Shown here piece after piece: positions 1-64,000 of a DNA stretch of 64,000 nucleotides. Made by a program: the position numbers and the translations under genes. Location of the stretch: IMG/VR virus record IMGVR_UViG_3300042367_000228, positions 124,001 through 188,000 of that record. The stretch is one strand, 5' to 3'. The notes under the pieces were generated by a model that was not told the origin of the DNA, did not search any database, and saw only the letters and a list, made by a program, of their open reading frames with translations. The first letter of the stretch is position 1; each line of letters starts with the position of its first letter.

Positions 1-3000
1 TGGTTATTTAGCGAGCACTTAACACCGCCTGCACCGGTTAGTAATAATCGTACATTTGGAGCAGCAGTAGTAGCTACTCCAACTGGTGTTATTGTCGGTG
101 CTCCTGGGTCTGATAATCAACTAGGAGTGGTATATGAATTTGTAAAACCGATTGTATCGCAATACACTTGGAATATTAAGAATAAACATATAGCTAAACC
201 TGATATTACTAAAATTAAACAAGCATTTTTATATAATAAACGTACAAATAAGCTAGTAAAATATCTAGATATTGTCGATCCTATACAAGACAAGCATGTA
301 AATGTTGCCGAACGTGAAATTAAATATAAATTTTCTTATGATCCGGCAGTTTACACAACCGGTAATACGTTAGTAACTGTCGATGCAGGAGTTGCATGGA
401 CCACTGCGCAAGTCGGATCACTATGGTGGGACTTGCGTACTGCTAAATTTGTTGATAATTTTACCGATAATGTAATGTATAGAAATAGCATGTTAAGTAC
501 GTTAGCATACGGTGCATCAGTTGACATTTATGAATGGGTAGCAAGTAGATATAAACCGTCCGAGTGGGACAAAAGAGCCGACACTGATGCTGGATTGTCT
601 TTAAACATAAGTGGAAAATCGTTGTACGGCGATGATGTTTATTCGGAATTAAACCGATATGATACTATTAGCCAAACATTTTCGTCTATCTATTATTTTT
701 GGGTTAAAAATAAAGAAGTTGCATCTACTGGAAGAAGTATTTCAGCAGCAACAATTTCTAAATTAATTAGTAATCCAAAAGGCCAAGGATATGAATACTT
801 AGCATTAACTGGGTTAGATTCATTTAGTTTAGTTAATGTAAAATCGTTATTATCACATAATGATGTAGTGTTATCGGTTGAATATTGGACAGTTGATAAT
901 ATTAATCAAAATATTCATACTCAATGGAAACTTATTAGTAATGCATTAACTACGACCTTACCAGGTAGTGTGGAAGAAAAATGGTTTGATAGCTTGTGCG
1001 GTAAAGATATTAACAATCGAATAGTACCAGATCAGTTATTGCCTATGAAACTTCGATATGGTATAGAAAATAGACCTCGTCAAAGTATGTTTGTTAATAG
1101 ATTTGAAGCATTAAAGCAATTAATTGAACAAACAAATATTATTTTAAAATCAAATTTAATTACTGATACACGTAATCTAACAAATTTAAAGAAATACGAT
1201 ATTGCACCAAGTGAAGTAACTCGATTATACGATACTACTGTTGATACGTATGAGGAATTAAGATTTTCAATTACCAAATATTATTCGTTACCGATATTAA
1301 CTCCAATAATCGTTAATGGTAACATTTCGTCTGTTGTCATTAATGATGCAGGGCGAGGATATTTGATTGCTCCGACCGTTATCATTTACGGTAACGGGTC
1401 TAATGCATCTATAAAAACAGTTATTAATGAAATTGGCCAAATTGTTAGTATTATTATTGAAAATAGCGGTTTTGGTTATGATGACAATACTGTCTTAAGT
1501 GTTAGAACGTTTTCGACGTTAGTTTTAAGTGATTCAACATCTAATGGAAATTGGAGTATTTACTCTTATAACACTAGTAATAATTTATGGTTTAAGATAT
1601 TAACAGCATCTTATGATGTGAATAAATATTGGAATTATGTAGATTGGTATGAAACAGGATATAATCAATTTACTATTATTCAACATTCGGTTAATACTTA
1701 CGCTGATTTATACCAACTCGATGCATCGATTGGTGATAATGTAAAAATTCGAATTACTAATTCGGGTAGATGGGTTTTATTAAAAAAATATCAAGAATCA
1801 ACATCGATCGATTGGACAGAATCATACAAGGTAATCGGTAGTGAAAACGGAACAATACAATTTAGTTCGTTATTGTATAATTTTAAAGATACTGTAATAG
1901 GGTATGATGGTGCAATTTACGATTCGATAGTATACGATAATTATGCAGATGTAGAGTTACGAATTATTTTAAATGCTATTAAAACTGATTTATTAATAGG
2001 GATCGATTTAAAACCTAAATATCTAGATTTATTTTTTACAAGTGTCCGATATGCATTAAGTGAGCAAACGTATATTGATTGGATATTTAAGACTAGTTTT
2101 GTTAACGTAACACACAATGTTGGTAATTTACACCAATCTGCTACTTATAAAAATGATAATTTATCTAATTTTGAAGATTACGTATCAGAAGTAAAACCGT
2201 ATCGCACACAGGTTCGAGAATACACAAGTGTCTATGATGTTCTTGAAAATAGTAATTTTAGTGTTAGTGACTTTGATTTACCAGCTGCATACGATTCAAC
2301 AGCAAAAAAGATTGATGTTGTTGATGTTAATAGTCCATTAATTAATACGTATCCTTGGAAAAATTGGGTTGATAATGTAGGATATTCTGTAATTGATATA
2401 AAGATTATTAATGGTGGTTCAGAATACGTTACTGAACCGGTAGTAACAATAGTGTCGGACACAGGCGAAGGTGCAACTGCAAGAGCATTTATTGTTAATA
2501 ATCAAATTTCTAGAATTAAGTTATTAACTACCGGATTAAAGTACACAACGACACCGATTGTTAAAATTGAAGGTGGAAATAGAAGTACAGGAACTACTGC
2601 ACAAGCTATTGCAATTTTAGGTAATAGTTTAATAAGAACAAGTAACATTAAATTAAAATTTGATCGAATTTATCAAGATTATGTCATTGATGATTTGCAA
2701 CAAATAGATACAATTAACAGCAGTATAGTAACAGGAAATAAAGTGCAATTTGTTCTTACCTGGTTACCTGATGTAACAATTGGAAGAACTACAGTAACTA
2801 TTAACGGGTTGCCTGAATTAAGAAACAACTACACAATAGGATCAGTAACATCTATTGTTAATGGGCATACGGTTCACACAGGAGTTGTTACATTTAAGAC
2901 CGCACCGGCAAAAAGTAGTATAATTGTTGTGACCTATTATAAAAATATTGAAGTGTTAACTGCAACTGATAGAATACATTACTATTATAATCCAACTTCG

Positions 3001-4542
3001 GGAAATATAGGTAAAGATTTACCGCAGTTAATGTCGGGCATTGATTATGGCGGTGTAGTTGTAGGCGGTCTTAATTTTGATATAGTACATGGTTGGGATA
3101 GTATGCCGTATTATTCAGAACGATGGGATAATATTGATCCTGCTGACAACGATTACACAGTAGTAGTTGGGAGTTCGTTTTCGTATTCTATTGCATTACC
3201 GTATGTTCCGGAAATCGGAACACGGTTTAACGTGTATTATAAAAAAGTAGATACTACTGATACGGTTAGAGTTGATGCATCTGATTATAGTTTTGGGGTA
3301 GTAAACACTAATGTTGATGTAGTAATGTTAACTCCAGTAACAACGGGTGAATCTAACATTATTGAGTTACCTGGATCACTTAACGTGTCAGCTGGTGATA
3401 CTATTATTATTCGCAAAGAAACTAGCGACGGATCAGTTGTTAATGATTATGATACGTTATTATCGGGTGGTAATTTTGCAATGGGATCAGCAGCAGGGAT
3501 AACACCGGAAGATATAGTCGTCGACGGTGATGAATTTTATTCAACTGTTAACGGATACGGACCTGAAGAAGTTGTACCTGGTCAAGTAGTTGATACTCTT
3601 GCTATCAAGGTTTACACTAAATTAGAAACCGGTGCATTTATGCAGTTTAAAGACATGTTAAATACGGTAAAATATACTAGATTAGAAAGAGATAAAAAAA
3701 CTAAATTAGCTAAAGATTTACTACAAGGAGATACTACTATTACGTTAGTTGATTCAACTAATTTTGAGAATCCAAATCAACTAGTAAACAGACCGGGAGT
3801 TATTGACATTAATGGCGAAAGAATTGAATTTTTTACAAATGAAAACAATACTTTAGGTGGGTTACGTAGGGGAACAATGGGAACAGGTGTTGCGAGTATT
3901 CATAAAGCTAATTCAGTAGTTCAGGAAATTGGATCAGCTGAATCTATTTCATATACCGATACAGTAAAAATTGATCAATTTACAATAACTGATGCTAATA
4001 TTACAATATTATCGGACGGAACAGCGGCAACAGTAATCGAATTATCATATATTCCTAAAAAATCATCTGCTAGTTGGGTAATTGATTCGGTATATGGCCA
4101 AACTGATGAAATTGAAGTGTTTGTTGGTGGTTATAAATCGGATGAAATGTGGGAATCAAATGTTAGTTATTTGGTAAATGATATTGTTAATGTAGGTGTG
4201 TATGCATATCGATGTATAGTTGCGCATACTAGTAGTGTTAATTTTAAAAATGATCGCAATAAATGGATTTATTTTATAGGAAATATACGATTGAAAAAAG
4301 CACCATATACTGTTCATAATATAAATTTAAGTACATTAAGTTCGACAGGCGATATTCAATTTAATGCTGATTTTGCTGTTACAGGAGCATCAAGACGAGT
4401 ATTAATAACTTGCCCAATAACTCCTGGAACATTAGTTAGTGTTATTAGAAAAACCGGAGTATATTGGCAAACAGGGTCTGAAGAAATAACTGCGTTCATA
4501 AATGCAGTGCCATCTGCAGAATACGAACCGCCAACTATTTAA
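1..4542 (+). CDS. Large baseplate wedge / virion structural protein, 5'-truncated by the window edge
   Basis: Frame is open from base 1 (WLFSEHL...FGAAVVAT..GVIVGAPG, FG-GAP-like), so the ORF-track start at 127 is internal. Contains repeated 'G.GY...P.V.I' beta modules typical of T4-like baseplate proteins and heads the structural operon. Confidence 0.7.
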   Translation, partial: WLFSEHLTPPAPVSNNRTFGAAVVATPTGVIVGAPGSDNQLGVVYEFVKPIVSQYTWNIKNKHIAKPDITKIKQAFLYNKRTNKLVKYLDIVDPIQDKHVNVAEREIKYKFSYDPAVYTTGNTLVTVDAGVAWTTAQVGSLWWDLRTAKFVDNFTDNVMYRNSMLSTLAYGASVDIYEWVASRYKPSEWDKRADTDAGLSLNISGKSLYGDDVYSELNRYDTISQTFSSIYYFWVKNKEVASTGRSISAATISKLISNPKGQGYEYLALTGLDSFSLVNVKSLLSHNDVVLSVEYWTVDNINQNIHTQWKLISNALTTTLPGSVEEKWFDSLCGKDINNRIVPDQLLPMKLRYGIENRPRQSMFVNRFEALKQLIEQTNIILKSNLITDTRNLTNLKKYDIAPSEVTRLYDTTVDTYEELRFSITKYYSLPILTPIIVNGNISSVVINDAGRGYLIAPTVIIYGNGSNASIKTVINEIGQIVSIIIENSGFGYDDNTVLSVRTFSTLVLSDSTSNGNWSIYSYNTSNNLWFKILTASYDVNKYWNYVDWYETGYNQFTIIQHSVNTYADLYQLDASIGDNVKIRITNSGRWVLLKKYQESTSIDWTESYKVIGSENGTIQFSSLLYNFKDTVIGYDGAIYDSIVYDNYADVELRIILNAIKTDLLIGIDLKPKYLDLFFTSVRYALSEQTYIDWIFKTSFVNVTHNVGNLHQSATYKNDNLSNFEDYVSEVKPYRTQVREYTSVYDVLENSNFSVSDFDLPAAYDSTAKKIDVVDVNSPLINTYPWKNWVDNVGYSVIDIKIINGGSEYVTEPVVTIVSDTGEGATARAFIVNNQISRIKLLTTGLKYTTTPIVKIEGGNRSTGTTAQAIAILGNSLIRTSNIKLKFDRIYQDYVIDDLQQIDTINSSIVTGNKVQFVLTWLPDVTIGRTTVTINGLPELRNNYTIGSVTSIVNGHTVHTGVVTFKTAPAKSSIIVVTYYKNIEVLTATDRIHYYYNPTSGNIGKDLPQLMSGIDYGGVVVGGLNFDIVHGWDSMPYYSERWDNIDPADNDYTVVVGSSFSYSIALPYVPEIGTRFNVYYKKVDTTDTVRVDASDYSFGVVNTNVDVVMLTPVTTGESNIIELPGSLNVSAGDTIIIRKETSDGSVVNDYDTLLSGGNFAMGSAAGITPEDIVVDGDEFYSTVNGYGPEEVVPGQVVDTLAIKVYTKLETGAFMQFKDMLNTVKYTRLERDKKTKLAKDLLQGDTTITLVDSTNFENPNQLVNRPGVIDINGERIEFFTNENNTLGGLRRGTMGTGVASIHKANSVVQEIGSAESISYTDTVKIDQFTITDANITILSDGTAATVIELSYIPKKSSASWVIDSVYGQTDEIEVFVGGYKSDEMWESNVSYLVNDIVNVGVYAYRCIVAHTSSVNFKNDRNKWIYFIGNIRLKKAPYTVHNINLSTLSSTGDIQFNADFAVTGASRRVLITCPITPGTLVSVIRKTGVYWQTGSEEITAFINAVPSAEYEPPTI

Positions 4543-4562
4543 CTTAGCACTTAATAATTGTG

Positions 4563-4569
4563 ATAAATA
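4563..4569 (+). promoter_or_regulatory. T4-like late promoter core (ATAAATA)
   Basis: TAAATA lies ~20 nt upstream of the 4590 start. The same motif recurs at 8197-8203 (+), 34219-34226 (+, TATAAATA), 24690-24696, 47340-47345, 50393-50400 and 58253-58259 (-), each just upstream of a start codon. Confidence 0.55.
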
Positions 4570-4589
4570 TAGAATAACGAGAGAATACT

Positions 4590-5201
4590 ATGCAGACTAT
4601 AGATTTAACAGGGATACATATCGAAGGGCATCTTAAGATTTTTGATCCTACTAATGACGAAGTTTTCGTCAATAAACGCAATGCAATACATTATGAAAAT
4701 ATGAGTATTGCATTAGCAAGAAGCATTGCAGATAGGGGGCAAGGCTTTATATATGAGATGAGTTTTGGAAACGGCGGTACTTCAATTAACGATACTGGCA
4801 TTATTACGTATTCGACCCCTAATAGTTCAGGATCAAATGCTAGTTTGTATAATCAGACATTTACTAAAATAATCGATGATCAACAAAAAACTAATTTAGA
4901 TCCAACACGAAATTATATTGAAACACGACACGAAACAGGTAAACACTATACAGATGTTTTCATTACGTGTTTGTTAGATTACACAGAACCTGCCGGACAA
5001 GGGGCATATGATAATACAACTGATGTATCAAATGCATTTATTTTTGACGAATTAGGTTTAAAAGCTTATAGTTTAGATGGGAATAATTTGTTATTAACAC
5101 ACGTTATCTTTCATCCAATACAAAAGTCATTAAATCGGTTGATTCAAATTGACTACACCGTGCGCATACAAAGTTTAACTAGTGTAGTAGGAGTTCAATA
5201 A
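4590..5201 (+). CDS. Virion structural (baseplate/tail) protein
   Basis: 203 aa with IEGHLKIFD..KRNAIHYENMS and FDELGL..THVIFHPIQKSLNR motifs; lies between baseplate genes. Confidence 0.6.
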   Translation: MQTIDLTGIHIEGHLKIFDPTNDEVFVNKRNAIHYENMSIALARSIADRGQGFIYEMSFGNGGTSINDTGIITYSTPNSSGSNASLYNQTFTKIIDDQQKTNLDPTRNYIETRHETGKHYTDVFITCLLDYTEPAGQGAYDNTTDVSNAFIFDELGLKAYSLDGNNLLLTHVIFHPIQKSLNRLIQIDYTVRIQSLTSVVGVQ

Positions 5202-7285
5202 TGTCTTATGATGTATATTTTACAAATATTTTAAAAAACAATAAAATAACTGTAGAAGATCAAGTTATTAATAATTCTACGTCTCTTAGTTTTGTTGGAA
5301 AGAATTATATGGGATATGGAAAAGTATTAGCAGAAAACTTTTTACATTTATTAGAAAATTTTGCCAGTGAAACATCACCTTTAAATCCTGTTGAAGGGCA
5401 GTTATGGTATGATACTACTACTAAGAATCAGTTACTTAAAGTTTATGACGGTTCTAATTGGAATCCTGCAGGTTCGGTAAAGAAATCAGTTAGTGCGCCA
5501 TCGGTAGATAAAAGTATAAGTGGTGATTTATGGGTTAATTTAAGTACTAATCAATTATATATGTATTCAGGAACTACGTGGGATTTAATAGGACCTCAAT
5601 ATAGTACGGGTTTAAAATCAGGACCAGTTGTTGAAGTTATCGATGATATTCTTGATGAGTCCTATGCAGTTATGGTAGTGTATTCAAACAACGATATAAT
5701 TGCAATTTTTAGTTCAACAACATTTACACCAAAAAATATTATTAGCGGTTTTGATATAATTAAAAAAGGTATTAACTTATCAACAAGTGCAGCAACCGCT
5801 GATGTAAATAAATTATGGGGAACTGCTGAAAGTGCAGATGGATTGATTATCAATAATGAATTTGTAGGATCATCTAATTTTTTAAGAGCTGATGCAACTT
5901 CGATTACTAACAAGTCGTTAAGTGTTCAAACAGTTGACGGTATTAGTGTCGGTAGTGGATTAGAGTTTAAAATTAGTACTGATGATACTGCTAAGTTAAT
6001 AAATCTTACTGCTAAAAATAATAGAAGTTTTAAATTTGAATTTATTGATTCAAACACTAAGGCATCGACTACTGGTTTGTTTATTGATAACACACTTAAG
6101 ATAGGAATAGGAACAAATTTACCGTTGGCATCACTAGATGTAAATGGTAGTACTATCATTCGTAATTCATTAACTGTTGGTGTATCGGGAACACCTGGTA
6201 GTATTACGGCAACTAGCAAATTCACAGTAGGAACAGGCGTATTGTGGAGTACATTAGTAGCAGATGTAATAACAGTTCCACCAGCAGTTGCAACACAACC
6301 GACTGCACAAATAGGCGGGAAATCTGTATTTTCTGATACTATCGGTGTGTATAAAGAATTAGGTGGTCCGATACTTATACCAAAATATACAGCGGATCAA
6401 TTAGCACACAATCAGAATGAGCCGCAATATGATATTGGATCAGAAGAAAGACCGTTTAGAGATGTATATGCAACTACATTTCATGGTATTTTTTCAGGTA
6501 CGCTTCAAGGAAGTATTACCGGTAGTATAAACGGGAGTGCTACAACATTAAAAACAGCAAGATCTTTTAAATTAGACGGTGATATTACAAGTGAACCTAT
6601 ATCGTTTGACGGATCTTCAGCTGTAACACTTGCAGCAGTTGTGAGTCCAAATATCATATCAAAAAGAACTGCAGCAACAAGCACGTTAGACACTGATTTA
6701 ATTTTAACATATAATCCAAATCGCGGACTGTTAAAGACAAGTAAAAGTTTGTTCTTATCTACAGTTCCTGCAGTGCCAGTTGGTGCAATTCTTCCATATG
6801 CGGGTGTTAATCCGCCAACTGGTTATTTGTTTTGCGATGGCAGCGAATTACCAATTGCAAGTTATACTAAGTTGTACGAAGTACTTGGATTTTCTTATAG
6901 AAGCCAAGCAGCATTAGTTGGTGATAAAACGTTTGCTCTTCCGGATTTAAGAGGCCGGTTCCCGTTAGGTAAGGATAATATGGATAACAATTTAACAGTT
7001 GTAAGTAAAACATCAACTACAACACCTATTATAGTTAATGCCGGTGGAAATCGAAATAGTTCAGTTGCTGGCAGTATCAGTAGTGATCCTGCAAAACGAG
7101 TAAACCATGAATCTAGTAAAACACTTGGATCAAGTTCTGGCAATGAAGCATTAGGTCCAATTGCGGTTAACGGTGTATCAGGCACAGTTTCATCGACATT
7201 GCCTACAGGCACATCTAATGCAAGTTCGGTTATGAATCCATACCAAACAATCAATTATATTATTTTTACTGGTATATTACAATGA
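5201..7285 (+). CDS. Baseplate/short tail fibre protein with C-terminal tail-collar domain
   Basis: N-terminal GKNY.GYG..ENF..LLENFA..GQLWYD domain; collar motif PVGAILPYAG..PTGYLFCDG...LPDLRGRFPLG. Confidence 0.75.
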   Translation: MSYDVYFTNILKNNKITVEDQVINNSTSLSFVGKNYMGYGKVLAENFLHLLENFASETSPLNPVEGQLWYDTTTKNQLLKVYDGSNWNPAGSVKKSVSAPSVDKSISGDLWVNLSTNQLYMYSGTTWDLIGPQYSTGLKSGPVVEVIDDILDESYAVMVVYSNNDIIAIFSSTTFTPKNIISGFDIIKKGINLSTSAATADVNKLWGTAESADGLIINNEFVGSSNFLRADATSITNKSLSVQTVDGISVGSGLEFKISTDDTAKLINLTAKNNRSFKFEFIDSNTKASTTGLFIDNTLKIGIGTNLPLASLDVNGSTIIRNSLTVGVSGTPGSITATSKFTVGTGVLWSTLVADVITVPPAVATQPTAQIGGKSVFSDTIGVYKELGGPILIPKYTADQLAHNQNEPQYDIGSEERPFRDVYATTFHGIFSGTLQGSITGSINGSATTLKTARSFKLDGDITSEPISFDGSSAVTLAAVVSPNIISKRTAATSTLDTDLILTYNPNRGLLKTSKSLFLSTVPAVPVGAILPYAGVNPPTGYLFCDGSELPIASYTKLYEVLGFSYRSQAALVGDKTFALPDLRGRFPLGKDNMDNNLTVVSKTSTTTPIIVNAGGNRNSSVAGSISSDPAKRVNHESSKTLGSSSGNEALGPIAVNGVSGTVSSTLPTGTSNASSVMNPYQTINYIIFTGILQ

Positions 7286-8187
7286 GCTATACAATAAACA
7301 AAACAGACGGTACAGTATTAACTACAATAATCGATGGCACTATCGATCAAGTTAGAACTGATTTAACCTTAATTGGTAAAAGTGCAAGTGCATATGGCGA
7401 GTATATAAATGAAAATTTAGTTCATCTTTTAGAAAACTTTGCAAATACTTCTCAACCAAGTAATCCAATATCAGGGCAGCTATGGTATGATACATTAGAA
7501 GGAAGATTAAAGGTATACGACGAGTATGCTGGATTTAAGTTAACGAGCGGGACTATTGTATCGAAAATTATTCCGTCGTCGATTGCACAAGGAGATATTT
7601 GGATAGATACTGCTCGTCAGCAATTATATTTTAATGACGGAGTTTCGACTATATTAGCTGGACCATTAGATCCAGCTATAACTGGATTTAAGATAGTACA
7701 AGTTTCAGATACTGCAGGCACGTCTCATAATGTATTAGTATTAACTGTTGGGTTAACACCGTTGGCAATTTTTAGTACGGTTGAGTTTAAACCCGATTCG
7801 GAAGGATTATTATATACTGCATCTGATACTATCAAAGTTGGTTTAAACTTTTTTAATTCGTCTTTTATTAGAAATGTTTCTGATCCAATCGATCTTACAG
7901 ATGCAGTAAACAAAAATACACTCCAAAAAACGTTAAAATTAGCAACGTTATCACTTACTGTTGATATTGCTGTTTCTGGTATTACCGGAAGTGATACTGA
8001 AAAACACACTGTAATTATAGATCAGTTTATTAATAAAATTTATCCTGCAAGCAGTTACACTGTTCTAAATGTTGAAGGCCCTATATGTAGAGTCATTTGT
8101 AATGATAATACATCATTAGATAAACCAGTAACTATTAAAGAGTTTATACTAAGAGGCGGTGAATGGGAATACAACCGTGATTTATAA
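7282..8187 (+). CDS. Baseplate/tail fibre protein (paralogous N-terminal domain)
   Basis: Same YGE..NEN..HLLENFA..GQLWYDT domain as the flanking genes; ATGA overlap with the upstream gene. Confidence 0.65.
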   Translation: MSYTINKTDGTVLTTIIDGTIDQVRTDLTLIGKSASAYGEYINENLVHLLENFANTSQPSNPISGQLWYDTLEGRLKVYDEYAGFKLTSGTIVSKIIPSSIAQGDIWIDTARQQLYFNDGVSTILAGPLDPAITGFKIVQVSDTAGTSHNVLVLTVGLTPLAIFSTVEFKPDSEGLLYTASDTIKVGLNFFNSSFIRNVSDPIDLTDAVNKNTLQKTLKLATLSLTVDIAVSGITGSDTEKHTVIIDQFINKIYPASSYTVLNVEGPICRVICNDNTSLDKPVTIKEFILRGGEWEYNRDL

Positions 8188-8224
8188 TTAATACAAATAA
8201 ATATATTAAAATAAGGAATAAAAG

Positions 8225-9955
8225 ATGGCGTATATCATCAACAAATACAACGGTGATCAAGCAGCATTAGTAGAAGATGGAACTATTAATACTACTCTTG
8301 ATATTAAATTAATTGGTAAAAATTATGCCGGTTATGGCGAAGCTCAAAATGAAAATTACACATGGTTACTTGAAAACTTTGCAAGTCAAACCGCACCTCC
8401 AAAAGCAGTAGTTGGGCAATTGTGGTATCAAACAAGTACACAAAAACTAAAAGTTAATTACGGTACCGGCGTTTGGCATACAGTTGGTATAAATGATGTA
8501 GTGTCGTCTGTTTCGGATATAACAGGGTTAACACAAGGTGATTTATTTTGGGTATCTGACGAACAACAATTATGGTGTAAAGGTTCTACAGAGAATATTT
8601 TAATTGGCGGAAAACTAACAAACATTTCTACTCAAATGCGATCAACAACTGTATTGTCAAATACTAATCCTGCAGTACCGTATGAGATTATTGAAGCAGT
8701 TGTAAACGGAGTAACTACATACGTTATTAGTAGTGCAGCAGCAATGTTTACACTAGCAACGTCAGAACCATTAAGGTCTGAAGAATTTAGTAGCATTTAT
8801 CCAGGCATAACAGTTAGAGGATTTAGTGCAACAGGTAACTTATCAGATACTTATAAATATTGGGGTTCTGCATCTAATTCGGATAGACTAGGCGGAACAC
8901 TTGCATCAGGGTATGTTACAAAAAGCGGTGCAACATTTTCCGATCTTGCAAAGTTTGCAGAAACTGGATTCTCTTTAGGAACATCAGGCAGTGACATACT
9001 ATCAGTTACAACTCCTAGCAGTGTTCCTACTATCACTTCAACAGTTAATTCGATTGTATTTAAAACAAAAGTAAGTAATACTATAAAACAGCCTATGACG
9101 TTAGAAGGACAAGATATACTTCCTGGGACACCGTATGCTAGTTCAGCTGGATCAAATATAGGATCTTTAACTTCAAAGTTCTATCAAGTCTATGCAACTG
9201 AATTTAAAGGTAACTCAGATTCAGCCAGTGCGTTAACCTTAAGTAGTGTATCGTATGCGCCAGCAATTGATGCTTCTAGCGGTACTGCTGTACTAAGAGC
9301 CCCAACTGGTGGAACGTCTATTACTGTAAATGGTGTGTCGTATACGTTACTTGCAGGTGGTATTGCAGCAACCCAAGTTGTTGCACCTGATCTTAAAGGC
9401 AATGCATCGTCTGCAACAGGATTACTTATTAACACTGCTACTGTATTACCGTCAACAGCTGCTACTGCAAATACAGTTGTAGTAAGAACAGCAGTGGATG
9501 ATAATACTGTAACCGTAAATGATGGGTCATTAGTTACGTTGAAAGCTGGATCTATAAAAGTAGTTCAATTATATGCATCTAATGGAGTAGGCACATTGTT
9601 AGGCGACTTAGCAGAAAAATATCTAGCAGATGACGTATACGAAACTGGTACAGTAATAATGGTCGGCGGTGATAAAGAAATAACCGCAGCAATTTCTGGA
9701 AATCGCGCTCTAGGGGTAGTGTCAGAAAATCCAGCGTACTTAATGAACATTGGACTTAAAGACGGTACTGCAGTTGCGTTAAAAGGTCGAGTACCTGTAA
9801 AAGTAACGGGAACTGTTAAAAAAGGAGATAGATTAGTTGCTTCTGCTATTGCAGGCGTTGCAACTGCATTAACAAATTCTAATGAATCAGAGTTTGTATT
9901 TGCAATATCATTAACTAACGACAATAATAATACCGTTGAAGCAATTATAATTTAA
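8225..9955 (+). CDS. Tail fibre with C-terminal intramolecular-chaperone-like (peptidase G2-like) domain
   Basis: Shared N-terminal domain; C-terminal DLAEKY..GTVIMVGG.KEIT...ALKGRVPVKV.G.VKKGD.LV. Confidence 0.65.
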   Translation: MAYIINKYNGDQAALVEDGTINTTLDIKLIGKNYAGYGEAQNENYTWLLENFASQTAPPKAVVGQLWYQTSTQKLKVNYGTGVWHTVGINDVVSSVSDITGLTQGDLFWVSDEQQLWCKGSTENILIGGKLTNISTQMRSTTVLSNTNPAVPYEIIEAVVNGVTTYVISSAAAMFTLATSEPLRSEEFSSIYPGITVRGFSATGNLSDTYKYWGSASNSDRLGGTLASGYVTKSGATFSDLAKFAETGFSLGTSGSDILSVTTPSSVPTITSTVNSIVFKTKVSNTIKQPMTLEGQDILPGTPYASSAGSNIGSLTSKFYQVYATEFKGNSDSASALTLSSVSYAPAIDASSGTAVLRAPTGGTSITVNGVSYTLLAGGIAATQVVAPDLKGNASSATGLLINTATVLPSTAATANTVVVRTAVDDNTVTVNDGSLVTLKAGSIKVVQLYASNGVGTLLGDLAEKYLADDVYETGTVIMVGGDKEITAAISGNRALGVVSENPAYLMNIGLKDGTAVALKGRVPVKVTGTVKKGDRLVASAIAGVATALTNSNESEFVFAISLTNDNNNTVEAIII

Positions 9956-9964
9956 GGAACATTC

Positions 9965-12900
9965 ATGGCAACACCAGAAATAATTACATTAAAGGAATTT
10001 AATGATGCACAAGTAATAGTAGCTAAGGTATTAGGTGCAGGGTCAGGAGATTACGGTTATAATCAAACAGTAACTAGTTCTCAACAACTATCAGTAACTG
10101 GACCTGAAGTTGCTAAGTTGCGTAATGATATATATCGAGCATTACATCATCAAAAAGGCGTAGCAAATGCTAATACATTAATGCCAGCATTTGTTGCACT
10201 TAACGGTACAGTATCTCAATCGATACGAATTGCAACAACTGGAACTCCGGCAATAGGAACTACTCCTGCAGTACTTGGTACAATAGATAGTGGTAGATTT
10301 TCAATGTTTACCGGTACTGGTGCAAAAGTAACTAATGCAGATACATTTCCTAATTTCATAACCGATCAAAATTGGAACGGAACAACTACACAAACTACTA
10401 CAGTAACGTTTATTGACGCAACTCATATGCGTTCTTTCTTTAATGCTGGTTCTACAATACAAATATTACCATCAAAATCTGGTGTTGTAACTGTAAAAAA
10501 TACAGCATGGACTAATTTGCTTAATTTAGGAACAATTACATTTCAACGTTCTGGTGTTACTACTGCATCAAAGCCATTAGTTACTGATACAACAGGCACT
10601 GGATTTGATACATTAACTAGTACTAATGCTGTTATTTTTTCAAGATCGTCAGATACAAAAACTGAAGTATATACAATTAATGCTAAATTAAGTGGTGATC
10701 ATACAATCATATTTACAAGTACATTTTCAAATTCTGGATCAGATGTTACTGGAACATTATCAAGTACTGTTAAATTATTGCGTGCAAGTTATGATCAAAC
10801 TGATATAGTTAATGTTACTACTTTAAGCATAGGAGCTCCAGTTAGCATCGTATCACTTGGATCAACTACTAATGAACAGTGGAATACATTAGCCGGAACA
10901 ACTGGCGTAACATATTCAGTAGGATCAGTACTTACTACAGTAGTAGCAGGTACGGGATTAGGTACCGGTACTGTTACGTTCCCATATGTAACTATTCCAG
11001 CACCTGGTGTTATATCAACAATAGTTCCTGGTTTAGCTAGTCCGACATATACAATTACTAAAAGTCCAGTTACTTCGCAAATTAGTGAAACAGGAGCATT
11101 TGTTTCAGTTTCATTTACAGTTAATACACATAATTATACCGGTACACACATTTATTATCGTATAGTTAAAGCTAACAGTAGTGCTTCGGATATCATCGAA
11201 GCTGATTTTGTAGATAAACCACTAGCAGGTGCTCTTGCAATTAATCAATCTACAGGTGTATCTGAAACATTAGCGTTAACTGCAAATGCAGATAATGCAA
11301 CAGAAGGGCTTGATAAATTTGATATTGAATTCCGTACAACAGAAAATGTAAATGATCCAGTAGTAACAAGCATTTTAAAAGCGTTTAACGATGTTCCTAT
11401 ATCAATTATAGATACGTCAATTACACCTAAAGTTATACCGCGCACGATACGATTTGCATCACTAGCGGCTGGTAAAATGTCTGCATCAACAACCGAAGGT
11501 GCTACAATATCGTTTGGTATTATTAGTACTGGGATATCAGAACCATATGATACAGTAACCTGGAGAATATATCCAGTAGCAACAAATCCAGTTGTTATTA
11601 CTGCATCAGATTTTAAAGAAGGGATTGAAGGCACATTTACTATGCCAAGCAACCAGCTGTATACATTAGATTTGCATATTAGTGCAGATACAGATGTTAC
11701 TGAAAAGTTAGAAGAGTTTCAAGTATATTTGTATCTAACTGATCCGGTTACAAATGCACCAAATAAAACTAAAAATGCTAATAGTTACATGGTGCAAATT
11801 GGTGCAGATGCGGCGTTGGTTACACAAGGATATGAGGTTCTCACACCATTGCAATTAACAACTGTAGAAGGCGATCCTGTTGGTATTTCAGTTCCTTTTA
11901 AAACACCATATCTACCACCTGCAGGACAGAAAGTATGGTATCGTATTTCAGCACCAGACTCATTAAATGCAGCAGATGGTGCAGATTTTACGGACGGGTT
12001 ATCATCTGGTTCGTGTCCAGTTACGGTAACTGGAAATTCTACTACAGGATCAGGGTCAGGTACTCTTAGAAAGTATGCAAAGAATGATAAAATAACGGAA
12101 GGTACTCAAGGGTTTATTGTAGAGTTTTTTAAAGATAGTGCATTTTCACAAAAATTTGGTGAAACTACTACATTAACAATTACAGAAAATGTTGGATATA
12201 CAGTCACACGGTCGACACCGTCAATGATTGAACCATTAGCCGATGGGTCAACTGCAGGAAAAGTAACAGAAATTACATTTACGTTAAATACTCCATTTAT
12301 TCCAAATTCTCCTGAAACACTAGTAGACTGGGAAGTTAAAAAAATTAATTCCGCCGGCGGAATTGGCGAATTTACTACTAACGATTTTATAGACGGAGAA
12401 ATTAATGGATCTAACCCAGTTGTCGATAATAAAGTAATAGTTACATTACGAGCAAATAACGACGGTCTAACAGAAGGAACTGAGCAGTTTTTTGTAAGAT
12501 TCACTTACCCAGACGGTGACGGTACTGCATATAAAGATAGTCCGATTGCATCAATTACTGAAACTGTTAAGTACACGATCGATGTAGCAGCTGGTAGCTC
12601 AACTTCAATGGTTGAAGCACTAGCGAGCAATTCTCAAGGTGTGGTATTTGATATTACTACGCCATTTTTACCACCAAATACACCGGTATATTGGGAAACA
12701 GTAGTTCCTGCAGGAAACAGGACTTCTAAATTTTTACCAAGTGATTTTGCTGATAATAAAACATCAGGCACGATTTATATAAATCAAGGTGGAACTATTA
12801 CTAATCAAGCAACTCTTACTAGAATTGCAATTATTGATACAGACATTGAAGGCAACGAAACATTTCAAATTATTTTAAAAACCGGAACTGCTAAATCGAC

Positions 12901-15900
12901 CGAAGTTGCAAGAAGTCCAGTTATTACTATTACAGAAGATATTAAAGGTAAGATCGATAAAGGTTCGACTACTACACTTGTTGAAGGTGCAACTGGTGCA
13001 ACATTTAAAATTACTACACCTAAACTGCCAGATGGTACAAAGGTATTCTGGAATATTAATCAAGGTAGTGCAGGTAAAATACAAAATATTGATTTCTTAG
13101 TATCTGATGCTAAAGGTAAATCAGAGCAACGACTAAGTGGCTATGTTCTTACTAAATCTAATGCAGCTACATTAACAATTGCAGCTAGAAAAGATGTAGT
13201 TCTTAATAGTTCAGACGGAACAGAACCTGATGAAAAATTTACTATTTCGATAAGAATTGGATCAGAAACTGCTGACATTGAAGATACCACCTCGGAGATT
13301 ACAATACAAGATGTTTCATCATATGTAATCACTGCTGATCAGACTGCAGTTAAAGAGTCTGACGGTTTATCATTAGCAACGTCTAGAACAGTAACATTTA
13401 CTGTATATACTCCATATATGGATGACGGAACAGTATTGTACTGGACAACAGCATCGTCTGCTGGAACGATTACTGCTTCTGATTTTAAAGATGGTTTATT
13501 AAGAGATACTGTTAAGGTATATAAAAATAAAGCGACTATTATTCGATCAATGAATGATGATCAAACTTCAGAAGGAAATGAAAAATTTTATATACAAATT
13601 AGAGAAGGCGGATACGACAATCCTGTAGTTAAAGGAGGTGTAAGTCCGGGCGTGCTAATATATGACAATTCTCAAGGAGCACCTGAGCCGGAACCACCAG
13701 GAAAACCAACAGCAGTAGTAACCACCTTAACAAATAGTTTAACATTTGTTGAAGGCAGTACAATTAGGTTACAAGTTGCTACTACTAATGTATTACCGAC
13801 TGATAATTGTTTTTGGTCGGCATATAGTGTAGCACCGGGCGGAATAGTAGATGATTTAAGTAAAATTCAAAGTTCTGCAGCAATCCATGTACAGGGATCA
13901 AGTGATCCACGAACAGTTACTATAGAAGATATTGTAGTAACTCCTGATTTAATAAATGAAGGTGCTGAAGTATTTATTTTTCAATTTCATAAAGGGTCGG
14001 TAGCATCTAAAGCTATTGGGTATCTTCCAATAACATTAGTCGACACGGTTAAATATTCAATTTTTGTAACTAATTCGTTAATTTCTGAAGCAGGAAATAC
14101 TCAGACAACATTTAATATTACAACGCCGTTAACAAACACATTGTTAAAATGGACAATTGTACCTGAATCTGGTAATTCAGGTACTGGTGTATCTGGCGCA
14201 GATTTTACTGTTGCAAATATTTATAATTTTGATTCACCGTCAATGACTGGAACTGTAGCAATTGGCGCAAATGGTACTGGTGCATTTGCATTATCTGCTG
14301 CAACTGATAGTATTGCTGAAGTTACTGAAAAATTCCATATTATACTTAAAAAACCAGGAACTGGCGGTGCATATGAAGTTATTCCGGATTTGCAATCAGA
14401 CGTAGTTAGTATACAAGATCTTACAGGATACACATTGACTCCTACTGCAGTAGGATACAATTTACCCTCAGCATCTTATACTGTTACTGCAGGTACATCT
14501 ATAACTTATACATTAACTACTCCAAAGATATCTAAATTATCAAATCCTTGGAAATGGGAGTTACTTGGTAGCAATTTAGTAGGTATGATGTCTACATCTG
14601 GATATATTACAGTTAATGCAACTGATATTTCGTATTCATTTATTGTTACAACCAATGCTGAAAAAATTCTTGATACTAAAAAGTTTACAGTTCAAATTAC
14701 TGATTTTGACGGTGGTAAAAAAACGGTATCAGGTAATCCAACAATAACTATAACCGCAGGTGTAAAAAATACAATTGTTCCAAAAGTTAACGGTGCAGTG
14801 CTTGAATCACCATATAACATAACTGAGTCAACCGCAGTAACATTTGCAGTTGTATCAACATTGCCAAAGGTATATTGGTATCTTGCTCAAACTACAACTG
14901 AAGAAACTGCAAATACTAATAAAATAGATTCAAATGATTTTTCAACTAACCAACCGTTAGCTGGTACACTAGTACCAAGCCCTACCGCTAAAACAGCAAG
15001 TTTTACATTAACATTTGCAAATAAATTGAATAGAAAACATGGTAATAAGAAATTTCATATTATTTTAAGTGATGTTGCACCTAGTACTCCAATTCAGTCA
15101 GCGTTACCTACTGCATTAGTGTCAACTGAAACTATTACCAGAACTGAAAATACAGTATACACAATTACTCCAAGTTTGTCAGCGCCGTATTATACAAATG
15201 AAGGAACTGCAGTTACATTTACAGTAACTACACCGTTTATTTCAGCTGACACGTTCTATAAATGGGAAGTTGTTTCGACTGGTGTTTCGTCTATTTCGAC
15301 TGTTCAGGTTAATACTAGTGCTAATGTTACACAAACTACTCCTGGCGCGTTGTCTGGTACATTTAAAGTGTTTTCTGCAACTAACTCAGGAACGTTTGCA
15401 ATAACAGTTACAAATGACAATATTGATAATACTAGATCGTATCAAATTAGAATTTCTGATACATCTAATGCTGTAAAAATTCAAACTAATGATCCGGGAA
15501 ATCAAATAATTTATGTTGAATCTAACCCAACATGGGGAATTATTGCAACTGCATCAGCAACTAGCGACACAGAAATTGCGAGTATAATGGAAGGAGATCC
15601 TATTACTATTACTGTTACTCGTCCTGCGTCGGCTCCTGATAACACAATTAAAAAAATAAGATGGTCAGTAGTTAAAAGTGATAATGATTCAACCTTTATA
15701 CCATCTCATGTTGTTATGCCATCTTCTAATACTGCTTCAGTAAAATCAGACGGCACATTTATCTTTTCATTTAAGGCAAGTATTGATAATCCGTTATCAA
15801 GTCCTAACACTAATCGAACATTTAAGATTGCATTAACTGATGATTCGTTAAATCCAATTAGTAATGTTGACGATCTTGTTATTACTATTACTGATTACTT

Positions 15901-18900
15901 ATGTTTATCAGTAGTTGATGACGGTTCTCCATCTACCGGAAATCCAACAATTAATGAAGGTGTAAGCGGTAATACTATAAAATTTACTGTTACTGCTAAA
16001 GAATCAGATATCGGACATGCATTAACATATAAAATATTCCCAGTTGGAATGCAGACTACTGATTTTGTTAATATATCATCGTTTACAGGTACTACTGATT
16101 TAGTAAGTGCAAATAAAACTGTAGAGTTTACATTATCTACTACTCCTGATTCAACTACTAATAAAACTGCTAAATCGTTTTATGTAACATTTACAAGTAC
16201 AGTAACACCTACAGGTAACATAAACACTTGTAAGTCAAGAGTTGTTAATGTAGCAGATTCGTCAAAGACTGCAGCACCGGAAAATTATGCAGTTGAAGAC
16301 AATGGTACAAATCCATTACCGTCAAAATTATTACCGTCTATAAATGAAGGCGGCGACGGTAGTAGCATAACATTTACTGTTACTACTAAAACTACTGACA
16401 ATGGAAATCCATTATATTGGCGAATAAAAAACCCATCAGGGGCGTATATTAATGAAAAATGTTTTTCAATTGGATCATTAACAGGTCAGACTGCTAATGT
16501 TGCAAGTAGAACAGCAACATTAACATTAACTGCAGTGGCAGACACCGCAGATAATAAACCAGCTAAAAAGTTTTATGTCGAATTTAGTACAACTTCTACG
16601 TTCCCAAAAACAATTGCAACTGGGTTAACATCTCGTACTGTTGATATTGCTGATACATCTAAAACATATTATCCGCCTTCTGCAGTTAGTATCGAGGTAA
16701 CATATATGCCAGCAGTAGTGTATCCGGGGGATAAATTTGTAGTTCAATGTAAATTAGCATCGACTACTTCAACTCCATTACCTGCATCGCCATTATTAAA
16801 GGTATCATGGGTTATTAATTCGGCTAACACTACCATTGCGGCAAATGTTAGACAACAATCTAAAGCTGATACACAAATTGGCGGAGTAGCGATGTCTCAA
16901 ACTGCTACACTTAAAAATCGTACAGGAACTACATTAGCAAATTCACAATTTTGTGTTCTTCCTTTGTTAGCATATAATAATCCTAATTTTGTAAGTAATA
17001 ATGACCCATGTGGTAATTTTACAATAACATTTACAGTGACTGATCCTGTTACAAATAAAACAGTTTCGGCAACAACTGATCCAATTCAGTGGAATCATAT
17101 AGTAATAAAACAAACGATAAAAAACTCTGGACCATGGTCTATTCCAAAAGATGCTAATTTTGTTAATATAAAACTTTATGGTGGTGCCGGTGACGGTGGC
17201 GTTGATACTGGTGGTAGTAGAACAGGCGGGTACGGTGCAACTGGTGACATTGTTATTGGTACTGTTAATGTTCAAAATATTTTATCAAAAAGTTTATATT
17301 TTAAATTTATACGTGGTTCAGACGGTGGCCCTGCTAAAACAAGTGGCTGGAAAATTGCAGCAGGAACAACAGGCGGTGGCGCCGCAGTAGTATATCCTGG
17401 TATAAATGATAAAGGAACAGTAATTGCAGTTGCAGCAGGCGGCGGCGCAGGTGGTAATCAATGGACCAATGACGGCGGATCTGGTAGAAATGGAGCAGCA
17501 CCGACATTTGTTACAACGTATAGCTCATCAGTTGATAACGTTGGATTTTCAGTTGCACCAACATATGGCAACGGTGGTGCAGGGGCACCCAGAGGTACAA
17601 ACAATACTACTGGTATTGATGACAACAATGATAGACGCGGACCACGTTACGGCGGTGGCGGCGGTGTGTCGTATGTTCCTGCAACCTTTTCTCGTATAGC
17701 AGGAGAAATAGGAATAAACGGAGTGCCGCCAGGAGCTGTAGGTGAAAATCCGTTTGCGGTAGTTTCGTATTCACCGATATGTGCTGGACAAGCTATAGAG
17801 TCTTATGAATATATTGAATCGGGAACATACAAAGTTACTGTTCCTGCAGGAATTGCACATGCTAATGTTGTAGTAATTGGTGCAGGAGGCGGTGGCGGTG
17901 GTGCAGGCGGAACTGCATTAACTATTGATAATTCTGTTTATACATCTTATCCAACACAAACAGCTTCAAGTGACGTAACTGCATTTTTAAACAAATATGG
18001 AATCTACGGCGGTGCCGGAACAACTACGATTAAAGCATCGTATAGAACATCATTTGCTGCACCAAAACAATTAACAAATTATATATTAACCTATTATGGA
18101 AATAATTCAGGATATATCACACTTAATGGTACTAAACATTCGTTTAGTTCTAGTACATGGGCATTAGTAACTAAATCTATTACGCTAACTAATAAATTTG
18201 ATCGTAAAATTGAAGTATCCGCAACAATTAAGGCCGCGTCGTATTCAGCCTTAGTAGGAACAAATGTTACAGGTACCGGTACTGGTGCAAAGTTTAATGT
18301 AACAATAGCCGGAACAGTGTATACGACTGTTAAAATATATGCAGCGGGTAAAAATTATGCAGTAGGTGATCAAATTACAATTAGTGGTCGTAATTTAGGT
18401 GGTACTGACGTAAATAATCTCGTAATTACAGTTGCAACAGTAAATAGTGGAAAGATTGCTACTATTACTACAGTTGGTACAGCGGATGGGCATTATATTG
18501 CTGCAACGTTAAGAGTTGATGACGGGTCAGACACATTATTTGATCCTGCTATTCATAGTACAAACGATAACAAAAATTTTTATAGAGAAGAAGATATCTT
18601 ATGGACGACACGTAAACCTAAAAATCTTATTACTGCTGGAGTAGGCACAAGTAATGGTAGTAGCGGAGCAGGCGGCGGTGCAGGCGGCGGTGAAGTTACC
18701 ACTATAGCTGTTACAAGTGGGGACGAACTTACAGTAGTAGTCGGAGCAGGCGGTAAAGGTGGTACTGGACAATACGACACATCTGCAGGTGCAGCTGGGC
18801 AAGTTGGCGGTTCTAGTTCAATAACAGGAACAGGTGTATCAGTTACTGTATCGGGCGGTAATTATGGAAGCAGTTCTTCGTCAGGAGTTGCAGCTGCAGG

Positions 18901-19129
18901 CGGTGCTGGCGGAGCTGGTGCTGCAGAAGTCGGAGGTGCAGGATTACCAGGTAAAACTAATACATCTACATCTGTTACTACAACTGCAGGCGGTGCTGGC
19001 GGCGTAAACACAACATCGTACGGTGGAGGTGGTAGTGGCGGGAGTTTAGTCGAATCTACCCAAGAAACTATATTTAATTCAGGTACAGCCGGACGTCCGG
19101 GATATGTGTTAATAGCATGGCGTCCGTAA
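9965..19129 (+). CDS. Giant tail/adhesin protein with ~15 Calx-beta/Ig-like repeats and two glycine-rich domains
   Basis: 3054 aa, Thr/Ser/Gly-rich. Repeats of ~120-130 aa follow the pattern 'xEG...vtFtvtT...vyW....DF....G.....D...EG.E.F.i'. C-terminal GAGGGG tracts. Confidence 0.7.
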   Translation: MATPEIITLKEFNDAQVIVAKVLGAGSGDYGYNQTVTSSQQLSVTGPEVAKLRNDIYRALHHQKGVANANTLMPAFVALNGTVSQSIRIATTGTPAIGTTPAVLGTIDSGRFSMFTGTGAKVTNADTFPNFITDQNWNGTTTQTTTVTFIDATHMRSFFNAGSTIQILPSKSGVVTVKNTAWTNLLNLGTITFQRSGVTTASKPLVTDTTGTGFDTLTSTNAVIFSRSSDTKTEVYTINAKLSGDHTIIFTSTFSNSGSDVTGTLSSTVKLLRASYDQTDIVNVTTLSIGAPVSIVSLGSTTNEQWNTLAGTTGVTYSVGSVLTTVVAGTGLGTGTVTFPYVTIPAPGVISTIVPGLASPTYTITKSPVTSQISETGAFVSVSFTVNTHNYTGTHIYYRIVKANSSASDIIEADFVDKPLAGALAINQSTGVSETLALTANADNATEGLDKFDIEFRTTENVNDPVVTSILKAFNDVPISIIDTSITPKVIPRTIRFASLAAGKMSASTTEGATISFGIISTGISEPYDTVTWRIYPVATNPVVITASDFKEGIEGTFTMPSNQLYTLDLHISADTDVTEKLEEFQVYLYLTDPVTNAPNKTKNANSYMVQIGADAALVTQGYEVLTPLQLTTVEGDPVGISVPFKTPYLPPAGQKVWYRISAPDSLNAADGADFTDGLSSGSCPVTVTGNSTTGSGSGTLRKYAKNDKITEGTQGFIVEFFKDSAFSQKFGETTTLTITENVGYTVTRSTPSMIEPLADGSTAGKVTEITFTLNTPFIPNSPETLVDWEVKKINSAGGIGEFTTNDFIDGEINGSNPVVDNKVIVTLRANNDGLTEGTEQFFVRFTYPDGDGTAYKDSPIASITETVKYTIDVAAGSSTSMVEALASNSQGVVFDITTPFLPPNTPVYWETVVPAGNRTSKFLPSDFADNKTSGTIYINQGGTITNQATLTRIAIIDTDIEGNETFQIILKTGTAKSTEVARSPVITITEDIKGKIDKGSTTTLVEGATGATFKITTPKLPDGTKVFWNINQGSAGKIQNIDFLVSDAKGKSEQRLSGYVLTKSNAATLTIAARKDVVLNSSDGTEPDEKFTISIRIGSETADIEDTTSEITIQDVSSYVITADQTAVKESDGLSLATSRTVTFTVYTPYMDDGTVLYWTTASSAGTITASDFKDGLLRDTVKVYKNKATIIRSMNDDQTSEGNEKFYIQIREGGYDNPVVKGGVSPGVLIYDNSQGAPEPEPPGKPTAVVTTLTNSLTFVEGSTIRLQVATTNVLPTDNCFWSAYSVAPGGIVDDLSKIQSSAAIHVQGSSDPRTVTIEDIVVTPDLINEGAEVFIFQFHKGSVASKAIGYLPITLVDTVKYSIFVTNSLISEAGNTQTTFNITTPLTNTLLKWTIVPESGNSGTGVSGADFTVANIYNFDSPSMTGTVAIGANGTGAFALSAATDSIAEVTEKFHIILKKPGTGGAYEVIPDLQSDVVSIQDLTGYTLTPTAVGYNLPSASYTVTAGTSITYTLTTPKISKLSNPWKWELLGSNLVGMMSTSGYITVNATDISYSFIVTTNAEKILDTKKFTVQITDFDGGKKTVSGNPTITITAGVKNTIVPKVNGAVLESPYNITESTAVTFAVVSTLPKVYWYLAQTTTEETANTNKIDSNDFSTNQPLAGTLVPSPTAKTASFTLTFANKLNRKHGNKKFHIILSDVAPSTPIQSALPTALVSTETITRTENTVYTITPSLSAPYYTNEGTAVTFTVTTPFISADTFYKWEVVSTGVSSISTVQVNTSANVTQTTPGALSGTFKVFSATNSGTFAITVTNDNIDNTRSYQIRISDTSNAVKIQTNDPGNQIIYVESNPTWGIIATASATSDTEIASIMEGDPITITVTRPASAPDNTIKKIRWSVVKSDNDSTFIPSHVVMPSSNTASVKSDGTFIFSFKASIDNPLSSPNTNRTFKIALTDDSLNPISNVDDLVITITDYLCLSVVDDGSPSTGNPTINEGVSGNTIKFTVTAKESDIGHALTYKIFPVGMQTTDFVNISSFTGTTDLVSANKTVEFTLSTTPDSTTNKTAKSFYVTFTSTVTPTGNINTCKSRVVNVADSSKTAAPENYAVEDNGTNPLPSKLLPSINEGGDGSSITFTVTTKTTDNGNPLYWRIKNPSGAYINEKCFSIGSLTGQTANVASRTATLTLTAVADTADNKPAKKFYVEFSTTSTFPKTIATGLTSRTVDIADTSKTYYPPSAVSIEVTYMPAVVYPGDKFVVQCKLASTTSTPLPASPLLKVSWVINSANTTIAANVRQQSKADTQIGGVAMSQTATLKNRTGTTLANSQFCVLPLLAYNNPNFVSNNDPCGNFTITFTVTDPVTNKTVSATTDPIQWNHIVIKQTIKNSGPWSIPKDANFVNIKLYGGAGDGGVDTGGSRTGGYGATGDIVIGTVNVQNILSKSLYFKFIRGSDGGPAKTSGWKIAAGTTGGGAAVVYPGINDKGTVIAVAAGGGAGGNQWTNDGGSGRNGAAPTFVTTYSSSVDNVGFSVAPTYGNGGAGAPRGTNNTTGIDDNNDRRGPRYGGGGGVSYVPATFSRIAGEIGINGVPPGAVGENPFAVVSYSPICAGQAIESYEYIESGTYKVTVPAGIAHANVVVIGAGGGGGGAGGTALTIDNSVYTSYPTQTASSDVTAFLNKYGIYGGAGTTTIKASYRTSFAAPKQLTNYILTYYGNNSGYITLNGTKHSFSSSTWALVTKSITLTNKFDRKIEVSATIKAASYSALVGTNVTGTGTGAKFNVTIAGTVYTTVKIYAAGKNYAVGDQITISGRNLGGTDVNNLVITVATVNSGKIATITTVGTADGHYIAATLRVDDGSDTLFDPAIHSTNDNKNFYREEDILWTTRKPKNLITAGVGTSNGSSGAGGGAGGGEVTTIAVTSGDELTVVVGAGGKGGTGQYDTSAGAAGQVGGSSSITGTGVSVTVSGGNYGSSSSSGVAAAGGAGGAGAAEVGGAGLPGKTNTSTSVTTTAGGAGGVNTTSYGGGGSGGSLVESTQETIFNSGTAGRPGYVLIAWRP

Positions 19130-19146
19130 TACGATAATAGAGAAAT

Positions 19147-19174
19147 AAAAAAAGCCAGCAATGCTGGCTTTTTT
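19147..19174. terminator. Bidirectional intrinsic terminator
   Basis: A7-GCCAGC-aat-GCTGGC-T6 between the convergent tail gene and thyX. Confidence 0.85.
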
Positions 19175-19178
19175 GTGA

Positions 19179-19961
19179 TTAGTGTTTATAAAAATTAAAT
19201 AAGTGTTGCCACCAGTTAACCAGTTTATGTTCAACAAGATCTTCTTTAATAACATCGGGAATAGTAACAAATGTCTCTGATTCTTCCTTATAAACAAAGT
19301 CATTTACCATTGGAAATACTGCGCTAATTGCTTGCGCACATGCTACAGCAACTTGTTTGTGTTCAAGCTGTGTATCCACGTTACTGCGCACTTGTATGTA
19401 GTGAATCCATGAGCGCAACGTCCCGTTAACATACACGCGACTTTTAGTATTACCTTCTGGAAGAACAACACGAGCTTGTTCTTTAGCAATTCCTTTGCTA
19501 ATTGCCCATGCATACTGTACTTTTGCTGCTTCAATAAGATATTGCTGTCTTAGTTTCCATTCGTTATTAATTGCTTCTTCTTCAACAGTATTAACTGTGA
19601 TAGAGTTTTGACGATTCTTAGGATCTTGGAAACGTGCTTCACGTATTTCAAAAGACAAGTCATCAGTTGGATCTGCATAACGTTGACTAAACTCTTGGAA
19701 TCTAAATGAAGCGTGGCGTAGTAATTGACGTGCAATATCACGGGTGGTATTGATTTCTAAACATACATTAACCATTTCAAGTGGTGACCAATGTTTATGT
19801 TTAATTAAGTAGTTGATGAGTTTTTCTGAAGTTTCTGTATTAAACTGATTTGAAGGATTACTTACTCTTGCACAAAATGCTATAAGTTCTTGTGCATCGG
19901 TAATTCCTAACTCAGCAAATTCTTCAGTTGGTTGAGAATATGATACTAATTTAATGTTCAT
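19179..19961 (-). CDS. thyX: Flavin-dependent thymidylate synthase ThyX
   Basis: ARVS, HWSPLE, RH.S..FQEFSQRY, KEQARVVLP, LRSWIHY, TQLEH. Confidence 0.93.
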   Translation of the reverse strand: MNIKLVSYSQPTEEFAELGITDAQELIAFCARVSNPSNQFNTETSEKLINYLIKHKHWSPLEMVNVCLEINTTRDIARQLLRHASFRFQEFSQRYADPTDDLSFEIREARFQDPKNRQNSITVNTVEEEAINNEWKLRQQYLIEAAKVQYAWAISKGIAKEQARVVLPEGNTKSRVYVNGTLRSWIHYIQVRSNVDTQLEHKQVAVACAQAISAVFPMVNDFVYKEESETFVTIPDVIKEDLVEHKLVNWWQHLFNFYKH

Positions 19962-20278
19962 AATTTATTTTTTTTAAAAAATTTATTAGTTGATTTTTCA
20001 ATGTCTTTTTTAATTTTAACTGCGTCAATTTTAAAATTAACATCGTCTATGCGATCTTCGTATGAAGTGAGTAAGTCAGACAAACTTGTTTGAAAACTTT
20101 CCCAGCCTTCTTTTTTTAATTTTGCTGTTAATTTTATTTCCCAAGACTTATTATCTTTAAAATTAACAATTACGGAATGTAAATAAAGAAGAGGTATCTT
20201 ATTAATAGACACCTCTTCTAATACTTCAGGCCAAACTGCAATCACATCCTCAGGAAGTGGTTTCTTTTGGACTGTCAA
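19958..20278 (-). CDS. Hypothetical protein
   Basis: 106 aa, overlaps both neighbours in operon fashion. Confidence 0.6.
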   Translation of the reverse strand: MTVQKKPLPEDVIAVWPEVLEEVSINKIPLLYLHSVIVNFKDNKSWEIKLTAKLKKEGWESFQTSLSDLLTSYEDRIDDVNFKIDAVKIKKDIEKSTNKFFKKNKL

Positions 20279-20957
20279 CTTTTGCCTTAGCTACTTTTTT
20301 AGTAGTTACTTTGTCTGATTCTAGTGCCTCAGCTACTGCCTCAGCTACTGCTGCGTCTCTTGCTTCTAGCAAATCAGTTTTAGATTTTTTAACTGTAGGA
20401 ACAAGTTCTTCGGCTTGTCTACGTAAAGAAGCAGCTTCTTTTGATAACCGATCTGCTTCTGAACGATAGTGTTTAGCTTTTTGCTCGGGAGTTAAAAGCT
20501 CTACTAATGCTGATTTTGGTTCTTCAGATTTTACAGTTTCTTTTTCTTGGAACGGTTCAATTTTAGTTGGCGATTTAAGTGATAATTCGTCAACTGTTGT
20601 ACCACGTTGTTCTGCAATAATTTGATTTAACTCGGACAATTTAATTGAAACTGTATGCGTTGGTAACATTTCGACTTGATCTGTTGAAATTTTTACCAAT
20701 CTATTTTGACTATGTAATGCAGTTAACATAACATACCCATCTGGAAAATTAGTACGTGCTAATGCTTCCGCAAATTCATAAGCAGCTTGTCCGGCATTGC
20801 TTTCTACTAAATTAATAATCGCATCGTGATAACTATCTGGTAAATTTTCAGTAGGAACAATTAGGCAATTATATGCCTCACCGGGTAATGTACGATATGC
20901 AACAATGCATTTTTTGCCGGAGCTAATAACTCTACCAACATGTTTAAGTTCGGCCAT
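20250..20957 (-). CDS. Hypothetical protein with coiled-coil C-terminus
   Basis: Likely start is MAELKHVGR at 20957, next to the upstream stop. Confidence 0.6.
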   Translation of the reverse strand: MAELKHVGRVISSGKKCIVAYRTLPGEAYNCLIVPTENLPDSYHDAIINLVESNAGQAAYEFAEALARTNFPDGYVMLTALHSQNRLVKISTDQVEMLPTHTVSIKLSELNQIIAEQRGTTVDELSLKSPTKIEPFQEKETVKSEEPKSALVELLTPEQKAKHYRSEADRLSKEAASLRRQAEELVPTVKKSKTDLLEARDAAVAEAVAEALESDKVTTKKVAKAKVDSPKETTS

Positions 20958-20958
20958 A

Positions 20959-21210
20959 TTATGCGCCTTGTTGTTCAGCTTGTTGTGCTTCAGCTTGTTT
21001 AGCAACAACAATTAAAAAGTTTTCTAATTTAGCATATGTCTGACCAACAGGTACTAATTCATTTGGTTTAAATGCACCTCTTGAAATTGCAATATCAAAA
21101 ATAGTTTTGATTGCATTTAAGTCATTAATAGTAAGATCATTCGATGCTGTTTCTTGAGCTGTTTCTTGTGCTACTTCGTCTTGTACTGCGTCTTGAGTTG
21201 TTTCTGTCAT
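20959..21210 (-). CDS. Small hypothetical protein
   Basis: 83 aa, GAGGA RBS, LTINDL..RGAFKPNEL..VG motif. Confidence 0.6.
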   Translation of the reverse strand: MTETTQDAVQDEVAQETAQETASNDLTINDLNAIKTIFDIAISRGAFKPNELVPVGQTYAKLENFLIVVAKQAEAQQAEQQGA

Positions 21211-21242
21211 GTGTTTTCCTCTATGGTTAGTAATATAATTAA

Positions 21243-21530
21243 TTATCTTAAATTAATTTCAGGGCAAGCAATTGTGAAAAAGCTAAGATCTTTTTCAGAT
21301 TCAAACCCAATAGTAATGTTATAGACAATGGAATTAGATGAATCTAATGAAATCCCCTTGTCTATGTAATATCGATTATTTAAATTTTTAGCAATCCAAC
21401 TGTCAATAGATCTGACTAATTCTGGATTAAATTTATTAATTTTGAAATACGTAAAGTGAGGGCAGGCAAAGCCCACCCTACGCATGTTAAAGTAATTTAA
21501 TGGATTCGGTTTTCCATTTTTTAGAGCCAT
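21243..21530 (-). CDS. Hypothetical protein
   Basis: 95 aa, start overlaps the stop of the VWA gene. Confidence 0.6.
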   Translation of the reverse strand: MALKNGKPNPLNYFNMRRVGFACPHFTYFKINKFNPELVRSIDSWIAKNLNNRYYIDKGISLDSSNSIVYNITIGFESEKDLSFFTIACPEINLR

Positions 21531-22711
21531 TATGCTGGCTCCTTAGCAAACTCATAGTAAGCAAACTCACCCCATGGTGGAACAATTGTATTATTGCCAT
21601 GTATGATAAACACTGTGTCGCAGTAAGCTTCATCACCCCAACTACCAAATGGGTAACCGTCAGTAAACATAATAAACTTTTTAGGTTGAATATCATGTTC
21701 TTTCATGTATTCCCAGTTAGCATCAAAGTCTGTGCCGCCACCTCCTTTTGGCTGATACTGGTCAAACTCTGTAATAGTGTAAGCATTGAAATCAGCTTCG
21801 TTATATACTTGTGTATCAAAGCACCACAGTTTAATATTAAACTCTTGATACTCTTGCATAATGCCTTTAATCTCACTTAAGAAATCTCTAGCTTGATCAT
21901 CGCCGATCGATCCTGACATATCAATAGCAACACAGATATCAATAGTTTCATCATAATTAGTACCTGGCAAAATAGCATTCATATGCCAGCCTTTTCTGTT
22001 AGGACGCATGAATGAAAAATCATTTTTAATAGTACTTTGAATTTGCTGACGTAAAATTTCACGCCAGTTCATTTTAGGTTCAGTAAGTTCTTTAATCATA
22101 CGCGCAACACTAGCCGGAGTATTACCAGCACCTGCAGCTTGTGCAGCAGCCATAGTAGCTTCGCGAATCTCGTCTCGAATCTTTTTCAATTCGTCTTTAG
22201 TATATTGCGGACGGCCACTGCCGTTAGGATTACTTTCCCAGTCAACGTGTTCATCTAACATTTCACCAATTTGAGAAAGTGACTGTTCGTCATGATCATC
22301 CATTAGCTTGTCATAAATCTCTTCAGAACCCATACCGTAATAGTTAGTGTCATGAAAGATTTTAATAACAGGCGGAACTTCGCCGATTTTATCACGAATT
22401 AATTGACCGTTTACATTGTAGTCACATGCAATGTTAAAGATTTTAGGATTACGACCATCTCTGCGTGACATGTGATCAAATACGTTGTGCAGGATCTCAT
22501 GGCCAATAACGAATTCAATTTGTTTTACAGTTAGTGGTTCAAAGAACTCGCGATTATAAAAGATAGAACGACCGTCAGTAGCAGCAGTTGGACACCAATC
22601 TGTACCGTCGACAATTTTTAAACGTGTAGCCATGTTGCCAAAGAATGGATGACGTAATAATAAGCCTACGCGAGCTACGATAATCTTGTCTACGATTGTA
22701 TCTAATGCCAT
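21530..22711 (-). CDS. Metallopeptidase-like + VWA domain protein (MoxR partner, DUF2201-like)
   Basis: TAATDG, HEILH zinc motif, DMSGS MIDAS, GGGTDF, FTDGY. GGAG RBS precedes the ATG at 22711. Confidence 0.85.
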   Translation of the reverse strand: MALDTIVDKIIVARVGLLLRHPFFGNMATRLKIVDGTDWCPTAATDGRSIFYNREFFEPLTVKQIEFVIGHEILHNVFDHMSRRDGRNPKIFNIACDYNVNGQLIRDKIGEVPPVIKIFHDTNYYGMGSEEIYDKLMDDHDEQSLSQIGEMLDEHVDWESNPNGSGRPQYTKDELKKIRDEIREATMAAAQAAGAGNTPASVARMIKELTEPKMNWREILRQQIQSTIKNDFSFMRPNRKGWHMNAILPGTNYDETIDICVAIDMSGSIGDDQARDFLSEIKGIMQEYQEFNIKLWCFDTQVYNEADFNAYTITEFDQYQPKGGGGTDFDANWEYMKEHDIQPKKFIMFTDGYPFGSWGDEAYCDTVFIIHGNNTIVPPWGEFAYYEFAKEPA

Positions 22712-22743
22712 AAAATACTCCTTAATTTTGTTAGTAAGTGTAA

Positions 22744-22772
22744 AGTATAACACCGCCTTGCGGCGGTGTCAA
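22744..22772 (-). promoter_or_regulatory. sigma70-type promoter overlapping a GC-rich hairpin
   Basis: TTGACA-17 nt-TATACT; the spacer contains ACACCGCC-GCAA-GGCGGTGT. Confidence 0.75.
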
Positions 22773-22783
22773 CTGCTTTGAAA

Positions 22784-23875
22784 TTACTGACCGCTAGCAG
22801 CAGTAATATATTTGCCATACTTAGCATGGAAATCGTCAAAACATTCAATTTCGTCTGGCTCTAAAGGTAATTTGTATTGGCACAATGCAAGTTTAGTACC
22901 CATAATTGCAATTTCTGTTTCAAAATTATTCATTAAAAACAGGAAGTAATTGTTAACTTGGTCATTCCAATTAGGTACTTTTTTACTAGCAGCCTCTTTT
23001 AACTCATAGCATAAACTAATTGTTAATGAGTACATTGCTGAAATCTCTTTAGTTTCACATTTTGTAATTTTGCCTTCAAGTACTGAGCGTGGATCAGGCA
23101 ATTTACTTGCAAACTGTCTGTGTGCCATAAACTTAATACCAAGTCCTTCGCCAATTGAACCTGCAACTAGATCGGACAATGTGTCAGAATCAACATCGTT
23201 ATCTGCAAGCAACTCACTTACAAAGCTCCACGAACGTGGCGTAGCAAATGCACGTGAACTCGATTTAGTATCAAATGTATACAAGTCCTGTTTGCTTGCT
23301 GTTAAGAAACCAACTACGTCTGGATGAATATTGTTTTCTGTAGCCCAGTCAAAATAATCATCCCATTCAACAGCCATTTCTAAATGCACAAATCTGTTAG
23401 CCAACGGGGCTGGCATACGATAAGTAACACCTTTGTCTGTTTCTCTGTTACCAGCAGCAACAATTACAACATTTTCTGGCAACTCATATTGACCAACACG
23501 ACGATTTAAAATAAGCTGATAAGCAGCAGCTTGAACACTAGGCGCAGCAGAATTCATCTCGTCTAAAAACAAAATGATGCTTTTGTGTTTTGCAGCAAAC
23601 GCTTTGCTAGGAAGTTCTGAAGGTGGAGCCCATACCATTGTTTGGTCTACTGAATCAAAGTATGGAATACCTTTAATATCTGTTGGCTCCCATAAACTTA
23701 ATCGCACGTCGATCACATGTGCAGTTAACTCACTACCTAATTGTTTAATAATATCAGATTTACCAATGCCTGGAGGACCCCAAATAAAGATTGGACGTTT
23801 GCTGTTAAACGCTTTACGTAAGCATTTTTTAGCGTTTTTAGGACCGACTGTACGTGAAGTGATTTCGTTGCTCAT
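22784..23875 (-). CDS. MoxR-type AAA+ ATPase
   Basis: Walker A GPPGIGKS, Walker B LFLDE, AAGNR, PLANRF; adjacent to a VWA gene. Confidence 0.88.
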   Translation of the reverse strand: MSNEITSRTVGPKNAKKCLRKAFNSKRPIFIWGPPGIGKSDIIKQLGSELTAHVIDVRLSLWEPTDIKGIPYFDSVDQTMVWAPPSELPSKAFAAKHKSIILFLDEMNSAAPSVQAAAYQLILNRRVGQYELPENVVIVAAGNRETDKGVTYRMPAPLANRFVHLEMAVEWDDYFDWATENNIHPDVVGFLTASKQDLYTFDTKSSSRAFATPRSWSFVSELLADNDVDSDTLSDLVAGSIGEGLGIKFMAHRQFASKLPDPRSVLEGKITKCETKEISAMYSLTISLCYELKEAASKKVPNWNDQVNNYFLFLMNNFETEIAIMGTKLALCQYKLPLEPDEIECFDDFHAKYGKYITAASGQ

Positions 23876-23969
23876 AGTGTAATTCCTCATAGTGAGTTAA
23901 AAAAATAAAGTTAAATATAATAAGTAAGCAGTGCGTAAGTTGTTGCGTTGCTAACTAACTATGCTGCAT

Positions 23970-23997
23970 ATTATACAGTATTTTTAACAAACGTCAA
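23970..23997 (-). promoter_or_regulatory. sigma70-type promoter
   Basis: TTGACG-16-TATAAT upstream of the MoxR gene. Confidence 0.6.
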
Positions 23998-24004
23998 GAA
24001 CTTT

Positions 24005-24394
24005 TTACAAGTTGTTTTGCCGTTCTCGCATTGCTTTAGATAATCCATATCTCCGTATGTCATCTGAAAAGAAATACAATTCAACACATTTGCGTTCGTT
24101 GAATACTGTTATGCTTTTATAAGTTAAGTAATAAGGGCAGTCAATATATCTTTCTAAAAAAATGATTGTTTGCGGACTGAGTTCTATTGTATCTGTAAAT
24201 GGAATTTCGTATGCTTTGAGGTCTAATGTTTTAGTTAGAAATTCAAATCCGTCGTCAGATAATCTTAATGCAGCAGGTTTTTCTGATCGAACTGATTGCC
24301 ACCATTTACGAGAAAATAATTTCACGTTAGTGTCATCTGAACTCTTACCCCACTGCTCTAAGAAGATTTTTGTTAATGCAGCTTGCGTGATCAT
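24005..24394 (-). CDS. Hypothetical protein
   Basis: 129 aa, operonic overlap with upstream gene. Confidence 0.6.
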   Translation of the reverse strand: MITQAALTKIFLEQWGKSSDDTNVKLFSRKWWQSVRSEKPAALRLSDDGFEFLTKTLDLKAYEIPFTDTIELSPQTIIFLERYIDCPYYLTYKSITVFNERKCVELYFFSDDIRRYGLSKAMRERQNNL

Positions 24395-24666
24395 CGTACT
24401 ATAACCCCTTTAAATAGCTTTAGTACAGCGAAGTCGCTACAATTAAATGTAGTGTTTAGCTTTTTAGCTAAGTTGTGTGCATGCCCTTCATTTGAGAAGC
24501 TGGTCTTTTTGTACTTGTAACTATTGTTGCTAGATATATTTTTTAAATTAATCGGTTCATTACGATAGTATACAGCCCATATTGCATCAGCTTCTAAAAT
24601 TTGGTCTATTTGATTTGTATTTGGATCAGTGTATTCTAAAAGTATACGTGGTTTAGGTCTCGACAT
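24391..24666 (-). CDS. Hypothetical protein
   Basis: 91 aa MSRPKP..., GGAGG RBS, TAAATA motif upstream. Confidence 0.65.
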   Translation of the reverse strand: MSRPKPRILLEYTDPNTNQIDQILEADAIWAVYYRNEPINLKNISSNNSYKYKKTSFSNEGHAHNLAKKLNTTFNCSDFAVLKLFKGVIVR

Positions 24667-24697
24667 GAGGTCCTCCTATTAACTACGTATATTTATC

Positions 24698-24946
24698 CTA
24701 TTTTTCTTCACTAAAGAAACCGCCATCGAGATTAACAGTAATAACTTCGCTGCTTTGTTGTTGCTTTAACGCTTCTAATAATTCACCGTAGTCACGATTA
24801 ATTTGATCTAAAAGTTCAGTTAGTGCTAAATTAAGTAATCTAGCTTGTTGAATTGGCATTTTTACTTCTTTTTGTTGAGATAACTCAGTTGCACGCAACA
24901 ACTGAGCAAACTGTGTAATAGGACTTGTATTAATCGTTTTTTGCAT
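24698..24946 (-). CDS. Hypothetical protein
   Basis: 82 aa ending in LDGGFF; operonic. Confidence 0.55.
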   Translation of the reverse strand: MQKTINTSPITQFAQLLRATELSQQKEVKMPIQQARLLNLALTELLDQINRDYGELLEALKQQQSSEVITVNLDGGFFSEEK

Positions 24947-25412
24947 TTGCTAATACCATTTTCATTTCAATTTCTGTTTTAAAAGGACCTTTATGGTCGT
25001 TGCGTTCTATAGTAATTGCCTTAGGACAAAAGCTCTTAACCCAGCCTTTTTCAAATTTAATTACATAATAACCAGCACAATACAAACTTTTACTTTGATC
25101 GCTCTTGGTAAATAACGGTAATTTACGTTTAACATCGTATACTGAATTATATGGTTTACAGCTAGTTGGAAACCCATAACATTCATTAGTATCAACTGAT
25201 GATACTTTTACATTGTTGTTAGATAAAAAGAATCCTGATCCAAATTGCTTAGTAAGTTCTTCTTTTTTGTTAAACATTACTTCGTTGTTATTGCTACTTA
25301 GTACATACTTATTTTCTTTTTTATGTAAAGTAGCAATTTTTAAACCGTCTTGTTCTACAATCCAAAATTTACCATCTACGATCGGTTTTGCATGTAGTTC
25401 GATTTCTACCAT
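24930..25412 (-). CDS. Hypothetical protein
   Basis: 160 aa with KFWIVE and PLFTKS..SKSLYCAGYY..SFCPK motifs. Confidence 0.6.
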   Translation of the reverse strand: MVEIELHAKPIVDGKFWIVEQDGLKIATLHKKENKYVLSSNNNEVMFNKKEELTKQFGSGFFLSNNNVKVSSVDTNECYGFPTSCKPYNSVYDVKRKLPLFTKSDQSKSLYCAGYYVIKFEKGWVKSFCPKAITIERNDHKGPFKTEIEMKMVLANAKND

Positions 25413-25606
25413 GTATCTACACCTGATATTTCAATTGTTTGAGTAGTAGCAACCTCATTTACTATGTACGGAAACGAAATTTCTAGCAAGTATCCAATAC
25501 CACTAGATCCGTCATACCCTACTTCTATTTTTTCTACATCTGGAAATTTTTCTAAAACTTCTAAAATTTCAAGTAATTCTTCTTTAAGTAATGTAATTTT
25601 TTTCAT
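25406..25606 (-). CDS. Small hypothetical protein
   Basis: Likely start is MKKITLLKEEL at 25606, just after the rnh stop. Confidence 0.55.
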   Translation of the reverse strand: MKKITLLKEELLEILEVLEKFPDVEKIEVGYDGSSGIGYLLEISFPYIVNEVATTQTIEISGVDTW

Positions 25607-25607
25607 A

Positions 25608-26594
25608 TTATTGTTTTGAATAGTTAGCTTGGAAAGGGATGCAATACTGTTGTATGCTATCGACAATGCGTTTCATTTCGTATGATTGACAAAATTTCAT
25701 CATTCGGACACCCACTTGTGATATCTCTTTTGGTTTAGCATTTTCGGTAATAGTATCCTCAATTATTTTACGAATGTCTTCTGGTTGTTGTGTTAAATCA
25801 ATCAATGTTCTGTTACGTTCGTAATCGTCCATTACACGATGTTCTACGCCGTTGTGATCAGTCCATCTTTGTAATAAAAAGTTATTCCACGAATATCCTT
25901 TAGTATTACGATCTTCAAATGCTTCAGTTAATCCTACTTTTTTCGAAGTGCCTTTTGTTCTAGCACCTGGATATGCTGAAAATACATTATCGCTAGTATC
26001 ACCACGTATACACTTTTCAAACAACATCCACTCTGGATCAAATGGTTGTTTGTTTTCACCTGTCTTTTTATCTTTAATAGGTTTGCCTTTAGCATCAAAG
26101 TACCCTTCGTGTGTAATGTGATGATCAGCAACACCGTTATACTGACTAACAGTAGGACTAATTAATTGTTGAAAGTCAGTATCTGTACTAAAAATGATAT
26201 GTTTATCATTTGGGTGCATTTGAATAAATCCGGCAATTAAATCATCTGCTTCTAGTCGCGGATGTTGTAATACAGTACAATTAGTTTTATCACGTACAAA
26301 TTCGCAAAACTCGTTAAATGCCTCCCAAAATATTTTATCTTCTTCTTGCTCTTTAACAGTCATTGCTGCACGAGTTTCTGCACGATTAGCTTTGTATGGC
26401 TTGTAAAAATCTTTACGCCAACTACGCCCTTCTAAACAAAATACTACGTGATGTCCGTCAAAATCATTCCATGTTTTCTTAATACCATTAAACATAATAT
26501 GTAATGCCATACCGAGCTTAATATCGTCACTTCCTTTTACAGAATGACGCGCTCTAGAAAACAAGTTTGCTGTATCTACTTCAATAAATGCCAT
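25608..26594 (-). CDS. rnh: T4 RNase H-like 5'-3' exonuclease (FEN family)
   Basis: VDTANLF, SWRKDFY..YKANR, LEADDLIA, STDTDF.QL, GDTSDNV. Confidence 0.88.
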   Translation of the reverse strand: MAFIEVDTANLFSRARHSVKGSDDIKLGMALHIMFNGIKKTWNDFDGHHVVFCLEGRSWRKDFYKPYKANRAETRAAMTVKEQEEDKIFWEAFNEFCEFVRDKTNCTVLQHPRLEADDLIAGFIQMHPNDKHIIFSTDTDFQQLISPTVSQYNGVADHHITHEGYFDAKGKPIKDKKTGENKQPFDPEWMLFEKCIRGDTSDNVFSAYPGARTKGTSKKVGLTEAFEDRNTKGYSWNNFLLQRWTDHNGVEHRVMDDYERNRTLIDLTQQPEDIRKIIEDTITENAKPKEISQVGVRMMKFCQSYEMKRIVDSIQQYCIPFQANYSKQ

Positions 26595-26603
26595 GTTACC
26601 TCT

Positions 26604-27041
26604 CTATAGTTTGTTAACTTTAAGGATTCCAAAATCTTGATCTGTAATATCAATACCTTCCGCTGCTGCAGCATTGTAACAGATATCTCTATACCAACGA
26701 CCTACAATTTCATCTTCTGGATCACCATCAAAACCGTACCCTTCTTGTTTTAATTTTTCAATCCAGTAATCATTCCAATCGATTTCAAAGAATCCGTTTC
26801 TGACATTGTCTGGATTAACTCTAAAACCGATTACATCTACCCATGGTTCTTGTTTTAGTGTTGCTTTTTCTTTTTCAGTTAACGGTGCTTTCTCGACAGC
26901 AACTTTAGCTTTTGGTTTAGCTTTAGTTTTTGGTTTAGCTTTTAACTGTTGTTTAGCTTTAATTGCCGCTTGTACTTCTTGTTGGTGTTTTAATTGTGGA
27001 TTTTCGCCACTAAACACTTTTTTTATAAAATTTCCAAACAT
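26604..27041 (-). CDS. Hypothetical protein
   Basis: 145 aa with KEKAT..EPWV...NGFFEIDWN; overlaps the queE stop. Confidence 0.6.
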   Translation of the reverse strand: MFGNFIKKVFSGENPQLKHQQEVQAAIKAKQQLKAKPKTKAKPKAKVAVEKAPLTEKEKATLKQEPWVDVIGFRVNPDNVRNGFFEIDWNDYWIEKLKQEGYGFDGDPEDEIVGRWYRDICYNAAAAEGIDITDQDFGILKVNKL

Positions 27042-27883
27042 TATGTTCCCCAGTTGTTGCCGAAGAGAGGGAGGTGAAGTCTATCACTATATCTCAATCC
27101 GTGTTGTAATGCAAGTTCAGCTACACGCTGATTATTAAGATTGTATACTTCAGTTACTCCGCCTACTGGCATTAAGTAAATTTCACCTTTAAATCCTTTA
27201 TCTTTGTATAACTGCATTACTTCGAGTGCTTCAGTAACATCATCTTCAGACGCTACTACAAACTTTAAATATGACCCATGCCCTGAAAATTGATATTCGG
27301 TTACAATTTCAGGACGTATCGCTTTTTCTCTAGGCTCACCACTTACACTTAGTTTAGGACTAATTGAAAACGTAGTTTGATACCGACGTTCTTGATATAA
27401 GTAATCTTCAAACGTGTTTAATAGTTCTTGTGTACCATTAGTTTCAAATGTAATGTTTTTTAAGTCTGCAAGTTTAGGATGTCTTAGTAATTCTGGATAT
27501 ATTTGTTGCCAACCTGGTAATAATGGTTCGCCGCCTGTAATTACTAAGTGTACTCCACCCCATTCACCGTTAGGTAACAGCGCAATCATTCTGTCTACAA
27601 TTTCATCAGTAGACATAGCTGGACTTAAATGCTTAAACTGCGGATATATCGCAGCATATGAGTCACAACCAGTAGTTACTAATGGAAGTAAATTATAGCT
27701 TGTATATAATGATGCAGATTTTGCAAGATCCAAAGCTTCCGTACTTAATTCACCGTTTTGCATTCCAAAACCTCTACAGCGAAAATTGCAACCAAATGTT
27801 CGTAAAAAAATTGACGGTACTCCCATAAATCGCCCTTCGCCTTGCAGTGAGTAAAATATCTCGCTTATTTTAATGTGTGACAT
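27041..27883 (-). CDS. queE: 7-carboxy-7-deazaguanine synthase (radical SAM)
   Basis: EIFYSLQGEG..GVPSIFLRT.GCNFRC..(insertion)..GCDS, VITGGEPLL, ETNGT, SPKL, RLH. Confidence 0.9.
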   Translation of the reverse strand: MSHIKISEIFYSLQGEGRFMGVPSIFLRTFGCNFRCRGFGMQNGELSTEALDLAKSASLYTSYNLLPLVTTGCDSYAAIYPQFKHLSPAMSTDEIVDRMIALLPNGEWGGVHLVITGGEPLLPGWQQIYPELLRHPKLADLKNITFETNGTQELLNTFEDYLYQERRYQTTFSISPKLSVSGEPREKAIRPEIVTEYQFSGHGSYLKFVVASEDDVTEALEVMQLYKDKGFKGEIYLMPVGGVTEVYNLNNQRVAELALQHGLRYSDRLHLPLFGNNWGT

Positions 27884-28671
27884 GTATTATCCTTGATTAA
27901 TTTAGTTATACCAAATTCTTTAAAAGATTTTCCAACAAACGTTGAAAACTCATTATGAATTGACGCAAATTTATGTGTTATAATAACATCATTATTAATA
28001 ATAGTCAATGTATTTTTAGTAAATGTTGGATAAACTGTTAGTAGTTCTTTACTAGTGTTACAAAATCCTTTAGGTGTACAGTAAGAGTATTTAGATGCAG
28101 TTTGGCTTCTAACTATAGATTGTTGACAAACTATGCGTGGTCGTTTACTAGCTTCTCTTTTTTTGTTAACAGTTGCTATACTGTCTTTTCTACCCTTTGC
28201 TAATGCAACATATATAATACCGTTATATTTGTCAAAAAGTTCTTTAGGAATTCGTTTAATTTCTAAAGTATTCAAATTTTTTGCAACCACTGTGCCTTTA
28301 CTATAATTACTTACAACCTTTGCATGCGATTCTCTAAGGTATGCATACACTCTATTGGTTATTTTATAAGATCGGCATACATCACCAGTTTTAGAATACA
28401 CCATTAAGTGTAATGCTTTAATCATTTTAGGACTATTTGTGCCTTTTGCTAATAATAAATGTGCTATATAATGATGCCTTGCACTTAACGTAATTAAGTT
28501 GTTAATATTATCTAATCCGCCAAATGACTTAGGAACGATATGATGAGTTTCGGTGTATTTGTCATTAAGTACTAAGGTTTTACAATGCTCAATAAATGTT
28601 ACATAGCGGGTTATATTATGATTGTTTGGATTTAAAGAATGTTTTAAAATATGTTGTTTATAGTCAGTCAC
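27865..28671 (-). mobile_element. Free-standing HNH homing endonuclease
   Basis: ETHHIVPKSFGG.D...NLITLSARHHYIAHLLL; basic C-terminus; overlaps the queE start. Confidence 0.8.
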
Positions 28672-28681
28672 CTGTTATTCC

Positions 28682-28921
28682 TTAAACATTGTTTAATCCG
28701 ATTCTAGCATATCCTAGTGACGCGTTAAGTTCACGACGACCTTCACGGTTGTCTACCTTGTTCTCTAAGATAATAAGATTATGTTGTAATTTTTGAAGAT
28801 ATAGCTTACCATTGCGTTCCAATCTGTCAGCCGGATAGTTTTTAATTCTGTCCATATACCGCTCAATCTCGTCTTTTTTGAGCTGGATTCTATGCTCAAG
28901 ATTCTCTTTAGTTTTTTTCAT
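28682..28921 (-). CDS. Hypothetical coiled-coil protein
   Basis: 79 aa, operonic. Confidence 0.5.
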   Translation of the reverse strand: MKKTKENLEHRIQLKKDEIERYMDRIKNYPADRLERNGKLYLQKLQHNLIILENKVDNREGRRELNASLGYARIGLNNV

Positions 28922-29357
28922 TGTAAGCCTCTTTATGAAATTCTTGACAATCGTTAACTGCAGACTTCAATGCTTCTGCATAGTTTAATGTTTGTTGCTC
29001 GGACATTATAGTAGACTGCTGATATTTAAGATAACCATTAAACCACAAATTCCATGTCATTTTAATACGATGCTGAAACCCGTTAAGAAAGCTCAATGTT
29101 TCGTATGCAATACTGCTTAAAAACGAATTTTTAATTTTGTATGTGTTTGAAACATCAAATGGTCTATCCCAGTACGCAGTTTTTTGCGTTGTAAATGTAG
29201 TTACAGTAATCATATTAAGGTCATCTGCCTCGACCATAAACTCAATATTGTCATCGTCGTTGCCGCATGTGCATTGAATTTTATACATTTTACTGTTACC
29301 CCAGTCACTTGTTTTCATAATGCCTACTGCTGGAATTTGTGGTTTTAAGTCTTTCAT
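28908..29357 (-). CDS. Hypothetical protein (CxC motif)
   Basis: 149 aa with DWGNSKMY..QCTCG; AGGAG RBS. Confidence 0.6.
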   Translation of the reverse strand: MKDLKPQIPAVGIMKTSDWGNSKMYKIQCTCGNDDDNIEFMVEADDLNMITVTTFTTQKTAYWDRPFDVSNTYKIKNSFLSSIAYETLSFLNGFQHRIKMTWNLWFNGYLKYQQSTIMSEQQTLNYAEALKSAVNDCQEFHKEAYNEKN

Positions 29358-29365
29358 AACTCTCC

Positions 29366-30043
29366 TTATTTGTTTACAATACTCATAAATTCTGCACGAG
29401 TAGTTGGATCGTTTTTAAATGCACCACCTAACTTACTAGTAACAGTAGAACTGCCAGTATCTTCTACACCTCTTGCAGCAACACAATAATGTTTTGCATC
29501 AATAACTACTGCAATATTATCAGTGCCTAATATGTATTCTAATGCATGGAATACTTGTTCGGTTAATCTTTCTTGTACTTGCGGACGTTTTGCAAAGTAT
29601 TCAACTACACGATTAATTTTGCTTAGTCCAAGTACAACCTCGTTTGGAATATAACCAACTGTTGCAAAGCCGTCAATTACAACTCCGTGATGTTCACAAT
29701 TACTTTGTATGTTTACATTTCTTTCCACAACAATTTCATTGTAGCCCATTTTGTTTTTAATAGTAGTACACTTTGGAAAGTTTTCTTCTTTAAGTCCAAA
29801 ATATATTTCATTTGTGTACATTTTAGCCATTCGATTTGGTGTTTCTGCTAAACTATCATCTGTTAAGTCCATTCCTAATGTTGACCATATTGTTGTAAAT
29901 GCGTTTTCAATAATGTCAATTTTTGTTTTATTATCAACTACTAGGGCTGTATTATTAATCGGAGTTTCGACTCCTTTACTAATTAAATATTCTCTTACTC
30001 GTTTACCTAACGCTGGATCTGTTTTAGTTTTATCAAAGCTCAT
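29366..30043 (-). CDS. folE: GTP cyclohydrolase I
   Basis: ETPNRMAKMY, SNCEHH, GLSKINR, RPQVQERLT, HYCVAARGV. Confidence 0.95.
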   Translation of the reverse strand: MSFDKTKTDPALGKRVREYLISKGVETPINNTALVVDNKTKIDIIENAFTTIWSTLGMDLTDDSLAETPNRMAKMYTNEIYFGLKEENFPKCTTIKNKMGYNEIVVERNVNIQSNCEHHGVVIDGFATVGYIPNEVVLGLSKINRVVEYFAKRPQVQERLTEQVFHALEYILGTDNIAVVIDAKHYCVAARGVEDTGSSTVTSKLGGAFKNDPTTRAEFMSIVNK

Positions 30044-30057
30044 TATTTTAATTCCTG

Positions 30058-30918
30058 TTATATTTGTTTGTGATTTTTAAAAGTAGGTTTATCATGTTTC
30101 CAAATTAATCCAATTTGATAGCATTGTGTAGGATTATCGCTAATATCTTGATTAGTTCGGTATTTTCCTTTAAGTTCACCTTCAAAAATTATTCTCTGTT
30201 TAGAAGGTTTATTTAATCTACCATATGTAATATTATAATTGTTTTCTAAGTAAAAGTCAACATCTTTTTTAGATAAAAAATATTCAACATTGTTAATTAT
30301 ACACCATTTATACCCTTTAGTTGCAGATCTACCATACATGCCATTATTAGTACCTACTCTTGCCATAGTAGTGTTAGCACCAATTCTTGTTTTAATACCG
30401 GTTGTAACAATAATATCATGATGACTATTAGCCTCTTGTAAATCTAATAATTTAGATTTCTTAATAATAGTATGTTCTTTGATGTTAGTATTGTATACTG
30501 TAAATGTGTCTGTTCTTAGCCCAATGTGCGGTTGTAAGTTACGAACAGGGTTACTCCTTGCAGTTTGATGGGACACCCACCCTCTCTCACGAATATTTGT
30601 TATTTTATAGTTTCTAAATTCTAAAATTAATTTAGTCTCTAATTCTACTGCATCTTCTTCAGATAGATTAGTGGCTACTTTAAAAATTATTGGTAATAAC
30701 TGCAATCTAGTTAATTCTCTAATTGTGTTTAATTTATGTGAATTTTTATATTTTCGTGTAGGCCGTGCTTCTTTAAGATGATCAAATAATCGATTATTTT
30801 TACCGTAACCTACATAAAATGGTTTAAATAACAGTGAACAAAATGTAGAAACATATTGACCTGGTGTTCTTGGATCTAAGTATACATAGACATAGTATAT
30901 ATTGTTATTAGATGACAT
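30058..30918 (-). mobile_element. Free-standing GIY-YIG endonuclease with NUMOD3-like motif
   Basis: YYVYVYLDPR...PFYVGYG...R..H, ELETKLI, GTNNGMYGR. AAGGA RBS precedes the ATG at 30918. Confidence 0.78.
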
Positions 30919-30995
30919 ATAAGATTCCTTACTCCTTACATAATTGATTTTTAAAATGGGCATTCCTATCATGATTGCCCATTGTTATTTATTAG

Positions 30996-31157
30996 TTAAG
31001 AGTTCTTTGTCAATGTTTTTAAGTCGTCTTCTAAGTATTCTAGATATTGTGACAAACCTAACAGCATACGTTGATTGTTTGAATCGCTATGTTTAGCAAT
31101 ATCACGTTTTACTTGTGCAATTTTTTCTTGTAATTCTTCTTTAGTTAAATCTGTCAT
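30996..31157 (-). CDS. Small coiled-coil protein (53 aa; not in the ORF track)
   Basis: MTDLTKEELQEKIAQVKRDIAKH...LEYLEDDLKTLTKNS*, with a GGAGG RBS. Confidence 0.6.
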   Translation of the reverse strand: MTDLTKEELQEKIAQVKRDIAKHSDSNNQRMLLGLSQYLEYLEDDLKTLTKNS

Positions 31158-31497
31158 TTTTTACCTCCGATCTTGCTATTTCTAAAAACATTTGATATTT
31201 TTCGTATGCTGCTTTAACAGTTGGATTAGAATCTCTAACATACATATCTTCATAATATTTTTTATTCCAGTCTTCGCACTTTTCAGCTTTGTCAATTAAC
31301 TTTATAAAATCGTTCTCGTGTATTTTAACAGTTAATGACCGTGTAACGTTTGCTCTTTCGCTTGGTAGGTTTGATCTTGACCAATCTAACGAATAGTTAT
31401 CACCTGCAGCATAAAATTGTTCAACGTCTATGCTTCGTATACCGTGTTTCTTAGCTATTGAATGTAGTTCCATTATTTCTTCCAGTAGTTTTCCCAT
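31141..31497 (-). CDS. Hypothetical protein
   Basis: 118 aa ending in NPTVKAAYEKYQMFL. Confidence 0.55.
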   Translation of the reverse strand: MGKLLEEIMELHSIAKKHGIRSIDVEQFYAAGDNYSLDWSRSNLPSERANVTRSLTVKIHENDFIKLIDKAEKCEDWNKKYYEDMYVRDSNPTVKAAYEKYQMFLEIARSEVKNDRFN

Positions 31498-32003
31498 GGA
31501 AAGTCAATCCAAATCGGATCGTCTCGTTTATCAAATTCTTCAGCACAATAATCAACATGTGCATTGCTAGCAGAATTATCAAACACTGTAGCAAATCTTA
31601 CATTTTTATGCCAAACATCGTGTTTCCATCTTATAGAATCTGGTAAACATAATGATTGCCAATCTTCTTTAATCCAATCGAGTGTTGCACCCGAATCGTT
31701 AATATCGTCTACAATTAAAATGTTTTTAGCACGTCCGGTACTTGCTAGTTCGTCATCAGTAACACCAAATGCATCACAAGCCATCCATGCATTATGTTCA
31801 TTGTCGTCTGGATGGTCACGTAAACTAACATGTAATGTTAGCATCTTAACTCCGAGATACTGACTAAGTAAGTTAGCGGGGATAAGTCCCCCGCGTGTGA
31901 TTCCGACAATGTAATCTGGTTTCCAATTAGCAGCTTGAACTTGGCGTGCTATCTCTAATGCGGCACCTTCTAATTGTGCCCAACTATATTTTACTACTTT
32001 CAT
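31473..32003 (-). CDS. Type I purine phosphoribosyltransferase (Gpt-like)
   Basis: KPDYIVGITRGGLIPA, PRPP loop ILIVDDINDSGATL, WIDFPWE. Confidence 0.88.
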   Translation of the reverse strand: MKVVKYSWAQLEGAALEIARQVQAANWKPDYIVGITRGGLIPANLLSQYLGVKMLTLHVSLRDHPDDNEHNAWMACDAFGVTDDELASTGRAKNILIVDDINDSGATLDWIKEDWQSLCLPDSIRWKHDVWHKNVRFATVFDNSASNAHVDYCAEEFDKRDDPIWIDFPWENYWKK

Positions 32004-32431
32004 TCGTCGTCCTTTGGTAACATGCTATCCTCATAGCAAATTGCATAAATTGTTTTTAAATTTCCGTATGCTTTTTCTAAACCTGGATATTCGTCGCATA
32101 ACTTCTTAAATGCATCCCATTCTGGAAACGCATCTATAAAAGGTCGTCCGTTCATTGCAGTTGAGTTACTCCAGCTACCGTTACTACTTAATGTACTACC
32201 TCCTATTCCGTTATATGCATAGTAATTACTTGTTAAATTAGTAGCTATAGTATTATACCCGTATACACCATTAGAACCTGTGATAGTAATTGTATCACTT
32301 GCTGCTGCTGTTCCACTCATAACATTTGACGCCGTGTATGCCGATAATGTACTTGCATCGAACGCCGGTATACGAACATGTGCATCTCCATCCATAGTAA
32401 ATGTAATCGTATCTTTATTTGAATCTATCAT
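32000..32431 (-). CDS. Hypothetical protein
   Basis: 143 aa with a low-complexity N-terminus and C-terminal LCDEYPGLEKAY. Confidence 0.55.
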   Translation of the reverse strand: MIDSNKDTITFTMDGDAHVRIPAFDASTLSAYTASNVMSGTAAASDTITITGSNGVYGYNTIATNLTSNYYAYNGIGGSTLSSNGSWSNSTAMNGRPFIDAFPEWDAFKKLCDEYPGLEKAYGNLKTIYAICYEDSMLPKDDE

Positions 32432-33509
32432 ATAATTTCTCTGCGTTAAAAAACTCTTTTGTTAAATATTCTGCTTGGGTGTTTACATAATGCGCTATAC
32501 TATCATAGTTTTCTATATAATAAATAATTTTATTACATAAATCATAACTGTGCGTTTCGTAATTTTCGTAACTAATAGACCATTCTGACGGGTATTTAAA
32601 ATGATACATATACATTTCTTTATAACTTAGTCTATCGGGTACCATTGGTATAGCACCAAGCAATGCGCCTTCGTAACAACTTATGCCTAGGGTTTCTTGT
32701 AAGTTAGCACTAAACACAATCTTTGCTTCGCTTAATAATTTATGATATTCGTCTTTAGTTAGCTTCTCGTCTTGGCACACTACAAAATCGTATTGCGGTA
32801 ATTGCATAGCTAATGATCTAAAAATATCAACTTGTTTTTCTGGAGCAACCCTATGCGGAAACAATATTAGATCACGTTTTTCTGAATTTTTATAAGGAGT
32901 TAGCGTATCTTCTAAATACTCCATAGGCCAACCTGTTTTTATAATAGACCCATCGTCGTATATTTCGTCCCAATCCTCGTCGTACCATGGATTTTCACTT
33001 GGATAACCATTTTGTATAACATTGTTAAAAAACATTCTTACGTGAAACTCGGTAGCAAAATAGTTATGAGTGTATGCAGTGTACATACTTTTTTCAGCAA
33101 GTCTAACCCATGCGTCTTTAATATTACCTAAAAAGTCGTGTGGATCATAACTTCCTGCGTGCCATAGACCGTGGAATGTCCAATTTAGATGTTCTAAATC
33201 GTTAATGTACTTTAATTGTATAATAGTAGGATTCCATGCATCAGTAAATAAGAAATGATCATTAGGAGTAGTCCTGTGATAATTTTTTAAAAATCCAACA
33301 AGCTGAGAACTTTTCCATACGTTTGTGTCGACAAAGTTTAAAAATGCACCCGGAGTTACATCGGTTGCGTTTTGTTCGCCGTCTATTTGAATTATGTTGT
33401 ATTTGTCGTTAATATAATTGCTTAGTTGTTTAGGGATATGAGTGTGCCATTGTCTAGTATATCTAGTATCTAATGGTTCTACAGGAAATATCCAAATAGT
33501 AGGTTTCAT
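32415..33509 (-). CDS. GT-B (GT4-like) glycosyltransferase
   Basis: ILFPHRVAPEKQ, IVFSANLQETLGISCYEG...AIPMVPDRLSY.EM (ExxGxxxxE motif). Confidence 0.8.
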   Translation of the reverse strand: MKPTIWIFPVEPLDTRYTRQWHTHIPKQLSNYINDKYNIIQIDGEQNATDVTPGAFLNFVDTNVWKSSQLVGFLKNYHRTTPNDHFLFTDAWNPTIIQLKYINDLEHLNWTFHGLWHAGSYDPHDFLGNIKDAWVRLAEKSMYTAYTHNYFATEFHVRMFFNNVIQNGYPSENPWYDEDWDEIYDDGSIIKTGWPMEYLEDTLTPYKNSEKRDLILFPHRVAPEKQVDIFRSLAMQLPQYDFVVCQDEKLTKDEYHKLLSEAKIVFSANLQETLGISCYEGALLGAIPMVPDRLSYKEMYMYHFKYPSEWSISYENYETHSYDLCNKIIYYIENYDSIAHYVNTQAEYLTKEFFNAEKLYDRFK

Positions 33510-33526
33510 AAAATTCCTTAGAGAAT

Positions 33527-33548
33527 GAAAGCTCCATGAGGAGCTTTC
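33527..33548. terminator. Hairpin, probable terminator
   Basis: GAAAGCTCC-atga-GGAGCTTTC in the intergenic gap. Confidence 0.55.
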
Positions 33549-33565
33549 GTGGTTGAAAATAATTG

Positions 33566-33814
33566 TTATGATTTTTTATAATTTTTAGGTCTAACACCGT
33601 TTGGCCAAGGTTTATTACCTTGATATGGTTTGCGTGGACGTTTACTTGCTAAGTATGCACCATACGATTTACTATCTTTGCGATATAAATCCGATGGATC
33701 AAATTTACGTAACTCAATTCTGCAAAAGTCATGAAATGCTTCTAAATCTTCAAAGATTTTAACAACATCTGGACGTGATTCGAAGTATGAGAATGTTTTG
33801 TAATTTTTAGCCAT
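33566..33814 (-). CDS. Small basic hypothetical protein
   Basis: 82 aa with PDVVKIFEDLEAF.DFCR. Confidence 0.6.
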   Translation of the reverse strand: MAKNYKTFSYFESRPDVVKIFEDLEAFHDFCRIELRKFDPSDLYRKDSKSYGAYLASKRPRKPYQGNKPWPNGVRPKNYKKS

Positions 33815-33815
33815 T

Positions 33816-34028
33816 TTATTTTCTTCCGTTTTTTAATATAGTTTGATTAGTACGAACATTTAACGTGTGTTTTAATTCGTGTAGTTGTTGTCTAAGTTTT
33901 GTAATGTGTATCATATGCTTAGGTTTACTGTTACCTGATTGCATATTTTGTTTTTCATAATCAGTTATCTCTTGGCGTAAACGACTAATTTGTTGTTCAA
34001 GCATAGCTTTTGAGATATAATGTTTCAT
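33816..34028 (-). CDS. Small coiled-coil protein
   Basis: Likely start is MKHYISKAM at 34028. Confidence 0.45.
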   Translation of the reverse strand: MKHYISKAMLEQQISRLRQEITDYEKQNMQSGNSKPKHMIHITKLRQQLHELKHTLNVRTNQTILKNGRK

Positions 34029-34029
34029 G

Positions 34030-34188
34030 CTACATATACTTAATAAATGATCCGTTTTCACCATCTTCGGATACTTCAATCCACACTTCTTTGTGTAGAT
34101 ATTCATTTGTTATATTACAGTATAGATCATTACTTATCATTTCGCAACTTTTGTTATCTAATGATAATGTTAATACGTAGTGTTTCAT
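34030..34188 (-). pseudogene. C-terminal remnant of a second T-fold (DpdL/QueD-like) gene, 52 aa
   Basis: MKHYVLTLSLDNKSCEMISNDLY...VWIEVSEDGENGSFIKYM aligns with KSCEMIASDIL...VCVSEDGESDG of 34364-34741. Confidence 0.75.
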
Positions 34189-34275
34189 ATTAGTTGATAT
34201 TTATTATTTTAGTGAAAGTATAAATACAATATTAGTGAGATAGAACTATGCCTAAACTCAAAACCCTTAATAGTA

Positions 34276-34304
34276 ATTATACATGTTATTTGTGCGGTTG
34301 TCAA
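34276..34304 (-). promoter_or_regulatory. Consensus sigma70 promoter
   Basis: TTGACA-17-TATAAT. Confidence 0.65.
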
Positions 34305-34363
34305 GCATTTTACATAAGTATTAATTCCAAAGTCTAAAAATCGATCTAAACGTATAGCTTGTT

Positions 34364-34741
34364 CTATTTCATTAGATGACCTGCGTCAGTTGGCTGGTAT
34401 GTAACAATGCCATCAGATTCACCATCTTCAGATACACAGACTGTATAGTGCCTATCTCCATATTTAGGCAATAAATGATTAGTTAAAATATCACTAGCAA
34501 TCATTTCGCATGATTTGTAATTTTGATCACCTGCAGTGATAAAATCAGTTAATGCCCATTTAACCAAAAAAAACTCTAATTCTCTATCTAAGTGATTAAC
34601 AGAAATAGTTACTTCGATTTTAAAAATGTGACGATGTATATTTTCAAGAAATGCAATTTTAGAATCAATCAATCCTGCATTTGGGTAACAGTGCATACCT
34701 TCAAACTCTGTTCGAATTTTAATAAATGTTTGTAATTTCAT
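34364..34741 (-). CDS. T-fold QueD-like protein, probably DpdL-type
   Basis: FEGMH, LENIHRHIF (LxxxHRHxF rather than the QueD CxxxHGH), ELEF, SCEMIA, VSEDGE; lies in the deazaguanine cluster. Confidence 0.7.
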   Translation of the reverse strand: MKLQTFIKIRTEFEGMHCYPNAGLIDSKIAFLENIHRHIFKIEVTISVNHLDRELEFFLVKWALTDFITAGDQNYKSCEMIASDILTNHLLPKYGDRHYTVCVSEDGESDGIVTYQPTDAGHLMK

Positions 34742-35265
34742 TTAATTATCTTGTCGTCGTTATAGTCGGTCCAACTAGTAAACACATCTTCATTTTGCAA
34801 AACTTTTAAGTTATGTGTCCACACGCCGGGGTTAGTTGCGTTAAAATCTATGTCATCTAATTTAACCATTGTATTATAACTCCAATCTTTAATATTTGCA
34901 ACCGGAAATCTAATTTGAGGAATAAAATTTTCATATGAACATAAATTAGTTTTATTATTAAAATCATTCATTGCTGTAACCGGAATATCTAATGAACAGT
35001 GTTTGCCTAATTTTAAAAAGTGCTCAATAATGTTATTCCAGTTGAGCCAGGTACCTGGTGTGTTTGGATTAAAACTGTGGTTTGCACCAAAGAAGATATG
35101 TGTAATATCTTCTTCAGTATCTAACCGGTGATGTATTGCTTCTGTAGTATGAGCACCAACAACAAATAATGTTTTTAAACCATATGCTGGAGTATGCTCT
35201 ACTTCGGTACCAACAAAAAACTTAGCAGTGTTAGTAGTTATATTGTTATTATACTGTCTATTCAT
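34738..35265 (-). CDS. Uncharacterised protein of the deazaguanine locus
   Basis: 175 aa (FFVGTEVEHTPAYG.KTLFVVG, HIFFGANHSF, KLDDIDFNATNPGVWTH); translationally coupled to both neighbours. Confidence 0.6.
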   Translation of the reverse strand: MNRQYNNNITTNTAKFFVGTEVEHTPAYGLKTLFVVGAHTTEAIHHRLDTEEDITHIFFGANHSFNPNTPGTWLNWNNIIEHFLKLGKHCSLDIPVTAMNDFNNKTNLCSYENFIPQIRFPVANIKDWSYNTMVKLDDIDFNATNPGVWTHNLKVLQNEDVFTSWTDYNDDKIIK

Positions 35266-36931
35266 CTTTAATGCTATCTTCTAGGGTAAGTAAAGTGTCT
35301 TCTTCTTCTTCAGAAAATTCAAATGCCGTCGGATCGACATTATCCTCATCTATGTCGTTAGGATCTATATCTTCAAGTGTCCAAAACTCATTAAACTTTG
35401 TATCAGCATTGATTGTTTTCTTGCCACAATTACCACGTGTACCAGGAATATCAATCCATAATTTGCTATATCTACTAATTAATTTCAATGCAGAACGCTT
35501 AGTTTTACTGCTAATGATTTTATCAATTATATCGCTAACATAAACTGGATTAAATTTTTCATCAACTAACATATATGGCAAAATATTGTTATCAAATGTT
35601 TGATTTGCTCTTTGTACAGCATCAATATGACTCCATACATTATGCCCCATTAAAATAGCGTAACTAAAACTATCCCAACTTGTTCTACCGACTTTGTTAA
35701 TTTTATTCGTACTGCCCATAGTAATCCAATATTTAGGATCATTTAAGTATAGTGGGTTTTTAAATAAGTCTTCATGATCAATGCCATCATTGTCTACTTC
35801 TGTCCAGTTAGGATCACCTGCACCGTAGATACAAATATCTTTTATTTGTACTTGATCAATAAGTGGACTTGGATTAAACACTTTAAAAATACCATCATCG
35901 ATAACCGCGTCTTTAAACAGTCTAGTATCATATGCGTATTTTTTATTATCAACACTCGGGACCATTCGATACACCCATTTAGATCTATCTTCTAATTCTG
36001 TAGTAATGTAAACCTGACCATTTGCTGTAGCCAAAAACGGACTAGCACAATCATAACTAATAGTAAAGCTAGGATTAACATATTTACGAACTGCTCGTTG
36101 AATTATAGTTAGTAAACATGCCCATTCTAATTTACTAGTTCCTAAGAAATGCATCCAGTCGTGCTGGCCTTCTTGAAGCATGTTATCAAATTTTAAACCA
36201 ATAATGCGTTTAAGTACTAACTCGGCATCGCACATGTTTTGTCCACCCATTGCCCAGCCATTAAATGCTTTATCACCGTAGATCTTAGTATCGCAAAACT
36301 TTTTCATACTTTGATACCATTTTTCTGCATCTTTGTGTGTTTCGCCTTGTAATACATTTAAGAATTTACAAGCACCTGTGCGATTTTGAATAAAGTATTC
36401 ATTGTTAATAAATGTACCTTTAACTGCATCTTTGTAATTTCTAATACCTGTTGCTTTTCTACCAGCCGGCATACGTGCTACCCACGCAGGAATATCAAGA
36501 CACATACCGTAATCCATTAACTCGTCCATCCATCGCAGTACTTGTTCACGTTTCTTTTGTGCTTTAGGACAAGTAGGATCTTTCCAATCAGCTGGCCATA
36601 CACCTTTCCCTATTTGGAAGCCTCCAGAGTCACCTAACACCCAACTAGTACTTCTATCTCTATTACGGAACATGTCTTCACTTTCGTCAAACTTATCTAA
36701 ATCTAAGTTTGCATGTCCAGCTGAGTACAAGCACCATTTATAATAAAATTCACCTTTTTCAGGTTCTAAGTAGTTAAGTCCCTCTACACCTGCTTTAAAT
36801 GATGTTGGAATACGTAACGGATCAACATAATTACCATAACGTTGTTTACCAACAAATGTTGAGTAAAACCCTGACGTTGCAGGCAAAAACACGGCATAAT
36901 CCTGTTGTGTTGCTGTTAAGTTTCTATTCAT
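35258..36931 (-). CDS. dpdA: TGT-fold guanine transglycosylase (DpdA-like, presumed to act on DNA)
   Basis: GDSGGFQ catalytic motif, LD.P, NVLQG, WAMGG, MHFLG, YDCAS; clustered with folE and queE. Confidence 0.78.
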   Translation of the reverse strand: MNRNLTATQQDYAVFLPATSGFYSTFVGKQRYGNYVDPLRIPTSFKAGVEGLNYLEPEKGEFYYKWCLYSAGHANLDLDKFDESEDMFRNRDRSTSWVLGDSGGFQIGKGVWPADWKDPTCPKAQKKREQVLRWMDELMDYGMCLDIPAWVARMPAGRKATGIRNYKDAVKGTFINNEYFIQNRTGACKFLNVLQGETHKDAEKWYQSMKKFCDTKIYGDKAFNGWAMGGQNMCDAELVLKRIIGLKFDNMLQEGQHDWMHFLGTSKLEWACLLTIIQRAVRKYVNPSFTISYDCASPFLATANGQVYITTELEDRSKWVYRMVPSVDNKKYAYDTRLFKDAVIDDGIFKVFNPSPLIDQVQIKDICIYGAGDPNWTEVDNDGIDHEDLFKNPLYLNDPKYWITMGSTNKINKVGRTSWDSFSYAILMGHNVWSHIDAVQRANQTFDNNILPYMLVDEKFNPVYVSDIIDKIISSKTKRSALKLISRYSKLWIDIPGTRGNCGKKTINADTKFNEFWTLEDIDPNDIDEDNVDPTAFEFSEEEEDTLLTLEDSIKDE

Positions 36932-38549
36932 GTTTTTTCCATATATATGTTTTATTTCCGCAGTCCCAGATTCTATCATAATTATTATTTTTCATATTTT
37001 CCCATTCGGTTTTTGATAAATCAACAACTTCTAATAATTTAGATAATTTATGTTTTTGAAATTTAATTCTACTCATTATGCGAGACGGATCACTATTTAA
37101 AAAATACCAGTAATTTGGATCAGTATCGTGTATAAATTCAAAACCAAGTTGTGTATATAAATTACCAGTTGACCATCTTCTATCTGCATATGATACAATA
37201 CTACTCGGATTATGTAATTTTATAAAATGTTTAATTAATTTACTACCTGCACCAACTACTGTAGTATTCAATTTATTACAAAAGCGAATCAATTCCCACT
37301 GTGCAGCACTTGTATATCTAGCTTTTGCAAATGTAGCTAACGATACTAATTCACCATCAAACATTGCGCCAATATTTACACTTGACGAGCAATCACCTTG
37401 AATATGATTTTCATTTAAGAAGTTACGTTTATCTGTAGTTGATACGTCTATTATACTACAGTTTCGTGCAAAAATCTTGGTTGATTTATTCAATTTATGC
37501 AATAATTTTGATTTTATAATATCAGTTTGCGTGTTCCATTCATAATCCCATATTTGTATAAGTTGAATATTTTGCTGTTCACATGCAACAGTCTTTGATA
37601 CATGGTATTGTTTAGATTTTCCGTGAAGTTCGCTATGCCAAAAACTTCCATTAAACTCAATTGCAAGATTAAAATCCGGTAAAAAAATGTCAAGCTCACG
37701 TGGTGCAATGATTGTTCTATCATTTCTAATTATGTTTTGAGTGTAATTAGATAAAAAGTCAACTAAATTAGTTTCTCCGGCCGAAACATTAAATCGTTGT
37801 ATATCAATACCAGCTGCAACCAATCTTTTAAGTATCGGCGTTGGAGAACACCCTAGTTCTTCTGCAATTTGACTACATGGTTTCTTTAATGTTACATGCT
37901 GTTCTATAAGAAACTCAAGATTGTGCAATTTATCAATATTCTCATTAGTTAAATGAATATGTTTATTTGACGAAACACCAAACTTTTCAATACAAGTATT
38001 GTGACGTTTATCAATTACGTCATCCCAATTTCTATTAAGAGATGACTGACTAATTTTTAACTTAATCATATCATTTTTAGCTGCATTATCCACACCGTAC
38101 TTTTCTAAATTTCGTTGTTTGATTTTTTCTTTAATTTCTAAAGATTTAAATACGTTATCAACACCGTACTTTTCCATTGTAGCAGCATTTCGAGTTTCTC
38201 TAATAGTTTCATTGTGCATAGGATGACCGCCATACTTAGCTTGATTAGTTTGAGATTTTTTTAATAATATTGCAGGATCAGTGCCCATGCATTTAGCAGA
38301 GCACCATTCCGAATATGATTTTAAACTTTTAACAAACTTAGTAGATAGCTTTCCGCACCGGGTACAGGTTGGTACGTCAATCGTGTCATTAATAACGTGC
38401 CACAATCGTTGATGCGGAGTAGCAGTTTCGCTTAGAAAACTTGTAATGTCAATAAACTCAATAACATGTTCATCTAATATTGTACGTTTAGCAAATAATT
38501 CATTAGCAGTTGATTGCAATTGTATAGAATTATTCAACAGCTTTGTCAT
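36924..38549 (-). mobile_element. Hef/Vsr-like PD-(D/E)xK endonuclease with Zn finger, KYGVDN repeats and a C-terminal Mom-like GNAT domain
   Basis: CTRCG..WCSAKC, repeated EKYGVDN, ELDIF.P..LAIEFNG.FWH. C-terminal ELIRFC..VVGAGSKL..SYADRRWS.GNLY..LGF. Confidence 0.75.
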
Positions 38550-38931
38550 CTTCTTCCTGTTCTGTGGTTAAGGTTGCAAGTAGTGTAGTAACTTCTTGCA
38601 ATTTAGTTTCTAAAAGTGTAATTTTTGTAGACATACCTGTAATTTGATAACTTGTATTAACATAGTTAGCTACATAAGAATTATAGTTATAATTAGTATG
38701 TGGATCTCTATTATATCCTTCGAGAGTAGATAACCTCGATTCAAGTCCTTGCACACGTTGTTTCATGTATTCATAATCAACATAAAACTGTTCAAACGGA
38801 CCAGGTGGAGTCCATACAGGAGCATCTAACTGTGCTAACATTGTTACTTTATCAAGAGATGATTTAACACTCTCGTTGTTGTTAACATAAACAATGTCTA
38901 ATAATTTTAATGCTTTTCTAATATCTATCAT
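38530..38931 (-). CDS. Hypothetical coiled-coil protein
   Basis: 133 aa, operonic. Confidence 0.5.
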   Translation of the reverse strand: MIDIRKALKLLDIVYVNNNESVKSSLDKVTMLAQLDAPVWTPPGPFEQFYVDYEYMKQRVQGLESRLSTLEGYNRDPHTNYNYNSYVANYVNTSYQITGMSTKITLLETKLQEVTTLLATLTTEQEEDDKAVE

Positions 38932-39668
38932 TATTTTGTTTGTGCTGGTAATGTATAAGTATATTCTGCAATTCCGCTATCAACAACAATTTGTAATGCA
39001 CCTTGATCTGCAATACGCATAGTGATGGTTCCGTCTAAATTTAAAATACTTAATATTTGTGCTACCGGCCATGACCAAGTATTTTTTAATTTATAATCAA
39101 TACCGGTATAAAATACAAAAGTACCAGCATGTGTGCTTGCATCACCAAAACTAAACACTAAATTATTATCTTCAGTCGAAACTTGGAATACTGTTTCTTC
39201 TGTGTGTGCAGCAGCTTGGAATTTTAATCGTTGCACATTAGCTGCTTCTGGTTTAAATTCGATATCGTAAACAATTTCTACTTTGTTTTTAGGTTTTTTT
39301 ACTTTTGCTTCGATAATTGCGCGAGCCATAAATCTATAATCATTTTGAAAATCGCCAGCAGCATTAGTAAAGTGTAAACCTGTAGGCACATATTCTCCAT
39401 CTCGGGTGTCGTATACAATATTAATAACTGCATCATTTTTATATTCTGGACATTTAAGATGTAAATCTAATTTGTTTAAATTAGGCATGCCAAATACACT
39501 TGATAAACCGTTAACTGGTGCAAATGTTTTTGCATTAAGAATTACTGATCTATCTTCAGCCATTGAATCAACTTCAACGTAATTGTCATGTTCTGCTGCA
39601 ACCTTAACTAATGGTAAAACGCCTAATGTGTGTGTATGTGCTACTAAATCTTGTAAAAAGTCTTTCAT
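38931..39668 (-). CDS. DNA polymerase sliding clamp (gp45-like)
   Basis: 245-aa beta-rich protein ending YTYTLPA, directly downstream of the polymerase. Confidence 0.65.
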   Translation of the reverse strand: MKDFLQDLVAHTHTLGVLPLVKVAAEHDNYVEVDSMAEDRSVILNAKTFAPVNGLSSVFGMPNLNKLDLHLKCPEYKNDAVINIVYDTRDGEYVPTGLHFTNAAGDFQNDYRFMARAIIEAKVKKPKNKVEIVYDIEFKPEAANVQRLKFQAAAHTEETVFQVSTEDNNLVFSFGDASTHAGTFVFYTGIDYKLKNTWSWPVAQILSILNLDGTITMRIADQGALQIVVDSGIAEYTYTLPAQTK

Positions 39669-39688
39669 GTGTAATCTCCTAGTAATAT

Positions 39689-39717
39689 ATTATAATGTAT
39701 TTGTAGTGGGTTGTCAA
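39689..39717 (-). promoter_or_regulatory. Consensus sigma70 promoter
   Basis: TTGACA-17-TATAAT upstream of the clamp gene. Confidence 0.8.
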
Positions 39718-39724
39718 TTTTATT

Positions 39725-42385
39725 TTAATCAAAATCAAATAAATTGTTAAATGTGTTTTTGTCAGATGTGTTAACTAGTTTCCAGTTAAGAATTCCGATT
39801 AAGTTATCTAACTTGTTATCAATAATTGTTTGTTCCATTTCATTATGATCAAACGGTAAGTCTTTAAACCATTGCGGTAATCGTAGTTCGTCTACTGGAT
39901 ATGCAACACTTGTAAACCCCAACGGATTTGGTTTAAGTTTACATACAATTACTTTTGCACCGTCTGTAATAGACATCGAATATTTGTCACTGTACATACG
40001 TTTTAAAGTATTCCAGTTTATACTTGCTCTTACATGCCCGGGCATATTAGTTTTACCTTGTTTATCTTCTTTTGTAGCATATGAAGTAATACTGTTAGCA
40101 CGTTTAGGTGAACCTTTTTCCCACCCAGGTCTAGCTTTAAATAGTAACCTAAATTCTGTAATGTAATCTAATACAGTATCTTCACTTTCGCCTGCTAGAA
40201 CCATTTGTAACACTTGTGATAAAAAATCTTGAATAAATTCCGGTGTATCACTACGTTTTAAATCTAATCCCATAGCTTTAATTTCACCATTTTTACCATT
40301 AGTGTCTTTACGTTTACCTTCTTTATCGTATACTAATACTGCATAACGCTTTTTAGTAATAAACAACGATTTACTTCCGACGATCTCACGTCCGGCTTTA
40401 ATAACTTCGCCACGCGATTTAGGACAATGGAATGCATCTAACATAAACTGCTGGAATGTGCTATTAACTTGATCACTAATTTGATCATATAACTGAACAA
40501 TAGTATCTTTAGACCATGGTAAACTACCATTATCGATATCACGTTTGAGTGTATTGTATGCACTAAAGTAACAGGAGTCAGTATCACCGTAAATAATAGC
40601 TTTACCTGTGTGATTATAATCACCGGTAATGATTTCATTTACTTTTGCAGCCATATGTTTAGCAATTTGGCGACCTACTAGCGTAGTAGATTGTCCAATG
40701 CGCTTATCAAAGAACCTACAACCTGGATTAAGAATAGCACCGTATAAACTATTTAGGTTAATCTTCTTAACTAACTGTCTTTTATCCCAGTATTCTTCTT
40801 CAATTTTATTACCTGCGTTAATAGCTTCTTTTAGTTTTTTCTGCATATCTTTACGTTCTGCATACCATCGTTTAAGTAAACCAGGAATAACTCCTTCTAC
40901 TTCAACGGAAAAGATAGTACCATTAGCAGATAACACCCATGGTTGATTGCTTTCAAACACTAACCTGTATACTTCGGCAGCACTTAGTACATCTGTATCA
41001 CCATTTTCCCAGTCAACTACTATATCAGTACCTATTTCTTCATTCATAACAGCAGTATATTCAAGAGTACCAAATAATCCTTCCCATGCAGCGGCAAATG
41101 ATTTACCTTTTGCTAGTTGCATAGAAATAAATTCATCAGTTGCAACAGGTCTTAACTGACCTACAATAGTCTCCGGACCCATATTTAATGCTCTAATAGC
41201 ACTAGGATACAGAGAGTTGATATCTAGTGATCCGACCCAGTCATGAATTCCTTCTTTTGGATATGCAACATACGCACCTGCAGCTTGAATAGGATCTTCT
41301 CTACGTCTATTAGGTACAACAAATCCTCTGTTATGTGCTTCGTTAATAATAGCTTGTTCTGTTACAGCAACAGCACCCATAGTAGTTTGTAGTAATACTG
41401 TATTTTCATGTGCAAGTGTGTTAGCTAAGTCAATAAATTTTAGTTTTTTGTCTAAACTATCTAATAGCATGGTATCTTGTCTATTATATTCAATAAATGT
41501 TTTAAAGTCATTGTTATATAATTGATCAAGGGTGCCTTCGTATTGTGTTTTACGGTCGCCTAGTTCATATTCTGCAATAGCATCGAGTCTAAAACTATGT
41601 CTTTCTTCATATGTGTACTTTTGATATAGCTGTAAGCTATCTAAATGTACACGTCCTACAAAGTCATATGTTACTGATGCTTTACCGTATTTTTCATATT
41701 CACGTCTTTTTGGTAATTGATCGAATAAGCAGAACCTACGTGTATCATCTTTTGATAATACTTTAGTAACACGATTAACTGTATATGGTATATCAAATCC
41801 TTCACTATTCCAACCACTTAAAATGTCAGCATCTTCTATTAAATTAAGAAATGTGTCTAATAATTCAGCTTCAGTTTTAAATAAAAACGTATTAGGAAAC
41901 TCTTTTACTTGTTCTTCTGCTTGCTCCATAGTTAATGTCTTTGGAGGAATAGCTAAACAGATAAGTGTTTCTAACCATTGTAAGTGTACAGCAATCGCAG
42001 TAATGGGCATAAACGCATCATCGGGCGATGCATAACCACGTTCTGGATCAAAGTCGACCTCGATATCAAAAAACGCAACGTTTAGTTTAGGCGCGTCGTG
42101 GTTAAGATAGTGTTCTGATAAACATGCAAATATTGGATTAATATCTGCTTCAAATGTTTTACTTGTGCTATGTATAGAAAGTTCTTTTCTATACTCTTTT
42201 GTATTTCTACAAACAATTTTTGATACGGGGTCTCTGTAGATTGATTGATATTTCCCTTTCGAGTCTTTATAATATAATGTGTGCTTTACGGGAATGTCTT
42301 TAAACTCCCGTTCGCCTTTTGAGTTTCTTTCTACAATCTTAATAACATCGTTATTGCGATCAAAGTATCCATCTATATAACTCAT
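39725..42385 (-). CDS. Family B DNA polymerase (gp43-like)
   Basis: Exonuclease motifs FDIEV, GWNSEGFD, YNRQD; polymerase motifs DINSLYPS, KINLNSLYG, YGDTDS, KKRYA. Uninterrupted. Confidence 0.95.
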   Translation of the reverse strand: MSYIDGYFDRNNDVIKIVERNSKGEREFKDIPVKHTLYYKDSKGKYQSIYRDPVSKIVCRNTKEYRKELSIHSTSKTFEADINPIFACLSEHYLNHDAPKLNVAFFDIEVDFDPERGYASPDDAFMPITAIAVHLQWLETLICLAIPPKTLTMEQAEEQVKEFPNTFLFKTEAELLDTFLNLIEDADILSGWNSEGFDIPYTVNRVTKVLSKDDTRRFCLFDQLPKRREYEKYGKASVTYDFVGRVHLDSLQLYQKYTYEERHSFRLDAIAEYELGDRKTQYEGTLDQLYNNDFKTFIEYNRQDTMLLDSLDKKLKFIDLANTLAHENTVLLQTTMGAVAVTEQAIINEAHNRGFVVPNRRREDPIQAAGAYVAYPKEGIHDWVGSLDINSLYPSAIRALNMGPETIVGQLRPVATDEFISMQLAKGKSFAAAWEGLFGTLEYTAVMNEEIGTDIVVDWENGDTDVLSAAEVYRLVFESNQPWVLSANGTIFSVEVEGVIPGLLKRWYAERKDMQKKLKEAINAGNKIEEEYWDKRQLVKKINLNSLYGAILNPGCRFFDKRIGQSTTLVGRQIAKHMAAKVNEIITGDYNHTGKAIIYGDTDSCYFSAYNTLKRDIDNGSLPWSKDTIVQLYDQISDQVNSTFQQFMLDAFHCPKSRGEVIKAGREIVGSKSLFITKKRYAVLVYDKEGKRKDTNGKNGEIKAMGLDLKRSDTPEFIQDFLSQVLQMVLAGESEDTVLDYITEFRLLFKARPGWEKGSPKRANSITSYATKEDKQGKTNMPGHVRASINWNTLKRMYSDKYSMSITDGAKVIVCKLKPNPLGFTSVAYPVDELRLPQWFKDLPFDHNEMEQTIIDNKLDNLIGILNWKLVNTSDKNTFNNLFDFD

Positions 42386-42567
42386 CCTGCACTACCTTCA
42401 CGACCAATGTCGCGATTAGTTGCATGATCGTTAATCCATGACATAAATGCTTCTTCGTTACGTACTTTTGCAACAGCTTCATGACTGTGTACAATAATAC
42501 TGCATTCGCATCTTGATAAGCATATCTCCGGACGAATACATTCCGTACAGATTTTAAATTCTTCCAT
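42382..42567 (-). CDS. Small Cys-rich protein coupled to the polymerase gene
   Basis: MEEFKICTECIRPEICLSRCEC; its stop overlaps the pol start (ATGA). Confidence 0.5.
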   Translation of the reverse strand: MEEFKICTECIRPEICLSRCECSIIVHSHEAVAKVRNEEAFMSWINDHATNRDIGREGSAG

Positions 42568-42653
42568 ATTGTATCTCAGTTTATGTGACTTGTGGCTCAC
42601 AAATACCCTTTTGCAGTTTATGGCCTGCCTACCGTTCTCAATGTTACTACTTT

Positions 42654-42908
42654 TTAAATACGTTTTGTAATGTCTAAGATTGCTTCAACTTCTTCCCAAT
42701 CTTCATTATGATCTGCCCAATTACCTTTATGTGCTATCTTAATAGCTTTATTAATAACTGCAGGTTTGACTTGTAGTTCTTCTGCTACTGCTTTTACAGT
42801 ATCTTTTAAACCAGCTTGTAAGTCTTCAACTTCACGTAAAACTAAAGAACCTTCGTTGATTAGTTTTTCAAGTTTAGCTTTTTCTTCTGGACCGTATGCT
42901 CTACTCAT
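42654..42908 (-). CDS. DsbA-like dsDNA-binding protein
   Basis: 84-aa helical protein with LKDTVKAVAEEL.VKPAVINKAIKIAHK; GGAG RBS; upstream of pol. Confidence 0.6.
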   Translation of the reverse strand: MSRAYGPEEKAKLEKLINEGSLVLREVEDLQAGLKDTVKAVAEELQVKPAVINKAIKIAHKGNWADHNEDWEEVEAILDITKRI

Positions 42909-42940
42909 TAGTACTTCTCCTTTGTTTAATTTATGTATAT

Positions 42941-42969
42941 ATTATATATTCGTTTGTTCAGTGTGTCAA
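42941..42969 (-). promoter_or_regulatory. Consensus sigma70 promoter
   Basis: TTGACA-17-TATAAT upstream of dsbA and pol. Confidence 0.8.
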
Positions 42970-42990
42970 CTGGCTTGGTAAAATGAAGGT

Positions 42991-43018
42991 AAAAAAAGGC
43001 AGACTAGCTGCCTTTTTT
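42991..43018. terminator. Intrinsic terminator
   Basis: A7-GGCAG-actag-CTGCC-T6 just after the 43030 stop. Confidence 0.8.
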
Positions 43019-43029
43019 AATTGTAACGA

Positions 43030-45603
43030 TTATTGTACGCCGTTTAATCTTGTAGACATATCAGCTACTGCTTTCTGTGCTTCAGGATTTGAACTTTTAC
43101 CTACATCTGCCATTAATGTTCTAAGTTGAGCCATTAATGCTGCCATTTCTGCATCAGAAGGATCTGCTGCCGGAGTTACAGGTGGAGTTGGAGGTGTTGG
43201 AGGAGTTACTGGAGTAGTACCGCCGCCATCGTGATGTGGTTTATGAATATGTGGTTCAGGATTATGTATTGGATCTGGTTTAGGACCTTGTCCACTATGA
43301 TATGCGTCCCATGCAGCCATACCGCCTGCACCTGCTGCTGCGCCACCTAAGAAGCTAGCAGTTTTTGGGTTTTTGTTAACAATATCGCCTGCACCGTGTG
43401 CAATTTTATCTGCTCTAGTCAATGCTGTCGGACCTGCAGAACTTGCTCTAGACAAAGCTGGCTCACCTTTAGCACCACGTACTAAGTTTTTACCTGCGTT
43501 CCAAGCACCTTTTCCAATTTTTGCTAATGCATCACCAATGCCTTCGTTAGCTAATTCGTCCATAAATGCAGGATCTAATCCACTTTCAATTAATGATAAT
43601 CTTGCACCTAATGCTCTAATAGATTCAGCTACAGGTTGCGGAGCTGCATTAGTACCTGGGAATTTAGGATCTGGTTGGAATTTAGGGAACACTCTGTCAT
43701 ATGCCGCTTGTGTTGCTGGACCGTAAATACCGTCGACTTTAAGATGTTCACCGTTAGCATTTAACAATTCTTGCCATTTCATAATTTCAGGATTACCTTG
43801 TTTATGTACTGGACCGTGCGGATGTGGTTTAGGATGTGGTTTTGGTCCAGGTGGTGGCATTGGGCCTTGTCCGTTATCACCTGCTAATGCACTATACCCA
43901 GCCATGCCTGCAGCTAATCCTGCAATAGCAGCATTTCTTTTACCACCTTTCTCTGCAGCTTTTTCACCTTTGCCTGCAAAATTATAGTTTTTACTTTTGC
44001 CAAGTGCATTTACGTCCATACCGCCTTGTGCGTAAGTTGCATCATTAGCTGCGCCTCTTGCACCATATGATGCGTCATTTGCTGCTGTTCTTTCTAATCC
44101 GCCTGCTGCGGCACCTGCGTCATTAGCTGCTGCTTTTCCTGCATCTGCTGCAGCATTGCTGCCCCATGCTGGGCCTGCAGCTGGTTTACCTAAATGACTT
44201 ACATCACCGGCACCTTGTGAAGTTGCACCTTTAAGTGCGCCCCAACCCATAGACGCGTCATTAGCTGCTGCTTTTCCTAACGCGCTTGCATCATTAGCTG
44301 CTACTTTGCTAAGTATTTTGCTACCTACTGTACCCCAGTCTTCGGCTACTTGTGGATTGTTAATACGTTCCAATGTATCACGCATAGCTGCAATTGATTC
44401 AGCTACTGTTAATTGTTTCATTTCTGTACCTTCTTTAATGCCAAATTTTGCTTGTGCTGCTTTAGTTTTAGGCCCCATAATTCCGTCAACGCCGTCGTGG
44501 TTAGGACCGCTTGTACCTAAGTCAGCACCTTTAGCTTTTAATTGTTGTTGCAATGCCATGATATGATTAGTACCAGCATTACCTGCAGGATGCGGACCTA
44601 CTGGAGTTTGTTGGGTACCTAAAGTATGTGCATTAGCTGCATCGACTGCTTGTCCTGCAATATATCGTTTACCTACTACACCTGCAGCACCTGCAAGACC
44701 TTTAGCTGCACCGCCCGGAGTTACAAAACTTCCAGCTAAGTCACCACCACCGTATAACCATGGACTTCTTTCTTCGGCTGCTTTATTAGCAGCAAGTTCC
44801 CCTGCTAGTTCGTCTTTATATTTGGTTCCTTTAACTAAACTTTTAACCCCGGCATTAATATTGCTACCAGTACCCCATGTAACACCGTTCCATACACCGC
44901 GTCCAAGGTCTCCTGCGTCGCTTGCAAGATCTTCATTTAACTGTTCATAACCGAAGCTGTCAAGTAATGCATTAGCCATACCGTATGATTCTTTAAGTCC
45001 AGCAGGTGCATTTGCTAGTCCAGCACTTGCATCTTTCATACTAGTTTGAATGTTGTTTAGTGTATTAGCAATATTTGGAGGAGTAATAGCATTGGCAGCT
45101 GCTGCATTTGCACCAGGTGATCCTAAGCTATTAGCTGCTAAGTTTTTATCAGCGCGTTTTTTACGTAATTCTAAAATTTTATTAAACAAGTCCATCATTT
45201 GTTTAATTTTATCATGTAACGCATCTGCATCACCTGAAATTTGAGAACTTTGACTAACTAAGTCCGCGTTTGCTTTTTTAAAGGTGTCTTCGTTGTCAAA
45301 CCAACCTGCCTGCGGCAATCTAGCGTTTTTAGGCAATAGACCAGCTGCTGATAATTTTTGCGCAATTTCAAATGGTACTTCATCGTCTACTTCGCCTTCG
45401 TTTGAAATATAATTTCCATTTACTGGATCAACTAATCCTTCTAAACCGTTTTCTTTAGCTAATTGTGCTAATTTTGGTATTCTTACCTTATCATCTTGTT
45501 CATACCCTGATGTTACTGCAATGATTGCAGATAGTGTTAACCCTTCAGCCAACATTCCATTATTAATGTTGTCTAGTTTATTCATTAAATCTCTAAAATT
45601 CAT
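43030..45603 (-). CDS. Ala/Gly-rich modular protein with two peptidoglycan-binding domains (putative internal/ejected virion protein)
   Basis: LQQQL...GVDGIMGPKTKAA and WQELL...VDGIYGPATQAA (PG_binding_1-like); AANDA repeats; Pro/His linkers. Confidence 0.65.
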   Translation of the reverse strand: MNFRDLMNKLDNINNGMLAEGLTLSAIIAVTSGYEQDDKVRIPKLAQLAKENGLEGLVDPVNGNYISNEGEVDDEVPFEIAQKLSAAGLLPKNARLPQAGWFDNEDTFKKANADLVSQSSQISGDADALHDKIKQMMDLFNKILELRKKRADKNLAANSLGSPGANAAAANAITPPNIANTLNNIQTSMKDASAGLANAPAGLKESYGMANALLDSFGYEQLNEDLASDAGDLGRGVWNGVTWGTGSNINAGVKSLVKGTKYKDELAGELAANKAAEERSPWLYGGGDLAGSFVTPGGAAKGLAGAAGVVGKRYIAGQAVDAANAHTLGTQQTPVGPHPAGNAGTNHIMALQQQLKAKGADLGTSGPNHDGVDGIMGPKTKAAQAKFGIKEGTEMKQLTVAESIAAMRDTLERINNPQVAEDWGTVGSKILSKVAANDASALGKAAANDASMGWGALKGATSQGAGDVSHLGKPAAGPAWGSNAAADAGKAAANDAGAAAGGLERTAANDASYGARGAANDATYAQGGMDVNALGKSKNYNFAGKGEKAAEKGGKRNAAIAGLAAGMAGYSALAGDNGQGPMPPPGPKPHPKPHPHGPVHKQGNPEIMKWQELLNANGEHLKVDGIYGPATQAAYDRVFPKFQPDPKFPGTNAAPQPVAESIRALGARLSLIESGLDPAFMDELANEGIGDALAKIGKGAWNAGKNLVRGAKGEPALSRASSAGPTALTRADKIAHGAGDIVNKNPKTASFLGGAAAGAGGMAAWDAYHSGQGPKPDPIHNPEPHIHKPHHDGGGTTPVTPPTPPTPPVTPAADPSDAEMAALMAQLRTLMADVGKSSNPEAQKAVADMSTRLNGVQ

Positions 45604-46202
45604 TAGTCTTCCTCTGGAGGTCCTATTAGTTGCTGATCGCCAACTATCTGATCATAATTGTCCATTGTTAGCACCTCACCTGTGGCACTTAACTTAATTA
45701 ACATGTCTGCTACATTATGCAAATCCATATCGGTTTGAGCATCTTCTCTAGAATATTCAAATAATCGAATAAGCAACGGAACATCTAATGTAACTACATC
45801 TTGAGGATTGTTAAAAGATTCTTGTGGTTCCGTGCCTGGACCGACACCACCGGTAAATCCGGGCGAATGGCCAGGTATTGTATTTTCCATTACTTTGTTT
45901 GCAATGTATTGTGCATACTGATTAATTTCTGCTTTCTTTGCATAACGTGCTTGTTCTTGTTCTTCAGATGCTTCAGCCATGTACTGTTTAAGTAACGAAG
46001 GTCTTGCTAATGCTGGTTTAGACAGTTCATCTTTAACAGGCGTGGCATAATGTTGCATTGCCAGTTGTACAGGTAATGCAACTTTATGAGGATTTGATCC
46101 TTCTGTAACAATTGACATGAATTTCTTCATGTCGTCTGTATTTTCTATAGGAGCAGATGTCTTAACTGAATCCATTGCCTGTAGAATTGCTTTCATATCC
46201 AT
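45603..46202 (-). CDS. Putative internal head protein
   Basis: MDMKAIL.. start; C-terminal DVVTLDVPLLIRLFEYSREDA. Confidence 0.5.
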   Translation of the reverse strand: MDMKAILQAMDSVKTSAPIENTDDMKKFMSIVTEGSNPHKVALPVQLAMQHYATPVKDELSKPALARPSLLKQYMAEASEEQEQARYAKKAEINQYAQYIANKVMENTIPGHSPGFTGGVGPGTEPQESFNNPQDVVTLDVPLLIRLFEYSREDAQTDMDLHNVADMLIKLSATGEVLTMDNYDQIVGDQQLIGPPEED

Positions 46203-46204
46203 AA

Positions 46205-47320
46205 TTATAAAATTACTCTTGAAGTAAGTTCTCTTAAACGTTGCAATTCGACGGATTCATTCATGCAATCTTTTTCTTTTTCTTTTTTAATTGCATTGTC
46301 AACTGCACCTTTGTGTTCTTCTTCACCGGTTTCAATTTTGCCATCTTTGTCATAATCTTTTTTAGCTTTTTTAGCTTCTGCTATTTTCATAAGTTCTTTA
46401 GCAGACTTCCATTCTGATTTTGCACGGTTGATTGCAGATTGTTCGTAGATCGAACCACCATAAAAACTTTCTGTTTTAGACTCTTCTGTTTCAGACTTTG
46501 CTTTTTTAGGTTTCTTAGGAGCATCAGATGTAGTATCACTTGATTCTTCTTTAGTAGTTTTAGATTTTTCTTTATCTAATTCTTTTTTAAATGCATCACC
46601 GTTGCCTTTCTTTTCGTCTTTTTTAGCAAATGGATTATTACCTTTTTTATCAGCAATTGCACTTGGTTTTTTAACTGGTGTAATTTCTTCTTCAAATTCT
46701 TCGTCATCAGGGATGCCGTTGTTATTTTTATCTAGACGTTTTGAAGCAGCATGGAATGCTTTAGCTTGACGATTATATTTTTCAACTTTTTGTTTTGTAG
46801 CTTCTGGAAGTGGTTTTTCTACCATACCAGTTCCGCCGCATTCACCGCATGTGTGAGCAACGCCTTCTTTAACTGTAGATTTGTCAAGTTTTTCAGCTTG
46901 ATCGATTTTAAGGGCGGCAAGAGATTTCTTTGCTTCCATTAACGCATTTTTCATTTGTCTTTTTTGACTTTCTGAGTACATATCACTATTCTCTATCTTA
47001 TCGCCGTATTCGCTAAATTTCATTTCGTATTCTAAATAATGGTAAACTGAAGAAATATAATCTGCAGCTTTAGTAATTTTAGCTTGAACCCATGATTCAA
47101 ACTGATCTTGATCTTCAATTTTTTTGAACAATTTAACGCTATATTTTGCTAACTTATATAAGTCAGCTTTCATCATTGCACCTTCATCGTCAGCATCGAT
47201 GTTATGACCGTCATGCTGTAATTCGTCTGATGAGATGTCTAAGTTTGGTTCTGGTAACTCAATCTTTGGTAACTCTACTTCGAGTCCTGCAAATTCCGAA
47301 AGGTTTTTTCTATTTTTCAT
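46205..47320 (-). CDS. Highly charged putative head core/scaffold-like protein
   Basis: GGAG RBS and TAAATA upstream of the ATG at 47320; WVQAKITKAADY domain; E/K-rich; DYDKDG loop. Confidence 0.55.
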   Translation of the reverse strand: MKNRKNLSEFAGLEVELPKIELPEPNLDISSDELQHDGHNIDADDEGAMMKADLYKLAKYSVKLFKKIEDQDQFESWVQAKITKAADYISSVYHYLEYEMKFSEYGDKIENSDMYSESQKRQMKNALMEAKKSLAALKIDQAEKLDKSTVKEGVAHTCGECGGTGMVEKPLPEATKQKVEKYNRQAKAFHAASKRLDKNNNGIPDDEEFEEEITPVKKPSAIADKKGNNPFAKKDEKKGNGDAFKKELDKEKSKTTKEESSDTTSDAPKKPKKAKSETEESKTESFYGGSIYEQSAINRAKSEWKSAKELMKIAEAKKAKKDYDKDGKIETGEEEHKGAVDNAIKKEKEKDCMNESVELQRLRELTSRVIL

Positions 47321-47342
47321 GGTAAACTCCGTTATAGTATAT

Positions 47343-47606
47343 TTAGCCTCTTTTAATAGTTCCGCCGCCAAATAAACTGACATTTAGATCGGCACCATTT
47401 TTAGCAGTGCCGTCTGGATTTTTAGGTTGTACTACTTTAGGTTGCGGAGGTGCTTTAGTTCCGCTACCAGTAGCCATGCTACCTGTATATGATTTTTTGC
47501 CTCTAGCTTTTCCTGGGCTAATATGTGGATTGGCAACTGTGCCGATGTTTGCAGAACTAGTTGCACCGGCTGATGCAAATTCTACTATAATTTCTCTAAT
47601 TCTCAT
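47343..47606 (-). CDS. Small putative internal head protein
   Basis: MRIREIIVE start followed by FASAGATSSANI. Confidence 0.55.
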   Translation of the reverse strand: MRIREIIVEFASAGATSSANIGTVANPHISPGKARGKKSYTGSMATGSGTKAPPQPKVVQPKNPDGTAKNGADLNVSLFGGGTIKRG

Positions 47607-47863
47607 AATTTATTACCCCACAATTCAAACCATGCAGGTGTTCCGGGTTTGATATTGTTTTCGCGTTGATATTTACCGCGTTCGTCACTAAACGCTTTTT
47701 GTTCAGCTTGGTTAACACGATATTCATGTAATCTAGCTTCAGCACCTAATCCACCTAAATACTGAGCAATTTTTAATTCATGTATTGGATCATCAGATGC
47801 GAGAAAACAGTCATCAGGACTGTCTTGTAGTATATTCTCAGATGTTATTCTATACTGTTTCAC
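47603..47863 (-). CDS. Hypothetical protein
   Basis: 86 aa with NIKPGTPAWFELW. Confidence 0.55.
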   Translation of the reverse strand: MKQYRITSENILQDSPDDCFLASDDPIHELKIAQYLGGLGAEARLHEYRVNQAEQKAFSDERGKYQRENNIKPGTPAWFELWGNKL

Positions 47864-47866
47864 ATT

Positions 47867-48271
47867 TTAAATCCCATACCTGTTACGTTTTTTATTAGCA
47901 ACTGGACTAACTTTGTGAACGTCATCTAATTCAGATGACTTTTTAGAAGAACCTAGAGACGAGCTGCTAACACCGATGCTTTTTGCAGCACCATCTAAAA
48001 TCTCTTGATCGCCATCAGTATATGCAAGGGTAACAAAGTTACCGCCGATCGGTCCTTCTTTATCCATAGATCGACTAGGCGATCCAGCTAATGCTACACC
48101 GAATCTATATGCATGATATGGATTGTTATTGTTATCCAATGCAGGCCATGCAGATAAATTTTTTAATGCTTTTCTTGTACCATGATGCAATTTGCTTTCT
48201 TGCATAATCGCTGTCATTTCTTCTACGGCAACCTCGAATTCCCGTATGTCTTCGTTTGTATATCGTTTCAT
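47867..48271 (-). CDS. Hypothetical (putative head) protein
   Basis: 134 aa with YHAYRFGVALAG and KKRNRYGI. Confidence 0.55.
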   Translation of the reverse strand: MKRYTNEDIREFEVAVEEMTAIMQESKLHHGTRKALKNLSAWPALDNNNNPYHAYRFGVALAGSPSRSMDKEGPIGGNFVTLAYTDGDQEILDGAAKSIGVSSSSLGSSKKSSELDDVHKVSPVANKKRNRYGI

Positions 48272-49971
48272 TATTCATTCCGTTGTACATTCATTCCCTC
48301 CCGTGTAGCTTCGTATAGTGTTTTACCACATACTGTGATATCTTCACTTACACCAGTTATTAGTTGGAAATTAATTTTGTCACCTAGTTTAGCGTACTCA
48401 CGCGCTAATGTACCGCTAGCGTTATTAGTGTTATCTTTACGATTTCCACTACTAACAAATTTTAATACTACATGTTCCCTACCATTCGGACCGCGGGCAT
48501 AATCCGATGTGCGAGATGGGCCGCTATTCCAATTGTTAAGTGCAGATTCTAAACTGAGATTACCTGCACCTAATCTATCACTTCCTGCCACAAATGTCAT
48601 ATGTCTGTAACCTCTATCATATAACCAACATGCAGCTTGCCATGGATCTCTAACATATTCAGTTACCATAAAGTTAGAATAATCAGGATGAATCTTTTTA
48701 ATAAATTCAGTCTTAACATTATATTCTAATGGGTCACTTTTTGGATCATGCTTATTGCTTGCAAATATGTATGCATGTTCTTTTCCGAGTTCTACAGTTT
48801 GTTGTATAACGGTTTTATGTCCGACTGTAGGAGGATTCATTCTACCAAAGCAAAAAGTTGCCATTGGCATTTTACTTTTTATTTCAATTTCTTCAACAGA
48901 TACTTTATATTTAGAAAAATTAGCACGACTAAATTCTAATCGATTAACAATTTTTATTTTATTAGTACCGGCCCCGCAAACATAACCTTCATGACTTATA
49001 ATACTATTTATTACAGGTTGTACTGCACTGTATAGTTGTTGCTCGTCAATTTGTTGTTTAATATCTAATTTTAAATTAGAAATTGCACTCCATATCTCCC
49101 ATAGTCCGATAATACCGTTGTAAACATCTTTACGTATTTTCCCATTTGGTAAAAACAATTTAGAATGAGCAGATTGTGTGAGTCGAGGAGTAGTAAATTC
49201 GATAAATCGTTTAGCAATGTTAATAGAGAGATCTTCACTATTAATCATACTAGTGATAAATGGCCCCATTGCAGTAATTACACTTTTACATTTTAACTCA
49301 GTTAATTTAGCAATAGTAGCATCTACGTCGCTGGAATGTGTAGCAAGTGCAGTTTGTACAGCTTGCAGTAATACGCTGTTTATAACAACATTTGGCTGTT
49401 TCATCTCAGTTGCAATAAATGTAATATCCTTACAATCTGAAAATACATCAAAACCAGTAATCGGTTCATCTTCTGCAGTTAATCCGGAAATAAATGTATG
49501 TACTGCAATACCACCAATACTGCTAGCAATCGACTGCCCTAAATCACTAGTATGTTTAACTCTATATTCAACTGTGTTAGGTTTAAAGACGAACGAATCA
49601 CCGATACTTGCAGGAGTGTTAACCCATAGCAAATCTCCCATGTAATAAGTGTCAGTTATGTTTGGAATTATCTTGTCTAATGCAGGACGGAGAATGTCTT
49701 CCTTATCCCATAAATCATTGCGATCTATATTGCGGGTTAAGTCATATTCTCTAATTGAAGTAAATTCGAGGTTGCCTTTAGCAACTTGTTTGAACATGTG
49801 CTTATCAACAAGCACTAAAGTTCCATTTTTATCTCTACCAAAAACTATTGCAGGAAAGCCGTCCCACTTAATAGTTAATGTTGAAAGATTAATTAATTCA
49901 TTAACTGCTCGGTGAGCTCCTGCAGATCCTTCGTTAATAATAAGATCTTCAGGGTGTGCAATTCCTGCCAT
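48271..49971 (-). CDS. Fusion of a ligase-like nucleotidyltransferase domain (DUF6267-like) and an HxGH cytidylyl/NMN-adenylyltransferase-like domain
   Basis: N-terminal HPEDL, TIKWDGFPA, MGDLL, HEGYV, KIVNR; C-terminal FGRMNPPTVGH, AGSDR, SGT.AR. Confidence 0.65.
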   Translation of the reverse strand: MAGIAHPEDLIINEGSAGAHRAVNELINLSTLTIKWDGFPAIVFGRDKNGTLVLVDKHMFKQVAKGNLEFTSIREYDLTRNIDRNDLWDKEDILRPALDKIIPNITDTYYMGDLLWVNTPASIGDSFVFKPNTVEYRVKHTSDLGQSIASSIGGIAVHTFISGLTAEDEPITGFDVFSDCKDITFIATEMKQPNVVINSVLLQAVQTALATHSSDVDATIAKLTELKCKSVITAMGPFITSMINSEDLSINIAKRFIEFTTPRLTQSAHSKLFLPNGKIRKDVYNGIIGLWEIWSAISNLKLDIKQQIDEQQLYSAVQPVINSIISHEGYVCGAGTNKIKIVNRLEFSRANFSKYKVSVEEIEIKSKMPMATFCFGRMNPPTVGHKTVIQQTVELGKEHAYIFASNKHDPKSDPLEYNVKTEFIKKIHPDYSNFMVTEYVRDPWQAACWLYDRGYRHMTFVAGSDRLGAGNLSLESALNNWNSGPSRTSDYARGPNGREHVVLKFVSSGNRKDNTNNASGTLAREYAKLGDKINFQLITGVSEDITVCGKTLYEATREGMNVQRNE

Positions 49972-49995
49972 ATTGTTACCTATATAGTAAAAATG

Positions 49996-50370
49996 TTAGT
50001 TGTGATCGTAATGGCCATCTTCCATATCTTTAGAAATGTCGTTGAACAGTTTTTTACAAACTGCTCTCCATGATTTAGAATCAATGGTGTTTGGCAATTC
50101 ACGGATTGGATATTGTTTAATATACTCTTTATATCCTTTTGCTACTGCAGATTTAAAGATAGTGTACTTAATTTCTTTATCTGCTTTTTGCAAATCGATA
50201 AATTTGTGAATAGTAGGAAGTAAATGATGACGATATACATTGTCGTCATTGTTTAGATAAAACACTAAATCGTCAATTAAATCGTAATCAATTTCGTTAC
50301 CATCGTTAGTTTTTTTAATAAATTCCTCACTTTTAAAGTGAGCGTTTTCAAGTAAGTCTGTAATACGCAT
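49996..50370 (-). CDS. Putative internal head protein
   Basis: MRITDLLE start; TATAAATA upstream. Confidence 0.55.
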   Translation of the reverse strand: MRITDLLENAHFKSEEFIKKTNDGNEIDYDLIDDLVFYLNNDDNVYRHHLLPTIHKFIDLQKADKEIKYTIFKSAVAKGYKEYIKQYPIRELPNTIDSKSWRAVCKKLFNDISKDMEDGHYDHN

Positions 50371-50400
50371 GTTATGTTCCAGGTTATTAGTATATTTATA

Positions 50401-51021
50401 CTAATTAAGGATCCGCTCAACAGTTAAATTAACGTTGCCTAGATGCAATCGTACAAACAACAAATTGCGTTCACCAGTAACGTAAAGTTGAGTACCTGAA
50501 TTATAAATGCCAGGTGATACTAAATTAGATTTAGTACGAGGTTGTAACTTTATATTTTTATTACCTTCTGCCCATTCAACAAATTCTGTATTAATATTAG
50601 TAATAGAACCTAATGTAACACGAAATTCATATGGAGTATCAGGCATGTAAACCATACCTTTTTCTAAACCTTCTGCCGGCAAACCGATTGATACGATTAT
50701 GTTTTCAGGAACGGCGTTCATTAAACCTAAAATATCATCATAGTTATTAGTATAAACATGCAATCTTGGTTGTTCAAACCTAGTTGCAAAATTTTCCATA
50801 TCCATTATATATTCGTATATTTGAGGTAACAAACTAAATTCATCTTTTATATGCGTCCATCTCGGTTTTATACCTTGATTCATAGTATAGTTAAACTCTT
50901 GAGTGTACTTGCGTTTGTCTTTACCTCGAAATATATCCCCGTTCCAAAGACGGAGTACAATGTTGTACTTGTACTCGCCTTTGTACAGTTTCTTAACAGT
51001 GTTATACACTGACATGGTCAA
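50401..51021 (-). CDS. Hypothetical protein
   Basis: 206 aa overlapping the clpA stop. Confidence 0.55.
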   Translation of the reverse strand: MTMSVYNTVKKLYKGEYKYNIVLRLWNGDIFRGKDKRKYTQEFNYTMNQGIKPRWTHIKDEFSLLPQIYEYIMDMENFATRFEQPRLHVYTNNYDDILGLMNAVPENIIVSIGLPAEGLEKGMVYMPDTPYEFRVTLGSITNINTEFVEWAEGNKNIKLQPRTKSNLVSPGIYNSGTQLYVTGERNLLFVRLHLGNVNLTVERILN

Positions 51022-53284
51022 TCTCTAATTTGTTAAGTGTAATTGCAGGTACTTTAGGGGTTTTCGGTTTAGCAATAAGTGCAATTTTATCATCAGTGAC
51101 ACTAATTGTTAACCAGCCACCATTTTTAAGATCACCGAACAACATCATTTTAGCAAGATCACGTTTGATCTCTTTATCAATTACACGATGTAATGGTCTA
51201 GCACCCATCTTAGGATCAAATCCTTTTTCTAACAACCAGTTAGTTGCAGTTTTGTCAATCTTAATACGAATACCTTTATCTTTAACTTGTTCACGTACTT
51301 CATCGATAAACTTGTTAATAACTTTAACCATAGAGTCTTTACTTAACTTATTAAACGTAATAACACCGTCTAACCTGTTACGGAACTCAGGCGATAAAAA
51401 CTTCTTAAGATCTGCATCCGAGTAGTCTTTTTCTTGAGTACCAAAGCCAATCTGATTCTTTTCTGCAGATTGCGCACCTGCATTAGTAGTTAAAATTAAC
51501 ACAATGTGACGACAATCAGCTTGTTTACCATTTGATCCAGTAACAAACCCGTTATCCATCATCTGTAGTAATACAGTAGATACATCGGGATGTGATTTTT
51601 CGATCTCATCAAATAATAATACAGCGTTAGGATTCTCTTGAATTTGTGTAATTAACAACCCTGCATTGTCTTCAAAACCTACATAACCTGGAGGACTACC
51701 GATCAGTTTACTAATACTGTGTTTCTCTTGATACTCTGACATATCAAAACGCAATAATTTAGTATTCAAATGTTTAGCAAGTGCTTTAGCAGTTTCGGTT
51801 TTACCACAACCTGTAGGACCCATAAACACAAAGCTACCGATTGGTTTGTTTTCTGGTTTTAAGCCTGCTTGTGCAACCATAATTTTGTCAACAATTTCGG
51901 TTAATGCAGTATCCTGACCATACACTTCAGCTTCAAGTTTTTCTTGTAGAGTAACTAGTGCAGTAGTTTCAGTTTGCATAATTTGCTCAACTGGCATATT
52001 AATCATTTTAGCTAATTCAAATTGAATTTCAGCTTCAGTAACTACTCGTTCGTCAGCAAGTTTTAAATTAAAGCGTGAACATGCACAATCGATTAGGTCA
52101 ATAGCTTTGTCCGGTAGCTTTTTATCAGCTTGATATTTTACTGAAAGTTTAATCGACGCTTGCAATGCATCATCTTTGATTTTAAGTTTATGATGCCCTT
52201 CGTAATACTTCTTAATACCTTTAAGAATCTGCAAAGTCATTTCCTGTGTAGGCTCGTCAACTGTAATACGTTGGAATCTACGCATCAATGCACGATCTTT
52301 TTCAAAGTGTTTGCGATATTCATCCCATGTAGTAGATGCAATAACTTTAATATTACCTTTACTAAGAGCAGGTTTCATCATGTTAGCTAAATCATTAGAA
52401 GAATTACCAGATGCACCTGCACCACTAATCATATGTGCTTCGTCGATAAACAATACACACTTGCCTAACTTTTGTAGAGATTTAATAACTGATTTGAAGC
52501 GTTCTTCAAAGTCGCCACGGTATTTAGAACCAGCTAACATAGCAGCAATATCTAAATTATAAACAGTATAATCTGTTAAAAATTCAGGAACTGCGCCTTG
52601 TACGATGTTATATGCAAGGCCTTCTGCAATTGCAGTTTTACCTACGCCTGGATCGCCTACTAAAATAACATTATTTTTGTTACGACGACCTAGTGCTAAT
52701 GAAATATGCTCAAGTTCATCAACACGACCGATAACTGGGTCAATTTTGTTCTGCTTAACTTCTTCGTTTAAGTTAGTAGTGTAAGCTTGAAGTGCTTTAT
52801 TGTTAACAGGCGACGATTTAACTGATTCGGTAGTAATATCGTCATCGTCGGCTACGTTAACTAAGTATTCGTTAAATTTTTCCTTAGAAATATTTACTTG
52901 CGATACGTAATAAAACGCCCATGATCTTTTTTCACCTAACATTGCTAGGAAAAAATCAACAGGCTGAATCTTTTGTCCGCCGTTAAACAACACTTGGGTA
53001 AATGCACGATTTAATGATCGTTCAACTGCTTGTGTTTTTTTAGGTTTAACTACTACTTCGGGTGTAGTAATCTCATGACATTTAGTTTGCAGATGATCTA
53101 AAACTAAATTTTTAAGATACACAGTGTCTGCGCCATACCCTTGAATAGTATTAGCAAATTGTTCATCTTCCATGAGCATCGAAAACAACACATGCTCAAG
53201 AGTAACATATTCGTGATGCATGTTTTTTGCAGCAGTAATAGCTTTGTCAAAAATAGTTTGTAGTTTTTCGCTTGGTTCAACCAT
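51002..53284 (-). CDS. clpA: ClpA-type AAA+ unfoldase
   Basis: Clp-N HEYVTLEH; two NBDs (GDPGVGKT, GPTGCGKT); KYRGDFEER; GYVG pore loop; IGF loop; no ClpB-type M domain apparent at 760 aa. Confidence 0.92.
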   Translation of the reverse strand: MVEPSEKLQTIFDKAITAAKNMHHEYVTLEHVLFSMLMEDEQFANTIQGYGADTVYLKNLVLDHLQTKCHEITTPEVVVKPKKTQAVERSLNRAFTQVLFNGGQKIQPVDFFLAMLGEKRSWAFYYVSQVNISKEKFNEYLVNVADDDDITTESVKSSPVNNKALQAYTTNLNEEVKQNKIDPVIGRVDELEHISLALGRRNKNNVILVGDPGVGKTAIAEGLAYNIVQGAVPEFLTDYTVYNLDIAAMLAGSKYRGDFEERFKSVIKSLQKLGKCVLFIDEAHMISGAGASGNSSNDLANMMKPALSKGNIKVIASTTWDEYRKHFEKDRALMRRFQRITVDEPTQEMTLQILKGIKKYYEGHHKLKIKDDALQASIKLSVKYQADKKLPDKAIDLIDCACSRFNLKLADERVVTEAEIQFELAKMINMPVEQIMQTETTALVTLQEKLEAEVYGQDTALTEIVDKIMVAQAGLKPENKPIGSFVFMGPTGCGKTETAKALAKHLNTKLLRFDMSEYQEKHSISKLIGSPPGYVGFEDNAGLLITQIQENPNAVLLFDEIEKSHPDVSTVLLQMMDNGFVTGSNGKQADCRHIVLILTTNAGAQSAEKNQIGFGTQEKDYSDADLKKFLSPEFRNRLDGVITFNKLSKDSMVKVINKFIDEVREQVKDKGIRIKIDKTATNWLLEKGFDPKMGARPLHRVIDKEIKRDLAKMMLFGDLKNGGWLTISVTDDKIALIAKPKTPKVPAITLNKLEIDHVSV

Positions 53285-53318
53285 ATTAGTAGCTCCTTGT
53301 AGTATTAAATAAAGTTAT

Positions 53319-53346
53319 ATTATACACTATTTTATAATAATGTCAA
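53319..53346 (-). promoter_or_regulatory. sigma70-type promoter
   Basis: TTGACA-16-TATAAT upstream of clpA. Confidence 0.7.
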
Positions 53347-54176
53347 CTTAATTGGCTTTGTATTTGCTGTAACTGTGCTACTAATACAGGATCTGTAACT
53401 GATACTGGAGCAATTTTAATAACAGTAACAAATCTTCCAGTTTGTTTACTGTGTAAATTAGTAAACCCTGCGCCTGCCTTTGCAAATTCTGTTCCTGATT
53501 CAACACCTGGCCTAATTGGCATTTGAACAGTATCGCCTGTTATTGTTTTAACAGTTTTAGTACATCCAATCATTGCTTCGATTGGGGAAATGTCTAATGT
53601 TGTATATAAATCATTTCCTTCTCGTCTAAAATTACGGTCAGGTAGTATATGTACAGTTACATTAAGATTCCCGCGTGGAACATTAGGTATCGAATCGTCA
53701 CCTAATCCATTATATCTAATAGTATCACCGTGGTCAATACCTGCAGGAACATTAATGTTTACAGTCTGCGGTCGACCACTCGGTAACGTAAACGTAGCAT
53801 CTACTTGTTTTCCATTAAACGATTCGACTAATGTTACTTGAACTTGTAGATTTAAGTCTCTGTTACGTTGTTGTCTAAATCCATTGCCAAACATATTTGT
53901 AAAATGTGCATGTTGACCAAACATATCGTTCATGTCAAAATGGAAATGTTGTCCACCGCCAAAGCCACCAAAGTGATGACCGCTTTGTTGCATATCGTAT
54001 TCTTGACGTTTTTGTGGATCACTTAGTGTGTCATATGCTACGGAGATATCTTTAAAGGTTTCGGGAGAACCGCCTTTGTCTGGGTGATGTTTGTTTGCTA
54101 ATGAACGATATGCTTTTTTAATATCGTCCTGTGATGCGTCTTGCGACACACCTAATTTTGAATAAAAGTCTGTCAT
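53343..54176 (-). CDS. dnaJ: Class B J-domain protein (DnaJ/CbpA-like, no Zn finger)
   Basis: HHPDKGG J domain, G/F region, DnaJ C-terminal domain. Confidence 0.88.
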   Translation of the reverse strand: MTDFYSKLGVSQDASQDDIKKAYRSLANKHHPDKGGSPETFKDISVAYDTLSDPQKRQEYDMQQSGHHFGGFGGGQHFHFDMNDMFGQHAHFTNMFGNGFRQQRNRDLNLQVQVTLVESFNGKQVDATFTLPSGRPQTVNINVPAGIDHGDTIRYNGLGDDSIPNVPRGNLNVTVHILPDRNFRREGNDLYTTLDISPIEAMIGCTKTVKTITGDTVQMPIRPGVESGTEFAKAGAGFTNLHSKQTGRFVTVIKIAPVSVTDPVLVAQLQQIQSQLS

Positions 54177-54193
54177 GATTAATCTCTCATAAT

Positions 54194-54243
54194 AAAAGGT
54201 CAGTTAGTATAGTAATTATACTATACTAAGACTGACCTGTCAA
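54194..54243 (-). promoter_or_regulatory. Consensus sigma70 promoter embedded in a terminator-like hairpin
   Basis: TTGACA-17-TATAAT (54243-54215) lies within a ~17-bp inverted repeat followed by TTTT. Confidence 0.75.
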
Positions 54244-54251
54244 TATTTTGA

Positions 54252-54485
54252 TTATTTACGTTTTTTAACTACTTTTTTTGGAGCTGGTTTTACAACTGGT
54301 TTTTTAGGTGGAACTTTTTTACCTTCAAACTTCTTATGAACTTTGATAGTTTTACATTGTTTCTTACCTTTTACAGTTTTGCAAACTTCTTTAGTAGTTG
54401 GACCAACGTGTCCTTCTTCATGATTAGCATAAGCAACTGGAGCTGCTAACATGCTAATAATAATTAATGATAATAGTTTTTTCAT
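54252..54485 (-). CDS. Small secreted basic protein
   Basis: Signal peptide (..PVAYA), Cys pair, Lys/Pro-rich tail. Confidence 0.55.
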   Translation of the reverse strand: MKKLLSLIIISMLAAPVAYANHEEGHVGPTTKEVCKTVKGKKQCKTIKVHKKFEGKKVPPKKPVVKPAPKKVVKKRK

Positions 54486-54496
54486 ATTGTTTCCTT

Positions 54497-54961
54497 TTAT
54501 GATTTTGGAATTGGTTTGCCTGCAGGGCGTTTTCTTGCCACTTTAGGAGCTTCTTGTACAACAGGTTCTGGAGCTGTTTCGACTACAGGTTCTGGAATAA
54601 CAACCGGTGCAGGAGCAGGCGGTGTATAAACCGGTGCAGGTGCAGGCGCATACGCAGGAGCAGGTGCTGCAGGCGGTGGTGTAAAGCTGCTAAAATCAGG
54701 TAAACTCGGACCAGCAATTTTTTCTTGTGTACGACCGTGTGCTGAGATACCTAATACAACACCCATTGCAATGTGATAAAGACCACCACCTTGTAATGTT
54801 AATGGTTGCCACATGTCTAAGTTTTGTCCAGGGTTATAATATTGCAACATGTTGTATAAAATCGGTCCTACAATAAAGTCAAACAAACATGTTGCCATGT
54901 AAGTCATTGCCATCATTGGGCGCCAGTATTTTGTCATAAAATCCTCTTTGTTTTCTTCCAT
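54497..54961 (-). CDS. Holin (GTA 3TM-like)
   Basis: WRPMMA..Y...CLFDF, WQPLTLQGGGLYH.AMG.VLG..A.GRTQEK; located in the lysis cluster. Confidence 0.7.
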   Translation of the reverse strand: MEENKEDFMTKYWRPMMAMTYMATCLFDFIVGPILYNMLQYYNPGQNLDMWQPLTLQGGGLYHIAMGVVLGISAHGRTQEKIAGPSLPDFSSFTPPPAAPAPAYAPAPAPVYTPPAPAPVVIPEPVVETAPEPVVQEAPKVARKRPAGKPIPKS

Positions 54962-54976
54962 TTACGTTCCTTGTAT

Positions 54977-55249
54977 TTAAATTGCTTTTGCTGCTGTTGA
55001 TGCAATTGTGATTGCAGTGTTTATAATTTTGTTTAATTCTGTTTGTGCGTTAAGTGCGGCTGCATCTTCTACAATAATCCCTGTCGTAGAAATGTCTGAT
55101 AACAATTCTTCATATTCTGAAGCACTAATTGTTCCATTTTGGTAATCTTCTGTCAATGATTTAAGTTCTGCTGCTGCATCTGCAAGAGCGTGACTTTTAA
55201 CAGTATCATATCCACTTAAACTATTTAAAATATCTTGTGTACTACTCAT
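54977..55249 (-). CDS. Hypothetical helical protein
   Basis: 90 aa, operonic. Confidence 0.5.
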   Translation of the reverse strand: MSSTQDILNSLSGYDTVKSHALADAAAELKSLTEDYQNGTISASEYEELLSDISTTGIIVEDAAALNAQTELNKIINTAITIASTAAKAI

Positions 55250-55650
55250 CGTGGTTTACCTCCTATTGTTTGGGCAATTGTAGTTGCCGCTTTTGTTAAA
55301 ATATCCATTTTTTGTTTACAATAAGCTTCACTTATTTTTTCTGTTTTATGATATCGTACATGTAATGGTTCAGTTAAATCCATTAATGATTCTGATAATT
55401 TTATAGTAGCTTTGTTTTCTGGTATAAATTCAGCATAGTTTTTAAATTCAATACTTTTTAAATATATACGATCTACAATAGGAACCATCTGTTGTTGGTT
55501 GCTACAAAACTCCGAGCCTATTTGAGAAAGGCTACGAACGTCATTAATCAATTGATATTCGTTTTGATCAAATTTTGCCATAAAATACGCATCCATTGCT
55601 GCACAACCAGATAGCATACTAAGTATAATAATTGCTAATACTTTTTTCAT
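55246..55650 (-). CDS. Lipoprotein
   Basis: Lipobox MKKVLAIIILSMLSGC. Confidence 0.7.
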   Translation of the reverse strand: MKKVLAIIILSMLSGCAAMDAYFMAKFDQNEYQLINDVRSLSQIGSEFCSNQQQMVPIVDRIYLKSIEFKNYAEFIPENKATIKLSESLMDLTEPLHVRYHKTEKISEAYCKQKMDILTKAATTIAQTIGGKPR

Positions 55651-55946
55651 TTTACGTCCTCATATATTTTCTTTTGTTGCTTGTACCAATCTTGCCATGC
55701 AAGATATCGTTCTCGTAGTTCATAGTAAGAACCGTAATTCTCACTAGCATTTTCTAATATATCGCTTAGTTCTGGTTTAGTTTGAGATAATGTCTTTAAC
55801 GTTGGCGCCGGCTCCATCAAGGATGGAGGTACCTGCGGGAAGCTCATTGTTAACGGCACTGTTGTAGAGCACCCTTGCAACATCAGGAACAGTACACTCG
55901 GCGTTAATAATCTCTTTGTGTTCTTGGATAATCTTTTTAGTCGCAT
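55647..55946 (-). CDS. o-spanin (Rz1-like lipoprotein)
   Basis: Lipobox LQGC; Pro-rich; overlaps the 3' end of the i-spanin in another frame. Confidence 0.75.
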   Translation of the reverse strand: MRLKRLSKNTKRLLTPSVLFLMLQGCSTTVPLTMSFPQVPPSLMEPAPTLKTLSQTKPELSDILENASENYGSYYELRERYLAWQDWYKQQKKIYEDVK

Positions 55947-56277
55947 ATACTTTTTCCTTGATAACTTTTACTTTTTCTACTACACGAGTTTCTATTTGAA
56001 CATTAACTTCGTGTGACTGAGCTTCTGCTTCTGCTATTTTTTGTTCAAGTTCTGCTACACGGTTACGCCATTCCATTTCAACACCATATCCGCCTTTAAA
56101 ATATACACCAGCAACTAACAAAATTGTTGATATTATATTTAACAATAATTTGTAATGATCTAAGAATGGAATAAACTTAATAAAAAATCCTGCTACGGTA
56201 CCGATAGCACCGAGTAGCAGGATTGTATTAACCGCCCAAAGTAAATATGAATCAGGGAGGAAATGTAAGATAAACAT
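55777..56277 (-). CDS. i-spanin (Rz-like)
   Basis: N-terminal TM helices, coiled coil, C-terminal Cys; downstream of the endolysin. Confidence 0.72.
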   Translation of the reverse strand: MFILHFLPDSYLLWAVNTILLLGAIGTVAGFFIKFIPFLDHYKLLLNIISTILLVAGVYFKGGYGVEMEWRNRVAELEQKIAEAEAQSHEVNVQIETRVVEKVKVIKEKVYATKKIIQEHKEIINAECTVPDVARVLYNSAVNNELPAGTSILDGAGANVKDIISN

Positions 56278-56897
56278 TATGCACTCAATACTTTGATTGC
56301 ATTAGCATAGTGATGTTTACGGTCTTCAATTCCAATAGTTCCGCCATTAATTCTTTTTGTAAGTGTAATGATGTCACCTTTATCTGCCCATTGGTTTAAG
56401 TTATTAGTTTCCCAAAACCAGCAAGCACTTTGTACAGCACCTTCAAATGTTTCTAAGTATTCAATAGCTTCGTCAATTTCCATTTCTAAACTTTCAGCAA
56501 AGCGTGTGTAGTTGTCTTTACCTGTTAATTGGATAAGACCACGTCCGCAGAATTTATAACCTTCGCCTGTAGATTCGTCTCCATTGCCCATACGTCCGCC
56601 ATACACTTTACTTGCAATTTTTTCCGGTTTACCTGCATATGATTCTGCTAATGCTGCAGTTGGAAAGTATTTAGGAAACACTTTTTGCAAAGTAGCTGCT
56701 TTGTAGTTTAAGTTTTCTTTCAATGCAGTGTAGTTACCGCTTTCGTGTGCAGTTTGAGCAAGGAATGCTGCAACACGTTCTGGTGTGTTAATATCGTATT
56801 CTGGTAAAATAGACGATAGTGCATCATACCATTCTGAAATATATGAGTTACCTGGAATAATTTTTGCTAAGTGTGCTTCTGTAAATGTAAATGCCAT
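56277..56897 (-). CDS. GH19 endolysin
   Basis: AAFLAQTAHES, ENLNY, GRGLIQLTGKDNY, SACWFW, TKRINGG. Confidence 0.9.
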   Translation of the reverse strand: MAFTFTEAHLAKIIPGNSYISEWYDALSSILPEYDINTPERVAAFLAQTAHESGNYTALKENLNYKAATLQKVFPKYFPTAALAESYAGKPEKIASKVYGGRMGNGDESTGEGYKFCGRGLIQLTGKDNYTRFAESLEMEIDEAIEYLETFEGAVQSACWFWETNNLNQWADKGDIITLTKRINGGTIGIEDRKHHYANAIKVLSA

Positions 56898-57628
56898 TAT
56901 TTTTTCTCCAATGCTACAGCCCATCCGCTGTTTTCAAATATAAATGTATTACCAACTTTGGTAATATTGTAATTGCCAATGCGTTTTGTAAAGTACATTA
57001 CTTCTGCAATTGCACTTCCTTCTAACATGATTGGACCTTGTATATAACTATATACCTCTGGCTTAGGTCCGCTAGTGATAATATCAAATTTTAACGAATC
57101 ACTCCACTGATTTTTAAATGTAATCGATTCATCAAGTACACTAACTTCTGAAAAACTTTCTTTAAAAAAGTTACTGAAATTATCTAGACCTTGTTTTTTA
57201 GTTGCTTCCTCATAATCTTCTTGATTGCAAGGAATATGTTTAGTTAAATTTTTTAAATTTGCATCGTAACTTTTAAAATTTTTAAAATAACGGAATTTCA
57301 TATCAGGAATTCCTGTAAGTTTTTCAATTCCGTTTAGTAATTCTAAAATAGTCTCAGGTGCGTGTCGTGTACGTTCAATTTCGATGAATACTTTGTAATT
57401 GCCATCGTCTGTTTCTCCCGGACTAACGTCTGCATCTAGTACAGAGTCATACCCCATTTCAACAAAGTTTTCTAAATCTTTTGCAGGATCTTCGTGATCA
57501 ACAGTAAATGACAATACGATAACATCTTCGTCATCACCAATTTTACTTTTATATGCATCGATTTCAAATATACGATTCACTAAATGTTTAAGATCGGTTG
57601 CGTGTAAACTTTCGTTAATCATATTCAT
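56897..57628 (-). CDS. Hypothetical protein
   Basis: 243 aa with IDAYKSKIG.DED..VLSF, LDADVS and YKVFIEIER. Confidence 0.6.
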   Translation of the reverse strand: MNMINESLHATDLKHLVNRIFEIDAYKSKIGDDEDVIVLSFTVDHEDPAKDLENFVEMGYDSVLDADVSPGETDDGNYKVFIEIERTRHAPETILELLNGIEKLTGIPDMKFRYFKNFKSYDANLKNLTKHIPCNQEDYEEATKKQGLDNFSNFFKESFSEVSVLDESITFKNQWSDSLKFDIITSGPKPEVYSYIQGPIMLEGSAIAEVMYFTKRIGNYNITKVGNTFIFENSGWAVALEKK

Positions 57629-57630
57629 CC

Positions 57631-58227
57631 TTACATTGGTGCTGCAGCAGGTGCACCTGCTGGCATTCCGCCGCCCATCGGTGGAGCCATTCCGCCTGCC
57701 GGAGCAGGAGCTGCTGGAGCCATTCCAGGTGATGCGCCAGGTGCTGCCGGAGTTGGAGTTCCTTGTTGTGGAGCTTTATCCGGTGTAATGTTTTCATTTT
57801 TTAATTTATCCATATAACCTTTATACATATCAAAGGCTGTCTTTTTTGGCATTTGGATTTCTACAATCCAAATAGGATGGCGATCTAGTTTACCTTTCTT
57901 AGTACCTGGACGGATGTCTTCTGGTGTTTTAATTTGACGCGGCTCAACAAGATGAGATTTTTGATATTTAACTTTGCATCCTAAATCAATTAATCGTTTA
58001 CCGCCGTTCGGATCTGGCATTTTATCTTGAGGCCACATAAACCCAACAGTGATCCAATGACGATCAACTTTTGGTCCATAGGCTAATTCGCCATCTTCCC
58101 AATTTTTATAAACATACAAATCTAATTCATCAAGAACTCTTTCAAAATCTTTTAGTACTGCTAGACTTGAATTGTTTTCGTATAAAGTTTGTATGTTTTT
58201 AATAATATCTAATACATCTGTAGCCAT
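57631..58227 (-). CDS. Hypothetical protein with Pro/Ala/Gly tail
   Basis: LKDFERVLDELDLYVYKNW.DGEL..GP...MPDP.GGKRL; TAAATA upstream. Confidence 0.6.
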   Translation of the reverse strand: MATDVLDIIKNIQTLYENNSSLAVLKDFERVLDELDLYVYKNWEDGELAYGPKVDRHWITVGFMWPQDKMPDPNGGKRLIDLGCKVKYQKSHLVEPRQIKTPEDIRPGTKKGKLDRHPIWIVEIQMPKKTAFDMYKGYMDKLKNENITPDKAPQQGTPTPAAPGASPGMAPAAPAPAGGMAPPMGGGMPAGAPAAAPM

Positions 58228-58375
58228 AATAATATCCTAAAACTTTTACACTTATTTATCCTGGTTTAAAATCAACCTGTATTTCTTTGTATTTGATTAT
58301 CTTTCGTTAAATAAATGTGTAGTATCCATGTCGCTGTGGTTACTACCATTCTAACAAAAACTAGGAGTTACCTAT

Positions 58376-59107
58376 ATGGGCCACAAACGAGTACAAAAAC
58401 GTTTTACATCACATGTTAATATAGTAGAATTTCAACAACTAAAACTTATTAAACCTAAACGCTACAGTGTATCATTAAATCCACGTAATCAAAGTCAAAA
58501 AGAATACGTTGCAATGTTGCAAGACGAGACTAATAGTATTGTATTTGCAATAGGACCAGCAGGTACTGGTAAAACAATGTTAGCTGTACAACAAGGTATT
58601 AAGTTGTTTCAAGAGGGAGTTATAGATAAAATTATAGTAACTAGACCGGCAGTATCGGTAGATGAGGAATTAGGCTTCTTACCAGGCACATTAAATGAAA
58701 AAATGGCGCCATGGACAAGACCTATTTTTGACGTATTCGGAGAGTATTACCATCAGACAGACATTGCAAAATTTTTGGCTGAAGGTGAGATTGAAATTAG
58801 TCCACTAAGCTATATGAGAGGTAGGACATTTAAGAATGCTTATATCATTTTTGACGAAGCGCAGAATACTACGCCAAATCAAATGAAAATGGCTCTTACC
58901 CGCTTAGGAGAAAATTCACGTATGATTGTAACAGGAGATTTAGCGCAAGCTGATCGCTTGCATGACAATGGATTATTGGAATTTATTGATAGATTAGATA
59001 AAAATAAGACAGCGTTAAGCCATATTGATGTTGCGTATTTTACGCATAAAGATATTGAAAGACATAGTGCAGTGAAGGAGGTTTTAGCACTCTACGGGGA
59101 AAGTTAG
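58376..59107 (+). CDS. phoH: PhoH-family ATPase
   Basis: GPAGTGKT, LGFLPG, YMRGRTF, DEAQN, TRLGE, TGD..Q.D. Confidence 0.93.
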   Translation: MGHKRVQKRFTSHVNIVEFQQLKLIKPKRYSVSLNPRNQSQKEYVAMLQDETNSIVFAIGPAGTGKTMLAVQQGIKLFQEGVIDKIIVTRPAVSVDEELGFLPGTLNEKMAPWTRPIFDVFGEYYHQTDIAKFLAEGEIEISPLSYMRGRTFKNAYIIFDEAQNTTPNQMKMALTRLGENSRMIVTGDLAQADRLHDNGLLEFIDRLDKNKTALSHIDVAYFTHKDIERHSAVKEVLALYGES

Positions 59108-59124
59108 AAGTTTTAAAATAGAAC

Positions 59125-59148
59125 TAGCAGCTGACTAGTCAGCTGCTA
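59125..59148. terminator. Perfect 24-bp palindrome / terminator between convergent genes
   Basis: TAGCAGCTGACT|AGTCAGCTGCTA followed by TTTTT. Confidence 0.7.
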
Positions 59149-59151
59149 TTT

Positions 59152-59649
59152 TTATAGTTTTTCAACAGTTATACCACATTTTTCTAAAAATTCAAGTCCG
59201 GCAGTACTACGATAAGTTTCTTTGTAGAACACTTTAGTAATTCCGGTCTGATATATTCCTTTAGCGCACTCTATACATGGAGCATGCGTAATAAACATAA
59301 AAGCACCTTTACCAGATTCAGATGAACTTGCTAATTTCATTAGCGCATTCATTTCTGCGTGTATCACTTCTGATTTTGTTTTTAGTGCATATCGCTGGTT
59401 ATCATCTCTAACATACGGAAAATTTATTGCGAACTCTTCTGGGTCACAATCATAATCGCCATGATTTTCATCCGGGTAAATGACACGCTCACAACAGTTG
59501 TCCCATCCGGTGGGAGTACCGTTGTAGCCAAGACTAATAATACGATCATCTTTAACTACAACCGCGCCAACTTTAAGCTTAATTGCGGAACTAAGTTCCG
59601 CAAATGTATAAGCTGTTTTCATAAAAGCATTTTTAAACTTTTGTTTCAT
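59152..59649 (-). CDS. dCMP deaminase
   Basis: KVGAVVV, GYNGTP, HAEMNA, APCIEC. Confidence 0.92.
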   Translation of the reverse strand: MKQKFKNAFMKTAYTFAELSSAIKLKVGAVVVKDDRIISLGYNGTPTGWDNCCERVIYPDENHGDYDCDPEEFAINFPYVRDDNQRYALKTKSEVIHAEMNALMKLASSSESGKGAFMFITHAPCIECAKGIYQTGITKVFYKETYRSTAGLEFLEKCGITVEKL

Positions 59650-59788
59650 GATCATCAACAGATTGCTTTTCTGTTAGTTCTTTAGGTGCTGGCGAATTCA
59701 TAAATGGACATTTTGAAATGTCTCCTGTATGATAATTGTCATCACTTTTAAAAATTTTAGTAATAGTTGTCCAAACATAATTAAACAT
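59633..59788 (-). CDS. Small protein, 51 aa (not in the ORF track)
   Basis: MFNYVWTTITKIFK...GDISKCPFM...; strong GAGGAG RBS. Confidence 0.55.
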   Translation of the reverse strand: MFNYVWTTITKIFKSDDNYHTGDISKCPFMNSPAPKELTEKQSVDDHETKV

Positions 59789-59815
59789 AGTAATTCTCCT
59801 CGTTAAATATTTTCA

Positions 59816-60667
59816 TTACTTAATCCCAATCATCGGCACTGAACTATTTGGTAACATAGTAACAGGTAATACTCCATTCCATTTTTCAATAGCATTTAGT
59901 TCTGCTACACCTGGATTGTTACGAACAGCTTCGCCTTTTAACCGAATTGCTTTAGCTTCGGCTTCTGCTACTAACAATCTTGCATTAGCTTCGCCTTCTG
60001 CAACTGCAATAGCTTTCTGTGCTTCAGCTTTAGCAGTTTCAATTTCATTTTGACGTGTGATTGCAATTTGTGATGCAGAAATCTTAGCATCGATTGCGTT
60101 AGTTACAGTTTCTGGCAATCTAATATTGCCAACCCATGACAAGTGATCTAAATGAATGCCGTATGGTTCAATTTCAGCACGCACTCTAACTTCGGCAGCT
60201 TTAATTAACTCTGCTTTACCTTCGCCGTATACTGATTCGATTGGTTTAGTAGACGATTCTGTATTAATCGCATCTCGCACTAAGTTACGCAAGTACACAT
60301 CGGTAATTTCGGTGATACCTTTACGATACTTTTGGAACAATACTGGAATCTTATCTGGTTGTAACGTATAGGTAATACCAATGTCAGCGTTTACAGATAA
60401 ACCTTCTTTAGTTTGGAACGTAATAGACTCATCTTCAGCATTACCTTCAGTGTGGGATTTAGACCATGTGTAGTTTTGCATAAAAGTCGGAAACGTGTAT
60501 AATCGTTCATTAACACCGATCCAGTAACGTCCTGGTGATAAAATTTCTGAATCAACCCCTTTGTCACCACCGAGTAAGTGTACCTTAATACCAACTTCAC
60601 CTACGTTAACATTTGAGCAGCCAGAAAGCACAGTAGCCATTGCAGCAACTAATAGTAATTTATTCAT
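59816..60667 (-). CDS. SPFH/band-7 lipoprotein
   Basis: Lipobox LSGC, SPFH domain, AEAEA coiled coil, IEKWNGVLP. Confidence 0.85.
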   Translation of the reverse strand: MNKLLLVAAMATVLSGCSNVNVGEVGIKVHLLGGDKGVDSEILSPGRYWIGVNERLYTFPTFMQNYTWSKSHTEGNAEDESITFQTKEGLSVNADIGITYTLQPDKIPVLFQKYRKGITEITDVYLRNLVRDAINTESSTKPIESVYGEGKAELIKAAEVRVRAEIEPYGIHLDHLSWVGNIRLPETVTNAIDAKISASQIAITRQNEIETAKAEAQKAIAVAEGEANARLLVAEAEAKAIRLKGEAVRNNPGVAELNAIEKWNGVLPVTMLPNSSVPMIGIK

Positions 60668-60876
60668 TATTTTACATCCTTAAAAAGTTCGTCAACGGGT
60701 TTAACTGCATCTTTCCATAATTTGTAAATTACAACTGGATCGATGATTAGTAAAATAAACCAACCTAAACTAAATTCCCACCATTGGTTTGATGACATAT
60801 AGTATGGTAGTACAAAAATAAACTGTAGTAGAAAAAATAATAATACAGCTAACACCTTAAAATAAATTAACAACAT
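60667..60876 (-). CDS. Small two-TM membrane protein
   Basis: Hydrophobic 69 aa, AAGGAG RBS, coupled to the SPFH gene. Confidence 0.6.
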   Translation of the reverse strand: MLLIYFKVLAVLLFFLLQFIFVLPYYMSSNQWWEFSLGWFILLIIDPVVIYKLWKDAVKPVDELFKDVK

Positions 60877-60880
60877 AGTT

Positions 60881-60934
60881 GCTCCTTAGTAATTAAATAA
60901 AGTTATATTATACACTATTATATAATAAGTGCAA
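60881..60934 (-). repeat. Second copy of the promoter-leader-RBS cassette found at 53292-53346
   Basis: Shares ATTAAATAAAGTTATATTATACACTAT exactly, plus GCTCCTT and TATAATAA. Confidence 0.8.
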
Positions 60935-60942
60935 GTTCTAAT

Positions 60943-61200
60943 TTAATCAAAGGTAAACAGTGTATCTGCTATTATAGTAGCAGTATATCGATCTTCAATT
61001 ACTGAATCAATTACAGTGCTATCCCAATAAATTAAAAATAAGTTTGCATCGTTTATACTGTGATAAAATTCTACAGTGGTGTCATCGATCTGATCCCATC
61101 GATCGTAATCCGAACCGAATTCATCTATACACCACTCTATCACATCCGACATATTGTGTTGTGCATTTACCTTAATTGCACATTTCACAAGAAACTTCAT
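60943..61200 (-). CDS. Small hypothetical protein
   Basis: 85 aa with the pattern WC...FG...W...DA..F...W, ending LFTFD. Confidence 0.55.
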   Translation of the reverse strand: MKFLVKCAIKVNAQHNMSDVIEWCIDEFGSDYDRWDQIDDTTVEFYHSINDANLFLIYWDSTVIDSVIEDRYTATIIADTLFTFD

Positions 61201-62120
61201 TACAAGTTACCTAATCGTATTAACGTAGCTGATAAGTTGATCTCTGCATCGCAAATCAATGCGTGATCAACTAAACCTTGTTTAATAATAAGAATAGCTT
61301 TTCTTTGTGTATCATCATCTCCAAACAGTTCGATATTATCATACAACCATCTGTAAATTTCTTCCATCTCTTCCGGACGTGCTTGCGAGCATAGTAATTT
61401 ACGAGCAGCTTCAATTTTACCTGCTTTAAACAATTCAACCATTTCAATTTTATAATCGGCTAAACCTGAATCACTTGCATTCGCTGATTTTAAAACACCT
61501 GAAATACTATTCATTTGTACAGTATTAATACATTTTCTTAAGTCTGGATATGTTGCTTTAACGTAAGTGTCAAGTGTATCTAAATCAAATTCAATATTTT
61601 CATCCATTAAAATTGTAGCAACTCTTGCTGTAAACTCGACCATATCAACTTTTTCAATATGGAATCCTTGACATCTTGAATGGATAGCAGGGATAATTTT
61701 GTTTGGGTAGTTACACGTTAGTACAAATCTTGAAGTATCGGAATATTCTTCCATAATACCACGTAAGCTAGCTTGTGCAGGAGGTGTTAAGAAATCAGCT
61801 TCATCAAGCAACACTACCTTAAATTCACCAAATGGAATCATTTGAATAAAATTAGTAATACGATCTCGCATTGCGTCAATACCACGTTCTCTCGATGCGT
61901 TTATTTCTAAAATGTCTAAGTCGTCAATTTCTAACTCATTAAATAATATTTTTGCAAGTGTTGTTTTACCTACACCTGCGCCGCCACTGAATAATAAATG
62001 AGGAATGCTTTTTTGTTCAAGCCAACTGCGTATTTGTTGTTGTTGTTTTTCATCTTTAAAAACATACCCGTCAATAGTTGACGGACGATAAGATTCGACC
62101 CATAATGATTTTGTTGCCAT
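61200..62120 (-). CDS. Clamp loader subunit (RFC/gp44-like)
   Basis: LWVESYRP, GGAGVGKTT, INAS, LLDEAD, SRC. Confidence 0.92.
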   Translation of the reverse strand: MATKSLWVESYRPSTIDGYVFKDEKQQQQIRSWLEQKSIPHLLFSGGAGVGKTTLAKILFNELEIDDLDILEINASRERGIDAMRDRITNFIQMIPFGEFKVVLLDEADFLTPPAQASLRGIMEEYSDTSRFVLTCNYPNKIIPAIHSRCQGFHIEKVDMVEFTARVATILMDENIEFDLDTLDTYVKATYPDLRKCINTVQMNSISGVLKSANASDSGLADYKIEMVELFKAGKIEAARKLLCSQARPEEMEEIYRWLYDNIELFGDDDTQRKAILIIKQGLVDHALICDAEINLSATLIRLGNL

Positions 62121-62150
62121 ATTAATGCCTTTTGTTTAAGTTAAAAGTGT

Positions 62151-62191
62151 ATTATAGAGTAAAAGACACAACATGTCAAATGCTGTGTCTT
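62151..62191 (-). promoter_or_regulatory. Consensus sigma70 promoter overlapping the groES terminator hairpin
   Basis: TTGACA-17-TATAAT (62179-62151); AAGACACAGCAT-ttgac-ATGTTGTGTCTT-TT. Confidence 0.75.
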
Positions 62192-62198
62192 CAAATGA

Positions 62199-62579
62199 TT
62201 AGTACATCGGTTGACTAAAGTCAAACTCTTGTACAGTTGATGCGTTTGATGCGCCTAAATTAATGTCTGTAGGTCGATGATCTGATACTGCTAAAATTGA
62301 CTTAGTTTCAACTCGTCTAACGGTGAATACAGTATTATTATCTTCTACTTGAACACCACGTGTCCACCGTCCGTGTTCAACTAAGATCCAATCACCAATT
62401 TTTACATCGTGTTGATCAGGACCGATTTTATAAACTTTACCCCAACGAGGTTTAATTCCTTCAGTTTTTCCATTATCGCTACTAACAATAATACCGCTAG
62501 CGGTTACTTGTTCTTCAAAATTCATATCCGAAACAAGTACATTATCATGAATAGTTTCTAATTGTTCTGTTATAATCAT
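62199..62579 (-). CDS. groES: GroES-like co-chaperonin
   Basis: HDNVLV, TASGII, GKVYKIGP..DVKIGD.IL, ILAV. Confidence 0.8.
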   Translation of the reverse strand: MIITEQLETIHDNVLVSDMNFEEQVTASGIIVSSDNGKTEGIKPRWGKVYKIGPDQHDVKIGDWILVEHGRWTRGVQVEDNNTVFTVRRVETKSILAVSDHRPTDINLGASNASTVQEFDFSQPMY

Positions 62580-62902
62580 TGTTTACCTTTATAGTTGCTA
62601 GGCTTTTCTGATTCTTTTACAATCGGGTCGATTAGTGTATCGACTATCGGTGCTGGCTTTATTAATGCCGGTTGCACTCTTTGTTCAACAACTGGTTCAG
62701 TTACTATATGACGTTCAACTGGAATTCCAGTTGATGGAACATGTGGAATGTCTGATTGTTTACGAATAATCTGTCCACCTGGACCTAATATATCGCCCCG
62801 TGCATTAATTTGCACATTACTAACTGCGACTGCAAGTTCATTTTGACTTACTAGTCTGCCCATATCAATTGTTTTACCTTTAGCTGATTTATATATTGCC
62901 AT
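62576..62902 (-). CDS. Hypothetical protein
   Basis: 108 aa with YKSAKGK.IDM..L...NE..AV.N...NARGD.LGPGG. Confidence 0.6.
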   Translation of the reverse strand: MAIYKSAKGKTIDMGRLVSQNELAVAVSNVQINARGDILGPGGQIIRKQSDIPHVPSTGIPVERHIVTEPVVEQRVQPALIKPAPIVDTLIDPIVKESEKPSNYKGKQ

Positions 62903-62922
62903 GTTGTTCTCCTTTATTCTAC

Positions 62923-63432
62923 TTATCTTAAAAAGTCACGCCAATCTAAATTATATTTAATACTGTTAATCTTATGAACGTCTAACAAATATAAAACAAA
63001 ACTAGAAACACTGGATCCTCGACCTACACCCCATATTATATTTTCTTGTAAACACGTATCTACAAAAAATTTAAGCCATTGTAGCACTCGAATCATTTTT
63101 CTTTTTTCAAATTCTAACAATTCGTCTTTTACTCTAGATTCTTCAAAAGGTGAATTACATTTTGAAATACAATAAGCGTATACATCAAAGGAATAGTATT
63201 CCGTTGGCATAAACCATAAATCTTGTGCGTTGCTATCAAACTCGTCAATTGATAAATCATATAAAGATGGATCAATTTTAGCAAAATTTAATTCTGCAAT
63301 GTTAGCAAGCTGTGAAAGTTCGTAGGTATCTTCAACTACGATATCTGATAAAGCTGTTTGATGTCCTGAGTACAAGACATCAAATATGTCAGCTTCGTTA
63401 AAAATTGGGTTTGCAAATTTATCTAATTTCAT
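62923..63432 (-). CDS. Stand-alone fragment of DNA polymerase III alpha (DnaE palm N-half)
   Basis: RVKDEL..., WGVGRGSSVSSFVLYLLDVHKINSIKYNL; no PHP domain and no DxD. Confidence 0.78.
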   Translation of the reverse strand: MKLDKFANPIFNEADIFDVLYSGHQTALSDIVVEDTYELSQLANIAELNFAKIDPSLYDLSIDEFDSNAQDLWFMPTEYYSFDVYAYCISKCNSPFEESRVKDELLEFEKRKMIRVLQWLKFFVDTCLQENIIWGVGRGSSVSSFVLYLLDVHKINSIKYNLDWRDFLR

Positions 63433-63438
63433 GCATGT

Positions 63439-63467
63439 ATTTTAACTTACATTTATTAGTTTGTCAA
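63439..63467 (-). promoter_or_regulatory. sigma70-type promoter
   Basis: TTGACA-17-TAAAAT upstream of the DnaE fragment. Confidence 0.6.
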
Positions 63468-63672
63468 GTCCTTTATTCCTCGATTCCATAACTTTATTCC
63501 ATTCTTCACGTTGTCTGTTACTTAATTCTTCTTTGTAAGCATCTAACATGTTAGTAATTTGAGATTGCACTTCAAAATTTGAAGTCATAAAGTATTTTTT
63601 AGTTAAATCGTTTATTTTTGCTTCAATTTCAGCAGTTTTTAACTCTGATAAATTATATATTAGTGGATGCAT
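63442..63672 (-). CDS. Small coiled-coil protein
   Basis: 76 aa, MHPL..LSELK...LDKLINVS. Confidence 0.55.
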   Translation of the reverse strand: MHPLIYNLSELKTAEIEAKINDLTKKYFMTSNFEVQSQITNMLDAYKEELSNRQREEWNKVMESRNKGLDKLINVS

Positions 63673-63675
63673 AAA

Positions 63676-64000
63676 TTACGGAATAGCATAACGACCTAAA
63701 TACTTCACAAATACAGTAGCACCACCGTCATAAGTATAAGCTTCAATAGCATGATATGCTGAATTGTCAATTTCAATTGCCGGAAATGACGCTTCACGGA
63801 TAACAACACCAGCATTAGCTGACGATATTGCAGTTAATTCATGTGAAGACACACCTAAACCAATTAAATGAACTCTTATAGAAGCGTAAACTCCTCTTGC
63901 GTTAACTGGCCAGTTACTAAAACGAAGAGTCGAAGCACGAGCAACTGAAAATAATTGAAAAACGCCGTTATATAATGATGCTTCGAGTATATTATCTCCA
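63676..64000 (-). CDS. C-terminus of a probable virion structural protein (runs off the window)
   Basis: Open frame ...LRFSNWP...AIEAYTYDGGATVFVKYLGRYAIP*. Confidence 0.55.
   Translation of the reverse strand, partial: GDNILEASLYNGVFQLFSVARASTLRFSNWPVNARGVYASIRVHLIGLGVSSHELTAISSANAGVVIREASFPAIEIDNSAYHAIEAYTYDGGATVFVKYLGRYAIP

What the first reader, a model, noticed from the sequence alone, without database searches (positions are those of the whole stretch)
34738..35265. Unassigned 175-aa protein translationally coupled between dpdA and the T-fold gene
It overlaps both neighbours and has enzyme-like motifs (EVEHTP, HIFFGANHSF, KLDD.DF..TNPGVW.H) that I cannot place in a family. It is the prime candidate for an undescribed step or a DpdA accessory subunit.
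Basis: partly seen in the sequence, partly recalled or inferred. Interest (0 to 1): 0.6.

Follow-up and report, generated by a model that had tools for sequence, protein, structure and literature searches.

The report
Unknown protein in phage deazaguanine cluster
A real, strongly conserved 175-residue phage protein with no known family or clear known fold sits inside a gene set that replaces guanine in phage DNA with a 7-deazaguanine derivative, making it the best candidate for a missing step in that pathway.

Summary
The ORF at 34738..35265 (minus strand, 175 aa, "X175") is real. It overlaps the upstream gene by 8 nt and the downstream gene by 4 nt, and it carries the quoted motifs.

- **Upstream gene (573 aa):** a very divergent DpdA/TGT-like transglycosylase.
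- **Downstream gene (125 aa):** DpdL, the T-fold protein proposed as the 7-carboxy-7-deazaguanine (CDG) decarboxylase. It has the published LxxxHRHxF signature.
- **Host genome:** a complete 372-kb jumbo phage that encodes FolE, QueD and QueE but not QueC.

The family is large and almost entirely viral: 4510 clusters at 90% identity and 726 at 50%. Wherever enough flanking DNA is held, it lies in the same region as DpdA, DpdL, a GT-B glycosyltransferase and QueE, in at least five gene orders. PA5oct is the exception, with X175 27 kb from them. I saw it only in clusters that also carry the glycosyltransferase, although some such clusters lack it.

Its near-invariant polar residues lie at strand ends, which suggests an enzyme. 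I conclude it is a dedicated but non-universal component of a probably glycosylated 7-deazaguanine pathway. Its reaction is unknown.

The parts
34738..35265 (-). X175: a 175-aa protein of an unnamed viral family, the subject of the finding. Near-invariant residues across members at 30-50% identity: G19, E21, E23, T32, L33, F34, G37, H56, G60, S64, K135, D138, N145, G147, V148, W149, T163, W165, Y168, D171.
   Evidence: model pLDDT 94.7
35258..36979 (-). 573-aa divergent DpdA/TGT-like DNA transglycosylase. Its stop overlaps the X175 start by 8 nt.
   Evidence: TGT-type motifs are invariant in 25 homologues. hhalign to the ACP17 DpdA gives E 2.7e-4 and to a four-phage DpdA2-like alignment E 1.1e-4. 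There is no Pfam hit.
34364..34741 (-). 125-aa DpdL, a QueD-like T-fold protein proposed as the CDG decarboxylase. Its start overlaps the X175 stop (ATGA).
   Evidence: LENIHRHIF signature; phrog_17812; 39% identity to the ACP17 DpdL; alignment A3; PMC10516641
32415..33509 (-). 364-aa GT-B-type glycosyltransferase, conserved in the same clusters.
   Evidence: Weak Glycos_transf_1 and Glyco_transf_61 hits for this protein and its ACP17 homologue. Homologues are annotated glycosyltransferase in Phosso and PAC2. Alignment A4.
33566..33814 (-). 82-aa conserved small protein between DpdL and GT, found in 67 of 93 related loci. Function unknown.
31473..32003 (-). 176-aa phosphoribosyltransferase. 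The equivalent gene in the BUCT-ZZ01 cluster is annotated xanthine-guanine PRTase.
   Evidence: Pfam Pribosyltran E 2e-16
29366..30043 (-). GTP cyclohydrolase I (FolE), the first step towards CDG.
   Evidence: Pfam E 1.8e-58
27041..27883 (-). QueE, the radical-SAM CDG synthase.
   Evidence: Pfam Radical_SAM. The N-terminal SLQGEG...FLRTFGC region matches solved QueE chains.
34276..34304 (-). Sigma-70-like site matching the consensus at 12 of 12 positions, in the 257-nt gap after dpdL. It is a likely start of the next unit (p96-p82-GT).
   Evidence: a consensus match only
39689..39717 (-). Sigma-70-like site matching the consensus at 12 of 12 positions, downstream of the DNA polymerase gene. 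It is a likely start of the unit that ends with dpdA-X175-dpdL.
   Evidence: a consensus match only

Best explanation
X175 is a dedicated, probably catalytic component of a phage guanine-hypermodification module.

The inferred pathway is as follows. FolE, QueD and QueE make 7-carboxy-7-deazaguanine (CDG), and there is no QueC, so synthesis stops there. DpdL and X175 then process the deazapurine. The DpdA-family transglycosylase swaps the product into DNA in place of G. The co-conserved GT-B glycosyltransferase probably adds a sugar.

I propose that X175 is a small alpha/beta enzyme that acts on the 7-deazaguanine moiety after QueE, either as the free base or once it is in DNA. Its role would be to help produce the form that DpdA inserts and that the glycosyltransferase can use. 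The likely active site is built from an ExE motif, His56, Ser64, Lys135, Asp138 and the NPGVW loop, all at the C-terminal ends of parallel strands.

What is shown: the gene is real, it is under strong constraint, it is essentially confined to viruses, and it lies in or beside the DpdA/DpdL/GT/QueE cluster in several gene orders. What is inferred: that it is an enzyme, what its substrate is, and that the final base is glycosylated.

My confidence that it belongs functionally to this pathway is about 0.8. The figure given below is for the more specific claim that it is an enzyme acting on the deazapurine.
For: **Neighbourhood in the window's lineage.** In 93 related loci, X175 is followed by DpdL in all 86 loci where tblastn found DpdL; in the seven without it the held DNA ends at or soon after X175. 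A DpdA homologue was found in 86 of the 93, upstream in the loci I inspected. The X175 stop and DpdL start overlap in 40 of 85 loci, and are within 30 nt in 47 of 85.

**Other gene orders.**
- ACP17: FolE-X175-DpdA-GT-DpdL-QueE.
- L111: DpdA-DpdL-GT-FolE-63aa-X175.
- L103: GFO-ADH-GT-63aa-106aa-X175-DpdL.
- L102: GT-72aa-X175-DpdL.
- L109: X175-DpdL-86aa-GT.
- PA5oct: X175 lies 27 kb from DpdA-GT-DpdL-QueE, but in the same genome.

**Supporting facts.**
- PA5oct DNA resists G-containing restriction sites and is reported to carry a modified G (PMC12191111).
- The window's own genome has FolE, QueD and QueE but no QueC.
- The family is essentially viral: only 7 hits in one genome from each of 185,579 prokaryote species, all on MAG contigs with the same phage synteny.
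- Conserved polar residues sit right after predicted strands.
- DpdA plus DpdL from ACP17 and phiST gave no dDG in E. coli, and the authors suggest other enzymes may be needed (PMC10516641).
- Some homologues carry long C-terminal tails ending in a Lys-rich peptide, which would fit a protein working at DNA.
Against: - Phosso and BUCT-ZZ01 have DpdL, GT and QueE but no X175 detectable by profile. BUCT-ZZ01 carries a DpdA2-like gene, and Phosso carries the p573-type DpdA elsewhere in its genome.
- The single-sequence tblastn of the phage collection found no Cellulophaga phage, so phiST, which does contain dDG (PMC10516641), appears to lack it. That check was not repeated with a profile. X175 is therefore not needed for deazaguanine insertion in general.
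- Most of the 93 loci belong to one phage lineage, so the neighbourhood counts are not independent observations.
- The complex prediction with DpdL gave no verdict.
- In PA5oct the gene sits beside two oxidoreductases rather than beside DpdA or DpdL. This fits a role in the sugar branch equally well.
Confidence: 0.4

Rival explanations
1. X175 is a non-catalytic accessory or adaptor subunit. It would bind DpdL or DpdA, for example to hand the base from one to the other, to cap the T-fold oligomer, or to regulate the pair.
For: - It overlaps both neighbours in the window.
- The X175-DpdL overlap recurs in 40 of 85 loci.
Against: - About 20 near-invariant positions, half of them polar or charged and placed at strand ends, look more like a catalytic or ligand-binding site than an interface.
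- The adjacent partner changes between lineages: DpdL, DpdA, FolE, GT or oxidoreductases.
- DpdA and DpdL occur without X175 in several phages.
- The complex prediction gave no verdict, which counts neither way.
Confidence: 0.2
2. X175 belongs to the glycosylation branch. It would tailor the sugar donor, or work with the GT-B glycosyltransferase, for example by preparing the acceptor group on the base.
For: - X175 was found only in clusters that also carry the GT. RHph_I1_18 and Bakedbeans have DpdL but neither GT nor X175.
- In PA5oct and L103 it follows GFO/IDH/MocA-type and ADH_N-type oxidoreductases, which are typical sugar-tailoring enzymes.
- Possible remote relatives of 143-155 aa in Xanthomonas phage X1 and Burkholderia phage BCSR5 overlap the start of the GT gene. 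hhalign gives E 7.8e-4 over 70 columns with the GxEVE...TxF...HxY motifs aligned.
Against: - Phosso and BUCT-ZZ01 have the GT but no X175.
- The window's own genome has no GFO or ADH homologues.
- The remote-relative link is weak (hhalign probability 25%).
- No resemblance to any known sugar-nucleotide enzyme was found.
Confidence: 0.2
3. X175 is unrelated to the modification. It could be a hitch-hiking early gene, for example in nucleotide metabolism or anti-defence, that simply sits in the replication and modification region of these phages.
For: - Most loci are from one syntenic lineage, so linkage could be inherited rather than selected.
- In PA5oct it lies 27 kb from the cluster.
Against: - It recurs within the cluster in at least five different gene orders, and in ACP17, which shares only 25% DNA polymerase identity with the window.
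- Every genome found to carry it and checked also has DpdA, DpdL, GT and QueE.
Confidence: 0.1

Closest known systems
Phage DpdA-DpdL pathway for 2'-deoxy-7-deazaguanine (Cellulophaga phage phiST; Cui et al., NAR 2023, PMC10516641)
   Same: FolE, QueD and QueE are present without QueC. There is a DpdL with the LxxxHRHxF signature and a divergent DpdA-family transglycosylase, all clustered next to the replication genes.
   Different: The cluster here also carries X175, a GT-B glycosyltransferase, a phosphoribosyltransferase and a conserved 82-aa protein. The paper's main text mentions neither a glycosyltransferase nor a phosphoribosyltransferase, and its supplements were not available to me. 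phiST appears to lack X175, based on a single-sequence tblastn only. The final base here is unknown.
QueE (7-carboxy-7-deazaguanine synthase, radical SAM)
   Same: QueE is the only solved protein whose structural alignment spans nearly all of X175:
- An ESM Atlas cluster named 'putative CDG synthase': TM 0.59 over 143 residues.

QueE works in the same pathway and binds the same class of ligand.
STAS / anti-sigma-factor antagonist domains (RsbS, SpoIIAA)
   Different: The match covers only the N-terminal two thirds of X175. Sequence identity is 6-15%, with no sequence signal. X175 has a further 55-residue C-terminal part that holds its most conserved motif (K-x-DD...TNPGVW).
Acidovorax phage ACP17 ASD50402 and Pseudomonas phage PA5oct EST35_0364 (both annotated 'hypothetical protein')
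   Same: These are true homologues in cultured phages. PA5oct matches at 41% identity (tblastn E 1e-26). ACP17 matches at 27% identity (profile E 2.4e-30).
   Different: The gene order differs. In ACP17 X175 lies between FolE and DpdA. In PA5oct it lies 27 kb from the DpdA-GT-DpdL block, after two oxidoreductase genes.

Membership tests
Radical SAM / QueE | A CxxxCxxC (or Cx14CxxC) motif that binds the 4Fe-4S cluster | tested here: not met
   P0001 has only two cysteines, C90 and C109, and no such motif. Only C90 is conserved in close homologues.
Radical SAM / QueE | Sequence-profile similarity to QueE or to Pfam Radical_SAM | tested here: not met
   hhalign of A1 and A6 against the phage QueE alignment A2 gave E 0.29 and 0.56. 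Neither Pfam nor PDB profile searches returned a QueE hit. A broader bacterial QueE profile could not be built.
Radical SAM / QueE | Partial (beta/alpha) barrel fold | tested here: inconclusive
STAS domain | Four- or five-stranded beta sheet with flanking helices, about 110 residues | tested here: inconclusive
7-deazaguanine DNA modification (Dpd) gene set of phages | Encoded with a DpdA-family transglycosylase and deazaguanine synthesis genes | tested here: met
   In the window, DpdA-like, DpdL, FolE and QueE lie within 8 kb, QueD is elsewhere in the genome, and there is no QueC. The same holds in ACP17, PA5oct, L102, L103, L109 and L111.
7-deazaguanine DNA modification (Dpd) gene set of phages | Required for, or changes, the DNA modification | not testable with these tools
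   This needs a knockout or a reconstitution experiment. The published DpdA plus DpdL reconstitution failed without it (PMC10516641), which is only suggestive.
DpdA / TGT (applies to the 573-aa neighbour, not to X175) | The catalytic DSGG[FL]Q motif and the following TGT-type barrel motifs | tested here: met
   LGDSGGFQ, LDIP, VLQG, GWAMGG and HFLGTS are invariant in A5 and align with the same motifs of DpdA2-like proteins (hhalign E 1.1e-4). Pfam TGT itself does not hit.
DpdL (applies to the 125-aa neighbour, not to X175) | A QueD-like T-fold in which the CxxxHGH motif is changed to LxxxHRHxF | tested here: met
   LENIHRHIF in P0122. HRH, F40 and the SCEM and SEDGE blocks are invariant in A3.

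The most novel reading that the evidence does not exclude
X175 catalyses a reaction not yet described on the 7-substituent of 7-deazaguanine. With DpdL it would convert CDG, or DNA-borne dCDG, into the acceptor that the co-conserved GT-B enzyme glycosylates. The DpdA-X175-DpdL-GT quartet would then make a new sugar-bearing 7-deazaguanine in the DNA of a very large group of environmental jumbo and T4-like phages, and of PA5oct and ACP17. A sharper form of the idea is that X175 is a QueE-derived barrel that lost its iron-sulfur cluster but kept the deazapurine/pterin pocket.
Probability: 0.25. Interest if true: 0.8.

Novelty: new variant of a known kind. Interest (0 to 1): 0.62.

Why it matters
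The known route to 7-deazaguanine in phage DNA is incomplete. DpdL's proposed decarboxylase activity has never been shown, and DpdA plus DpdL failed to rebuild the modification in E. coli (PMC10516641).

X175 is an abundant, unnamed viral family lodged in exactly these clusters, together with a glycosyltransferase that the main text of the 2023 description does not mention (its supplements were not available to me). It is therefore a concrete, testable candidate for the missing activity. It also hints that many of these phages carry a more elaborate, probably glycosylated, deazaguanine.

Two cultured phages, PA5oct and ACP17, encode it, so the test is practical. PA5oct is reported to have an unidentified modified G that is sensed by END nucleases (PMC12191111). 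Identifying that base bears on restriction evasion, on phage therapy candidates, and on sequencing and cloning of such DNA.

Tried and rejected
- **Mislabelled gene, corrected.** I first took the 364-aa ORF 32415..33509 for DpdA because it matches ACP17 ASD50404. Its conserved C-terminal motifs and weak Pfam hits show it is a GT-B glycosyltransferase.
- **QueE-derived hypothesis.** It is supported only by weak structural similarity, and profile-profile comparison gave nothing. I keep it as a lead, not a finding.
- **Complex prediction of X175 with DpdL.** No verdict (score 0.00, folded without alignments). This counts neither for nor against binding.
- **Fusion partners.** The longer family members (246-352 aa) have low-complexity tails, or one N-terminal extension, and no informative domain. 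One Portal_T4 fragment looks like a gene-calling artefact.
- **Language-model feature search in the ESM Atlas.** Only sub-threshold hits to unrelated DUFs (one search failed because the service was busy).
- **Candidates at the equivalent gene position.** The Phosso 'glycosylase' (177 aa) and the BUCT-ZZ01 174-aa protein are not X175 relatives.
- **Supplementary tables of PMC10516641.** These would give the authors' ACP17 gene assignments, but they are not held.

I did not use the read-laying tools, alternative genetic codes or metagenome scans. The large representative search was used once, after the word search and family scans had left the protein unassigned.

Full report
**Observation**

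The window has an ATG-started ORF at 34738..35265 on the minus strand, 175 aa (translated as P0001). Read on the coding strand:
- The start lies in AAAGATGAATAG, so it overlaps the stop of the 573-aa ORF 35258..36979 by 8 nt.
- Its stop shares ATGA with the start of the 125-aa ORF 34364..34741.

Two sigma-70-like sites match the consensus at 12 of 12 positions on this strand, at 39717-39689 and 34304-34276. They bracket a run of genes that ends dpdA-X175-dpdL, which fits a single transcription unit (consensus matches only).

The window is part of a complete 372,016-bp virus record with terminal repeats and 35.6% G+C, that is, a jumbo phage.

**The neighbours**

*The 125-aa protein is DpdL.* It carries LENIHRHIF. 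This is the LxxxHRHxF signature that Cui et al. give for DpdL, the QueD-like T-fold protein they propose as the 7-carboxy-7-deazaguanine (CDG) decarboxylase (PMC10516641). It is 39% identical to the protein at the matching position in Acidovorax phage ACP17.

*The 573-aa protein is DpdA-like.* It has invariant LGDSGGFQ, LDIP, VLQG, GWAMGG and HFLGTS blocks in 25 homologues. These align with the equivalent blocks of ACP17 ASD50403 (hhalign E 2.7e-4). They also align with a four-phage alignment of its relatives (E 1.1e-4 over 187 columns). ASD50403 is in turn 33-37% identical to proteins of Vibrio phages nt-1 and VH7D, and of phages X1 and BUDD where the gene is annotated queuine tRNA-ribosyltransferase. 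Cui et al. name the DpdA of nt-1 and VH7D DpdA2. The 573-aa protein is therefore a very divergent DpdA/TGT-family transglycosylase, and I do not assign a subfamily.

*My own early error.* I first labelled the 364-aa ORF 32415..33509 as DpdA. It is a GT-B-type glycosyltransferase.

*The rest of the cluster.* It holds a phosphoribosyltransferase, FolE and QueE. QueD lies elsewhere in the genome, and no QueC was found. This is the 'FolE, QueD, QueE, DpdA, DpdL, no QueC' pattern that the 2023 paper links to 2'-deoxy-7-deazaguanine.

**What X175 is not**

There was no hit in Pfam, PHROGs or NCBIfam. No family recurred when 103 members were each scanned against Pfam. Two profiles found nothing in PDB sequences.

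**Fold**

A first model reached pLDDT 84.7. A second, built on a more diverse alignment, reached pLDDT 94.7 and pTM 0.89. It shows a parallel sheet with flanking helices (strands at 16-20, 31-35, 56-59, 89-95 and 114-119) plus a C-terminal part with two short strands.

- STAS domains, over residues 12-119 only.

A shape search of the ESM Atlas also returned a 'putative CDG synthase' cluster at TM 0.59.

These values sit within the range the tool describes as common background. X175 also lacks the cysteine motif of radical SAM enzymes. Profile-profile comparison with the phage QueE family shows nothing. I therefore treat 'QueE-like barrel without a cluster' as a lead only.

**Family size and range**

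- The word search found 4510 clusters at 90% identity, none with a name or a Pfam domain.
- The exhaustive profile search found 726 representatives at 50% identity, 145 of them below E 1e-30.
- IMG/VR holds at least 582 contigs.
- One genome from each of 185,579 prokaryote species gave only 7 hits, all on MAG contigs with the phage synteny.

Across members only 30-50% identical to X175, these positions stay at 90% conservation or more: G19, E21, E23, T32, L33, F34, G37, H56, G60, S64, K135, D138, N145, G147, V148, W149, T163, W165, Y168 and D171. In the model most of them follow directly after a strand. That is where alpha/beta enzymes place their active sites. This is an inference, because I could not inspect the coordinates.

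Some members of 255-352 aa add a long acidic, low-complexity tail that ends in a conserved Lys-rich peptide.

**Gene context**

In 93 loci, tblastn with the window's proteins found DpdL in 86 and the DpdA-like gene in 86. Where DpdL was not found, the held DNA ends at or soon after X175. The block runs PolB - p245 - DpdA - X175 - DpdL - p82 - GT - ... - PRTase - FolE - QueE.

The X175 stop and DpdL start overlap in 40 of 85 loci. The DpdA stop and X175 start overlap in 21 of 86, and small genes are often inserted there (gene starts were taken as the first ATG).

Most of these loci are one lineage, so other arrangements matter more:

| Source | Gene order |
|---|---|
| ACP17 | FolE-X175-DpdA-GT-DpdL-QueE |
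| L111 | DpdA-DpdL-GT-FolE-63aa-X175 |
| L103 | GFO-ADH-GT-63aa-106aa-X175-DpdL |
| L102 | GT-72aa-X175-DpdL |
| L109 | X175-DpdL-86aa-GT |
| PA5oct | DpdA-GT-DpdL...QueE at 223-228 kb; X175 at 252.6 kb after GFO/IDH/MocA-type and ADH_N-type oxidoreductases |

PA5oct DNA is reported to resist several restriction enzymes in a way that points to a modified G (PMC12191111).

**Limits of the association**

The X175 profile recovers ACP17 as a positive control (E 2.4e-30). It finds nothing in Phosso, BUCT-ZZ01, X1, BCSR5, RHph_I1_18 or Bakedbeans, all of which have DpdL. The GT profile is positive in Phosso, BUCT-ZZ01, X1 and BCSR5, and negative in RHph_I1_18 and Bakedbeans. X175 was therefore seen only where the GT is present, but not in every such genome.

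In X1 and BCSR5, a 143-155-aa protein whose gene overlaps the GT start shares the N-terminal signature IG(L/I)EVEG...TxF...HxYISD...VT(L/V)(E/D). hhalign against the X175 profile gives E 7.8e-4 over 70 columns at 25% probability. This may be a remote, shorter relative.

**Interpretation**

X175 is almost certainly a working part of this module; I put that at about 0.8. Which step it performs cannot be read from sequence or fold.

I favour an enzyme acting on the deazapurine after QueE (0.4). The reasons are that its residue conservation looks catalytic, it is most often coupled to DpdL, and the known enzymes do not account for the chemistry. DpdL's activity is unproven, and a GT needs an acceptor group that neither CDG nor 7-deazaguanine obviously offers.

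The rivals are:
- a non-catalytic partner of DpdL or DpdA (0.2);
- a role in the sugar branch (0.2);
- an unrelated hitch-hiking gene (0.1).

The one complex prediction I could run, X175 with DpdL, returned no verdict.

**Novelty**

I found no paper that describes this protein. The main text of the 2023 paper mentions neither a glycosyltransferase nor a phosphoribosyltransferase. I class the finding as a new variant of a known kind of system. It is a 7-deazaguanine DNA-modification cluster with an undescribed, widespread protein family and a co-conserved glycosyltransferase.

Noticed in passing
window 32415..33509 (-); ACP17 ASD50404; PA5oct EST35_0317; Phosso XYS97382: A GT-B glycosyltransferase is conserved alongside DpdA and DpdL in many phage lineages, which predicts a sugar-bearing 7-deazaguanine. 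The main text of the 2023 pathway paper does not mention a glycosyltransferase.
   Followed up: partly
window 36924..38549 (-), 30058..30972 (-), 27865..28671 (-): Three homing-endonuclease-like ORFs are scattered through the modification cluster: a 541-aa protein (phrog_3339, DUF7487), a GIY-YIG LEM-3-like protein and an HNH protein. The 541-aa ORF overlaps the dpdA start by 56 nt and is missing from most related loci. In PA5oct a similar Hef-like endonuclease splits the DNA polymerase gene.
   Followed up: no
window 34364..34741 (-) and 29366..30043 (-): The window's DpdL is 64-71% identical to those of Synechococcus phage BUCT-ZZ01, L019 and L089, but only 36-45% identical to most phages of its own syntenic lineage. 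Likewise its FolE is 61% identical to ACP17's but only 31-37% identical to most lineage members. Single genes of the cluster appear to have been swapped between phages.
   Followed up: no
window 39689..39717 (-) and 34276..34304 (-): Two sigma-70-like sites match the consensus at all 12 positions (TTGACA, 17 nt, TATAAT). The second lies in the 257-nt gap between dpdL and the next gene.
   Followed up: no
proteins P0176, P0181, P0196, P0201, P0232 (loci L102, L103): Some X175 homologues carry 100-180-residue acidic, low-complexity C-terminal tails with repeated LGLDP...LKPE elements. The tails end in a conserved AYAEGAT-DPLGK...KK-K-KK peptide, which may be a DNA-binding or docking motif.
   Followed up: no
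L112:2994-3425 (Xanthomonas phage X1 WEM34305); L114:8635-9102 (Burkholderia phage BCSR5 QRE00064): Short proteins of 143-155 aa, whose genes overlap the start of the GT gene, share the GxEVE...TxF...HxY...VT(L/V)(D/E) signature of the X175 N-terminal half (hhalign E 7.8e-4). They may be remote relatives.
   Followed up: partly
L106:7358-7891 (Sinorhizobium phage Phosso XYS97380): In Phosso, which lacks X175, the position directly upstream of dpdL is occupied by a 177-aa protein annotated 'glycosylase'. It is unrelated to X175 in sequence.
   Followed up: partly
L001:5209-6977 (PA5oct EST35_0362 and 0363); L103:6638-8403: GFO/IDH/MocA-type and ADH_N-type oxidoreductase genes precede X175 in PA5oct and in a related metagenomic phage, but are absent from the window's genome. 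Other lineage members carry a UDP-glucose/GDP-mannose dehydrogenase-like gene or a Trp-halogenase-like gene in the cluster. This points to lineage-specific tailoring.
   Followed up: partly
window 31473..32003 (-): A phosphoribosyltransferase is conserved in the cluster and is annotated xanthine-guanine PRTase in BUCT-ZZ01. It could turn a free deazaguanine base into a nucleotide. If so, that would raise the question of whether this pathway acts purely after replication.
   Followed up: no
window 9965..19129 (+) and 1..4542 (+): Two giant ORFs of 3054 aa and at least 1513 aa lie on the opposite strand. I did not examine them.
   Followed up: no

What the first reader, a model, noticed from the sequence alone, without database searches (positions are those of the whole stretch)
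42584..42628. Tandem hairpins with matching 8-nt loops upstream of the polymerase: candidate translational operator
The mRNA sense reads GCAG-GCCAUAAA-CUGC ... UGUGA-GCCACAAG-UCACA, just 5' of the RBS. T4 gp43 represses its own translation through a 5-bp stem/8-nt loop hairpin beside its RBS. Here there are two hairpins with a shared GCCAYAAR loop.
Basis: partly seen in the sequence, partly recalled or inferred. Interest (0 to 1): 0.6.

Follow-up and report, generated by a model that had tools for sequence, protein, structure and literature searches.

The report
Conserved pseudoknotted hairpins leading phage polymerase mRNA
The two small hairpins are real: they are one copy of a previously undescribed, strongly conserved RNA structure (two mini-pseudoknots pressed against the ribosome-binding site) that heads the DNA polymerase message in a large clade of uncultivated jumbo phages, and it most likely acts as a translational on/off switch like the classic T4 polymerase operator.

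Summary
Observation confirmed. Interpretation partly supported.

- **What is there:** both hairpins are at 42628-42613 and 42601-42584 on the minus strand. Alone they are no better than chance (fold z 0.47; loop motif at chance frequency).
- **Conservation:** about 130 relatives (polymerase 72-88% identical, plus a second sub-clade) carry the same element. Stems differ in sequence but keep pairing: 92.7% of cells paired against 18-39% in slid controls, and 176 double changes against 52 in shuffles.
- **Loops:** GCC-A-Y-A-A-N and GCC-N-N-A-A-R.
- **New finding:** a GGY trimer 2-3 nt upstream of each hairpin pairs with the loop GCC. This helix is 100% paired, with G-C to A-U double changes in three stem contexts, so each unit is a mini H-type pseudoknot.
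- **Position:** hairpin 2 normally ends 1-3 nt before the polymerase GGAG.
- **The window's copy:** a 61-aa Cys-rich ORF lies between the element and pol, and its TGA overlaps the pol ATG.
- **Specificity:** one copy per genome, always at the pol leader. No Rfam match, and no RegA or RegB gene.
- **Mechanism:** most likely a gene-specific translational operator, probably autogenous as in T4, RB69 and RB49, but with a different structure and sequence. Polymerase binding is untested.

The parts
42572..42641 (-). Whole leader element as matched by covariance model R1 (two pseudoknotted hairpin units plus the RBS region)
   Evidence: 67.1 bits, E 1.9e-19. It is the only strong hit in the window and in the whole 372-kb genome.
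42631..42633 (-). GGU trimer 1, the 5' strand of the pseudoknot helix that pairs with GCC of loop 1
   Evidence: Read. GGY:GCC pairing holds in 109 of 110 instances and in none at slid registers. The formal count is 100% paired, with G-C x53 and A-U x4.
42613..42628 (-). Hairpin 1: stem GCAG/CUGC, loop GCCAUAAA
   Evidence: Read. All four stem pairs show changes on both sides across relatives. At least 15 different stem sequences occur.
42605..42607 (-). GGU trimer 2, within the conserved GGUAUU linker, complementary to GCC of loop 2
   Evidence: Read. GGU or GGC precedes hairpin 2 in essentially all instances. No variation in loop 2 GCC was seen, so this helix is inferred by analogy with unit 1.
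42584..42601 (-). Hairpin 2: stem UGUGA/UCACA, loop GCCACAAG
   Evidence: Read. Helix 2 is 98.6% paired, and 4 of 5 pairs show double changes.
42575..42577 (-). Weak Shine-Dalgarno (GAG) of the 61-aa ORF. Relatives have GGAG 1-3 nt after hairpin 2.
   Evidence: Read.
42382..42567 (-). 61-aa Cys-rich ORF (P0001) inserted between the element and pol. Its TGA overlaps the pol ATG.
   Evidence: Homologs sit at the same position in L001, L103 and L058, with four invariant Cys. No Pfam or PHROG family matches.
39725..42385 (-). Family B DNA polymerase (gp43 homolog), 886 aa
   Evidence: PF00136 at 9.2e-36 and PF03104 at 1.6e-18. It is 49.7% identical to the Sinorhizobium phage Phosso polymerase and about 27% to T4's.
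42654..42908 (-). DsbA-like small DNA-binding protein gene, directly upstream of the element
   Evidence: PF11126 at 1.5e-05 and phrog_639 transcriptional regulator.
42941..42969 (-). Perfect sigma-70 consensus promoter (TTGACA-17-TATAAT) upstream of the dsbA-like gene. It may drive a dsbA-element-ORF-pol transcript.
   Evidence: 12 of 12 match, and no terminator-like site in 42300-43100. This is a consensus match only.

Best explanation
The element is a structured RNA in the 5' leader of the polymerase operon. It consists of two tandem units, and some lineages have only one. Each unit is a 4-5 bp hairpin with an 8-nt loop. The first three loop bases (GCC) pair with a GGY trimer 2-3 nt upstream, giving a compact H-type pseudoknot. 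The A-rich rest of the loop is positioned to lie along the short helix.

The second unit ends 1-3 nt before the Shine-Dalgarno sequence, about 10-14 nt before the start codon, which is inside the 30S footprint. The most likely function is a gene-specific translational operator. A repressor binds the folded units and blocks ribosome loading on the first cistron. By analogy with T4, RB69 and RB49 gp43, that repressor is most probably the polymerase itself when it is not engaged on DNA.

In this window the first cistron is a 61-aa ORF. Its stop overlaps the pol start, so repression would pass to pol through translational coupling.

Shown: the structure, its conservation, its position, and its uniqueness to this leader. 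Inferred: that it represses translation, and the identity of the binder.
For: Structure:
- Two hairpins are 92.7% paired against 18.5-38.6% in slid controls. There are 176 double-change cells against 51.8 in shuffles (0 of 500 shuffles reach the observed value).
- RNAalifold finds the same two hairpins independently.
- The pseudoknot helix is 100% paired. G-C changes to A-U in L116/L075, L166 and L303/L305/L307, which are three stem contexts whose sister sequences keep GGU/GCC.
- G.U wobbles (about 15 cells in A1; 29 in hairpin 2 stems) against 2 A.C cells place the fold on the sense strand.

Position:
- The GGAG core lies 1-3 nt after hairpin 2 in 93 of 110 instances, and the start codon lies 10-14 nt after it in 94 of 110.
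- In 22 instances the stem extends to 7 bp and takes in the AAG of AAGGAG.

Specificity:
- There is one strong hit per genome, always at the pol leader, in G000 and in five relatives of 119-238 kb.
- The downstream gene is pol in nearly all of 114 instances.

Coupling:
- Every same-strand gene inserted between the element and pol ends in a TGA that overlaps the pol ATG: three variants of the small Cys-rich ORF and a 203-aa ORF.
- The element stays next to pol when the upstream gene differs.

Precedent:
- T4 and RB69 operators are single hairpins with 4-5 bp stems and 8-nt loops beside the SD. The RB49 hairpin overlaps its SD (review PMC3014915).
- No RegA or RegB gene is present to offer a general repressor.
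Against: - There are no binding or expression data.
- The loop sequences differ from those of T4/RB69 (AAUAACUC), and model R1 finds nothing in the T4, RB69 or RB49 leaders.
- The conserved loop bases (GCC, AA) could be explained entirely by the RNA's own tertiary fold, so a sequence-specific protein is not required by the data.
- The review notes that some T4-related polymerases do not autoregulate.
- Sister lineages (L322, L323, L330) and more distant relatives (Phosso, Atu_ph07, RaK2, Vibrio 2.275.O) lack the element.
- In L015 the element persists although an opposite-strand gene separates it from pol.
- Two units would be unusual for a monomeric polymerase.
- In the window, a consensus promoter upstream of dsbA suggests the element may be internal to a longer transcript.
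Confidence: 0.48

Rival explanations
1. The element acts without a protein. The folded pseudoknots at or near the mRNA 5' end protect the polymerase message from 5'-end-dependent decay, or they set a fixed, modest translation rate or act as a ribosome standby site.
For: - A -10-like box (TATAAT, TAAATA, and TATAAATA in L046) lies 5-14 nt upstream of the first GGY in most relatives, so the element may form the extreme 5' end of the transcript.
- All conserved loop bases can be explained by RNA-RNA contacts.
- The hairpins are weak on their own (z about -0.4 to -1.4, and +0.9 for L324), so the tertiary fold would matter.
Against: - A generic stabiliser or enhancer would be expected at other genes, but the element occurs once per genome.
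- Its spacing is fixed relative to the SD, not relative to the upstream gene or promoter.
- In the window, no promoter was detected between the dsbA-like gene and the element.
Confidence: 0.2
2. It is a translational operator, but the repressor is another protein and not the polymerase. Candidates include the phage SSB, another replication protein, a host protein, or in some lineages the small Cys-rich protein encoded directly after it.
For: - Two similar units suggest a dimeric or bivalent binder.
- The L20 operator is a precedent for two sites, one of them a pseudoknot (PMC1888825 abstract).
- A four-Cys small protein is encoded immediately downstream in the window, L001, L103 and L058.
Against: - The small ORF is absent at this position in most relatives and was not found in five large relative contigs.
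- A general regulator should have several targets, but only one site exists per genome.
- No RegA is present.
Confidence: 0.15
3. It is a small tandem riboswitch. Each roughly 25-nt pseudoknot binds a metabolite, such as a nucleotide or deoxynucleotide, and ligand-dependent folding next to the SD tunes polymerase synthesis.
For: - The element is made of compact H-type pseudoknots with invariant loop bases directly beside the SD.
- Both tandem and single-unit versions exist.
- It has one gene-specific site per genome.
- From my own knowledge, not tested here: preQ1-I and guanidine-II/III are similarly small, and guanidine-II consists of two like hairpins.
Against: - No Rfam family matches, even at permissive thresholds, in the window or in canonical relatives.
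- The unit would be smaller than any known aptamer.
- There is no obvious ligand pocket, because after the pairings little conserved unpaired sequence is left.
- Loop 2 positions 4-5 are free to vary.
Confidence: 0.1
4. It acts at the DNA level (promoter, protein-binding inverted repeats, origin-related hairpins), or it is a terminator of the upstream gene, or it is a chance pair of hairpins.
For: - The single-sequence statistics are at chance level.
- AT-rich promoter-like boxes lie nearby.
Against: - The stems change sequence freely while keeping pairing, which is not how DNA-binding sites behave.
- G.U wobbles are tolerated only on the sense strand.
- No U-run follows either hairpin, and the scan found no terminator.
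- The pseudoknot covariation makes sense only for a single strand.
- Chance is excluded by the 67-80 bit hits across relatives.
Confidence: 0.03

Closest known systems
Translational operator of DNA polymerase gp43 in phages T4, RB69 and RB49 (autogenous repression)
   Same: - It lies in the 5' leader of the homologous family B polymerase gene.
- The hairpin has a 4-5 bp stem and an 8-nt loop (T4 AGCCU/GGGCU, RB69 AGAC/GUCU).
- The 3' half of the loop is A-rich.
- The hairpin sits within a few nt of the SD, or overlaps it as in RB49.
- There is one site per genome.
- All of this was read directly. Function is as reviewed in PMC3014915.
   Different: - There are usually two units instead of one.
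- The loops are GCCAYAAN and GCCNNAAR, not AAUAACUC or GUAAAU.
- Loop GCC pairs with an upstream GGY to make a pseudoknot, whereas the review says there is no evidence for one in gene 43.
- Model R1 finds no similarity in the T4, RB69 or RB49 leaders.
- The polymerases are only about 27% identical.
- Binding has not been shown here.
T4/T2/RB69 gene 32 operator (5' pseudoknot nucleating autogenous repression by the SSB)
   Same: It is an H-type pseudoknot in the leader of a replication gene, used for gene-specific autogenous translational control (PMC3014915; PMC535899).
   Different: - That pseudoknot is larger and lies far upstream of the RBS, followed by an unstructured A/U-rich tract that the SSB coats.
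- Here the pseudoknots are tiny (3 + 4-5 bp), duplicated, and abut the SD.
- The gene is the polymerase, not the SSB.
E. coli ribosomal protein L20 operator (rpmI-rplT)
   Same: Two binding sites lie in one leader, one of them a pseudoknot, and they serve one autogenous translational repressor (abstract of PMC1888825).
   Different: - It is an unrelated gene and protein.
- Its two sites differ in structure, whereas here the two units are alike.
- There is no sequence similarity.
Small pseudoknot or tandem-hairpin riboswitches (preQ1-I, guanidine-II/III); comparison from my own knowledge, not tested beyond Rfam
   Same: They have compact H-type pseudoknots or paired like hairpins with invariant loop bases, placed directly beside the SD to control translation.
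   Different: No Rfam model matches, no ligand is known, the loop-to-upstream pairing orientation differs from preQ1-I, and the units are smaller.

Membership tests
T4-type gp43 translational operator | Lies in the 5' leader of the phage family B DNA polymerase mRNA, next to or overlapping its RBS | tested here: met
   Hairpin 2 ends 1-3 nt before GGAG of pol in 93 of 110 relatives. In the window the adjacent RBS is that of a 61-aa ORF whose stop overlaps the pol ATG.
T4-type gp43 translational operator | A single hairpin with a 4-5 bp stem and an 8-nt loop (T4 18 nt, RB69 16 nt) | tested here: inconclusive
   Each unit has this geometry. However, there are usually two units, and each forms an extra pseudoknot helix. 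Single-unit forms exist in L324 and L326-329.
T4-type gp43 translational operator | Loop sequence with -UAAC- (T4, RB69) or -UAAA- (RB49), with the 3' AC/AA loop bases important | tested here: not met
   The loops are GCCAYAAN and GCCNNAAR. Only the AA, and UAAA in loop 1, recall RB49. R1 gives no hit at the T4, RB69 or RB49 leaders.
T4-type gp43 translational operator | Bound specifically by the cognate polymerase, with repression of its own translation | not testable with these tools
   This needs EMSA, toeprinting or reporter assays.
H-type RNA pseudoknot | Hairpin loop bases pair with a segment outside the hairpin, supported by covariation | tested here: met
   The GGY:GCC helix is 100% paired. 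Pair 3-15 is G-C x53 and A-U x4. Pair 5-13 is U.G x47, C-G x9 and U-A x1. No pairing is seen at slid registers. The A-U changes occur in three stem contexts and at separate places on the pol tree. Shown for unit 1 only; unit 2 is inferred.
Any described RNA family (Rfam 15) | Match to a curated covariance model | tested here: not met
   There is no relevant hit at E up to 10 in window 42300-42800, or at E up to 1 in five canonical relatives.
RegA-type translational operator | Unstructured A/U-rich site at the AUG, bound by a phage RegA protein that has many targets | tested here: not met
   No PF01818 match in the complete 372-kb genome. The element is structured and occurs once per genome.
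Intrinsic terminator / attenuator | GC-rich hairpin followed by a U-run | tested here: not met
   No terminator-like site in 42300-43100, and neither hairpin is followed by a U-run.

The most novel reading that the evidence does not exclude
Each roughly 25-nt unit is a ligand-binding aptamer, making this a tandem mini-pseudoknot riboswitch, smaller than any known class. It would couple translation of a phage DNA polymerase to a small molecule such as a deoxynucleotide or nucleotide precursor.
Probability: 0.1. Interest if true: 0.9.

Novelty: new variant of a known kind. Interest (0 to 1): 0.63.

Why it matters
Autogenous translational control of DNA polymerase is a textbook case, and the T4 gp43 operator was the target of the first SELEX experiment. 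Yet it is known only from a few close T4 relatives, and some T4-like polymerases lack it.

This work finds a structurally different leader element, backed by strong covariation, at the same gene. It occurs in at least about 130 contigs of a large clade of uncultivated jumbo phages whose polymerase is only about 27% identical to T4's.

If the polymerase binds it, control of PolB synthesis through its own mRNA leader would be either old or repeatedly reinvented, with a new RNA solution (tandem mini-pseudoknots) to study. If it does not, the element is a new cis-regulatory RNA class, possibly ligand-sensing.

In either case it is a well-defined candidate for Rfam, and it comes with natural compensatory mutants and with natural single-unit, double-unit and lost variants.

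Tried and rejected
- **Single-sequence statistics:** fold energy and motif counts do not distinguish the hairpins from chance. The CAUAAACUG direct repeat I noticed is not conserved in relatives.
- **DNA similarity:** a distant-mode search of named phages with the locus found nothing. tblastn with the 61-aa ORF found nothing.
- **Rfam:** no match.
- **Distant named relatives:** Phosso, Atu_ph07, RaK2, Vibrio 2.275.O, T4, RB69 and RB49 show no R1 hit at their pol leaders.
- **RegA and RegB as binders or processors:** neither gene is present in the genome.
- **Terminator reading:** rejected.
- **Element belonging to the 3' end of dsbA:** rejected, because in other sub-clades a 96-97-aa membrane-protein gene lies between dsbA and the element.
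- **Extra R1 hit in G002 (17.2 bits):** looks like coding sequence, so dismissed.
- **Petrov and Karam 2002 (PMC137073):** not held.
- a greedy regex missed the 8-nt loops and was fixed. An unbiased hairpin finder picked up the pseudoknot helix itself, AUGG/CCAU. The looser pattern scan brought in about 56 chance matches, which were filtered out by requiring the hairpin 2 stem.
- **T4-like late promoter:** TATAAATA is depleted in the window (4 against 14 expected) and was not pursued.

Full report
**What is in the window.**
The window is bases 124001-188000 of a 372-kb phage record with direct terminal repeats. On the minus strand the gene order is as follows:
- a DsbA-like small DNA-binding protein gene (42908-42654; PF11126; phrog_639)
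- an 86-nt spacer
- a 61-aa ORF (42567-42382)
- an 886-aa family B DNA polymerase (42385-39725; PF00136 and PF03104)

The spacer reads GGU-AG-GCAG-GCCAUAAA-CUGC, then AAAAG-GGU-AUU-UGUGA-GCCACAAG-UCACA, then UAAACUGAGAUACAAU-AUG.

The RBS and AUG that follow belong to the 61-aa ORF, not to the polymerase. The polymerase AUG overlaps that ORF's TGA.

The nearest named phages are Sinorhizobium phage Phosso (49.7% polymerase identity), Agrobacterium phage Atu_ph07 and the RaK2-like jumbo phages. T4 is about 27% identical.

**Is it more than chance?**
Judged on this sequence alone, it is not:
- The fold is no better than shuffles (z 0.47; z -0.36 for the 71-nt core).
- The loop motif occurs at chance frequency (8 found against 8.2 expected).
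- GCC..AA-loop hairpins are not enriched in the genome (6 found against about 12 expected).

The case rests entirely on comparison with relatives.

**Comparative evidence for the two hairpins.**
A polymerase-anchored search of IMG/VR gave 80 loci with polymerases 72-88% identical. All 80 carry the element:
- 77 have it directly in front of pol.
- 2 have a small ORF in between.
- 1 (L015) has an opposite-strand gene in between.

I aligned 71 non-redundant leaders (A1). For the two-hairpin structure:
- 92.7% of cells are paired, against 18.5-38.6% when partners are slid.
- 176 cells have changes on both sides, against 51.8 in shuffles (0 of 500 shuffles reach the observed value).
- 9 of 10 pairs show compensatory changes.
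- RNAalifold predicts the same two hairpins on its own.

Two pattern scans, each anchored on one hairpin so that the other was unbiased, raised the set to 110 distinct instances. These have at least 15 different stem-1 sequences and at least 12 different stem-2 sequences.

G.U wobbles are common in the sense orientation (about 15 cells in A1; 29 in hairpin 2 stems), while A.C cells are rare (2). So the fold belongs to the mRNA strand.

The loops are G-C-C-A-Y-A-A-N in unit 1 and G-C-C-N-N-A-A-R in unit 2. The unbiased alignment A1 gives the same invariant positions.

**A third helix: each unit is a pseudoknot.**
A conserved GGY trimer lies 2-3 nt upstream of each stem. Before unit 1 it appears as RGGU, and before unit 2 as part of the GGUAUU linker. 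It is complementary to the loop's GCC.

For unit 1:
- 109 of 110 instances can form all three pairs, and none can at registers slid by 1-3 nt.
- Every sequence whose loop begins GCU has AGU upstream: L116 and L075 (identical unit), L166, and L303, L305 and L307.
- Every GCC loop has GGU or GGC upstream.
- These changes occur in three different stem contexts (GAUCA, AAUCA, GUCG), and each context has sister sequences that keep GGU/GCC.
- On a quick polymerase tree the first three fall in separate places. L075 is sister to a GCC-bearing locus (L076) with 100% support.

In a gap-free alignment of 57 units (A5) the helix is 100% paired:
- pair 3-15: G-C x53 and A-U x4
- pair 4-14: invariant G-C
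- pair 5-13: U.G x47, C-G x9 and U-A x1

One sequence (L195, loop UCC) has a mismatch.

The order is GGY, spacer, 5' stem, GCC, five A-rich loop bases, 3' stem. This is the topology of an H-type pseudoknot with no nucleotide between the helices and an A-rich third loop. By the usual stereochemical rules for such pseudoknots this geometry is feasible, which is an inference.

For unit 2 neither GGY nor GCC varies informatively, so its pseudoknot is inferred by analogy with unit 1.

**Position and specificity.**
- The GGAG core starts 1-3 nt after hairpin 2 in 93 of 110 instances.
- The start codon lies 10-14 nt after hairpin 2 in 94 of 110.
- GGAG is the SD in 103 of 110.
- In 22 instances the stem extends to 7 bp and takes in the AAG of AAGGAG.
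- The window's copy is at the loose end of this range, with a weak GAG and 16 nt to the AUG.
- A covariance model (R1) finds one strong hit in the complete 372-kb genome (67.1 bits; next best 13.6).
- It also finds one strong hit, always at the pol leader, in each of five relative contigs of 119-238 kb.
- The element stays next to pol when the upstream gene changes. Where the dsbA-like gene is not adjacent, a 96-97-aa membrane-protein gene lies between it and the element.

**Natural variants.**
- **Inserted small ORFs.** A homologous small Cys-rich ORF of 46-61 aa, with four invariant Cys, sits between the element and pol in three forms: the window/L001/L290 type, L103 and L058. Each ends in a TGA that overlaps the pol ATG.
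- **Second sub-clade.** This was reached through the L117 polymerase. In it, 36 of 54 loci have the full element flush with pol.
- **Single-unit forms.** Seven loci (L324, L326-329, L337, L338) have a single unit before pol.
- **Single unit with an inserted ORF.** Four loci (L318-321) have a single unit followed by an inserted 203-aa ORF. The ORF gives a weak, sub-threshold 2OG-Fe(II) oxygenase match, and its TGA again overlaps the pol ATG.
- **Loci without the element.** Six lack it: L322, L323 and L330, whose polymerases start MPYVD, and the 49-58% identical L342, L343 and L346. Phosso, Atu_ph07, RaK2 and Vibrio phage 2.275.O also lack it.

So the element is clade-specific. It can work as one unit or two. 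Same-strand insertions behind it are always translationally coupled to pol.

**Comparison with known systems.**
I read the experimentally studied operators directly:
- T4 has AGCCU-AAUAACUC-GGGCU, followed by AUAAACUAAGGA and the AUG.
- RB69 has AGAC-AAUAACUC-GUCU, followed by AAAGGA.
- RB49 has CUUUC-GUAAAU-GAAGG, overlapping its SD and sitting just after a TATAAT box.

The review PMC3014915 states that gp43 binds a hairpin plus the RBS-overlapping sequence. It also says the loop UAAC or UAAA and its 3' AC or AA matter, that there is no evidence for a pseudoknot in gene 43, and that some T4-related polymerases do not autoregulate.

The present element shares the gene, the position, the stem and loop sizes, and an A-rich loop 3' half. 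It differs in loop sequence, in having two units, and in the pseudoknot. R1 does not recognise the T4, RB69 or RB49 leaders.

It is therefore an analogue, not a member, of the T4 operator family. Rfam 15 has no model for it, and my literature searches found no description of it.

**Mechanism.**
The best-supported reading is a gene-specific translational operator. A folded pseudoknot unit sits at about -11 to -15 relative to the start codon. A bound repressor would block 30S loading on the first cistron, and through ATGA coupling it would also block pol where another ORF has been inserted.

The single site per genome, the absence of RegA and RegB, and the precedent in T4 relatives all point to the polymerase itself as the repressor. 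Nothing here tests binding.

The rivals are these:
- a protein-independent stabiliser or standby element, favoured by the -10-like boxes 5-14 nt upstream of the first GGY
- another protein as the repressor
- a very small tandem riboswitch

DNA-level, terminator and chance explanations are effectively excluded by covariation, strand-specific wobbles and the lack of a U-run.

**Limits.**
- The loop statistics come from instances selected with some loop positions fixed. The pol-anchored alignment A1 is the unbiased check.
- The tree is the quick version of the analysis, and recombination of leaders cannot be excluded. L075 and L116 share an identical unit.
- Promoter statements rest on consensus matches only.
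- No expression data could be obtained.

Noticed in passing
window 42382-42567 (-); also L001:2831-3004, L103:4836-5009 (-), L058:1858-1998: A family of small (46-61 aa) proteins with four invariant Cys (roughly C-x2-C-x5-C-x3-C-x-C). It is inserted between the leader element and pol in scattered lineages, and its TGA always overlaps the pol ATG. No Pfam or PHROG family matches, and the Atlas gives only viral hypothetical clusters. It was not found elsewhere in five large relative contigs.
   Followed up: partly
L015:204-947 (-): A 247-aa opposite-strand ORF is inserted between an intact leader element (117-188, 70.5 bits) and pol, which there has its own AAGGAG. It carries CxxC pairs, and its C-terminus looks endonuclease-like by eye. 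It may be a mobile endonuclease gene; no family scan was run on it.
   Followed up: no
L318:893-1504 (also L319-L321): A 203-aa ORF with a weak, sub-threshold match to a putative 2OG-Fe(II) oxygenase (PF13759, 25.4 bits against a cut-off of 27). It is inserted between a single-unit element and pol, and its stop overlaps the pol ATG.
   Followed up: partly
L125, about 3300-3390 on the minus-strand reading: Unit 1 is replaced by a terminator-like hairpin (9-bp stem followed by a run of seven U) that runs directly into GGUAUU and unit 2. This leaves no room for a promoter between the terminator and the operator.
   Followed up: no
window 42941-42969 (-): A perfect sigma-70 consensus promoter (TTGACA, 17 nt, TATAAT; 12 of 12) lies upstream of the dsbA-like gene. 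This suggests host-polymerase early transcription of a dsbA-to-pol unit.
   Followed up: no
window 43030-45603 (-): An 857-aa low-complexity protein rich in Ala, Gly, Lys and Pro, with weak peptidoglycan-binding domain hits (PF01471, PF09374), lies upstream of the dsbA-like gene. Lys-rich counterparts sit at the same position in relatives (L053, L067).
   Followed up: no
whole window: The T4 late-promoter octamer TATAAATA is depleted: 4 copies against 14.25 expected, and all 100 shuffles had at least 4.
   Followed up: no
L089 (Atu_ph07, MF403008.1) 1201-4170: In the deposited record the polymerase of Agrobacterium phage Atu_ph07 is annotated as two adjacent CDS (1201-2898 and 2917-4170).
   Followed up: no
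L053:2499-2792, L067:2637-2927: A conserved 96-97-aa predicted membrane protein gene lies between the dsbA-like gene and the leader element in many relatives. It is absent from the window's lineage.
   Followed up: no
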